A program made the position numbers and the translations under genes. DNA of 39,724 nucleotides from Candidatus Dormiibacterota bacterium. GTDB taxonomy: Bacteria; Chloroflexota; Dormibacteria; Aeolococcales; Aeolococcaceae. The DNA lies in contig PLXL01000110.1 of assembly GCA_003153215.1 (NCBI GenBank), positions 4,571 through 44,294 of the forward strand, read 5' to 3'. Positions 1-39,724 of the stretch are shown here, piece by piece. Below the pieces are notes generated by a model, which searched no databases, was not told the origin of the DNA, and saw only the letters and a list, made by a program, of their open reading frames with translations. Every line of letters starts with the position of its first letter. Within the stretch, counting starts at the first letter, position 1.

Positions 1-11
1 GAGACCGTAGC

Positions 12-1622
12 TCAGGAGCTGGAGGCCGGTGTCAGGAGCCCCGGGGGTATCTCGATCTCACGCTTGAGAATCTTCCCCTGGGCCCCTTTGGGGAGGTCGG
101 CAGCGAACCACACCAGGCGAGGGTACTTGTAGGGGGCGACCCGCTCCTTGACGAAGTCGCGCAGCTCGTCCGGAGTCGCTGAACTCCCTGGCTTGAGCAC
201 CACCACGGCTCCCACCTCCTCCCCCACCCGAGGATGGGGCACGGCAACCACTGCGCACTCCCGCACCGCAGGATGCTCGTAGAGCACCTCCTCGATCTCT
301 CTGGCGTAGACGTTGTAGCCACCCCGGATGATCACGTCCTTCTTGCGATCGACGATGAAGAAGTACCCATCGGCATCCATCCTGGCCAGGTCTCCGGTCC
401 GCAGCCAGCCGCCAGGTATCACAGCCTCGGCCGAGGCCTGGGGCTGGTGCCAGTACCCCTTCATCACGTTGGGCCCGCGAACCAGAATCTCGCCAACCAC
501 CCCCGTTGGCACGTCTCGCCCGCCGTCGTCGACGAGTCGCATCTCCACGCCGTCAATAGGGAGTCCAATGGAGCCAGGTTTGCGCACCCGATCAGGGCGA
601 TTGAAGCTCACCACCGGCGACGCCTCGGAGAGACCGTAGCCCTCCAGGATCGGGCAGCCGAAGGCGGCCTCGAAACCGCGGAGGACCTCCAAGGGCAGCG
701 GCGCCGCGCCGGAGACGCACAGCCGGAGGCTGGACGAGTCGAACTTCCGGTGCTCAGGATGGTTCAAAAGCGCCGCATACATGGCGGGCACGCCCTCGAA
801 GACGGTGACCCTGTCGCGCTGGATCAGCTCCAGCGCCGCCCCGGCATCGAACCTCGGCATTAGGCTGAGGCAGGCGCCGGCAACGACCGAGGTGTGCAGC
901 CCGCACGTCTGACCGAAGGAATGGAATAGAGGCAGAGCTCCGAAGACGATGTCGTGAGATCGCAGGTCGAGCATGTGCCTGAAGGTCGCGGCGTTGCTGC
1001 CCAGGTTATCGTGGCTGAGTTCGGCCCCCTTGGGCCGTCCGGTGGTCCCTGACGTGTACAGGATGACGGCGGTGTCGGCTCCACCCCGCACGCTCACCCC
1101 GGGGTCGGGCTCCACGCTGCCGAGCAGTCGAGAGTATCCCTCCGAGTCGAGCAACAGACACTCGGTGCCCGCCTCCCGAGCACCGGCCTCAGCCTCCTCC
1201 CGGCAATCCCGCCAGGCGAGGAGCAGCCGGGCTTCGGAATCGCGCAGCTGAAAGACGATCTCGCGCCGCTTGAACATGACGTTCACGGGAATGGCGATCG
1301 CCCCTGCGCGCAGCGCCCCGTAGAGAGCCACGGCGAACTCGGGCACGTTGGGCAGCATCAACGCCACGCGGTCCCCTTCGCCGACGCCGCGCACCTGGAG
1401 CAGACGCGATGCACGCGCGCTCAGATCAGCGAGCCGCTCGTAAGTGATGATCCTCGCGCCGTGGGCGATGGCTGGTCGCGCGCCGTGCAATCTGCCGGCC
1501 TGGACCAGGTTCCGCGCCAGATTCTCACCCACCGGCGTTTCCCTCCGGATCAATGTGAGTCGAGAAGCCGGTGCGACGGTCGCACGGGTGCCTGAGATGC
1601 TCCGCCACTCCGATCTCGGCAC
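12..1622 (-). CDS. AMP-dependent acyl-CoA synthetase / long-chain-fatty-acid--CoA ligase (FadD-like)
   Basis: 536-aa ORF with the AMP-binding signature YTSGTTGRPKGAELSH, then GYGLSE, TGDLARMDADGYFFIVDRKKD and a C-terminal KGAQGKILKREI. The true start is probably downstream of the first Met. Confidence 0.9.
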   Translation of the reverse strand: MPRSEWRSISGTRATVAPASRLTLIRRETPVGENLARNLVQAGRLHGARPAIAHGARIITYERLADLSARASRLLQVRGVGEGDRVALMLPNVPEFAVALYGALRAGAIAIPVNVMFKRREIVFQLRDSEARLLLAWRDCREEAEAGAREAGTECLLLDSEGYSRLLGSVEPDPGVSVRGGADTAVILYTSGTTGRPKGAELSHDNLGSNAATFRHMLDLRSHDIVFGALPLFHSFGQTCGLHTSVVAGACLSLMPRFDAGAALELIQRDRVTVFEGVPAMYAALLNHPEHRKFDSSSLRLCVSGAAPLPLEVLRGFEAAFGCPILEGYGLSEASPVVSFNRPDRVRKPGSIGLPIDGVEMRLVDDGGRDVPTGVVGEILVRGPNVMKGYWHQPQASAEAVIPGGWLRTGDLARMDADGYFFIVDRKKDVIIRGGYNVYAREIEEVLYEHPAVRECAVVAVPHPRVGEEVGAVVVLKPGSSATPDELRDFVKERVAPYKYPRLVWFAADLPKGAQGKILKREIEIPPGLLTPASSS

Positions 1623-1694
1623 GGGCGGATGGGCAGCCGGCCGTCAGAACGCAGCCGGCCATCCGCGCCGCTCTCGAGACCTGATCCTGCGGTT

Positions 1695-2369
1695 TTATCG
1701 GCGATGCGGTCCCAGCAGCGGAGCACCATGAGGCAGCGATGGACCGCCCATGGCCACCGAAGCCGCCCCGACGAACATGTATCCACCGATGGCGCAGAAC
1801 ACCAGCACCGCAGCCCCGGCCAGGTCGCTGAGCCCGGTCGACGGCGCGATGGTGTTGAGCAGGATCAGTGTCACCGCCACGGTGATAAAGCCGATGAAGG
1901 TGGTGAACACCAGGGGCCCTCGCATGCTGGCGAGGGTCAGCAGAGCGGCGACCACGAGGAAGGAGATCAAGAACAGCTGGGTCGCCTGGCCGATGGCGGT
2001 CGCCGGCACACCAAACCAGCCATGGAGCGCGCCGAGCGTCCAGACCGCGTAGCCCCACCAGAACGCGGAGAACACCCCCTGCACCCCCGCGTCATAGCTC
2101 CGGCCCAGGGAGCTCGACCAGATGCACGCGACCGTGAGGAAGAGTGCGGTTACCACGGCCAGCGGCACTAGTGCCCCCCCGGCCGCCGCCGGGTACCAGC
2201 CCACCAGTGAGAACCCCAGTCCCACCGAGGCGATGATGAAAATCGGCAGGGCCAGCACCGCGGGGTCGGCGGCCGGGGGAGCCTGCCGAGCAACGTGGTC
2301 ACCCGAGACAGCGCCAACTCCGGATCCGGCCACCGGAGCGTGTGCACTCACGTCAGTCATCCTTGTCAA
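1695..2369 (-). CDS. integral membrane protein, possibly GPR1/FUN34/YaaH (SatP-like) acetate channel family
   Basis: 224-aa ORF with about six hydrophobic segments. The FSAFWWGY stretch is reminiscent of the YGAFW motif of SatP-type channels. It sits inside an acyl-CoA/CoA-transferase operon. The family call is tentative. Confidence 0.5.
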   Translation of the reverse strand: MTRMTDVSAHAPVAGSGVGAVSGDHVARQAPPAADPAVLALPIFIIASVGLGFSLVGWYPAAAGGALVPLAVVTALFLTVACIWSSSLGRSYDAGVQGVFSAFWWGYAVWTLGALHGWFGVPATAIGQATQLFLISFLVVAALLTLASMRGPLVFTTFIGFITVAVTLILLNTIAPSTGLSDLAGAAVLVFCAIGGYMFVGAASVAMGGPSLPHGAPLLGPHRR

Positions 2370-2433
2370 CCCTCCGTGGTTTTGTCAAAGAGTTACCTGC
2401 CTTCTCCAGGCAGCGCAACCCAGTTCAGCCCGG

Positions 2434-2892
2434 TCAGCGGTAATAGCGGTAAAGGGTCTCGGCCATGCAGGCCGGCTTGCTGCCTCCCTCCAACTCGATT
2501 GTGGCCTCGATGACCGCTTGGACACCCCCGGATACGTCCTCCACCTGCTTCAGGGAGGCACCCAGGCGGACGCGCGAACCGACCGGCACTGGGGCCGGAA
2601 AGCGCACCCGGTTACACCCGTAGTTGACTGCGAGGCTGGTGCCCTGCACGTCGATAACCTCTTGGAGCAGCGGTACGACCAGAGAGAGCGTCAGGTAACC
2701 GTGGGCAACCGGGCCGCCGAAGGGGCCCGTCTTGGCCCGCTCGACATCCACGTGGATCCACTGATGGTCATCGGTGGCATCGGCAAACTGGTTGATCATC
2801 TCCTGGGTGACCTCTCGCCACTCGCTGTAGCCGAGATGGGATCCGGCCCTGGCCTTCAGGGCATCGATGCTGTCAAGGGCGGTTGCGGTCAT
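2434..2892 (-). CDS. MaoC-like (R)-specific enoyl-CoA hydratase / hot-dog fold dehydratase
   Basis: 152 aa with a typical MaoC N-terminal stretch, INQFADATDDHQWIHVDVERAK...GGPVAHGYLTLSL. Its start overlaps the upstream stop by 4 nt (2889-2892). Confidence 0.85.
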   Translation of the reverse strand: MTATALDSIDALKARAGSHLGYSEWREVTQEMINQFADATDDHQWIHVDVERAKTGPFGGPVAHGYLTLSLVVPLLQEVIDVQGTSLAVNYGCNRVRFPAPVPVGSRVRLGASLKQVEDVSGGVQAVIEATIELEGGSKPACMAETLYRYYR

Positions 2893-4907
2893 TGATGATC
2901 TCCTTGGCTGGGCCGTGGAGCAGCGGCTCCGGCCCCGACGGGACTGGCAGCCGGTGCCTCCGATTTCGGCCCTTGCTTCTTCCCAGCATCACCTCGCGGT
3001 GATCCGGGCGCACCGCCCTCGCGGGTGGCATGCCCGTCGGGGGGCTGGCCCGGCCATGCCCCATCACCACTGGGGTCCATGATCCCCTCTTCCAGCCAGC
3101 GGTCCTGGCCGTCGAGAACTCGCAGAGCGAGCTCGTGGTTCGCGCTGTCGTTGTTGGCCCAGAGCTCATGGAAGAGGCGCTCGACGCGGCGTCGAGCCTG
3201 CCGGCAGAAGAGGTCGGCGAGGTCCTCAACCTGCCCAGCACGGTCGGGCGACTCGCGCCTAATGGTTCGGGCGTACACCACGGCGGACGAGAGCGCGAAG
3301 AGCTCGGCTCCGATGTCGACCAGACGCGCGAGATAAGCCTGCTTGTCCTCCAGGCCCCCCTGCCACCTAGCCATACCGTAGAACGTCGACCTCGCCAGCT
3401 TGCGCGAGCTGCGCTCAGCGAATCGGAGGTGAGGGGCGAGCTTCCCAAACTCGCCGTAGGCACCCGGCCGCTGGCCCCTGCCCACCGCGAGCCTGGGCAA
3501 CCAGCGAGCGTAGAACCAGGCCGCCGGGGCGAGGGCCTTGGCCTTCTCCCGAAGGGTCGCGTCGGGAGCGATGAGCCTACCGGCAACCCGCAGGTGCTGG
3601 TCGACAGCTTCACGTGCGGTCGAGAGGTGCATCATCTGCGATGTCCCCTCGAAGATGCGGTACACCCGGGTGTCGCGCATCACCTGCTCGACGATGAGCG
3701 GCCTTTCACCTCGGCCACGCAGCGACTCGGCAGTCTCGTAGCCTCGCCCGCCGCAGACTTGGACCAGCTCGTCGACGACCTGCCAGCACAGTTCCGACGC
3801 GTACAGCTTGGCCAGTGCCGCCTCGATCCGAACGTCGTTGCGCTTCTCATCGGCGAGGCGGCTGGCCACATCGACCATAGCCTCAAGACCGAAGGCGCTG
3901 GCGGCGATGAAGGCGATCTTCTGAGCCACCTCGTCGTGCTGACCCACCGGCTTGCCCCACTGGACCCGCTGGCTGGCGAACTCCCGGGCGATCTTCGTCG
4001 CCCACTTGGCGGTCCCAGCTTGGATCCCGGGCAGGGAGAGACGTCCGGTGTTGAGGGTGCTCAGGGCAACCCGCAGCCCGTGCCCCTCAGACCCGATCAG
4101 GTGCGTCTTCGGCACGAAGACGTCCTGGAAGCGGGTGAGCGAGTTGTCCATCCCCCGCAGGCCCATGAAGGTGTTGCGGTGCTCCACGATCACACCCTCG
4201 TCGTGGTACGGCACGATGAAGGCGCTGATGCCGCCGCGGTGTCCCTCGCCCTTCGGAACCTTGGCCATGACCACGGCGACGTCGGCGATGTTGCCATTGG
4301 AGGCCCAGAGCTTCTCTCCGGTGATCCGATAGCCGGAGCCGTCCTCGGTGGGGATAGCGACGGTGGCGAGGCGCGCGGGGTCGGAGCCCACGTCGGGTTC
4401 GGTGAGGAGGAAAGCCGAGATGTGGGTCCGGGCCACCAGCGGAAGCCATTGCCGCCTCTGTTCCTCGGTCCCAAAGAGGAGAAGAGGCTCCCCGACCCCG
4501 ATCGACTGGTGCGCGGAGAGCAGCGCCGACAGCGACGGATGCCAGCTGCCGACCAGGGCCAGGACCTGGTTGTAGTAGACCTGGGAGAGGCCCAGGCCCC
4601 CGTACTCTTCGGGGATCTTCATCCCCAGTGCTCCCAGTTCCTTGAGGCCGTCGATGACCTCGGTTGGGATCCTGGCGTCTCGCTCGATCTGGGCCGGATC
4701 CACCTTCGTCTCCAGGAAGGCACGCATCCGGGTCAGGAACGCCTCACCCTTCCTCACCATTTCAGGATCGAGGCGCGGCTGAGGGAAGATCAGCTCGAGA
4801 CGGAAATGGCCGAGGAAGAGTTCCTTCCCGAAGCTGGGCAGCGCCCAGTCCTTCTGGCGCGCCGCCTCGGCGACCTTGCGGGACTCTCCCGCGGACACAC
4901 TAGTCAT
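2889..4907 (-). CDS. acyl-CoA dehydrogenase (long FadE-type with extra C-terminal helical domain)
   Basis: 672 aa with ACAD motifs LLTEPDVGSDPARL, KLWASNG and YRIFEGTSQMM. The tail is long and Pro/Gly/Ala-rich. Confidence 0.9.
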   Translation of the reverse strand: MTSVSAGESRKVAEAARQKDWALPSFGKELFLGHFRLELIFPQPRLDPEMVRKGEAFLTRMRAFLETKVDPAQIERDARIPTEVIDGLKELGALGMKIPEEYGGLGLSQVYYNQVLALVGSWHPSLSALLSAHQSIGVGEPLLLFGTEEQRRQWLPLVARTHISAFLLTEPDVGSDPARLATVAIPTEDGSGYRITGEKLWASNGNIADVAVVMAKVPKGEGHRGGISAFIVPYHDEGVIVEHRNTFMGLRGMDNSLTRFQDVFVPKTHLIGSEGHGLRVALSTLNTGRLSLPGIQAGTAKWATKIAREFASQRVQWGKPVGQHDEVAQKIAFIAASAFGLEAMVDVASRLADEKRNDVRIEAALAKLYASELCWQVVDELVQVCGGRGYETAESLRGRGERPLIVEQVMRDTRVYRIFEGTSQMMHLSTAREAVDQHLRVAGRLIAPDATLREKAKALAPAAWFYARWLPRLAVGRGQRPGAYGEFGKLAPHLRFAERSSRKLARSTFYGMARWQGGLEDKQAYLARLVDIGAELFALSSAVVYARTIRRESPDRAGQVEDLADLFCRQARRRVERLFHELWANNDSANHELALRVLDGQDRWLEEGIMDPSGDGAWPGQPPDGHATREGGAPGSPRGDAGKKQGPKSEAPAASPVGAGAAAPRPSQGDHQ

Positions 4908-4942
4908 GATCGCGATGCCCTCCTTTCAGGCTATGCCGACAC

Positions 4943-6574
4943 TCACTTCGACGTCCCCGCTGACGTGGCCTGCTTGGCCGTCTTCAGCGAACGTGCCACC
5001 GCCTTCTCCTGCTTGTCGAGGAGGAAGGCGCGCAGCCCTCCCCACTGCTCGTGAAAGATCTCGGCAGGCATCCGTGCAAGAGGTTCGGCGATCGCCGGAG
5101 TGAAGTCCATCTGGCCTAGCACGTCGCGCTCCAGGTCGATGCCCGGGGCGATCTCGGTCAACGTCATCTTCCCCTCGCGGAGTTCAAAGACGGCCCGCTC
5201 TGTCACATAGAGGACACGCTGCCCACGCCGGCCCGCCTCAGCCCCGCTGAAGGTGATCTGCTCCACCTGATCGAGGAACTTCTTATATTTGCCCTCTTGG
5301 ACGATCCGTATCTCGCCGTTCCCGGTGGCCACCTCAAGGCCACCGGCCGTGAACGAACCGCAGTACACAAGCGACTTGGCCGCCTGGCTGACGTCGATGA
5401 ACCCACCGGGGCCGACTGAGCGGCCACTGAAGCGGCTCACGTTGACATTGCCCTGGCGATCCGTCTGGGCCAGACCGAGGAAGCCGATGTCGAGACCTCC
5501 CCCGTTGTACCAATCGAACATCGCCTCCTGCTCGATGAGCGCCTCGGGGTTGGTGGAGGTACCGAAGTACAGGTACTTCCCGGGCGCGCCACCGATGGCG
5601 CCCGCCTCGGTGGTCAGCTTCACCAAGTCCACGACGTCCTCCTGGGCGACGACACTGCCCATGGCGTCGGGGTAGCCGAAGCCGCAGTTCAGTGTCGCTC
5701 CAGGACTGATCTCCATCATCGCCCGCCGCAGCACCACCAGCATCTCGTCCATGGGGAGCGGTGCCACGGCCGCCAGGGGAGCCTTGATCTGCCCTGACAT
5801 GGCCGGGTTGAACAGAGCCTCGGCGGACTGGGGGTGTAGCTCGGGAGACGAGGCCACGACCACGAAGTCCACCAGCGGCGAGGGGATGCGGACCATCTGC
5901 GGGTTCAGGGAGCCGGCACGAGCCCGGTACTTGACCTGGGCGATGACGATGCCACCGTTGTTCTTCGCCGCCTCGGCGAGGGTCAGCTGCCCGAGGAAGA
6001 GCGCCTCGTCCTCCATCGACAGGTTGCCCAGCTCATCGGCGGTGGTGGCTCGGATCACCGCCACATCCACGGGGAAGGCCGGGTAGAAGAGGTACTCCTG
6101 GCCGTCGAATTCGATGAACCGGACGTAGTCCTCCGTGGTCGCCGAGTTCCCCTTGCCACCCTCTAGGCGGGGATCGATGAAGGTGCCGATTCCCACCTTG
6201 GTGATCACCCCGGGGCGGTGACCGGCGATCTCCCGTACGAGCTGGGTCAGCGGCCCCTGGGGTACGAAGTACGCTTTGCAGCCGCCCTCCTGGACCAGCT
6301 TCTGCATGGCCGGCGACGCCGAGGTGTGTGCCCCCATCCACTTGGCGGTGAGGCCCTCGTGGCCCAGGTGGTGAAGGCCCTTGTCCTTGAAGTTTCCGAT
6401 CCCGGCGGGGTGGAAGACGGTCAGCTGTCGAGGGTGGCCCTTCTCAAGGAAGGCCTGCTCGATGGCAATTGCCACCTCCTCAGCGAAACCCGACAACTGG
6501 ATGCCGGTCCAGCCCACGGTCGCGCCATCGGAGATGTGAGTAACCGCCTCCTGGGCAGACAGGAATCGTGCCAT
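4943..6574 (-). CDS. family I CoA-transferase (acyl-CoA:acetate/3-ketoacid CoA transferase, YdiF/Pct-like)
   Basis: 543 aa. The fused alpha/beta CoA-transferase layout, GGLDIGFLGLAQTDRQGNVNVSRF and the overall length match propionate/acetate CoA-transferases. Confidence 0.85.
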   Translation of the reverse strand: MARFLSAQEAVTHISDGATVGWTGIQLSGFAEEVAIAIEQAFLEKGHPRQLTVFHPAGIGNFKDKGLHHLGHEGLTAKWMGAHTSASPAMQKLVQEGGCKAYFVPQGPLTQLVREIAGHRPGVITKVGIGTFIDPRLEGGKGNSATTEDYVRFIEFDGQEYLFYPAFPVDVAVIRATTADELGNLSMEDEALFLGQLTLAEAAKNNGGIVIAQVKYRARAGSLNPQMVRIPSPLVDFVVVASSPELHPQSAEALFNPAMSGQIKAPLAAVAPLPMDEMLVVLRRAMMEISPGATLNCGFGYPDAMGSVVAQEDVVDLVKLTTEAGAIGGAPGKYLYFGTSTNPEALIEQEAMFDWYNGGGLDIGFLGLAQTDRQGNVNVSRFSGRSVGPGGFIDVSQAAKSLVYCGSFTAGGLEVATGNGEIRIVQEGKYKKFLDQVEQITFSGAEAGRRGQRVLYVTERAVFELREGKMTLTEIAPGIDLERDVLGQMDFTPAIAEPLARMPAEIFHEQWGGLRAFLLDKQEKAVARSLKTAKQATSAGTSK

Positions 6575-7108
6575 CGTCGCTCTCCCAGTTCAAGGACGCC
6601 CAATTGCCGGAGCTCAGGCTATCGGGGCGCCTCCGCCTCTACCAGGGGAAGACATCCCTTTCCTCGATGGCCGGAACCCCCGGATACTGTCAACAACACA
6701 CTTGGGCGACAAAACGCAGAGACTTTAACCAAGCTGGCTTGTGGAGATCGCCAACTGCAGTGGCGTCGACGCCCCAGGGATGCGTGCCACGTGGCGAGCA
6801 GGGCCTAGGATTTGTGTCGTCACACGCGTCTCCCCAGTCCGCCGGCGGCCCTGGCCGGCGGTCAGACTCATCGTCCGCGATGGGAGCCAGGACGTTCGCC
6901 CACCCAGAGGATCACCCGGAGCGCCATCCGGTGATGCGGTCGGGCCGCTCCGCCGGACGGTGTTTCGGTCCGGCAGTGGCCCGGCGTGAGACCCTCAGCT
7001 CCGCTCAGGACACGAGCGCGTGGCGTCTCCTGTCGACCTCGGAAAGGTACGAGATCCTGCTGCCCTGCACAGAACCGACAACCGTGGTCCAGCCCGCTTT
7101 ATGAAGGG

Positions 7109-8482
7109 TTACAAACCTCCGGTGGTCATCTGGTCGCGTCCGGGGGTGAGCTGGATCAGCTTCAGGCCCAACTGGAACAGCAGCAAATCGTCGGGCATAT
7201 GGGGGTCACGTCCGGTGATCTTCCGGATCCGCCGCAGGCGGTAGACGACCGTGTTGGGGTGCACGGAGAGGCTTTCCGCACTCTTGGTGATGTTGAAGCC
7301 TGCATCGACAAACGCCCGCAAGGTGGCGATCAATTCAGAATGGTGCTGCGCATCGTAGGCAAGAAGGGGCGTCACGGTGTCGTCAAGGATCCTCTCGGCG
7401 TGGCGGCTGGAGCGAACGATGGAGTCGATGAGGACCTCATCGAAGGCCACGAGACGTCCCTGAGCCCCAGTCACCACCGCGATCGCCGCGGCTTCGACGG
7501 CCTCGCTGTAGCTGACCCCCAATGAGGCGAGGCCACGGTGGCAGCCGCTCACACCGACGCTGGCCCCCGCAGCCGCGACATCGCGGGCCAGGACGGAGCA
7601 CGCCTCCAGCGCGACCTCAACCTCGCTGGCATGCTCGAACGGGTAGAGCGCGACCACTTCCCCGTGACGCATCCCGACGAGGAGCGAGCCGGTGCGTGGG
7701 CGGAGCCGGCCACGCGCCCCTTCGATCACGCGGTGGAGTACCGCCCGGTTGGCGAGCGATTGGTCGGGCATCTCTTCGATCGGCGGCTCGTCGGTGCGAG
7801 CCACCACAACGAGGTAGCTCTGGCCCAGCCGCACGCGCAGGGAGCGTGCCAGCCGGCGGACCCGCTCCGAATCGCCATCACCCGCGATCAGCGCCTCGAG
7901 CAGGTCCTGTGTGACCACCTCGCGATCGCTCCAGACCGCCTGCAGTTCTTCCAGGTAGCCTCGGGAGGCGGACACCGACAGAAGGTCGACGTGCTCCATG
8001 ATCGGGGCAACCAGCGTCAGCGCAGCCTCGCGCTCGGCGGCGTTCTCCCGATCGGTGCAGGAGAGAACGGTCTGCCACAACACCTGGCCCCATAGCCGGA
8101 CCGCGTGCAGGAAAGAGTCAAGGGAGACGGCTTGGTGGACTCTCCGGGCGGCCCCGGCGTGGATAGCCTCGAACTCTTCCGAAATGGGAGGCCGACCACT
8201 CTCAAGATTGGCCACCGCGACCTGGAGCCCCGCCAGGGAGATGCCGTAAACGTCTCGGTACAGAAAGTCATGGTCGGCCAGCTTGTAGTCGACGATCTCC
8301 TCCCGATAGCGCTCGACCATCCGCTGCGCGATCGCCTCCAGCTGCCCAGACAGCCTGCCCACGATCACCCGCATCATGTCCTGCCCGACGACACCCGGCC
8401 CTTCGGGACCTGCGTTAGGACCGTGGGGGCCCCGACCCGCCACCTCCGCGCCCGGAGATCGGCTGCGCGCCACCGCCGGCAC
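7109..8482 (-). CDS. PucR/CdaR-family transcriptional regulator
   Basis: C-terminal PucR HTH: LIATLRAFVDAGFNITKSAESLSVHPNTVVYRLRRIRKITGRD. A more likely start is the internal Met at 8377 (MMRVIVGRL...). Confidence 0.85.
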   Translation of the reverse strand: MPAVARSRSPGAEVAGRGPHGPNAGPEGPGVVGQDMMRVIVGRLSGQLEAIAQRMVERYREEIVDYKLADHDFLYRDVYGISLAGLQVAVANLESGRPPISEEFEAIHAGAARRVHQAVSLDSFLHAVRLWGQVLWQTVLSCTDRENAAEREAALTLVAPIMEHVDLLSVSASRGYLEELQAVWSDREVVTQDLLEALIAGDGDSERVRRLARSLRVRLGQSYLVVVARTDEPPIEEMPDQSLANRAVLHRVIEGARGRLRPRTGSLLVGMRHGEVVALYPFEHASEVEVALEACSVLARDVAAAGASVGVSGCHRGLASLGVSYSEAVEAAAIAVVTGAQGRLVAFDEVLIDSIVRSSRHAERILDDTVTPLLAYDAQHHSELIATLRAFVDAGFNITKSAESLSVHPNTVVYRLRRIRKITGRDPHMPDDLLLFQLGLKLIQLTPGRDQMTTGGL

Positions 8483-8702
8483 CTCCCGAACCGAACTGTC
8501 GACCCTGTAGGGTGTACAAAACTGACCTTGCAGTCTAGCAGCCCGCCCTCGTAAGGCGTGAGGGCCGGGGACCGGCCAGTGGAATGGAGCCGATCAGCTG
8601 GAGCTGCAGCGGTGGGGCCCGGCTGATGTGCTGTTGCCACATGGTTGTCCGCCCCGCCGCGCACTGGGCAGCGCCCGGCGGGGGCTTCCCATCACGCCCA
8701 CA

Positions 8703-8825
8703 CCCGTGCAGCTTGCTGAGGTTGTGCCCGGTGCAGTGGAGCAACCACTCGTGCTCCGCCTTCTCCTCGTCGCGCAGCCAGATCTGGATCAGCCTCAGGG
8801 GGCCTGCTCTAACTTTGCGGTAGCG
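8703..8825 (-). pseudogene. C-terminal remnant of a DDE transposase (IS5/IS1182-like tail)
   Basis: A roughly 40-aa stretch, RYRKVRAGPLRLIQIWLRDEEKAEHEWLLHCTGHNLSKLHG, matches the usual transposase tail pattern LRGxEKVxxEWxLxCxxHNLxKL. No upstream catalytic region is present in the same frame. Confidence 0.45.
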
Positions 8826-8979
8826 TGCGCCACTCCGGCGTGGATGCTGGCACGATCCCCTCTCTGCTGCGGACCGCTCGAGCGACACGGCACTGGGCTG
8901 GCCCAGTGTCGGGGAATGTACCTTGAGGTCGACGCGGCCGGGCACCGGAAGCGCCATGGAAGGCAGAGGCCGACTGACC

Positions 8980-10290
8980 TTAGGCCTCCGGCTGGTCCCC
9001 CGGGGGGGACGGTACAGCCGGCGGCGAGGCAAGATCATTGGCGATCTCCACCAAGTCTCGGCCGTCGTCGGTAACCCACCACTCACCGCCGCGGATCGAG
9101 CGGGAGACGGCGGCGGCCTGGAGCACGATGAGCTGGGCCAGCCCCGAGACGCTGTACCGCTCGTGGTCAGATTCCCATTCGAGAGGGGCGGTCTCGTCGT
9201 TCCTCCATCGCGCCGTCCCGCGGACCGCCTCCGCCGCCACCCAGGCTTCGATGCTGGCCCTAATCTCCTCATTGACCCCCCGTGGGCGGAGGGTGAGAAC
9301 CGTGCCGTCGGTGATGACTGCGCTCCGAACCAACCGGGCCGTTGTCGAGATGTCCCTCTGACGCTGCTGCCTCTCCTCCGCTGAGCGCAACCGCGTCTGT
9401 TGCGGGGTCATGGCGAAGTCCTCGAGGCGGGGCGGCGGGAAGGCCTGCGTCACCGAGATGACGATGTCGTGCTCGCCTTTGTAGGCGCTGACCTTGACCA
9501 GCTTGATCTCGAGGCCGATCTCAGTGAGCCAGAGGGCCGCGCTTGTTACGGTCGCCGGGAAGTCGGCGGCCAGGATGGCTATACGGGGCTGCCGGAGCGT
9601 CTCAACGCTCAGGTCGCCGGCGTGGTCCTGCAGCTTGCGAAGGGCCTGCTCCTCGTCCATGCGGACACCGCGCTTGGTGCTCCAGGCGGCGTGGACGGCC
9701 GCCAGGGTATCGACGTTGAAGCGGCTCGCGAGAGCTGCGTATTTGATGGCCTGCATTTCGACCAAGTCGGGAGCGCGGTCGCGCTTGAGCTCGGCGAGGA
9801 GCAGCCGGCCGTCACGGGCGAGACCTAGGACATCGAGGCGGTCCGCAGTGGCGGCCGCCCGGGCTGAGCCAGCCCAGCGATCGAACTCGCTGGTCACGAT
9901 CAGGATGCCATCTCCGAGCATCTCGGGATGGGCGACCACCCACTCCTGCAGGTGGCTGCGCTCGCGAAGCCCGGCCTCTGCCAGGGTCAGAGGCTGGGCT
10001 GGCGAGGCTGTGCCCTCGGCCACCGTGAAAGTGAGTCCATCCGCCAGCGCGGTCGGGCGGGCGGCCGGCGGTCGGGTCCGACGCCGTGGGGCGCCCCGTG
10101 GGACGGGGGAGGCCGTGCTGACCGGCTTGCGGCCATCACCCGTGGAGGGCGCGGATGAGGTCTCGGGTGGCACGGCGGTGTCGGGCGCGCTTGGCATCCG
10201 CAAATTATCGCCGCCGGGCTCGACCTTTGTCCCGACCCGTGACCCCGTGGGAGGGGCTTGTCTCAGCTGCTCAGGTGTGGCACTGGTCAC
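8980..10290 (-). CDS. NucS/RecB-like PD-(D/E)xK nuclease-fold protein
   Basis: HLQEWVVAHPEMLGDGILIVTSEF...DRLDVLGLARDGRLLLAELKRDRAPDLVEMQAIKYAA has the D...ExK...QxxxY layout of NucS/DUF91-type nucleases. The N-terminal ~90 aa are Pro/Ala-rich, so the start is uncertain. Confidence 0.6.
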   Translation of the reverse strand: MTSATPEQLRQAPPTGSRVGTKVEPGGDNLRMPSAPDTAVPPETSSAPSTGDGRKPVSTASPVPRGAPRRRTRPPAARPTALADGLTFTVAEGTASPAQPLTLAEAGLRERSHLQEWVVAHPEMLGDGILIVTSEFDRWAGSARAAATADRLDVLGLARDGRLLLAELKRDRAPDLVEMQAIKYAALASRFNVDTLAAVHAAWSTKRGVRMDEEQALRKLQDHAGDLSVETLRQPRIAILAADFPATVTSAALWLTEIGLEIKLVKVSAYKGEHDIVISVTQAFPPPRLEDFAMTPQQTRLRSAEERQQRQRDISTTARLVRSAVITDGTVLTLRPRGVNEEIRASIEAWVAAEAVRGTARWRNDETAPLEWESDHERYSVSGLAQLIVLQAAAVSRSIRGGEWWVTDDGRDLVEIANDLASPPAVPSPPGDQPEA

Positions 10291-10373
10291 AATGATCGCT
10301 CTGACGCAACCAATCGGGGCGCCCCGTTCGCGGTGCTCGCCGCCGGGTTACTGACACTCTCCTCACCCGCTTT

Positions 10374-11087
10374 ATGGGGGCCCCGCATCTGATGGTTCCC
10401 GACGCCCGACCGATCAACGGCAGCCTATGGGGCGCATGGGTGCGCGGGGGCGCCGACCGGTGGGAGGTTGTTCGCCGATCCTGGGGGATCTTCACCCGTA
10501 ACACCACCGAGCTCATGGACCTCCTCAACCGCCCCACTACGAACCCGGCCCTGGCGCTAACATTGATGGGCGACGACCTGGAGGCAACCGAGCCCTTCTG
10601 GGGGGAGTTCGATCAGCGGCTCCACAACCACCTCGCCAGTGCCGTCAGTCTCGTCGATCATGCTAGGCGCCTCACCTCCTACTACGAGGCGGACGCTCCC
10701 ACGACGGTCGCCGACTACAAGATGCGGAACGCCACCATCGTGGAGATGAAGGAGGCCGCCTTCCTGCGCGATCTGCGCAATTACCTTCTGCACTACGGAG
10801 CGCCCCCCATCATCCAGACCCTGAGCTTCGGGGGCGGCGGAAGGGTGGCCCGACACGAGATCAAGCTGTCCAGTCAGCGGTTGCTCGAGTGGACGGCGTG
10901 GAACGCACCAGCGCGTGCATATCTCTCCAGCTTCGGCGACCGCGACGGGCCGGTGCTCGGCAGGGACGTCGCAGCGTATTCCAATGCCATGTCGGCACTC
11001 TTCACCTGGCTCTTTAATCAGCGTCGCCTGGTCAGCGACCCCGCGAATGTCCCGAGTCGGTTCCGGATCAACCCCCCGACCCAGTGA
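10374..11087 (+). CDS. hypothetical protein
   Basis: The ORF is protein-like from about MDLLNRPTT (alternative start 10515). It is divergent from the NucS-like gene. I recognise no motif. Confidence 0.5.
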   Translation: MGAPHLMVPDARPINGSLWGAWVRGGADRWEVVRRSWGIFTRNTTELMDLLNRPTTNPALALTLMGDDLEATEPFWGEFDQRLHNHLASAVSLVDHARRLTSYYEADAPTTVADYKMRNATIVEMKEAAFLRDLRNYLLHYGAPPIIQTLSFGGGGRVARHEIKLSSQRLLEWTAWNAPARAYLSSFGDRDGPVLGRDVAAYSNAMSALFTWLFNQRRLVSDPANVPSRFRINPPTQ

Positions 11088-11563
11088 TCGGCCGAGACCA
11101 GAATTGAATCCACCCGGGCAGGCTCCCGGTGTCTCCCCGGGGCGGTGCCAGGTCCCAGCCGGTAGCTCGAGCTGGCCAAGACGCACCCCCAACTCGCCCG
11201 TGGCTCCGTGACCGGCGCTGTGGCGGGAACCGGCCCTTCCAGCTCACGACAAGGACATCGCTGGCGCGTGTCCGCCAGCCTCGATCGCTCCAGCGGTGAT
11301 AGGTTCCACTCCTGGCGGAGGTGCGATCGTCGGTGCGCTCCCGGAGCTCGTCGTGAACACGCCGCGCGACACCCTCACAAGCCGGGAGTTCCCGTTCTCG
11401 ATGTCGACCGAGGGGGCCGCAGCGGCGGGGACGGTCGAAGGCATCAACCCGATCCTAACGGCGATGACGGGGTGTGAGCCCCCACCCGGCAACAACCACC
11501 ACACGCTAAGGAGTGGAGCCCGCCAAAGGGTTCACGAACGGATCACGAGCGGATCGGTGCTCC

Positions 11564-12499
11564 CTACTCAATAGTTCGCTCCGAGGACAGCCCCCAAAAC
11601 CGGTCAAAGAACGTACCGAGTCGAGTCAGAGCACGCTGCTTCTTGTCGCTGTGACTTCCGTCAGCCAAGAAGCGCGAGACGGGCGCCAAGATCACGGTGA
11701 TGGCCGTCCCGGTTGTCGGGATACGGCCATCGCGGAACGCGCGCGCAACAAAAGCTTTGGTCTCGTCAGGTTTGAGGCCTTCCTGCGCGATGATGTCATT
11801 GAGCTCGGCTGTGCGTTTCGCCTCGATGTGCGCCCGCCACTCCTCATCGATCTGACCGCTCGCTGAGACACGGTCAACGAATTCCATGATCAGGTCGATC
11901 TTGTTGCGCAGGGTTGGGCTGGACTCTACGGCGCTTCGGATCTTCGTGAGAGTATCGATCGTCTTGTCGGAGCCATCGCCGCGGGACTCGCGCCACTTCT
12001 GAACCAGCATGAGGATGTAGTCGACGTTGATCTCCACCTGCTTGATGAGCTCGATCTCAAAGACGATGTCATCGTTGATGGATTCCCTCTCCGCGGAATC
12101 GTCCTTGCGGAACTCGGCGTAGAGTTCAAGATAGACGCTGCGATAGTCCTGGCCCTGGCGCTCGCTCAGTAGTTCGTGGCCTGCAAACTCGTCGAACGCG
12201 GTCAGGATGTTCTCGAGGCGCAAGATAGCGCTGAACAGGGCGATGAACTCCTTCTGGGCCGCCTCGCCGACAATCGGTTCGCCGGCCGGAAACCTAAGGA
12301 GCAGCTCGTGGGCCCGCCCGGCGTACTCGGCGTAGTACTCGCCAAAAGGCTTGAGGAGCACGATGCCGCGAGCATCCTTGTTACCGAACAAGGCTATGGC
12401 TTCGTTGGTCTCCTCCTCGAGATCGCGAAATGAGACAATATTGCCGTAGGTCTTGACGGAGTTGAGGATCCGATTGGTCCGCGAGAACGCCTGTATCAA
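11564..12499 (-). CDS. hsdR: HsdR C-terminal fragment (311 aa), separated from the N-terminal part by a frameshift
   Basis: It begins (L)IQAFSRTNRILN, the conserved helicase motif VI region of HsdR. Read upstream, the same frame gives RNHGLIQAFSR, which continues the N-terminal fragment after a 1-nt shift. Confidence 0.85.
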   Translation of the reverse strand: MIQAFSRTNRILNSVKTYGNIVSFRDLEEETNEAIALFGNKDARGIVLLKPFGEYYAEYAGRAHELLLRFPAGEPIVGEAAQKEFIALFSAILRLENILTAFDEFAGHELLSERQGQDYRSVYLELYAEFRKDDSAERESINDDIVFEIELIKQVEINVDYILMLVQKWRESRGDGSDKTIDTLTKIRSAVESSPTLRNKIDLIMEFVDRVSASGQIDEEWRAHIEAKRTAELNDIIAQEGLKPDETKAFVARAFRDGRIPTTGTAITVILAPVSRFLADGSHSDKKQRALTRLGTFFDRFWGLSSERTIE

Positions 12500-14664
12500 A
12501 CCGTGGTTACGAGACGCTTGTCGACGAATAGCGTATTGAGCGTCGTAGCGTCGAAGCCAGTCAGGAGCATGTTCACGACGATGACCAGGTCTATCTCCCG
12601 CTTCTTCAGACGCTGCGAAAGGTCCTTGTAATAGTTCTGGAACTTGTCGGCAGAGGTGTCGAAGCTCGTGCTGAAGATGGCGTTGTAGTCGATGAGCGCC
12701 TGGTCGAGGAAATCCCTTGACGACTGGTCGAGCAACGCTGTCTCGAAGCCTTCCTCGTCTAGGTAGTCGTCGCCAACGTCCTCGTTGGCAGCGTAGGAGT
12801 AGATGATGCCGACCTTGAGTCGTTGGTCTGGAGTGAGACCCTTCTGCTGAGCCTTGAACTCGGCGTAGTACCGCTTGGCGGCATCGATCGATGCGGTGGC
12901 GAACAGTGCATTGAACCCGTGAACACGCTTTCCGGCGAGTGAGTAGTGCTCCGCGCGCTTGGTCTTCTGGTCAAAATGTGCCAGCGTATACGCGACGACC
13001 TGCTGCAGACGCTCCCGCGCAACAAGGGCTCGTTCGGTGTCGATGGACGAGACTTGCTTGTCGCGGAGGCCGTCGGGTGGCTTGATCGTGTTGACGTAAT
13101 CGATGCGAAACGGCAGGACATTTCTGTCGCTGATCGCATCGACAATCGTGTAAGCGTGGATCGCCAGCTGATGCTGATCTAGCGGGCAAGTGGTGGGGTC
13201 CCCGTGCAAAAGGCAGCCGAACGCCTGGGCAGTGGTGCGCAGGCCACGGTTGCTACTACTGCTGGCGTTGACTGAAAAGATTGGTGTCCCGGTAAAGCCG
13301 AACAGGTTGTACCGCTTGAACGCTCGAGTGACGGCGGTGTGCATGTCACCGAACTGCGAGCGGTGGCACTCATCGAAGATGATCACGACGTGGCCGTCGT
13401 AGATGACGTGGCCCTTGTTCGCCGCGATGAACATCGCCAGCTTCTGAATCGTCGTGACGATGATCTTGGCGCTGGGGTCTTCCAGCTGCCTCTTGAGCAC
13501 GGCAGTCGAGGTGTTCGAGTTGGCGGCGCCCTTTTCAAATCGGTCGTATTCAAGCATGGTTTGGTAGTCGAGATCCTTGCGGTCTACAACGAAAAGCACC
13601 TTGCCGACGTCAGCGAGCTTGGACGCGAGTTGCGCCGACTTGAAGCTAGTGAGCGTCTTGCCAGAGCCGGTGGTGTGCCAGATGTAGCCGCCAGCGCCGA
13701 GCGTGCCGAGCTGCTTGTAGTTGGTTGAGATCTCGATCTTCTGCAGGATCCGCTCCGTCGCCACGATTTGGTACGGGCGCATGACCAGGAGAAGCCGGTC
13801 GACGGTGAGTACGCAGTATCTCGTGAGGATGTTGAGAAGGGCACGCTTCGCGAAGAAGGTCTTGGTAAATCCAGGCAGGTCGCGAATCGGCCTGTTGGTG
13901 GCGTCGGCCCACCACGAGGTGAATGCAAACGAGTTCGAGGTCTTCCTGCCCCGCCGGGCCCCGCGGCTCTCTTCGAGGTGCTGGCGGCGGGTGGTATTGG
14001 AGTAGTACTTGGTTAGCGTGCCGTTGCTGATCACGAACAGCTGCACATACTCGAACAGGCCCGAACCAGCCCAGAAGCTGTCGCGCTGATACCGGTCGAT
14101 CTGGTTGAACGCCTCGCGGATGTCGACGCCGCGCCGCTTGAGTTCGACATGCACGAGCGGCAAGCCGTTAACCAGCACGGTCACGTCGTAGCGGTTGGAA
14201 TGGGCCGCGCCGCCCGTGCCCTTTCCTATCTCGTACTGGTTGATGACCTGCAGCCGGTTGTTGTGGATATTCGACTTGTCTAGGAGAGTGACGTTCTTCG
14301 TCGAGCCATCGCCACGCTTTAGGATTTGGACGTGATCTTCTTGGATGCGGACCGTCTTCTCGACAATGCCATCGGTCGCACCCCCGATCTTCTCGTTGAA
14401 GAAGCGGCCCCACTCATCATCGGAGAACGTCATCGAGTTCAGCATCTCGAGCTGCGTGCGCAGGTTCGCGATGAGCTGCGCCTCAGTGGTGATCGGGAGG
14501 TAGTCATATGCCTGTGACGTTAGGACCTTGATGAACTCCCGCTCCAAGTCGGACTCCGATTGGTAGGCCGTCTCGATGGCTGGATCTGAGATGAATTCCG
14601 CAACGACCGTGCTCTCCGCGCTGACCGCGATCGGCTCGTACCGAGTGACAATGCGCTCGCTCAT
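12496..14664 (-). CDS. hsdR: Type I restriction enzyme R subunit HsdR, N-terminal 722-aa fragment (nuclease + helicase core)
   Basis: PD-(D/E)xK YDVTVLVNGLPLVHVELKRRG; Walker A HTTGSGKTLTS; DEAH-type box IIFDECHRSQ; FGFTGTP. It ends prematurely at ...LNTLFVDKRLVTTV* and its start overlaps the hsdS stop. Confidence 0.9.
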   Translation of the reverse strand: MSERIVTRYEPIAVSAESTVVAEFISDPAIETAYQSESDLEREFIKVLTSQAYDYLPITTEAQLIANLRTQLEMLNSMTFSDDEWGRFFNEKIGGATDGIVEKTVRIQEDHVQILKRGDGSTKNVTLLDKSNIHNNRLQVINQYEIGKGTGGAAHSNRYDVTVLVNGLPLVHVELKRRGVDIREAFNQIDRYQRDSFWAGSGLFEYVQLFVISNGTLTKYYSNTTRRQHLEESRGARRGRKTSNSFAFTSWWADATNRPIRDLPGFTKTFFAKRALLNILTRYCVLTVDRLLLVMRPYQIVATERILQKIEISTNYKQLGTLGAGGYIWHTTGSGKTLTSFKSAQLASKLADVGKVLFVVDRKDLDYQTMLEYDRFEKGAANSNTSTAVLKRQLEDPSAKIIVTTIQKLAMFIAANKGHVIYDGHVVIIFDECHRSQFGDMHTAVTRAFKRYNLFGFTGTPIFSVNASSSSNRGLRTTAQAFGCLLHGDPTTCPLDQHQLAIHAYTIVDAISDRNVLPFRIDYVNTIKPPDGLRDKQVSSIDTERALVARERLQQVVAYTLAHFDQKTKRAEHYSLAGKRVHGFNALFATASIDAAKRYYAEFKAQQKGLTPDQRLKVGIIYSYAANEDVGDDYLDEEGFETALLDQSSRDFLDQALIDYNAIFSTSFDTSADKFQNYYKDLSQRLKKREIDLVIVVNMLLTGFDATTLNTLFVDKRLVTTV

Positions 14665-15851
14665 GCAACCGCCTTCTCGAAGGTCAGAAGTCTGTTCCGG
14701 TAGTACTCGTACTGCCTTCGACGAGCGCTGAATTCAGCGGAGAGACCTTCGGATAGACTCTTGACGAGCGCCTCGCAACTATCGAGAATCCCGACAATGC
14801 GTTGCTGCTCCTCAGGCGATGGCCACGGGATGGGGATCTTGTTCAGGCTCGCCTGGTTTAGTTTGGGCTGCGGGCCACCAGTTACATACGGACTCAGGTC
14901 CATTGAGTTGAGATAGATTTCGACGAAGCGCCGCTCGGCATATGAACGGAACTCCAATACGTGCGCATGATTGTTAACCCAGGTTCTGCCCGATATTGAG
15001 AAGGCAATCGGTGTGGACCGAGCAAGCAAGTTCGCTCCATCTTCCGATATGAGAAGAAAGTCGCCGTCGAAAATGAAGTTGCTCACGTAATCAACAACCC
15101 CTGAGGCGCCGTAGTAAGGATAGTCGCCAGCCTCACGCGCCGCCTTGGTAACCGGCTTTCGACGCGAATCCAGATTGGTTGAAATGTCAGGCATCGTGAC
15201 CCACCTGCGCTCCGCCGACTCAGAGAAGGCCAATAGCTGGTCCCGGTAGTGGGCATACTGACGACGCCGTGCCTCTAGCTCTGCCTCCAGCTCCGCCTCT
15301 AGCTCCGCCTCTAACTCGGTAAAGTGATCCAATACTCCAGCGATCTCCTCCTGCACCTCGATCGGCGGCACGGGGATACGCAGTGTTTTGAGCGAATCGC
15401 CAGACAAGCGACGGACCTTCGTGCCAGTGATGTGTCGTTTCTTCTGGCCTTGGAACTGATCGGACTGGAAGAAGTAAGCGACGTAGCGCGGATCGAGCGA
15501 GTGGCGGTAGATGTAAGCGTCGCCGCTAACCGCGACTTCGCCCTCGCCAATCCACGCGGTTGCTTTGCCGACTGCGGCGTCATCTTCGCTCGTCGTCGCG
15601 ATGATCAAGTCGCCAGGCTTTGCACGTCGAAGCCTAGCGGCGAGTGCTGGCTCGGTGAACGACTTCGTCGCACGAGTCCAGGTTCCGTAATACGTGTGGA
15701 TCTGGCCGTAGTGGATCGCGGGCGCCCCGTCGGCGGTCAACGCGGACTTTGGCAACCCACTTCCGCGGATGAAGTCGCCCACATCGCCCAGCTCCTTGAA
15801 GTGCACTCCATTAGGGGCCAGGTCCTGGAGCAGCATGTCAATCCGGCTCAC
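14661..15851 (-). CDS. hsdS: Type I R-M specificity subunit HsdS
   Basis: 396 aa with two target-recognition halves. Each half is followed by a conserved helix (RRRQYAHYRDQLLAF and RRRQYEYYRNRLLTF). It has 4-nt overlaps with hsdM and hsdR. Confidence 0.9.
   Translation of the reverse strand: MSRIDMLLQDLAPNGVHFKELGDVGDFIRGSGLPKSALTADGAPAIHYGQIHTYYGTWTRATKSFTEPALAARLRRAKPGDLIIATTSEDDAAVGKATAWIGEGEVAVSGDAYIYRHSLDPRYVAYFFQSDQFQGQKKRHITGTKVRRLSGDSLKTLRIPVPPIEVQEEIAGVLDHFTELEAELEAELEAELEARRRQYAHYRDQLLAFSESAERRWVTMPDISTNLDSRRKPVTKAAREAGDYPYYGASGVVDYVSNFIFDGDFLLISEDGANLLARSTPIAFSISGRTWVNNHAHVLEFRSYAERRFVEIYLNSMDLSPYVTGGPQPKLNQASLNKIPIPWPSPEEQQRIVGILDSCEALVKSLSEGLSAEFSARRRQYEYYRNRLLTFEKAVA
15271..15318. 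repeat. 4 x 12-nt imperfect tandem repeat encoding (ELEA)4 in the central conserved helix of HsdS
   Basis: Plus-strand units are gcctctagctct / gcctccagctcc / gcctctagctcc / gcctctaactcg. The minus-strand translation is TELEAELEAELEAELEARRRQ. Confidence 0.9.
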
Positions 15852-17782
15852 GAGACGCCCTCCAGGTCAGCGACGATGGCATCGATGGAGGCCCGGAGTT
15901 TGGCCTGGCGAGCCACGATTTGGCCGATCCGCGCGTTCAACGCGTTGATGTCCACCGCCTCTCGTGTGTCCTCGGCTTCGAGATAGGACGAGACGGAGAT
16001 GAGGTAGTCGCGATCGGCGATCTCCGTGTTGGAAACCACCAGAGCAAAGTGATCGATGTCGCCCCGCGCGGTGAAAGCGTCGAGTATGCGCTGCTGGTTT
16101 CCGTCGGTGAGCTTGTTCTTGTTGCCGCCGTGCACGAACTCAGCCGAGGCATTGATAAAGACCACGTCGTTCGTCTTCTTCGATTTCTTCAAGACGACGA
16201 TGCATGTAGCGATCGTCGTGCCGAAGAAGAGGTCTGGCGGGAGCTGGATGACTGCGTCGACGTAGTTGTTGTCAATCAGGTACTTGCGGATCTTCTGTTC
16301 CACGCCTCCCCGATACAAGACGCCTGGGAACTGGACGATCGCCGCCGTGCCGTTGACCGCAAGCCAGCTGAGCATATGCATCGTAAAGGCGAGATCGGCC
16401 TTCGACTTCGGTGCGAGCACGCCGGCGGGTGCGTATCTCGGATCATTGATTAGGAGCGGGTTGCTGTCCCCCTCCCACTTGATCGAGTAGGGAGGGTTGG
16501 AGACGATCGCCTCGAAGGGTTCGTCGTCCCAATGCGCCGGGTCCATCAGCGTATCGCCGTGTGCGATATCGAACTGTTCGTAGTTGATGTCGTGCAGGAA
16601 CATGTTGATCCGGGCCAGATTGTACGTAGTCAGGTTGATTTCCTGGCCAAAGAAGCCTAGCCGCACGTTGCCCTTTCCAAGCACCTTGGCGAACTGGAGG
16701 AGCAATGACCCGGAGCCACAGGCCGGGTCGTATACCTTGTTCACTGATGTCTTCCCGACAACTGTGATTCGAGCCAGCAGCTCGCTAACCTCCTGCGGCG
16801 TGAAGAACTCACCGCCGGACTTGCCCGCACCTGAGGCGTACATGGTCATCAGGTACTCGTACGCGTCACCGAAGGTATCAATGGTGTTTGCAGTGAACTC
16901 GCGGCCGAGGTCCAGGTCGCCGATTGCATCGAGGAGCTTGCTGAGCCTCGCGTTCCGCTTGGCCACGGTCGGGCCGAGTTTCGCGCTGTTGACGTCGAGG
17001 TCGTCGAACAGGCCTTTGAGGTCGTCCTCACTCTCGGTACCGAGAGCGGATCCTTCGATATGTCGAAAGATCCTTTCGAGCGTCTCGTTGAGGTTGTCGT
17101 CGGTAGCGGCGCGGTTCTGGACATTGGCAAACAGCTCGCTCGGGAGAATGTAGAAGCCCTTTTCGACGACGGTCTCTGTACGGCCAAACTCCGCCGCTTC
17201 GTCGCTGATGGTGGCGTAGTCGAAGTCGGCGTGGTCGGCCCTGCGTTCACCGCTATTGATGTAGGCGGTCAGGTTCTCGGAGATGAAGCGATAGAAGAGC
17301 ATCCCGAGGACGTAGGCCTTAAAGTCCCATCCGTCGACGCTGCCACGCAGATCGTTGGCGATACGCCAAATCGTCTTGTGCAGCTCAGCGCGCTGGACCT
17401 CCTTTTTGTTCCCTGGTGCTTGGCTGGCGGCGTCAAGGGGCAGCTCCAGCATGCTGGAAAGCGAGACGCGTTCTTGTCGGGCTCGCGGGGTGGCCGGCCC
17501 CGCCCGGTGTATCCCCCCAGGCATGGGCATCGGCACGGGGGCGGGCCCCTGCACCTTGGGGCTCCGAACGATCCGACCGAGCACTCTTTTGAGCTCAGCC
17601 AGCTGATCGTCAGACGGCTGGCTGCGGCCTGTTTCCCAACTGGAGACTTGACCCTGGCTGTATCCCACCTCGGCAGCGGTCTCCGCCTGGGTAAATCCCT
17701 GACGCTGGCGAGCCCGCCGGATCGCGTCACCGAGAGAATTGTCTGCCTGACTCACTGGCACGTCCTCAAGGGTGCCTTGCAA
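15848..17782 (-). CDS. hsdM: Type I R-M N6-adenine DNA methyltransferase HsdM with N-terminal XRE-family HTH fusion
   Basis: HsdM N-domain WRIANDLRGSVDGWDFKAYVLGMLFYRFISE; motif I VYDPACGSGSLLLQ; motif IV SNPPYSIKW. Residues ~16-68 (LGDAIRRARQRQGFTQAETAAEVGYSQGQVSSWETGRSQPSDDQLAELKRVLG) form a classical HTH_3/XRE domain. A Pro-rich linker follows, in the same frame with no stop. The annotated start is TTG; an internal in-frame ATG lies at 17452. Confidence 0.9.
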   Translation of the reverse strand: MQGTLEDVPVSQADNSLGDAIRRARQRQGFTQAETAAEVGYSQGQVSSWETGRSQPSDDQLAELKRVLGRIVRSPKVQGPAPVPMPMPGGIHRAGPATPRARQERVSLSSMLELPLDAASQAPGNKKEVQRAELHKTIWRIANDLRGSVDGWDFKAYVLGMLFYRFISENLTAYINSGERRADHADFDYATISDEAAEFGRTETVVEKGFYILPSELFANVQNRAATDDNLNETLERIFRHIEGSALGTESEDDLKGLFDDLDVNSAKLGPTVAKRNARLSKLLDAIGDLDLGREFTANTIDTFGDAYEYLMTMYASGAGKSGGEFFTPQEVSELLARITVVGKTSVNKVYDPACGSGSLLLQFAKVLGKGNVRLGFFGQEINLTTYNLARINMFLHDINYEQFDIAHGDTLMDPAHWDDEPFEAIVSNPPYSIKWEGDSNPLLINDPRYAPAGVLAPKSKADLAFTMHMLSWLAVNGTAAIVQFPGVLYRGGVEQKIRKYLIDNNYVDAVIQLPPDLFFGTTIATCIVVLKKSKKTNDVVFINASAEFVHGGNKNKLTDGNQQRILDAFTARGDIDHFALVVSNTEIADRDYLISVSSYLEAEDTREAVDINALNARIGQIVARQAKLRASIDAIVADLEGVS

Positions 17783-17831
17783 AGCGTCGGCGAGACCAAC
17801 GCTGCGACGGCCTTAGATTACGTCAATCACG

Positions 17832-17871
17832 ACAAGCTGGTGGCTAAACCAGTTCGACGTGACCAACTTGT
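17832..17871. promoter_or_regulatory. 10-nt inverted repeat upstream of hsdM (candidate operator or leader hairpin)
   Basis: acaagctggt (17832-17841) pairs with accaacttgt (17862-17871), 9/10 complementary with a 20-nt spacer. It lies in the AT-richer 147-nt region upstream of the HTH-HsdM ORF. Confidence 0.3.
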
Positions 17872-17929
17872 TGCGTGCGATCGCTTCATTACTAACAAAG
17901 GTTGCACACCGCGGTGTAGTCGGCGGAGA

Positions 17930-18343
17930 TCAGCGGACGGCTTCCGGCCGGTATCCCCTGTCCTGTGCGCACGCGGGGCAAACGGTCTTTAGCCATTTAT
18001 GGCCGGATTCTCCACGGCTCATGAGCCGGCCCGGAGCGCCACAAATCTCACAGCAGGACGCGGCTTCTTCGGCAGCTGCGTCGATGGCCGACTGCATTGC
18101 CTGGTCGTGACCGCCGGGGCTCACGAAATCCCAGACCAGGAGGCCGTACCGCTCCTCGACACCCAGAATCGAGTGTTCCGGGTCGATGGCGGTCAACTTC
18201 TCGTTGAGGGAAGCGATGATCGGCACCCAACCAGCCCCCACCCCTATGCGCGGCTCGGACCCCGGCCGTATGCGCCGGCGAATCTGCTCGAGACTGGCGG
18301 CAAATTCACCCGCGTCCGCGGGGACGCCCGGCGGGCCGCTCAC
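17930..18343 (-). CDS. hypothetical protein with C-terminal Cys4 zinc-ribbon (CCEICG...CPAC)
   Basis: The protein-like part starts at GTG 18343, which overlaps the upstream stop (GTGA): VSGPPGVPADAGEFAASLEQIRRR...SCCEICGAPGRLMSRGESGHKWLKTVCPACAQD. The longer track ORF (to 18631) has a junk-like N-terminus. Confidence 0.55.
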   Translation of the reverse strand: MSGPPGVPADAGEFAASLEQIRRRIRPGSEPRIGVGAGWVPIIASLNEKLTAIDPEHSILGVEERYGLLVWDFVSPGGHDQAMQSAIDAAAEEAASCCEICGAPGRLMSRGESGHKWLKTVCPACAQDRGYRPEAVR

Positions 18344-18531
18344 GTGCTCGTCCGCTTGACCACGGGCTTGTAGATCAGCACCCGGATGATGATGAGCACG
18401 ATGACGGCACCGAGTCGGAGCTCCATCAGACCCACGAGACGAAGGGCTGTCAACACGGTCAGCACCACCACGGCAGACGGCCCGCCCCTCGCGTCGTCCG
18501 CCGACGGCGATTCGCCGAGATCCTCGGTCAT
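18340..18531 (-). CDS. small single-pass membrane protein (63 aa)
   Basis: MTEDLGESPSADDARGGPSAVVVLTVLTALRLVGLMELRLGAVIVLIIIRVLIYKPVVKRTST. Its ATG overlaps the Lon-like stop (ATGA at 18528-18531) and its stop overlaps the next GTG. Confidence 0.5.
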   Translation of the reverse strand: MTEDLGESPSADDARGGPSAVVVLTVLTALRLVGLMELRLGAVIVLIIIRVLIYKPVVKRTST

Positions 18532-20315
18532 GGCTGTCCACCCCCTGTCGAGACGTGTGGGGAGGTTTCTGGCGCACGAGGCGAGGAGCGCCGGAGCCTC
18601 CGCCGAGGTGACACGGCCGGCGCCCGACCAACCACCCGAGCCTGACCCGCTCTGGGGGTGACGCCGGCGGGCTGGACCTGGAACCCGATCCTCCGCTCCG
18701 GCTCCCCGCTGGGCAGCCAGCTCCGGGCGAGTTCGGGAGTCACCCGGATGGGCCGGTGCGTGACCAGGTGGTGGCGCAGCGCCCGGCGCACCACGGCGGT
18801 GAGCCGCTGCTCCAGCGGGCGCATGCCCTCGCTGGGCGGGTAGCCGGTCACCAGGGCCTCGACCGTCTCCTCGGGCAGCTGCAGCACCTGGTCGTCGATG
18901 TCGTTGTCTTTGAGGAGGCGGGGCAGGAGGTAGTCGCGGCCGATGGCGACCTGCTCCTCGCGGGTCTGGGCGGGGATGTGGAGCACCCGCATGCGGTCCC
19001 GGAGTGGTGCCGGGATGGCGTCGAGGTCGTTTCCGGTGGCGATCCAAAGGACCCCGCTGAGGTCGACCCTCAGGGCTTCGTAGCAATGGTCAACCTGCAG
19101 CGCCTTGTTCTGGCTGGGGTCGAGGATGGCGAGGAGCGTCGCCAGGGGACTGTGGGGAGGTCGCGGGTCGATCTTGTCAATCTCGTCCAGAACCCCAACC
19201 CAAAGGCTCGAATGCTCCGAACTGATCAATCGACGCATGAGCTCGCCGGGGCGGGCGTGCATGTAACTGGCGTCTATGCCCGAGAGGAACACGTCATCCA
19301 TGCCGCCAAGAGCGAAGGTCTGGAGCTGGCGCCCGGTGGCAGCGGCTATTGAGACCGCCACCGACGTCTTGCCGACCCCAGGGGGTCCGATCAGCGCCAG
19401 GGCTGTCATGTCGCCGCTTCCGGGAGGGAGCCCCCGCTTTCGGCGCCACTCCAGCATGCCCAGCACATCGCCAACCGCCTCCTTGACCTCCGTGAGGCCG
19501 TTCCCACCGTGGCTCTCGTCGAGCAACTGCCGTGCCCGCCGCAGGTCTATGGGCGGCTGGGGCGGGGCCTGCCATTGGATGGCGAGCGCCGCGTCGATGA
19601 GGGCGTGGCCGAAGGCGCGGCTGTCCTCGGACTTCTGATCGCGTTCGACCGCCTCCCGGACGGCGTCAGGGAGCGCGGCGAGGCGGTCGTCCTCCTTCGC
19701 GCCCTCGGGGTCCGGCCCGTCGTCGTCGAATCCCCGGGGCTGGCGCGCGGGGGGCTTGGGGCGGTTTACCCAGCGCTCCAGCTTGCGCAGGCGACCCTCC
19801 AGGGTGGGGCAGCGCAGGACGCCCCGCCTGACCGCCTCGGTGGTCGCCAGGTGCCCGGTCAAGCGGTCGATCCGATCCGCCGGGCCGACCCCGGTCAGAT
19901 CGAAGTCATCCCCGGCGCCGTCGGCGGTGACCCGCGCGATCAGGGCACGGAGTCGATCCGCCTGGCCGCGGTGGAGGGGCGCGGGTACGGGGAGATCGGA
20001 GACGAGCACCCGTGGGGAGGTGCGGCCCGTTGGGGCGGCGCACAGCCGCACCCTGCGCTCGCCCACGAGCTCCACGTGGGCGAGCTTGCCGTCGGCGGGC
20101 TGCGCGACGTGGACGATCCTGGCAAGGGTGCCAACCCCCCCGGGTTGACGAGGCACGGCGACCAGCCGCCCATCCCCCTGATCGGCCGCTTCGATCGCCC
20201 CGCGCTGGTCCCGCCAGGTCAGGCTCTCCATGACACTCTCCCCGGGCAGCAGGAGGCGTCCGATCAGCGCGGGCAGCTCGTAGGGCTGCTGCGGAAGGCC
20301 GGCACGCGAAGTCAC
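18528..20315 (-). CDS. Lon-like AAA+ ATPase (Lon N-terminal domain + AAA+ module) lacking the S16 protease domain
   Basis: Lon-type AAA+ block: LALIGPPGVGKTSVAVSIAAATGRQLQTFALGGMDDVFLSGIDASYMHARPGELMRRL, Walker B VLDEIDK, ILDPSQN..DHCY, IATGN, PLRDRMRV. The N-terminal ~190 aa resemble the Lon substrate-binding domain. The ORF ends in a low-complexity tail with no Ser-Lys protease domain. Confidence 0.8.
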   Translation of the reverse strand: MTSRAGLPQQPYELPALIGRLLLPGESVMESLTWRDQRGAIEAADQGDGRLVAVPRQPGGVGTLARIVHVAQPADGKLAHVELVGERRVRLCAAPTGRTSPRVLVSDLPVPAPLHRGQADRLRALIARVTADGAGDDFDLTGVGPADRIDRLTGHLATTEAVRRGVLRCPTLEGRLRKLERWVNRPKPPARQPRGFDDDGPDPEGAKEDDRLAALPDAVREAVERDQKSEDSRAFGHALIDAALAIQWQAPPQPPIDLRRARQLLDESHGGNGLTEVKEAVGDVLGMLEWRRKRGLPPGSGDMTALALIGPPGVGKTSVAVSIAAATGRQLQTFALGGMDDVFLSGIDASYMHARPGELMRRLISSEHSSLWVGVLDEIDKIDPRPPHSPLATLLAILDPSQNKALQVDHCYEALRVDLSGVLWIATGNDLDAIPAPLRDRMRVLHIPAQTREEQVAIGRDYLLPRLLKDNDIDDQVLQLPEETVEALVTGYPPSEGMRPLEQRLTAVVRRALRHHLVTHRPIRVTPELARSWLPSGEPERRIGFQVQPAGVTPRAGQARVVGRAPAVSPRRRLRRSSPRAPETSPHVSTGGGQP

Positions 20316-20749
20316 GCGGACACCTCCAGCGACATGGGCTCGACGGTGATGACCCAGCCCGGCGCCCGGTCCACCGCGTAGCGCTTCTTGGCGACCAGGG
20401 TCACCACCTGAGCATCGTCGAGCCAGACCCGACCGGAGGTCAGGGCGTCCAGACCAGCCTTGGCCAGGTTATCCGCGTCGGGCCGTGAGGCGGGCAGCGC
20501 GGTCGCCCGGAGGCGCCGCGGAACGCGCTGGGGCAACCGGAGATACGCGGTGATGCTCACCGCGACCGGACCCTCCAGGGGTACCCAGGCGTCACCCAGT
20601 TGGGCCTCGACGTGCTCGCGGATGCTGCGCTCGGCCGTGCGGGTGCCGGTGGGTGTGTAGGCGTGGGGCCGGCCGTGGGCCCAGGTCACCCGGGGCCGCT
20701 TCTTGGGCACGGGGGCCTCGTCGATCTCGAAGGTGAGGGGGCCCGTCAT
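20312..20749 (-). CDS. rusA: RusA-family Holliday junction resolvase
   Basis: [30 protein letters not shown] closely matches the E. coli RusA core [26 protein letters not shown]. The size (145 aa) is right. Confidence 0.9.
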   Translation of the reverse strand: [145 protein letters not shown]

Positions 20750-20750
20750 C

Positions 20751-22310
20751 TCAGACCTTCCACTCGATCTCGAAGCGCCGCGGGTCGAAGCGGTTGCGGC
20801 CGTGGTTCGCGGCCCTGACGGTGACGTGGTCGATGAGGGCGTCGAGGATGCCCTGCTGCCGATCGACGCCGAGCTCGTCCCAGCGCGCCCTCAGTGCCGC
20901 GGCGTCGTCGATGCCGCGGAAGACGATCACCCGGTTGCCCCGGGCCAGCCGCCGGGCCAAGGCGTCGATCTCGGCACGGAGCGTCGAGCTGTTGCGCAGG
21001 TATTGCTCCCTGGTGATGGCGTCCTCCCGCCACAGGGCGTCGCTCTCCTCCCGTTTGGCCCGCTTGCGGGCGATTTCCTCGACGATCGCGGCCTGGGGGT
21101 CGCCCTGCTCCGGGTGGCGTAGCGCCTCCCAGACCGCCGGCGTGTCGAGGCGGGCCAGGACCTGGCCGACCACGTGGCCCTCCAAGTACTCGGCCAGGAT
21201 GGCCACCCCGCCGCAGCCGCGGGCAACAGGGGGCTTGGCACAGATGTAGTTGCGCCGCTTATCCCCCTTGGGGCGGGCCACCAGGCCCTCCCGGCAGCGG
21301 TGGCAGCGGGCCCGGCCGCCGGTCAGCAGGTACCGGCGAGCGGGTTGGACGTTGAGCCGCCGGCGGCCCTCCACGAGGGTGCGAATCCGATCGCTCTGCT
21401 CGGGGGTGATGATGCCGGGCCATATCGCCAGGGCGACGTCATCGCCCTTGTAGTCCCTTCGGCCCGCAATCCGCCCACTCGTCAGCATGGTGCGCAGCAC
21501 GGTGGTCGACCAGGGGCCACCGTGCACGGTCGGAACGCCGCTGTCGATGAGCCACAGACAGAGAGAGCGGAGGCTCTCCCCGGCATCCGCGCGGTCGGCG
21601 AGGGTGCGGATGACCGCCGCCTCCTCCTCGCGAATGGTCACCTTGTCGCTCTCGTAGCCGAATGGGCGACCACCGCCACCACCGAGAAGCCCCTGCTCCG
21701 CGTAGTCGCGCGCCGCCCGGGTCGCGCGCATGGAGAGCACGCGGCTTTCGTAGCGGCCGTTGCTCACCGCGTCGCGGAACCATTTCTCCCCCTCGGGGGT
21801 GGAGAGGTCGGCGGGAAGCCCGGTATGGGGAATCAGGAGGACGTGGTGCTTGACGAAGAGGTCGATCAGGTCTTCGCCCTCGTGCCCGTCGCGGCAGAGC
21901 CGGTCAGGTCTCCAGAGCACAAGGTTGCGGATGTGCCCCGCCTCGATGTCAGCCCACAGCCGTTTGAAGTCTTGGCGGCGCTCCCGCCGCGGGTTCGGCC
22001 GAAACGCCGAGACGTCGTCGTCCTGGTACTCGTCGTAGGCGCGCAGCCCCATGCGGGCGATGACCTCGCGGCCGTCGCGGAGTTGACGATCCACCCCGCG
22101 CCGCCGGCTGCCCGGGTCGTCGGAGATCCGCGCGTAGTTGGCGGTGTCGCCGGGGCCGGCGCCTCCACCAGACCGCGGGGTAGGCAGGTACGACGTCCGC
22201 TCGAGCCAGCCGGTCGGGCTCTCCGCTGGCCAGAGCGCGCCGCTCTTCAGCTCGGCGATCAGTCCGGGCCCCGTCGGGTGTTCCCAGGGCCTGAATCGGG
22301 GCTCGGTCAC
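20751..22310 (-). CDS. large serine recombinase (phage-type serine integrase)
   Basis: Resolvase catalytic N-domain YARISDDPGSRRRGVDRQLRDGRE; recombinase domain; Cys-rich zinc ribbon CHRCREGLV...YICAKPPVARGC; C-terminal coiled coil. The GTG start overlaps the upstream stop. Confidence 0.9.
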   Translation of the reverse strand: MTEPRFRPWEHPTGPGLIAELKSGALWPAESPTGWLERTSYLPTPRSGGGAGPGDTANYARISDDPGSRRRGVDRQLRDGREVIARMGLRAYDEYQDDDVSAFRPNPRRERRQDFKRLWADIEAGHIRNLVLWRPDRLCRDGHEGEDLIDLFVKHHVLLIPHTGLPADLSTPEGEKWFRDAVSNGRYESRVLSMRATRAARDYAEQGLLGGGGGRPFGYESDKVTIREEEAAVIRTLADRADAGESLRSLCLWLIDSGVPTVHGGPWSTTVLRTMLTSGRIAGRRDYKGDDVALAIWPGIITPEQSDRIRTLVEGRRRLNVQPARRYLLTGGRARCHRCREGLVARPKGDKRRNYICAKPPVARGCGGVAILAEYLEGHVVGQVLARLDTPAVWEALRHPEQGDPQAAIVEEIARKRAKREESDALWREDAITREQYLRNSSTLRAEIDALARRLARGNRVIVFRGIDDAAALRARWDELGVDRQQGILDALIDHVTVRAANHGRNRFDPRRFEIEWKV

Positions 22311-22408
22311 TGCGACTGTCCTCCCCAGCCGGGGTGGCTCCGCTGCGCGTGCACTTCCGCCACCTCGAAGCCGGTGCGCAGGCGGCCGCGGTCGGTGCGC
22401 GGGGTCAT
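22307..22408 (-). CDS. possible 33-aa coupling ORF
   Basis: MTPRTDRGRLRTGFEVAEVHAQRSHPGWGGQSQ. It has an ATGA overlap with the upstream ORF and a GTGA overlap with the serine recombinase. Support is positional only. Confidence 0.25.
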   Translation of the reverse strand: MTPRTDRGRLRTGFEVAEVHAQRSHPGWGGQSQ

Positions 22409-22881
22409 GGCGCGGGCCTCCTCGAGGCTCGGCCCCTTCGCCGAGCGATGTCCCTGGCGATGGCGACCGTCTTCATGTACGGGCGTAGCCGGCGCTGAAC
22501 CCACCTCACCTGCGGTGCCGGGGTGGCCGCGAGGATCCTGGCCCTGGCGGCCCTGGCGCTCGCGACATGACGCCTCAGGTCGTCTGCCCTTCGTTCACGC
22601 GCCGCCTCCAGCGCTTTGTTGGCCTGGTTGGCGAGGACGCGAAATTGGATGTCGATGGGGTCCTTGCGGGGATTGCGTGCGGAGCCGGTCGCGGCTCTGG
22701 CCTCCTTGGCCGGCCGGGCCCGGCGCGGGGAGGGCGAAGGGGCGGGCGGCGGGATGGCCTCGGCGGGACGCCGCGGCTTGCCACGGTAGACGGCGCTCTG
22801 GGCCGCCATCTCCTCCACCCTGCGGCGCAGGCGCTCTTCGCGCGTCTCCCCGTCGTCGAGGTTGAGGTCGTCCGGTGTCAT
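22405..22881 (-). CDS. hypothetical basic protein (158 aa)
   Basis: An ORF in the coupled chain with ATGA overlaps at both ends. It has an acidic N-terminus, a Pro-rich linker and a basic helical C-terminus. No recognisable motif. Confidence 0.45.
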   Translation of the reverse strand: MTPDDLNLDDGETREERLRRRVEEMAAQSAVYRGKPRRPAEAIPPPAPSPSPRRARPAKEARAATGSARNPRKDPIDIQFRVLANQANKALEAARERRADDLRRHVASARAARARILAATPAPQVRWVQRRLRPYMKTVAIARDIARRRGRASRRPAP

Positions 22882-23120
22882 CTCGACTCCCTCTCCGGCG
22901 TGGGGCCGCCGAGGTAATCCCGGATGACCGTCTCCACGGTCGTCCCCAGAGCGGCGGCCGCCGCCCCGCGGTCTCCCTCGGTTTGCTCGAGGAGGCTGGT
23001 GGCGTACATGTGGCGCAGGGCGTGGGTGTGATCCAGGAGCCGGGCGCGGTCGTCGAAGCCGGCCCTCAGGGTGGCCCGCGCGAGCGCGTCGTTCAGGGAC
23101 TCACGCCGCCGGCGGCTCAT
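22878..23120 (-). CDS. 80-aa ORF duplicating the tyrosine-recombinase catalytic tail (HxxR...Y segment); possible pseudogene fragment
   Basis: MSRRRRESLNDALARATLRAGFDDRARLLDHTHALRHMYATSLL...VIRDYLGG aligns with LNQALSRATLRAGFGERSLVLSRTHALRHLRATLL...FLEDYVG of the 677-aa recombinase. Confidence 0.5.
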   Translation of the reverse strand: MSRRRRESLNDALARATLRAGFDDRARLLDHTHALRHMYATSLLEQTEGDRGAAAAALGTTVETVIRDYLGGPTPERESR

Positions 23121-23640
23121 GAGGCACCCTCCGGCGGCCCGTCGGGCGGGTCCGTGCGCTCCTCGGCTCGACGCAACCGGTCCCCGAGGTGGATCAGCTC
23201 CCGCTCGGTGGCCTCCGGGGGATCCCCGCCGAAATGGGCGTAAGCGCGCCGTTCCATGTCCCTGGCCACCGCCCGCTCGGCTCGCACCGTGGCCACGTCC
23301 TCGGCCATGGCGGCGTCCCATAGCAACTTCCCCACCCGGCGTAGCTCGAAGCCGGTCCTCTGGATCGCCCGCGCCAGCTCGTCGTTCGGGGACTCACGGC
23401 GGCGGCTCATGAGACGCCCTCCGGCGGCTCGTCGGGCGGGTCGGTGAACTCCTCGGCTCGGCGCAGCCGGTCCCCCAGGTGGATCAGCTCCAGCTCGATG
23501 TCCTTCGGGGGATCGCCCTCGAAGTGGGAGTAGGCGCGCCGGACCATGTCCCTGGCCACTGCCCGCTGGGCCCGCACCGTGGTCATTCCCCCGGCCGGGG
23601 CGGCGTCCCAGGCCAGCCTCACCGCCCGGCGCAGGGTGGG
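23090..23640. repeat. about 290-bp tandem duplication (two units) spanning the 3' end of the recombinase gene and the next ORF
   Basis: ggcggctcatgaggcaccctccggcggcccgtcgggcggg...ggatcagctc (from 23111) recurs as ggcggctcatgagacgccctccggcggctcgtcgggcggg...ggatcagctc (from 23401). The period is 290 nt and identity is high by eye. Confidence 0.8.
23117..23410 (-). CDS. 97-aa ORF duplicating the extreme C-terminal tail of the 677-aa recombinase
   Basis: ...WDAAMAEDVATVRAERAVARDMERRAYAHFGGDPPEATERELIHLGDRLRRAEERTDPPDGPPEGAS aligns with ...WDAAPAGGMTTVRAQRAVARDMVRRAYSHFEGDPPKDIELELIHLGDRLRRAEEFTDPPDEPPEGVS. ATGA overlaps at both ends. Confidence 0.5.
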   Translation of the reverse strand: MSRRRESPNDELARAIQRTGFELRRVGKLLWDAAMAEDVATVRAERAVARDMERRAYAHFGGDPPEATERELIHLGDRLRRAEERTDPPDGPPEGAS

Positions 23641-25440
23641 CATGGTGTCGCTCCGCTCGAACTCGAGGCGGATCGCCCCCTGGTCCAGGGCGTGCTGGGC
23701 GCGCACCGAGACGAGATCGACCTCCTCGTCGGTGGTGCCCACGTAGTCCTCCAGGAATGTCGCCACCGTGACCCCGAGGGCGGCCGCCGCCGCCGGGATC
23801 TTGGTCGGGTCCACCTGACACAGGAGGGTGGCGCGCAGGTGGCGCAGGGCATGCGTGCGTGAGAGGACGAGCGACCGCTCCCCGAAGCCGGCCCGCAGGG
23901 TGGCCCGGGACAGCGCCTGGTTGAGGTCCTCGTCATCCCAGGGCTTGCCGTTGGGTTTCGGCAGCAGGGGGGCCACCGGCCCCGCATCGGGGGCGAGCAA
24001 CCCCTGCTCCCGCGACGCCGCGAAGGCTTCGATGGCGGCGTCGCGCAGGTACTCCCAGACCGCCCAGGCGCGCTGGGAGAGGGCAATGGAGACCGGCTTC
24101 CCCCCGCTCTTCCTGGCCGCCGGGGTGCCGTCGTCGTCCTGGCGGATCACCGTGACCCAGCCCGCCGGCTGGTCCGGATCATCCCCGGTGTAGGCGGGGT
24201 TGGCCTCACCGTCGAGGACGGTCTGGCCGAGGATCTCCCCAACCCTGCAGCCCAGGTATGCGGTGAGGTCCAGCGCTGCCCGCATCACCGGGGCCTCGAA
24301 GATGATGCCATGGGCGCGGAGGTGAGCCCACTCAGCGGCGGTGTACCAGTCCCAAGCGCGCCCAGCCCGGCGCCGCATCCGGCGGGGCAGGCTGGCCACC
24401 ACGAAGGGCGCCACCTGGCCCTTGGCGACGGCGACCACGTAGCCCCTTCCCTGCTTCTCCGCCGTGAGCTTCTTCTCCCGTATGCGGCGGCAGACAGTCA
24501 CCTCATCGATGCCGAGGACCAGCGCGGTCTGGGCCACGTTGAGCTCCAGTTCATCGTCCCCCACGACCATCTCGACCGCTTTGTAGTCGTGCGGAACCAC
24601 CTCGTCGTTCAATGGGTTCTCGCTGCCCGGCGGCAGCAACTTCTCTTTGAGGGCGTACTTGAAGAAGTGGCCCAAGACGGTGATGTAGCCCGTCTGCGTG
24701 GCGGCGCCCTTACCGGCGAAGGGAAGGTGACGCAGCGCGAAATTGATCAGCTCGACGCAGAACCGGAAGAGGGGGTACTCCCCCAGCGGCCGGCCGTCGG
24801 GGCCGGGGATCGAGAAGAACTGGACGAGCTTGCGGATGACCTCGTGGACCGCGGGCTCGTCGCGGTAGGCCCCGGCCGAGCGGTGTCCCCGCGGCTTGGG
24901 GGTCACACGCAGGTACTCCGCGAAACCATCCAGGTGGGAGCTCGCCGGGCGCAGGGCCCCGGGGGTCTCGTAGAGGCGGATCTTCGCCACCAGGCCGCGC
25001 GCCTTGTCAAGGTCGCTGCCGCAGGACATCTGGCGGTGGGCAAACTCGTCGGGGTGGTCATCGAAGACCTGCCGGGAGACGTCGACATAGTAGAGGGGAC
25101 CGACGCCGTACTTCCATTCGCCCTCTCCCCTGCAGACCGTCGGCCTGACATGCACGCCCTTGGGAAGGTTCTTCTCGAACACGCCGTAGAACTCGTCGAG
25201 ACGGGGCGGGGAGAGCAGTTGCGAGTAGCGCGCCCGGCGGCGGCGCTCGCGGCGGTTCCGGGCCTTCTGGAGACGGACGGGGAACGGCAGGACGTTCTTC
25301 GCGGGAGCGGGGTCCACCTCCACCTCCGGGTCCGGCTGCTGCGGGAGGGTGTGGCGGTCGAGGCTCATGACCCGGACCCCGGGACGCCGCCGGAGGCGGC
25401 CGGCGGGCAGGTAGACGCGGCGAGAGAGCAGCGCGTCCAT
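23407..25440 (-). CDS. large tyrosine recombinase / integrase with an embedded MerR/excisionase-type HTH
   Basis: Catalytic elements: LGCRVGEILG (Arg), THALRHLRAT (HxxR) and FLEDYVG (Tyr). An internal HTH-like stretch reads LNVAQTALVLGIDEVTVCRRIREKKL. 677 aa, with an alternative start at Met 25368. Confidence 0.8.
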   Translation of the reverse strand: MDALLSRRVYLPAGRLRRRPGVRVMSLDRHTLPQQPDPEVEVDPAPAKNVLPFPVRLQKARNRRERRRRARYSQLLSPPRLDEFYGVFEKNLPKGVHVRPTVCRGEGEWKYGVGPLYYVDVSRQVFDDHPDEFAHRQMSCGSDLDKARGLVAKIRLYETPGALRPASSHLDGFAEYLRVTPKPRGHRSAGAYRDEPAVHEVIRKLVQFFSIPGPDGRPLGEYPLFRFCVELINFALRHLPFAGKGAATQTGYITVLGHFFKYALKEKLLPPGSENPLNDEVVPHDYKAVEMVVGDDELELNVAQTALVLGIDEVTVCRRIREKKLTAEKQGRGYVVAVAKGQVAPFVVASLPRRMRRRAGRAWDWYTAAEWAHLRAHGIIFEAPVMRAALDLTAYLGCRVGEILGQTVLDGEANPAYTGDDPDQPAGWVTVIRQDDDGTPAARKSGGKPVSIALSQRAWAVWEYLRDAAIEAFAASREQGLLAPDAGPVAPLLPKPNGKPWDDEDLNQALSRATLRAGFGERSLVLSRTHALRHLRATLLCQVDPTKIPAAAAALGVTVATFLEDYVGTTDEEVDLVSVRAQHALDQGAIRLEFERSDTMPTLRRAVRLAWDAAPAGGMTTVRAQRAVARDMVRRAYSHFEGDPPKDIELELIHLGDRLRRAEEFTDPPDEPPEGVS

Positions 25441-25441
25441 C

Positions 25442-25816
25442 TCAGTGCCCCCCGGGGTGCGGGGGGCAGCGCCGGCAGCGGCTGGCCCTGGCCCTCCAGC
25501 TCTCGAGCTGGCGAGGTCGCCGCGGGGTGGTGCTGGTCGGTGATGCTGCCGGTGCTGGTGGTCGGGCTGCTGGCGGCAAGGGACGCACCGAGGCGTGGGG
25601 AGCCGGCGGACGGCTGGGCGGGGCCACCGAGCCCTGGACCCGCCGCGCCTGCACCCAGACTCGGATAGAGGCGACCTCCACCCGATACCTCGGATCCCGG
25701 ATGTAGCTCAGCTCCGACCGATGGCACATCGAATATACGTGGGCCGCGGATACCCCCATCGCGCGTGCCGTCTGAGCCACCGACCAGTACAGCGCCTGCC
25801 CCTGCCAGTCGTCCAC
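25442..25816 (-). CDS. excisionase/AlpA-like HTH DNA-binding protein
   Basis: HTH_17-like YWSVAQTARAMGVSAAHVYSMCHRSELSYIRDPRYRVEVASIRVW. GTG at 25816 is preceded by GGAGG at a 6-nt spacing. The track ORF extends to 25912, but those codons are low-GC3. Confidence 0.6.
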   Translation of the reverse strand: MDDWQGQALYWSVAQTARAMGVSAAHVYSMCHRSELSYIRDPRYRVEVASIRVWVQARRVQGSVAPPSRPPAPHASVRPLPPAARPPAPAASPTSTTPRRPRQLESWRARASRCRRCPPHPGGH

Positions 25817-25952
25817 CCACCGCCTCCGTCCGGCCGGGTGGCCAAGTGCCGTCCCGCACCGAAGTTGCCTCTTGAACCTTTCTATGGGGTAGGATAGCAC
25901 CAACACGAACATCCGTGCTGGGCCCGGCTGACGGTCCGGCTACACTTATGGG

Positions 25953-26618
25953 GTGACCGACGAGATGTCCAGGCCGCAGCGCCCGCGGGGGCGTCCTCGG
26001 GGCAGCGACACCCGCGAGCGCTTGCTCAAGTTGGTCTCCGACGAGTACCTCAGGACGGGCATTTATCCGGTCCGCGACGGCCTGTCCCGATCCTTGGGGA
26101 TCTCGCCCCAGGCGGTGAGCGGCCACATCACCCGGCTGATCAGGGCCGGGCTGCTCCCCGAGGACGCCAACGCCCGGGACTGGAGCATCCGGCTGCGCGG
26201 CGCGAGCGTCCGCATCCCGGTCCTGGGTCGGAGCGCCGCCGGCCCGCCCACCCTGGCCACCCCCGAGCAGGAGCCGCTCGATCTTTTTGCTCTGCTGACT
26301 CGCAACCACCCCGGATGTTGGGCCGTTGAGGCGAACGGTGACAGCCTTGACGGGCCGCCATTTTGGATCCAGCCCGGTGCTTACTGCATCTGCAGGCCGA
26401 CGCCCGAAGCGAGCGAGGGCGAGATTGCCCTCTGCCGCCTGCTCGATGCCGAAACGGGCGAACCCACCGTAACGCTCAAACAGATCCTCCACGACCCGGA
26501 CGGCCGGCTCGTCCTCCACCCCCTCAACCCCCAGGCCGAGGACATCCACCCCGACCCCGAGCAGCGCCTGGACATTCTCGGGGTTGTTGTTGCGGTCGTC
26601 CGGCAACTGCCCCGCTGA
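25953..26618 (+). CDS. LexA/CI-like repressor (winged-helix DNA-binding domain + S24 self-cleaving peptidase domain)
   Basis: N-terminal LexA-type wHTH (LSRSLGISPQAVSGHITRLIRAGLL); candidate Ala-Gly cleavage site in IPVLGRSAAGPP; S24 Ser in ANGDSLDG and Lys in VTLKQI. Alternative ATG at 25965. Divergent from the Xis-like gene. Confidence 0.8.
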   Translation: MTDEMSRPQRPRGRPRGSDTRERLLKLVSDEYLRTGIYPVRDGLSRSLGISPQAVSGHITRLIRAGLLPEDANARDWSIRLRGASVRIPVLGRSAAGPPTLATPEQEPLDLFALLTRNHPGCWAVEANGDSLDGPPFWIQPGAYCICRPTPEASEGEIALCRLLDAETGEPTVTLKQILHDPDGRLVLHPLNPQAEDIHPDPEQRLDILGVVVAVVRQLPR

Positions 26619-26986
26619 GCCGTTCGCGGCCATGCTGACCACCGCGGTGATGATCATGTCGATCACCGCGCTGATGCCGGCGGTGATGCTCACCGTCATC
26701 ACCGTGCCGCTGACCGCGGTGCCGTCCCCCGCCCCCGTGCCGCCCTCGGACCTCCCGCCCCTCCCCCGTCCTGCGATCTCTTCTGCGATTTCGGGGGTCC
26801 CCGCCGTATTCAGCCTGATCTCAGCCGCCCCAGATGCACGCCTCAGAAAGCTATGAGGGGCCTGAATTGCCGCGGGGGTCGCTGGAGTCAACCGTTCAAA
26901 ATCACTGTCAACCGGTGAAAAGAGCCCTCTCTGCGATCTTTCTGCGGCCCCTCGGGACAGCATGAGCGGGGTCGTCACCACCGCCG

Positions 26987-27310
26987 TCATCCGGCCATCC
27001 TCCTCGCGACGACCAGCGCCCGCGGCCGGTTGGACGCCCTTCCCGCCAGGTCACGACGAACCATCGACGGCTCATCGACCGGCGCTACCAGAAACGACTC
27101 GACGCCCCATTCCGCCATCGGGCCGAGCAGGGCGGTGATCCGGCGCACCACCGCGGGGTCGGTGATGGGAGGCGGCGGGGCGAGCGCCACCAGCGGCTGC
27201 CCTGCGACCGATGACTGACGCGCGCAACCGCCGGGCTGCGTGGCCACAGACATCGGGTCCAGTCTGTCCAGGGCGCGCGTTGTCATACCATCTCCCGTGT
27301 CGCTTTGCAC
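26987..27310 (-). CDS. hypothetical protein (107 aa)
   Basis: A sampled 60-nt window has codon-position GC of about 70/45/80 percent in this frame, typical of real high-GC coding. No motif recognised. AT-richer non-coding DNA lies on both sides. Confidence 0.45.
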   Translation of the reverse strand: MQSDTGDGMTTRALDRLDPMSVATQPGGCARQSSVAGQPLVALAPPPPITDPAVVRRITALLGPMAEWGVESFLVAPVDEPSMVRRDLAGRASNRPRALVVARRMAG

Positions 27311-27663
27311 TTCCTGCCGCTGTCTTCTTCGGCGGCGCTGCCACCGTTACAGTACGGGACCCCCCCGAAATGGGTCAACCAACAGTGGCTTGTCGGTTCC
27401 GTGGCGGAGTCGTAAAGAACTTCCGGATTTGTATTCGGAAAACCCGTCGCCACCGGTCTCTGAAAAGCCCTGCGAGTTGGCTCCGGATCACCAATCGTCC
27501 GCGCGGACGTCAGCTAACGATGCGAGAAACTGCCGCCGGTGGCTGTTTGTTGCATCGATAATCCGACGGGGAGGGCGATTGTCTGGCCCCAACGTGAGGC
27601 GTCGACCCCGAAGGATTCCCAGGAGGTAATGCTGGCTCGTCTGGCGGAGGCCGATACCTGAGC

Positions 27664-29130
27664 CTAGGAGTTCACCGAGAAGGCGGCCTCATAACCCAGG
27701 GCTGCGAGATCCTCGTAGACCACCGTGGGCGCGACTCGGTTCCATCGGTGGCCAAGGAGCAGCGCCAGGCCCATCGGAGCAGCGATGAAGAGGTGTATCC
27801 GCCGGTGTCCTTTCACCTGTTGACGGACAGCGTTGCGCATCCCGATCGCGAGCGCGCATGCCTCCTCGGCACCGGCCACGGCGTTATCCCTCGGCCCGCC
27901 GACCGGCCCGAGGACGACCAGACGCGAAACCGGCAGAGCTCGATCACGTATCCAGGCGGTCACATCGTCCGCGATGGGGGCCGAGACCTCGATTGCCACG
28001 GCCAGATCCTCGCCCTGGTCGATCGCACGGTCAGTGGCAACCGGTGTGGTCGGCTCCGCGTACGAAGCGTCCGACCGCCAGAGTTCTCCCCGTTGGACCG
28101 CCGCGACGTCAACGCCGGTGACCATCCTGAGCGCGGCCCCGACCGCGAATGCCGGGGCCAGGCGCATGCTCCCCGTGACGACGACGCGCTTCACTGACCC
28201 TAGTTGAGATGGGATCGCCTGGATCTCCGCCTGCAACTCGGCCCACGTCGCGGGCGGCCTCGGGCGTCGCTTGAGGTTGGCGTCCTCCCCCTCGAAGCGG
28301 TCCACCCAGTCGATGGCGTAGAGAGCGTGCCGGGCGAGGGGATCGGGCAGAAGTGTGGCGATGGACACGATTGCCCTCGCGTTGTCGACCCGCAGCCCGC
28401 GCGCCTCGATGGCCTCCTGGATGGCGCTGAGGGTGATTTCACGACGTCCGGCGACGACCTGTTCGACGACGAAATCGATGCCAGAACTGATAGCCGCGGA
28501 GTCGCCACGCAGCCCCGCGATCGTCATCTCGAGACTGACCACCTGCTCCAGACGCTCCGGGTCAAGGCCGAGATCGAACTGGAGTACAGCCAGTAGGCCG
28601 AGCAGGTCAGCCCCGCTGAGGCTGGCGGCGCTGGCCCATCGGGCGCGCGCCCGTCCCTTGGCTGAGAGCGGACCACCTTCAGCAGCCCTCGGCACGAGCA
28701 GCCGTGTTCGCGAATCCCGCCCGGCCACAAGGAGGTCTCGGTGATCCGTCTGCCGGTTGGTGACGATGGCCAGTTCCATCAGCTCCTCCGCGACCCGCAG
28801 AGCCTTCCACGTGGTGGCTATCTTCGCCAGGATCGAAGGACCGCCCGAACTGCTCGGGTCGGTGAGGTAGGCGGTGTTCACCGGCGTTGTGCTGTCGACG
28901 GCGTATTTGACCTGTTTGTACGTGTGCGGCGGTCGGCCCCGGTGTATGACCACGTCATCTAGGTTGCCGACACCATGCACCTCGACGCCGACGCCGACGA
29001 TCGGGTTGTCCGCCCCCTTGGCGGCATCCAGCAAAGCAGCCACGCAGGCTTCCCAGGCCACGAGCCACTGGAATCGGTCTCCCGCTATGCGGACGCCCGT
29101 GGCGCTCGGGGGTGGCAGCGGTCCTTTCAT
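27664..29130 (-). CDS. cap4: Cap4-like CBASS effector: N-terminal DUF4297-type PD-(D/E)xK nuclease fused to a SAVED sensor domain
   Basis: N-terminus: GDRFQWLVAW...VGVEVHGVGNLDDVVIHRGRPPHTYKQVKY (E / D / QxK nuclease triad pattern). C-terminus: RRIHLFIAAPMGLALLLGHRWNRV, the SAVED-type ending. The start is taken at Met 29130 (MKGPLPPP), sharing 1 nt with the upstream stop; the first 110 aa of the track ORF are junk-like. Confidence 0.75.
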   Translation of the reverse strand: MKGPLPPPSATGVRIAGDRFQWLVAWEACVAALLDAAKGADNPIVGVGVEVHGVGNLDDVVIHRGRPPHTYKQVKYAVDSTTPVNTAYLTDPSSSGGPSILAKIATTWKALRVAEELMELAIVTNRQTDHRDLLVAGRDSRTRLLVPRAAEGGPLSAKGRARARWASAASLSGADLLGLLAVLQFDLGLDPERLEQVVSLEMTIAGLRGDSAAISSGIDFVVEQVVAGRREITLSAIQEAIEARGLRVDNARAIVSIATLLPDPLARHALYAIDWVDRFEGEDANLKRRPRPPATWAELQAEIQAIPSQLGSVKRVVVTGSMRLAPAFAVGAALRMVTGVDVAAVQRGELWRSDASYAEPTTPVATDRAIDQGEDLAVAIEVSAPIADDVTAWIRDRALPVSRLVVLGPVGGPRDNAVAGAEEACALAIGMRNAVRQQVKGHRRIHLFIAAPMGLALLLGHRWNRVAPTVVYEDLAALGYEAAFSVNS

Positions 29131-30050
29131 CAAGGCTGCGGGCGGAACTCGGGCGTCGCGCTCATCCCCTTGGCCACCCTGACCAGAATGTCGGCGGTGA
29201 GCGGTCGGTCCGGGAAAGCGGCCATGACGGCCGCCGGGACGAGCCGCTGCGACAGGTCCGAGTAGGTAAAACCGGGTTCCGAGCCTCGCGGACCGGTCAA
29301 GCTCACCAGCTCGGCGATGGTGCGCTCCCCGATCTTCATGCCGTCGAGAGCTGAACTCAGAACGGCTCGACGCTCGGCGTCCCCCGGCCGGCTGAAATGG
29401 AAGATGTCGGCGGCACGCCTGAGGACGGCCGGGTCGAGGGCGCCTTCTCGGTTGGTGCACATGACAACGATGACCGGCACGTCCTCGCCGGCCAGGGTGT
29501 CCACGCCGGCGAGCAGAGCGTCTACCCCGGCCCGATCCTCGTGATGCATCTGCCCAGCAGCGCGGGACTGCGCGAGCGCGTCGGCCTCGTCAACCACGAC
29601 GACCAGTGCTGAGTTTGGCCTCTTGCTGCCGCACGCCTTGCGACCCTCGGTCAGGACGTGGGCGAAAGCGTCGGCGATGCGCGTCGTCATCTCGCCCACG
29701 AGGCCGCTTCCTCGGGCGGTCAACTTCAGTCGGTACAGGTAGACGGGAAGGTTGAGCGTGTCAGCCATCTCGCATCCGAACGACTCGGCGAGTGCACTCT
29801 TGCCGCAGCCGACCTCCCCGGCGAACACGAAGAGTGGAGGCCGGTCGCGGAACAACTCCAGTGCGGGCAGATCGCCCCCGTGGTGCTGCTTGGCCCAGGT
29901 ATCCAGCAAGCGATGGTCGGCCAGGAGGGAAGCCTCACGGCGCAGGCGATCCTTGATGCCGTCGAGCCCGACCAGACGGCGGTACCGTTTCGCGCGGACC
30001 GGTTCAGGCAGCTCGATGACCGGGTGGAAAAGATCCTCGACGATGCTCAT
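29130..30050 (-). CDS. TRIP13/Pch2-like AAA+ ATPase (Cap6-like)
   Basis: Walker A FAGEVGCGKSALAE; Walker B LVVVVDEADAL; sensor-1 VVMCTN; Arg finger LDPAVLRRA. About 306 aa from Met 30050 (MSIVEDLF). It sits directly after a HORMA-sized gene. Confidence 0.7.
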   Translation of the reverse strand: MSIVEDLFHPVIELPEPVRAKRYRRLVGLDGIKDRLRREASLLADHRLLDTWAKQHHGGDLPALELFRDRPPLFVFAGEVGCGKSALAESFGCEMADTLNLPVYLYRLKLTARGSGLVGEMTTRIADAFAHVLTEGRKACGSKRPNSALVVVVDEADALAQSRAAGQMHHEDRAGVDALLAGVDTLAGEDVPVIVVMCTNREGALDPAVLRRAADIFHFSRPGDAERRAVLSSALDGMKIGERTIAELVSLTGPRGSEPGFTYSDLSQRLVPAAVMAAFPDRPLTADILVRVAKGMSATPEFRPQP

Positions 30051-30060
30051 GGCATTCCCG

Positions 30061-30576
30061 TCAGAGGGCCTGGTACACGTCGCGGGTGACCCCGACGCCG
30101 TTACGGGCGTAAGTGTTACCCGATGTCGTTGTTCCCGTTCGGGTCGCCGCATCTTCGCCGGGTACTCGCGGGACGGGGAGCGTAGCTTTGACTGCAGCCT
30201 GCTGACCGGGGTCCAGGGTGCGCTCGAACGTCTCGCTATACGTCAGAACGGAGTGGAACTCGTACCCGCTGACGGAGGCGGTTGTTGGGAGGGATCCGGT
30301 TCGTCCATCAACGAGTTGCCCCCCGGCGGTCGCCACGTAGCGAAGGCGCAGCTTCCATTCATATGTCGAGCGATCAATGAATCCGTACGAGACCGCCCCC
30401 AGATAGCCGTCCTTCAACAGCAAGGCCGCCTCCTCGACGTAGTTGTCGATGTCAGCCAAAGGGGGCTCGCCGTACAGGCCGTTCAGTTGGCGCAGGTCGG
30501 CACCAATCTTGCTCGCGATGTAGCGTGCTTCGGTGATCGTGAAAGTGGTGGTCCGTGTGCCTATGTCTGCCATCAT
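30061..30576 (-). CDS. 171-aa protein, candidate bacterial HORMA (Cap7-like)
   Basis: Only the last 171 aa of the 512-aa track ORF are protein-like (MMADIGTRTTTFTITEARYIASKIGADLRQLNGLYGEPPLADIDNYVEEAALLLKDGY...). It has an ATGA overlap with the CD-NTase stop. Size and position (between CD-NTase and TRIP13-like ATPase) fit HORMA; the fold itself is not verifiable by eye. Confidence 0.45.
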   Translation of the reverse strand: MMADIGTRTTTFTITEARYIASKIGADLRQLNGLYGEPPLADIDNYVEEAALLLKDGYLGAVSYGFIDRSTYEWKLRLRYVATAGGQLVDGRTGSLPTTASVSGYEFHSVLTYSETFERTLDPGQQAAVKATLPVPRVPGEDAATRTGTTTSGNTYARNGVGVTRDVYQAL

Positions 30577-31580
30577 GCCCCCTCGAATCCAGGCCCGAAC
30601 ACCTCGCGCCAGGCATCGTTGGCGTCCCCCTTCGTGGGCGCCTGGATGCCCCAGACGACCGTCTCCAGGGCGGCCGTTGCCGCCGTCACGAGTCGCTGAC
30701 GGTCGGCTTCCTTGTAGGTACGAGCGACATTGTTGGCCGGATTGACAGGATCCCAGACCTGAATAGCGTCCGTCGACGCCGCCACCGCGCTGGCGGTGTA
30801 GAAGTCGGTGAACACGATCGGCGTCCGCAACCCGGTGCGGGAGATGAACGACAGCACCTGCTCGAAGGCCCGCGGGTAGTTGTGGACCGCGAGCGCCTCG
30901 CCGTTCCAGCCCTTGTCCCACAGGTGCGCCACGATCAATTCGACGAGGAAGCTCTTGCAGCGGAGCTGGTCGTCGACCCGCTTGGCCTCCCGCACCCAGG
31001 CCTTGAGCAGCCGGATCAACTCCCGGTACTCCGGTCCCGCCGCCTCCCGCCGCGTCCGCATGAAGCGGAGGTGCAGGGTCACCGACGTGAGCACCCGGTC
31101 CCCCTGGCGCGTGATCAGGTACCCACGGTCGTCCGGCTCGCCGGTGTACAGCACCGGCGCGACGTCGATCTTGAGCCCCGACCCCCGCAGGGTGATGCCC
31201 ACGGCGTGGTCTGAGATGACGAAGTCCTCGGCCTCCTTGGTGTCGCCGTACACCTCCCTGCACCGATCGCAGAGCCAGTCGAGGAGCCCGCTCTCCCCGG
31301 CGTCGACGCCCCCGACATTGGAGGCCCGCACGTAAGCGGCGACGTCGGCATCGGAGCCCTCGCGACGACGGCGCTGGATCGCCGTGTGCTTGGCGGTGCT
31401 GCCGGAGGCGCGGAGCTTGACCAGGTCGTAGGCTGGGTGGGCACCGATGTGGGCTTCGAGCCGCTCCCGAAGGTGGTTCACCTGGGCCCGCCGCCTTGCC
31501 GCCGCCTCCGAGGAGATGTTGACCTTGGAGGCGGCGTAGGCGGCCAGGACGGTGTGGGTGACGTGGTTGGCCGGCATCAA
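30573..31580 (-). CDS. cdn: CD-NTase (cGAS/DncV-like SMODS nucleotidyltransferase)
   Basis: Pol-beta NTase triad: GS in LRASGSTAKHT, DxD in EGSDADVAAYV, third Asp in GLKIDVAPV. C-terminal helical KSFLVELIVAHLW is typical of CD-NTases. The likely ATG at 31577 shares 1 nt with the upstream stop. Confidence 0.8.
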   Translation of the reverse strand: MMPANHVTHTVLAAYAASKVNISSEAAARRRAQVNHLRERLEAHIGAHPAYDLVKLRASGSTAKHTAIQRRRREGSDADVAAYVRASNVGGVDAGESGLLDWLCDRCREVYGDTKEAEDFVISDHAVGITLRGSGLKIDVAPVLYTGEPDDRGYLITRQGDRVLTSVTLHLRFMRTRREAAGPEYRELIRLLKAWVREAKRVDDQLRCKSFLVELIVAHLWDKGWNGEALAVHNYPRAFEQVLSFISRTGLRTPIVFTDFYTASAVAASTDAIQVWDPVNPANNVARTYKEADRQRLVTAATAALETVVWGIQAPTKGDANDAWREVFGPGFEGA

Positions 31581-33607
31581 GAGTCCTCCCCAGCGGCAAT
31601 CGTCACCTCATCCACCACCGGCGACGCATCGGCGTCGGCCGAGGTTCCCTGCCGGTTGATGGCCACCCGCTTCCAATGGGCGACCTCCGTCCGGACCTCG
31701 TCTAGGTCGTCCATGATCTCCTGGGCGCTGGACATGGGCCAGCCACGCTCCTCGACCAGGAGCCCAGTGACCCCTAGCGGATCCTTGATCTCGTCGACCT
31801 CCTGGCGAAGGAACCGCGTCGCCTGAAGAACCTTCATCTCGTGTTGCTGAAGTGCCGTTTCGGGCGTCTCCCCGGGCGGAACGGGCATCGGCTCGGGCTC
31901 GTTCCGGTTCGGCACCAGGTCGCTCCGCAGCCGGTCATTGGTCAGCTCAGTGGGCAGCCCGTTACTCGCGAATACCACGTCGCCGCGGCCGTCGACCGAC
32001 CGGGGATTCAGGATGCCGGCGCGCGAATCCGCCACCACCCGGTAGAGCTGGTGAACCCCCCGCTCGGAGGCAAGCATGCCCAGGATGATCTGATCCACTC
32101 CGCGGCGGTCACTCTGCCCGTTGTCCAGGTGCTGGCTGTAATACAGGGTTCGCACAACCCCCTTGCTGACCAGCCAATAGGCGGCCAGGAGGGCCAGCTC
32201 GATGCCCGCCGGCGTGTAACCGGAATTGCGGACGCCCTGCAGGGCGAGATCTCGGAGAGCCTCGGGAGACCGCCCGGTGTACGCCCAACTGAACTTGATG
32301 ACCTTGCCGTACAGCTCCTGAAGATCCTTCCGTGCCACGTCAGCCCGGCCGCGGTGGAAGGTCGCCCGCGCTGGGCGCAGTGCCAGATCAGCACAGACCT
32401 CGGCCAGCTTGGGATCTCGGACCCGCTGCATCTCCCGGTCGACCCGACGCAACCCCCTGGATGCGGCCTTGCGCCGAGCCATCACAGTGTGCAGGAGCTC
32501 CACGCTGCGCTCGTCGAACGAGGATGGAAGCCCCATTGCCCGAGCATCGCTGGCCGTGAGGTTCCCCTGATACCAGGCCACCGCCGGCTCGCTGACCCCG
32601 TCATCACGCAACTCGAGCAGCATGGCATCAGCCTTGGCCTCGATCTCGCCGGCGTCGGTCCACTCCTTGGGGTGCGAGACGTGCTGCAGACCCAGGTAAC
32701 CCTGGATGGCACGCCGGAGATCCGGCCCAACGTGCCCAATGACCACCTGAGCGGGGACGACCAATGCCCTCACCTTCGGGGGCGCCTCCTCTGATCCGGC
32801 CTGGACGCGACGAAGAGCGGCCGCCAGTTCCCCGAGCAGCCCCAGCATGCGCCGAGGATCGCGGCCGAACTCGTAGGCCGCCTGGCTCGACTGGATGCCG
32901 AGCAGCTGGTGGCAACTGGCGGTCCGGCTCGATCCGTCAACCGTGGCCAGGATGGCCACCTCTGGTGAGCCGTTCTTGTGGCGCACCAGCATCGGGATGA
33001 CGGTGATCGGGACCAGGACACCATCGAGCTCGATGTCCTTCTCGTAGGAGTTGGTCGCGAGCAGGTTCACCTGGGAACGGTTGATGGTCTCCGCCATCGT
33101 CTCTGGGTCGGCTGCCTCGACCACCATCACACTGGCGCTGCCCGCCAGCGGCTGGGGTGGCAGCAGAGCGGTCGACCCCCCGTCCCCCTCGATGAGCAGG
33201 CGGCGCTCCGCACTGTCGCGGGGGTTGGCCGGGGACGGCGTCACCATGTGGGAGTAGAGGTCCACTCGGATGACCTCCAGAGCTGAACCGCCCATGACTC
33301 GGACCATCGCCGGTTCCTGTAGCTCGCGGCGGGCCTTTGCCGGATCCACGACGGCTCGGCTCAGAGCGCGCGCTACGGACTCGGGAAGACGCTTGGCGAG
33401 CTCCTCCTCGAGCCGTCGCACGGCCGCGCTCTTGGCCGGCTCCGGGACCGTGCCCGGTTCCGAGGGTTCATCGTCACGGTCCTCGCTGGCGTCCCGTGCC
33501 TTGACCACCGGGACCTCCTGCTCGCCGGGGTCGAAGGCGACCCCGTGCGTCGTCTCGGAGCGGGTCGACGAGTTGGTGTCCATCTGGGCGTCAGAGATAT
33601 CGGCCAT
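31577..33607 (-). CDS. 676-aa protein with a candidate ParB/Srx-like N-terminal domain and a long helical C-terminus
   Basis: PITVIPMLVRHKNGSPEVAILATVDGSSRTASCHQLLG resembles the ParB-N/DndB core (h-h-VR ... h-l-DGxxRxxA). The N-terminus is acidic and looks disordered. AGGAGG lies 9 nt upstream of the ATG. The stop overlaps the CD-NTase start. Confidence 0.6.
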   Translation of the reverse strand: MADISDAQMDTNSSTRSETTHGVAFDPGEQEVPVVKARDASEDRDDEPSEPGTVPEPAKSAAVRRLEEELAKRLPESVARALSRAVVDPAKARRELQEPAMVRVMGGSALEVIRVDLYSHMVTPSPANPRDSAERRLLIEGDGGSTALLPPQPLAGSASVMVVEAADPETMAETINRSQVNLLATNSYEKDIELDGVLVPITVIPMLVRHKNGSPEVAILATVDGSSRTASCHQLLGIQSSQAAYEFGRDPRRMLGLLGELAAALRRVQAGSEEAPPKVRALVVPAQVVIGHVGPDLRRAIQGYLGLQHVSHPKEWTDAGEIEAKADAMLLELRDDGVSEPAVAWYQGNLTASDARAMGLPSSFDERSVELLHTVMARRKAASRGLRRVDREMQRVRDPKLAEVCADLALRPARATFHRGRADVARKDLQELYGKVIKFSWAYTGRSPEALRDLALQGVRNSGYTPAGIELALLAAYWLVSKGVVRTLYYSQHLDNGQSDRRGVDQIILGMLASERGVHQLYRVVADSRAGILNPRSVDGRGDVVFASNGLPTELTNDRLRSDLVPNRNEPEPMPVPPGETPETALQQHEMKVLQATRFLRQEVDEIKDPLGVTGLLVEERGWPMSSAQEIMDDLDEVRTEVAHWKRVAINRQGTSADADASPVVDEVTIAAGEDS

Positions 33608-33927
33608 TTCAGGCCTCCTGGTGGATAGCCGCGGTCCATCTAGCTGGGCTGCGGGTTGCCACCCGTCGCGCCCCGACGCCCTCTCCGGTGACCGATTACC
33701 GGTGCAGAACGGCGGTCGGCTTACCTTCGGTCCCTCGCCGATCGGCTCTCACTCGGTGGCTTGGCCTGCTCACCGGGATCGCGGCCTCCCCTCGTCGGCG
33801 GCCGTAGCGGCCGGCGTGGGTCGGGGTTAGGAGCGTTGGAGCTTTCGCCCACTTAGCATAACACCTGCCCCCTCGGTGGCTCGGGTACGGCGACGGCCGA
33901 TCCGCCGGCGTCGTAAGGCCCATCCAT

Positions 33928-36900
33928 CTACGTCGGCGGGTCTTCAGGGGCGACGACCCTCTCGGCGTCGATGCGCCGGCGCGACCACTCGCTCGGGATT
34001 GGCAGGTTGGTGTTGACGATGAGCACCCCTACCAGAGAGGGGTACCTGGGGTCGGTCTTGCCATGCAGGCGCGGCTTCAGCCAGCCGATGTAGTTCTCGA
34101 TGACCCCCGGCGGCGCCTCCTTGCCGCCGTGGTCGAAGACGACGAGAACCGAGAGTTGACTTCCCCGCCCCACCCCGTACTGGGTAGGCTGGCCGAGATA
34201 GCGAGCGCAGTCATCGACAGCGACCGGATCGCCACGCGACACCTTGAGCTCGGCGATGACGTCGTCGTGAAGGAGGTCGTCGTACCCGCCCGCCACGGCA
34301 TCGCGCCGGGTCAGACGGCCCTCCAGTTCGGGGTCGGCACGGAGCAAGCGCTCCAGCTCGTTGTGAAACTGAGCCTCGGACACGTGCGTGCCTCGCATGA
34401 AGGTCTTCTCGAACATCATCACCTCGGCCGCCCGGACGCAGGCGGCGAAGAGCCGACAGAACGCCCGGGCATCCTCGGTATCGAACTCCGGCGGGTCGAG
34501 GACGGCGAACATGGCGAGGAGCCGAGCATCGGTCTGCTGGTGTTCGGTCAGATGATCACGACTGGGGTCGAACGGTCGCAGCCGAAGCCGCTTGAATCCC
34601 TCGACCTCGATCACTTGCTCCTGGCCGTTACCCATCAGCCGTGCCTGAACCGGGCAGTCCAGGGCGGGGCCGTGGATCGGCTGCTCGATCAAGCAGCGAA
34701 GAGGCTCCTCGTTGGCGACGGTGATGCCGAAGTCGTCGGTGGTTCCCTCGGCCAAGGCGAAGTCATACCGGGGGAGCGTGAGTGCGTCCCGTCCGAGCAT
34801 GGTCACCGGCTCGACGATGCACCTCTCCGCCCATGCTGGGGTGGAGAGGAGGCGAACGGTCATACCCAGGTGGTACAGCTCCCCACGTCGAAGGACAAGC
34901 ACGTCCGTCACCGGCACGCCTCCCAACGTGGCCACGCAAACCGCCCGAGGTGGCTCTTCCGAGTCGGGCGCCGGACTCTCCAGGTTCAGGCGACGGGGCC
35001 CGAGGCGGCTGCCGACGAGCGAGACGGGAGCCGGGATCGCGCCGAGCCCCTGCCACACCACTTGGGCCGCACTGGGGTCAGCGAGGCTGTCCACCGCCGC
35101 GAGGAAAGCGATGAGGCCATCGGGGATTGTTGCCTCCACAGCGCCGGACAACTCGGAACGAAGCACCTGGGCCTGCCGCTTGGCCCCCTGGAGGAGCGCT
35201 GGCGCCTGCTCGCCGACAGCCCGGACAGCGGCGTCGTAGCGAAGCAGCACGGCTGCGATCTGCCAGGCTCGAGCAAGCCATTGCCGCTGGCTCCCCGAGG
35301 CGTGCGCTTGCGGGAGGCCCAGAAGCTGTGTGGCAGCTTGATCAAGTTCCGCCGCCATGGCGGTCGGGTCGGGCGAGGCAGAGGCCAACAGCACGCGCGC
35401 CGCGCTCACCGACGCCAGTAGCCCGTCGAGAGTCGCACGAAGCTGGCCGCCTTTCGCCCCATCCGGGTGGGATGCTTCCACGCCGGACACGGCCGTCGTC
35501 ACGGCGTCGGTGAGCGTGATCACATCGGCAGCCCCAAGCGGCCCGTCGACCATCGCTGCGGCAAGCTCGGCACCCCGGGCGATAGTCCCAGCGAGCCGCC
35601 GACCGGGGCCCCCCTCATCGCCGGAAGGCTGGCCGGCCTCGATGCGCGCGGCCACAACGGCTGCATCAGCCCAACGCCCGGCGGACTGCAGGAGCTCGAC
35701 CGGTTCCAGCGCTCGCCACGAGTGCGCCGGCCCATGGACAGCGCTAAGCGGCTCGATCTCCGCCAATGGGGTGTCGGCTACGAGGCGCGGTTGGTCCATC
35801 AGCGCCTCGAAGAGGGGTTCCCGGCGCCGGTTGTAATAGTCCGCCAACTCCGGGCTCGCGGCCGTGGCGACGGCGGCCTTCGCCCAGGCGGCGTCGGTAG
35901 ACAGTTCTTCCGGCCACCACGCCGTGAGCAAGTCCTCGCGGGCGGACGGCCGACAGTAGCCGACGTGGGCCAGGGCAATCCTGAACCACTCAACCATCTC
36001 CGCTCCAGCGCTGAGGGTGCGGGCGAGGGACCGCAGCGCCCAGAGGGCCGACTCCATCACGTCGGGATCCGGGTTCTGTGCGTAGGTGACGATCCACGCG
36101 TGGATGAGCGGGAGCAGCCGTGGCCCCAGGTCCGCTGGAAGCCGGAGCCGAGGGAGCCGCTCCAGCATCCGCTGGTGGACGACGACGTAAGGGTCTTGGA
36201 CAAGTGCGACCGACAGCTCCGTCAGCTCGAAAGGCAGGGGGTCGGCGACGTCGGCACACGCCACCCATAGGTCGATGCCGCAGCTCCGAACGACATGATC
36301 TCGGTCGAGGAGGGCGCTGTAGGTGGTCGGGAGAATATCCCTCAAAGTCTCCGATGAGACCGCCGCCTCAAGGGCCTTGAGCATCGTCGTCCGAACGGTC
36401 CGGTCGTGGCGATCATTGCCCGTCGTTGCCGAGAAGAGAAGTTGAATCGGCCCGATCACGCCTACTGGGTTGACGGAGGCACAGCCCCCAACCGTTCGGG
36501 CGAGACGCCGCCGGCGGGCGTCACGTCTTATCCGCACGGTCTCCCGCTCCAGGGCCACTTGCACCGGAGAGGCATCTGCCCCAGTCGGAAGCGCCGGCGC
36601 GTCCCGGTCCGGGGCACAAAGCGTGAGGATGGTCCCAAGCATCTCGTCGGCGTGCGCGGCCACGGCCCCTGGCACATGGCGGACGAGGCCTTCCAGATGA
36701 TCGGCGGCGTGATCGGCCGCCTCGTCCCCCCAGTCGCCGGCAGCCCGTCGCACCACGAAACTGATGGCCTCCGACGTTGCGGCGAAACCCGCATCCCACG
36801 GCTCCCGGAACCGCTGAAGGAACCACGGCACCCGGGAAAGCTCGTCCTTCGCCTCCTGGCCAGCCCGAGCCGCTTCGGACTCGATGATCCCCCTGGTCAG

Positions 36901-38007
36901 ATGGGGCTCGCCACGCCAGCCTTCCGCCAAAGCTCGCAGAGCCGCTGAAGTTGGATGGGGATAGCCGAAGTACGTCTGTTCAGCCCCGCGCACGCTGGTG
37001 GCCAGCGGGGGCCCCAGAGCGACGATCCGCTTGGGGTCGACCGCCAGCAACGCCCGGGCTGCATCGGCAGCGGCTTGCCGCCTGCGCTCGTCATCGCTGC
37101 GTAGTTGGTCGATGATCCGCTCGGTCACTGCGGGCAGATCGACGCGCGACGCTGCGATGAGACCCTCCGGCAAGGACGGCGTTTGCCGCAGACCAACCTG
37201 CTCTTCCGACGCCAATGCGATGAGCTGGTCTAGGACGTCGGGCAGGTCGGCGGGTATCAGCTCGGGCTCCAGCACCGCCAACAACGTGCCGGCGTCCACG
37301 GACCGGAGGCGAGTTAGGACGGCAAGTGCAGCGACGAGCGCTCGGCGAGGATGGCAGTTCCCGGAGCGGACGAGCGCCTCCAATGCTTGGAAGGCGGTCG
37401 CATCGGCGGCGTCCTGGGCCAGTTCCAGCAGGCTGTCCACCAGGACGGGGAGGAACAGCTCGGGTGCGTTCCTCGCCGCATCAAGAACCTCGCGGGCAGC
37501 GCGCTGATCCTCGAGCGTAAGCGGTTCTGTCCGCGGCTCAGCACGGTCGATCCGGTCAATTGCACTGCCAAGATCCCCGACGACGTAGCCCTCGCCAGCC
37601 AGAAGGTGGTGGCGTCGGTCACGGCGTTCGGTGTGGCGGCGGGTGCGCTCGCCGGCAGCTCGCCGTCCAGCCTCCTTCCGGGTCGCCTCCTCGACAGCGC
37701 GTTGCCCCGCCACGGTTGCCAGGTTGGGCAGCTCACCGGTCCCCTTCCGATGCGGGCAAGCCGGACAGTTCGCCCCGTAGAACTCGAGGGCCAGATCCAG
37801 CGCCTGGTGCCCCTGGGTCCGTGGCGGCGGCGCGTGCTCGCATCGAACTTCAAGGAGACCCATCGGCAGGCCGAGTGCCGATCCGACGAAGCTGTTACCG
37901 CCGACCGCCTCGATTCGGGCGTGCAGGCAGTGGCGTCGCGTCAGCTCGAGGGCTTCCGCGTTCGCCTGCCCCATCGCGACCGCCCGGTCGTACTCCTTCA
38001 TGGCCAT
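33928..38007 (-). CDS. 1359-aa protein: N-terminal Cys/His cluster, about 1000 aa of alpha-helical (HEAT/ARM-like) repeats, C-terminal PD-(D/E)xK nuclease-like module
   Basis: N-terminus: RHCLHARIE...RCEHAPP...ANCPACPHRKG. The long Leu/Ala-rich section looks helical. C-terminus: SEAQFHNELERLLRADPELEGRLTRRDAVAGGYDDLLHDDVIAELKVSRGDPVAVDDCARYLGQPTQYG (D...ExK...QxxY layout). The ORF is uninterrupted over 4 kb. Confidence 0.7.
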   Translation of the reverse strand: MAMKEYDRAVAMGQANAEALELTRRHCLHARIEAVGGNSFVGSALGLPMGLLEVRCEHAPPPRTQGHQALDLALEFYGANCPACPHRKGTGELPNLATVAGQRAVEEATRKEAGRRAAGERTRRHTERRDRRHHLLAGEGYVVGDLGSAIDRIDRAEPRTEPLTLEDQRAAREVLDAARNAPELFLPVLVDSLLELAQDAADATAFQALEALVRSGNCHPRRALVAALAVLTRLRSVDAGTLLAVLEPELIPADLPDVLDQLIALASEEQVGLRQTPSLPEGLIAASRVDLPAVTERIIDQLRSDDERRRQAAADAARALLAVDPKRIVALGPPLATSVRGAEQTYFGYPHPTSAALRALAEGWRGEPHLTRGIIESEAARAGQEAKDELSRVPWFLQRFREPWDAGFAATSEAISFVVRRAAGDWGDEAADHAADHLEGLVRHVPGAVAAHADEMLGTILTLCAPDRDAPALPTGADASPVQVALERETVRIRRDARRRRLARTVGGCASVNPVGVIGPIQLLFSATTGNDRHDRTVRTTMLKALEAAVSSETLRDILPTTYSALLDRDHVVRSCGIDLWVACADVADPLPFELTELSVALVQDPYVVVHQRMLERLPRLRLPADLGPRLLPLIHAWIVTYAQNPDPDVMESALWALRSLARTLSAGAEMVEWFRIALAHVGYCRPSAREDLLTAWWPEELSTDAAWAKAAVATAASPELADYYNRRREPLFEALMDQPRLVADTPLAEIEPLSAVHGPAHSWRALEPVELLQSAGRWADAAVVAARIEAGQPSGDEGGPGRRLAGTIARGAELAAAMVDGPLGAADVITLTDAVTTAVSGVEASHPDGAKGGQLRATLDGLLASVSAARVLLASASPDPTAMAAELDQAATQLLGLPQAHASGSQRQWLARAWQIAAVLLRYDAAVRAVGEQAPALLQGAKRQAQVLRSELSGAVEATIPDGLIAFLAAVDSLADPSAAQVVWQGLGAIPAPVSLVGSRLGPRRLNLESPAPDSEEPPRAVCVATLGGVPVTDVLVLRRGELYHLGMTVRLLSTPAWAERCIVEPVTMLGRDALTLPRYDFALAEGTTDDFGITVANEEPLRCLIEQPIHGPALDCPVQARLMGNGQEQVIEVEGFKRLRLRPFDPSRDHLTEHQQTDARLLAMFAVLDPPEFDTEDARAFCRLFAACVRAAEVMMFEKTFMRGTHVSEAQFHNELERLLRADPELEGRLTRRDAVAGGYDDLLHDDVIAELKVSRGDPVAVDDCARYLGQPTQYGVGRGSQLSVLVVFDHGGKEAPPGVIENYIGWLKPRLHGKTDPRYPSLVGVLIVNTNLPIPSEWSRRRIDAERVVAPEDPPT

Positions 38008-38047
38008 CTCACCGCCACTCTACCCGCCGGTCGCCGCAGGCCCCGCC

Positions 38048-39064
38048 TCAGCTGGCCAGGGCGACCTCGGGAGACGCCCACCCGGGCGAGGCGGGGTGAC
38101 GGACGGACTCCGCCGTCAGCATCGCGAGGGTGATGATCCGGGAGCCGGGGGGCATCGAAGACACGAGGGCCAAGGCCATGGAGCACAACTCCGCGATGAG
38201 TTTGGACCCAGGTGCATCGGCCCCCTCGTCGCGTGCCGACCGACGGATCCAGCGGAGGATCTGAGGCATTGAGTTCAGCATGGCGGCGGCCCGACGCATG
38301 TCTTCAGGCCGCGCGCGCTGAAGGTCCCGGAGCAGAAGGTTTGACCCGTCATCCGGTGCCAGTGCCGCCGCGCTGATGGACGTGGCGTCCACGATCTCGG
38401 TCGGGCCGGGCAGCCCAGCGGGCCTGCCGGCCGCCGCGGACCGCAGCCCGTCCAAGACCGCAGGGTGGGATCCGCGGAACATCCGGTCGACGACGGCTGC
38501 GCCGATGTCCACGGTGCGGGGATCCTTGAAGGCTGCCCCGAGGAGCTGCCGCTGGTCCGGGGTGAGGCCCGGGATCGACCCAGGGTCCAGGTCGGCAACC
38601 GCCCGGCCTACCTGACGCCGGATGCGCAGCGGAGTGCGGGCACTGGCCCTGCCCTCGGGCTCGAGCGCCATCTCGCGCCGAGCGGTGCTCGCCCTCTTGG
38701 CGCAGGCCGATGTGAGGTCCCTGACCAGACGCTCCTCGTTGCCGCCGTAGCCAGCAACCCAGAGAAGCAAGCGCAACTCCCTCACCTCGGTGACGCCGGC
38801 CTCGCGCAGCCGCAGAGCCGCGAGCAGCCGACGGTACGAGCCGAGAACAGGCCACTCGCCGTGCGCCCCGTGACGGCCCTGATGGACGGTGAGGGTGGGG
38901 CCGCTGATGACGCTGTTCTTGGAGCGCGTCCACTCATCGATGAGGGCGTCGGTGACCGTGGCGCGGTATCCGCGTCGGGCCGCCCAGGCCGCGGCGTGGG
39001 TGACGAGGCAGGAGCGGGAGATCAAGCCGTGGTGGCGGGAGGGGCAGTGGTTCGCGGTGATCAT
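38048..39064 (-). CDS. hypothetical protein (338 aa from Met 39064; the track ORF extends to 39124)
   Basis: An ORF 40 nt upstream of the 1359-aa gene on the same strand. No motif recognised. Confidence 0.55.
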   Translation of the reverse strand: MITANHCPSRHHGLISRSCLVTHAAAWAARRGYRATVTDALIDEWTRSKNSVISGPTLTVHQGRHGAHGEWPVLGSYRRLLAALRLREAGVTEVRELRLLLWVAGYGGNEERLVRDLTSACAKRASTARREMALEPEGRASARTPLRIRRQVGRAVADLDPGSIPGLTPDQRQLLGAAFKDPRTVDIGAAVVDRMFRGSHPAVLDGLRSAAAGRPAGLPGPTEIVDATSISAAALAPDDGSNLLLRDLQRARPEDMRRAAAMLNSMPQILRWIRRSARDEGADAPGSKLIAELCSMALALVSSMPPGSRIITLAMLTAESVRHPASPGWASPEVALAS

Positions 39065-39077
39065 GGCGGTCGGAACG

Positions 39078-39206
39078 TCAGTAGGCGAGGAGGGCCCCCG
39101 TGGCCACCAGGGCACCGGCGGCATTGATCCGGCTCGGGGCGTTCACGCAGCGGACCCACGCGACGAGGGCGGCGACCAAGCGAGCGAGGAAGTCGATGAT
39201 GGCCAT
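39078..39206 (-). CDS. 42-aa hydrophobic micro-protein
   Basis: Hand-translated as MAIIDFLARLVAALVAWVRCVNAPSRINAAGALVATGALLAY. AAGGAG lies upstream. It is below the ORF-track size cutoff. Confidence 0.35.
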   Translation of the reverse strand: MAIIDFLARLVAALVAWVRCVNAPSRINAAGALVATGALLAY

Positions 39207-39347
39207 TGGGGTGATTGCTCCTTGTGGTGTGGGCTGGATGCTCCTACTGATCCTGACGGCGATCGCCGAGCCGTTCCACCCCCATCCCGCCCGAGGTCCA
39301 GACGGATCGTGGCCCGACCGCCGCGCGGTCTACGTTCAACGCGCCGA

Positions 39348-39488
39348 CTACGACTTCGTCTTTGCGGCCCCGTGCGAGTTCCGGGGGGTGGACCGGTCGT
39401 GCCTCGGCACGTGAACCGTCTGACCGTCCACCACCCGGTCGTAGGGCTTCACTGGAACGATCTTCTTGCCCTTCTCGGTCTCTGCCAT
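39348..39488 (-). CDS. 46-aa basic micro-protein, first ORF of the operon
   Basis: Hand-translated as MAETEKGKKIVPVKPYDRVVDGQTVHVPRHDRSTPRNSHGAAKTKS. A strong RBS (AGGAGG) lies 7 nt upstream of the ATG, and a promoter-like element lies just upstream. Confidence 0.45.
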   Translation of the reverse strand: MAETEKGKKIVPVKPYDRVVDGQTVHVPRHDRSTPRNSHGAAKTKS

Positions 39489-39527
39489 CCTCGCGCCCTC
39501 CTAGTTGACCTCATGGGTTAGCCATTC

Positions 39528-39557
39528 AGCATACCCCATATATCGTATGCCGTGCAA
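39528..39557 (-). promoter_or_regulatory. sigma-70-like promoter candidate for the micro-ORF / 338-aa / 1359-aa operon
   Basis: The minus strand reads TTGCAC (39557-39552) - 18 nt - TATGCT (39533-39528), about 40 nt upstream of the RBS and ATG at 39488. A 6-nt inverted repeat GCATAC...GTATGC (39529-39550) overlaps the spacer and -10. Confidence 0.4.
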
Positions 39558-39724
39558 CCGTTCGGCACCGTATCTGGGGACAAATAGCTCACTAAGGCTG
39601 TCCGCGTCATGTGATCGGTGCGCTCCAGGGAGCTGCTCGCACGGCGCCCCTCCTTGTTCGCGGCCGGCTCTGCGTCAAGGGACATCCCCCAACACTCGGG
39701 TGGGCGACGCTGATCTCGCTGGAG

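Follow-up and report, generated by a model that had tools for sequence, protein, structure and literature searches.

The 1359-aa ORF of the window (the whole stretch of DNA that was analysed, 39,724 nt) is probably a self-contained and highly divergent counterpart of the anti-phage system Olokun, in which the products of that system's two genes are joined in a single polypeptide, and the three ORFs upstream of it are an independent cassette. Olokun is listed as an anti-phage system (PMC13223576). In the gene (33928..38007, minus strand), a single ORF encodes a protein whose N-terminal part resembles OloA and whose C-terminal part resembles OloB. The first-pass annotation had assigned it to a novel system; its sequence points instead to a fusion that joins both components of the described Olokun, OloA and OloB, and not to a novel family.

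The comparison with Olokun was made through the PADLOC models of OloA and OloB. The window protein itself showed a weak match to OloA (E 2.6e-7, aa 69-438, 28 bits) and no direct match to OloB; the link to OloB is therefore transitive, via relatives. Because of the OloA match, the earlier view that none of the four ORFs belongs to a named family fails for the large ORF. Full-length homologues of the 1359-aa protein numbered 73, with 41-86% identity, and a profile of aa 165-1359 gave 965 cluster representatives (285 at E<=1e-30). The family is found mostly in Actinomycetota and takes two forms, either one protein of ~1350 aa or two proteins of ~850 aa and ~495 aa whose genes are translationally coupled. 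The best 150 of the 965 included complete proteins of three kinds: 39 were fused, 13 N-only (836-864 aa) and 14 C-only (478-547 aa). The split pairs are genuine. At locus L044, genes of 856 aa and 505 aa overlap by TGATG, and the 505-aa protein aligned end to end with window aa 860-1359 (33% identity, E 4e-71); a second pair was found at L045. The split point of the paired relatives corresponds to window residue ~860, and the fusion point of the 1359-aa protein thus falls at the gene boundary of its split relatives.

Both halves of the family were recognised by the Olokun models. OloA matched 32 of the 36 fused members and all 13 N-only homologues of ~850 aa (best E 1.2e-41), and OloB matched five of the 36 fused members and 12 of 13 C-only homologues of ~495 aa (best E 2.7e-13). 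Divergent fused members matched the two models collinearly within one chain, as in P0202 (OloA over aa 16-680, E 1e-17; OloB over aa 885-1272, E 2e-28), and single fused polypeptides matching both reached E 1e-18 for OloA and 2e-28 for OloB. In such members the OloA profile extends to residue ~16-21, and the OloB match begins at residue ~850-885 with E down to 2e-28 (in P0196, aa 850-1279, E 5e-24). No other PADLOC family matched the large-gene family, with the exception of a single LmuA model, which did so through its nuclease end.

The OloA-like part (aa 1-859; 35431..38007, minus strand) combines a Cys cluster with a basic linker and an adaptin/HEAT-like solenoid of helical repeats. The Leu/Ala-rich character noticed at first pass was borne out, with 15.3% Ala and 12.1% Leu in the 1359-aa protein, and the modelled part is helical. 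For the OloA-like part, PDB profile matches to HEAT and armadillo repeat proteins were weak. Spurious cross-matches are possible for helical-repeat proteins; the collinear pairing of OloA and OloB matches argues against them. The N-terminal Cys4(His) cluster (aa 26-87, HCLH...RCEH...NCPACPH; 37747..37932, minus strand), already seen in the first pass, is a putative metal-binding site. C27, C56, C81 and C84 are invariant across 36 fused homologues, in which H26, H29 and H58 also show conservation of at least 90%; the four cysteines are equally invariant in the N-terminal proteins of 13 split homologues.

The OloB-like part (aa 860-1359; 33931..35430, minus strand) was delimited by the alignment to the stand-alone 505-aa protein and by the OloB matches of relatives. 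In its AF2 model (pLDDT 76.6), a helical domain (~860-990) is followed by a beta-sandwich (~1020-1150) and a nuclease domain (~1150-1345). The latter (aa 1150-1345; 33973..34560, minus strand), assigned from the AF2 model, structural neighbours and HMM matches, was modelled with a pLDDT of 93.8 in the order alpha-alpha-alpha-beta-beta-beta-alpha-beta-alpha-beta. The nuclease-type motif reported earlier is present, as GGYDDLLHDDVIAELK...QxxxY, and 50 diverse relatives, both fused and split, share eight invariant residues (E1211, G1241, D1244, E1253, K1255, Q1273, Y1277 and D1292). These include the catalytic motif D1244...E1253-x-K1255 (34243..34278, minus strand), with D1244 just before strand beta-2 and E1253 and K1255 within strand beta-3 of the model, and Q1273-x3-Y1277 (34177..34191, minus strand), placed in the helix after the catalytic strands (helix 123-131 of the model). 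Searched with Foldseek, the nuclease model had no structural match at E<=0.001; the closest structures, all weak, were PD-(D/E)xK folds, namely NucS (2vld, E 0.019) and viral YqaJ, PD-(D/E)XK, Vsr and DUF559 proteins. The invariant catalytic residues and the confidently predicted restriction-endonuclease-like core on which they sit support the earlier proposal that the large protein ends in a PD-(D/E)xK module.

By analogy with the Pseudomonas Olokun, a 2:2 complex of ~278 kDa (bioRxiv 10.1101/2025.07.10.664194), the fused protein would probably dimerise with its two nuclease domains side by side. The solenoid and Cys cluster may act as a regulatory or sensing scaffold, and phage DNA would be cut upon infection. 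We infer a defence activity for the fused Olokun-like nuclease. The location agrees with this role as first proposed, the window island containing a type III CBASS, a type I R-M system and a serine recombinase. Homologues likewise lie in defence or mobile contexts (R-M, toxin-antitoxin, Thoeris-TIR, integrase, transposase), beside AbiEii, HigB, Eco57I, PIN/Phd, type I R-M with Abi_C, MmeI and ParE, and also beside nSTAND/EACC1, Trypco, ThsB_TIR (Thoeris), KAP, Schlafen, integrases and transposases. Loss of the catalytic D/E/K, housekeeping contexts and a match to a non-defence family, which the first-pass annotation had named as evidence against a defence gene, were not found.

It is unlikely that the protein, an Olokun homologue by descent, serves its mobile element and not the host, in element competition, in addiction or in excluding rival elements through cutting of incoming plasmid or ICE DNA, and is not an anti-phage system. 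Olokun was reportedly described by Millman et al. 2022 and is defined by anti-phage activity, which speaks against such a role. On the other side, many copies stand beside integrases (L008, L045), serine recombinases, transposases and IS elements (L007) or conjugation genes (TraG-like and relaxase genes at L009), and in vitro nicking of plasmid DNA has been published for Olokun (bioRxiv 10.1101/2025.07.10.664194). Defence systems generally ride on mobile elements, so the mobile context is not discriminating.

The first-pass annotation had also read all four ORFs as one operon. All four were found where it had placed them, on the minus strand, and all are conserved coding genes. The first gene of the upstream cassette is a Lys/Arg-rich 46-aa ORF (39348..39488), with AGGAGG 7 nt before its ATG; a hydrophobic 42-aa ORF (39078..39206) follows, with AAGGAG before its ATG, and 13 nt after it comes the 338-aa gene (38048..39064), which lies outside the Olokun-like unit. 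The 338-aa ORF has a longer form of 358 aa at 38048-39124, in which a second ATG at 39064 gives 338 aa; the shorter form agrees with the homologues and stays clear of the 42-aa ORF. Only seven homologues of the 338-aa protein were found, and it had no match in Pfam, NCBIfam, PADLOC, PHROGs, PDB or phage genomes. The micro-ORFs proved real, with 78-83% protein identity in other contigs and differences mostly at third codon positions. The 42-aa ORF recurs in L010 and L014-L018 (80-83% identity, 13-nt spacing kept); the 46-aa ORF recurs in L014-L018 (78%), is absent from L010, matches phrog_21154 (E 4e-9) and shares 60% identity over 35 aa with Marinitoga camini virus proteins.

That the micro-ORFs and the 338-aa and 1359-aa proteins make up a single novel operon of four genes for defence or conflict, its small proteins being regulators or partners of the giant nuclease, is very improbable and was largely refuted by gene-neighbourhood comparison. 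The shared strand and a 40-nt gap (as first reported) between the 338-aa stop and the large-gene start, in which no terminator-like hairpin was detected, would fit such an operon, as would L010, the closest relative, where 42-aa and 341-aa genes also precede the large gene. However, in L014-L018 the 338-aa gene follows the two micro-ORFs with no large gene downstream, and nucleotide homology to the window ends exactly at the 338-aa stop codon. Since the three ORFs recur together without the large gene, they form a separate conserved cassette that adjoins the large gene in this lineage only. None of about 35 other large-gene loci carried homologues of the three ORFs, and among ~35 large-gene loci a pairing of the 338-aa and 1359-aa proteins was seen at L010 alone. 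Even there the junction differs (250 nt, unalignable to the window), and divergence is unequal, with 94% identity for the 338-aa protein and 86% for the large protein. Apart from this close relative, the ~35 loci have no shared neighbour; the large gene has no conserved partner gene and is probably autonomous.

The large gene is probably driven by its own -10-like promoter just 5′ of the start codon. The hexamer TAGAGT (38017..38022, minus strand), 9 nt before the ATG, is a putative promoter element giving a near-leaderless mRNA, and homologues with unrelated upstream genes have TGTACT-N6-GTG at the equivalent place, which again argues against the four-gene operon. At the hexamer the consensus scan gave no sigma-70-type site, and read-through from the 338-aa gene may nevertheless occur in this window. 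As for the good promoter and ribosome-binding site claimed for the micro-ORFs, the latter stood, while a consensus scan for sigma-70-type sites returned 0 sites; by eye, TTGCAC-N18-TATGCT is just plausible as one.

The least credible reading is that the protein is a scaffold-nuclease with a housekeeping role in DNA repair or recombination, or else a remnant without activity, and lies in an island by coincidence: some copies neighbour DnaB, ribosomal protein L9 or DNA ligase, some are decayed (frameshifted at L032, L038 and L043) and the repair nuclease NucS is the best, albeit weak, structural neighbour, but the distribution is patchy with variable, island-like neighbourhoods, no Pfam or NCBIfam housekeeping model matched the 1359-aa protein, every library family that did match is a defence component, and the catalytic residues are invariant and the nuclease therefore not a remnant.

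Compared with the PD-(D/E)xK superfamily (NucS/EndoMS 2vld, Vsr-like, YqaJ, Cas4-type), the window nuclease has the same alpha-beta-beta-beta-alpha-beta core, with D at beta-2, ExK on beta-3 and then the QxxxY helix, but no structural match at E<=0.001 and no matching Pfam nuclease family; it is a distinct, divergent branch. With Lamassu LmuA (PADLOC PDLC03853) it shares the effector nuclease domain alone: the C-terminal ~135-160 residues of the model match it (E 5e-5 for the window fragment, to E 2.6e-21 for split relatives), whereas the rest of LmuA is unmatched and there is no SMC-like LmuB partner.

With Olokun the 1359-aa protein shares the order of the modules: an adaptin-like helical-repeat OloA comes first, followed by OloB with its N-terminal helical domain and C-terminal PD-(D/E)xK nuclease, and the PADLOC models fit both parts collinearly. 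Size is similar (~139 kDa per OloA+OloB pair, from the ~278 kDa 2:2 complex, versus roughly 147 kDa estimated for 1359 aa), the Walker A motif is absent from the 1359-aa protein as from Olokun, and both lie in defence islands. The window version differs in being one polypeptide rather than two genes, in its very divergent sequence (28 bits to OloA, no direct OloB match), in an OloA-like part of ~850 aa against a model of 596 positions, and in its high-GC genome. The beta-sandwich between its helical domain and nuclease may be a further difference. To the same clade as the 1359-aa protein belong the split ~850-aa and ~495-aa pairs (such as L044 and L045), which are homologous to it collinearly along the whole length (33% identity in the C-terminal part) and share the Cys cluster and nuclease motifs, and differ in being two translationally coupled genes with a TGATG overlap where the window has a continuous ORF.

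The ORF scan recovered all four ORFs that the first-pass annotation had placed, all of them on the minus strand. The large ORF of 1359 aa occupies 33928-38007 (-). The next ORF upstream (38048-39124, -) reads 358 aa, or 338 aa if started at its second ATG (39064); the 338-aa form agrees with its homologues and does not overlap onto the next ORF. Further upstream are a 42-aa hydrophobic ORF (39078-39206, -) and a 46-aa basic ORF (39348-39488, -), the latter preceded by AGGAGG. A promoter had also been proposed for these genes, but a consensus scan of 33400-39724 detected no sigma-70-type promoter. No intrinsic terminator was detected in the same interval by consensus scan, and the hairpin scan was also empty. 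The features described for the large protein held up well. It is Leu/Ala-rich (15.3% Ala, 12.1% Leu), and its N-terminal Cys/His cluster was conserved among 36 homologues, with no variation at C27, C56, C81 and C84 and very little at H26, H29 and H58. The GGYDDLLHDDVIAELK...QxxxY stretch is present, and conservation in the protein is highest there. An NTPase component was looked for and none was found; a Walker A motif is absent from the large protein.

TGTACT-N6-GTG was found just before the large-gene homologues at five of the compared loci (L001, L008, L009, L011 and L012), where the upstream genes are unrelated. The window (38017-38022) and L010, the locus of its closest relative, carry TAGAGT-N9-ATG at the same place. 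Judged from sequence, this element looks like a -10-like element for a leaderless or near-leaderless mRNA. The TGTACT-N6-GTG motif suggests that the large-gene homologues of L001 and L011 start at the upstream GTG and not at the ATG called.

The large protein had no match in Pfam, NCBIfam or PHROGs. Sequence and profile searches of the PDB gave it only marginal HEAT/armadillo matches and none for the nuclease part. A database search returned 73 relatives, mostly full-length, 41-86% identical and all unnamed; the named sources among them were Actinomycetota (Solirubrobacterales, Rugosimonospora, Catenulispora and Trebonia). A family profile built on aa 165-1359 was searched against 1.84 billion cluster representatives and gave 965 relatives, 285 of them at E<=1e-30. 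Form classes were assigned with local HMMs for the top 150 of these 965 representatives, which comprised 39 complete fused proteins (~1270-1500 aa), 13 complete N-part-only proteins (836-864 aa), 14 complete C-part-only proteins (478-547 aa), and 84 fragments or other forms.

The split forms were also seen as neighbouring genes. In the pair at L044, an 856-aa and a 505-aa gene overlap at TGATG, and the 505-aa product aligned end to end with aa 860-1359 of the window protein (33% identity, E 4e-71). A second split pair (L045) has a 4-nt overlap. Assembly artefacts were considered as the source of the split forms and rejected, because lengths were consistent in 13 + 14 independent clusters and stop and start overlapped at two loci. 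The split forms are real pairs of genes. The window gene is therefore a fusion, or the split pairs the result of fission, with the joint at about residue 860. Frameshifted, fragmented or truncated copies of the fused gene were observed at L032, L038, L043 and L036, from Chloroflexi, Mycobacterium sp., Solirubrobacterales and Actinomycetota MAGs; such copies fit the turnover typical of defence genes, with MAG assembly errors as a possible alternative.

The family was compared with Olokun, a two-gene anti-phage system consisting of the helical scaffold OloA and the nuclease OloB, using PADLOC models that stand in for the validated proteins (e.g. P. fluorescens OloA and OloB). The window protein matched OloA over aa 69-438 (E 2.6e-7, 28 bits) and gave no direct match to OloB in PADLOC; support for its OloB-type component comes solely through its relatives. 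OloA was matched by 32 of 36 fused relatives (best E 6e-17) and OloB by 5 of 36. Among the stand-alone proteins, all 13 N-part relatives matched OloA (best E 1.2e-41) and 12 of 13 C-part proteins matched OloB (best E 2.7e-13). Moreover, divergent fused members matched OloA and OloB collinearly in a single chain. In P0202, OloA was matched by aa 16-680 (E 1e-17) and OloB by aa 885-1272 (E 2e-28); in P0196, OloB profile positions 10-455 were covered, starting at residue 850. The collinear OloA matches in fused relatives covered profile positions 10-506. The only other PADLOC match was to the C-terminal nuclease end of one LmuA model. A protein search with the split C-part alignment found 15 close relatives, canonical OloB not among them. 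The fusion joint connects the end of an OloA-like solenoid to an OloB-like helical domain, as might be expected of a Rosetta-stone fusion of interacting partners. With nothing on OloB and so low a score on OloA, an annotation gap is likely, and rule-based tools that require both genes probably miss this clade.

Among 50 fused and split relatives, D1244, E1253 and K1255 were invariant; over the final 210 residues, the only other positions without variation were E1211, G1241, Q1273, Y1277, D1292 and P1338. An AlphaFold2 model of aa 860-1359 (500 aa, pLDDT 76.6) has a helical domain first, an Ig-like beta-sandwich next and the nuclease last. When this model was submitted to Foldseek, a HEAT-repeat Integrator subunit and Ig-like sandwiches dominated the matches, and no nuclease appeared in the top 50. 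The nuclease domain was also modelled alone (pLDDT 93.8). The resulting model runs in the order three helices, three strands, helix, strand, helix, strand and contains the alpha-beta-beta-beta-alpha-beta core of the PD-(D/E)xK superfamily. D1244 lies at about the start of the second strand (model residues 96-98), and the third strand (model residues 101-108) holds E1253 and K1255. Foldseek gave no match to this model at E<=0.001. The best PDB match was a weak one to NucS (2vld, E 0.019, probability 0.54), and the further weak PDB matches were all PD-(D/E)xK folds: Vsr-like 3hrl, I-Bth0305I, McrC, BstYI, OkrAI and Mus81. Weak matches in the viral library, to E 6e-3, were YqaJ, PD-(D/E)XK nuclease, Vsr, DUF559 and Mrr-like proteins.

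We consider it probable that the large protein is an autonomous, single-chain Olokun-like nuclease, presumably dimeric, acting as a regulated PD-(D/E)xK effector that cuts invading DNA. In this mechanism the solenoid and the Cys cluster would regulate the effector, the effector would cut the invading DNA, and the protein is predicted, by analogy with the published 2:2 Olokun complex, to form a homodimer with adjacent nuclease domains. The comparisons establish its homology, architecture and conservation, whereas its dimerisation, trigger and anti-phage role would follow those of published Olokun.

The genomic context was compared next to that of the homologues. Housekeeping acyl-CoA metabolism genes fill the window from 1 to 11 kb, and the island follows. 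CBASS and a type I R-M system had been reported in this island, and both were found, together with an AAA ATPase, a serine recombinase and several ORFs without a Pfam match. The CBASS is of type III, with CD-NTase, HORMA, TRIP13 and a SAVED-nuclease. Neighbours of the homologues include restriction and abortive infection genes (Eco57I, type I R-M with Abi_C, MmeI, AbiEii), toxin-antitoxin genes (HigB, PIN/Phd, ParE), other defence-associated genes (nSTAND/EACC1, Trypco/trypsin, ThsB_TIR, KAP NTPase, Schlafen), mobility genes (integrases, transposases, conjugation genes) and also some housekeeping genes. This context, as read from lists of neighbours, fits a horizontally mobile defence gene and would support nuclease-dependent phage protection. 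That the large protein instead serves competition between mobile elements is a rather unlikely reading of its role.

Several other genes of the island were observed. The large serine recombinase (Resolvase, Recombinase and Zn_ribbon_recom domains) lies at 20751-22310 (-), the AAA ATPase at 18528-20315 (-), and ORFs of 541-677 aa at 23407-26990; the 541-aa and 677-aa ORFs had no match in Pfam, PADLOC or NCBIfam and may be further uncharacterised cargo genes. The stop of a 676-aa ORF (31577-33607, -) overlaps the start of the CD-NTase ORF (30573-31580; SMODS and OAS1_C), which heads the type III CBASS operon. This 676-aa ORF had no match in Pfam, PADLOC, NCBIfam, PHROGs or PDB and no homologue in any compared locus, and could be a gene associated with CBASS that has not been described before. 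In the type I R-M, the restriction subunit gene hsdR (11564-14664, -) is split into 722-aa and 311-aa ORFs, with one base missing at ~12496-12510 within the conserved ...LNTLFVDKRL/RNHGLIQAFSRTNR... stretch. The break reflects either an error in sequencing or a frameshift that has made hsdR a pseudogene. At 57-61% GC, the R-M block (12-18 kb) lies below the 64-73% on both sides, which suggests that it was recently acquired. Among the homologues, P0069 (41% identity) represents the most divergent fused branch, in which a 950-aa DEAD/ResIII helicase gene overlaps the Olokun-like start by 4 nt (L005 5152-8004, L006 109-2961; absent from all other loci). This branch may be a helicase-plus-fused-Olokun variant. 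At L021/L023-type loci (alignment A8), a neighbour scan with counts pooled per family, not per locus, showed a 5-hmdU DNA kinase helical domain with MazG_C (DNA hypermodification) and two ThsB-like TIR proteins beside the fused gene.

The first-pass annotation had read the four genes as one operon, and the co-occurrence expected across genomes was not seen. By tblastn against ~45 loci, the 338-aa, 42-aa and 46-aa products were found only in L010 and L014-L018. Only in L010, whose large gene is 86% identical to that of the window, are the 42-aa and 338-aa genes kept beside the large gene, and there the 46-aa ORF is absent and the junction to the large gene differs (250 nt). The large gene stands without the three small ORFs at ~35 loci, and its neighbours differ in every other locus. 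Conversely, L014-L018 carry the three ORFs in the same order and spacing beside an IS110 transposase, with no large gene; a reverse-strand gene and GerE regulators follow them. The window and L014 are homologous at the nucleotide level from the 46-aa ORF as far as the stop codon of the 338-aa gene and no further. The putative -10-like element at the start of the large gene is a further point against a shared operon. Because the small ORFs and the large gene recur apart, with differing junctions and neighbours, they are not one operon system; the small ORFs are a separate cassette. This neighbourhood comparison contradicts the four-gene operon, leaving it very improbable as the basis of a defence system, and corrects the earlier proposal. 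Other candidates for a conserved partner, namely the L005 helicase and small genes downstream of the large-gene homologues in L001, L005 and L007, were rejected, each being confined to its locus. A housekeeping repair role is highly unlikely, because the large gene has a patchy, island-like distribution.

The cassette ORFs are real genes, with differences falling mostly at third-codon positions. The 46-aa ORF matched phrog_21154 (E 4e-9), a small-protein family found in phages, and shares 60% identity over 35 aa with hypothetical proteins, each of 42 aa, from two Marinitoga camini viruses, which are viruses of Thermotogae. These viral relatives adjoin RecT/YqaJ recombination genes (in Marinitoga camini virus 2, L046 2983-3111). 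The 338-aa family has 7 members only, and the protein had no match in Pfam, NCBIfam, PADLOC, PHROGs, the PDB profile search or phage genomes. In five metagenome contigs (L014-L018; L014 2795-5715) the cassette lies directly downstream of the IS110-family transposase, and in L016-L018 a frameshift in the 338-aa gene breaks its tblastn match into two segments that lie in different frames. A more speculative proposal, which we regard as doubtful, is that the Cys4(His) cluster is a metal or iron-sulfur/redox infection sensor that licenses the nuclease and, separately, that the cassette is a new mobile regulatory or anti-defence module, whose targets could be the neighbouring defence genes. If the sensor proposal were true, the single-chain form would be a minimal and tractable model in which to study what triggers Olokun. 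The invariant Cys4 cluster is in any case a conserved feature to which study can be directed.

The Olokun family itself is already known. In the literature searched, the fused architecture, the large, mostly actinobacterial clade with its low scores on the PADLOC Olokun models and the invariant Cys4 cluster were not described, and the text of the Millman preprint contains neither the name Olokun nor the word adaptin. Olokun is an experimentally validated defence system. PfOlokun was characterised by mass photometry and AlphaFold3 as a ~278 kDa 2:2 complex, its two PD-(D/E)xK domains are predicted to be adjacent, and it degrades T7, SECphi17 and SPO1 DNA in vitro, and not E. coli genomic or plasmid DNA (bioRxiv 10.1101/2025.07.10.664194). 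Our preferred reading of the large protein as an Olokun-like nuclease follows this system in three respects: an OloA-type, adaptin-like helical-repeat component (PADLOC match), an OloB-type N-terminal helical domain with a C-terminal PD-(D/E)xK nuclease (AlphaFold2 model and the OloB matches of relatives), and the conserved active-site residues D...ExK. The fusion supports the published complex, and structural and biochemical work is easier with a single polypeptide than with a system of two genes. However, Olokun is encoded by two adjacent genes, oloA and oloB, whereas the window has one uninterrupted 1359-aa ORF. Split pairs also occur within the clade, and the window protein is best described as a fused variant and not as a canonical Olokun member.
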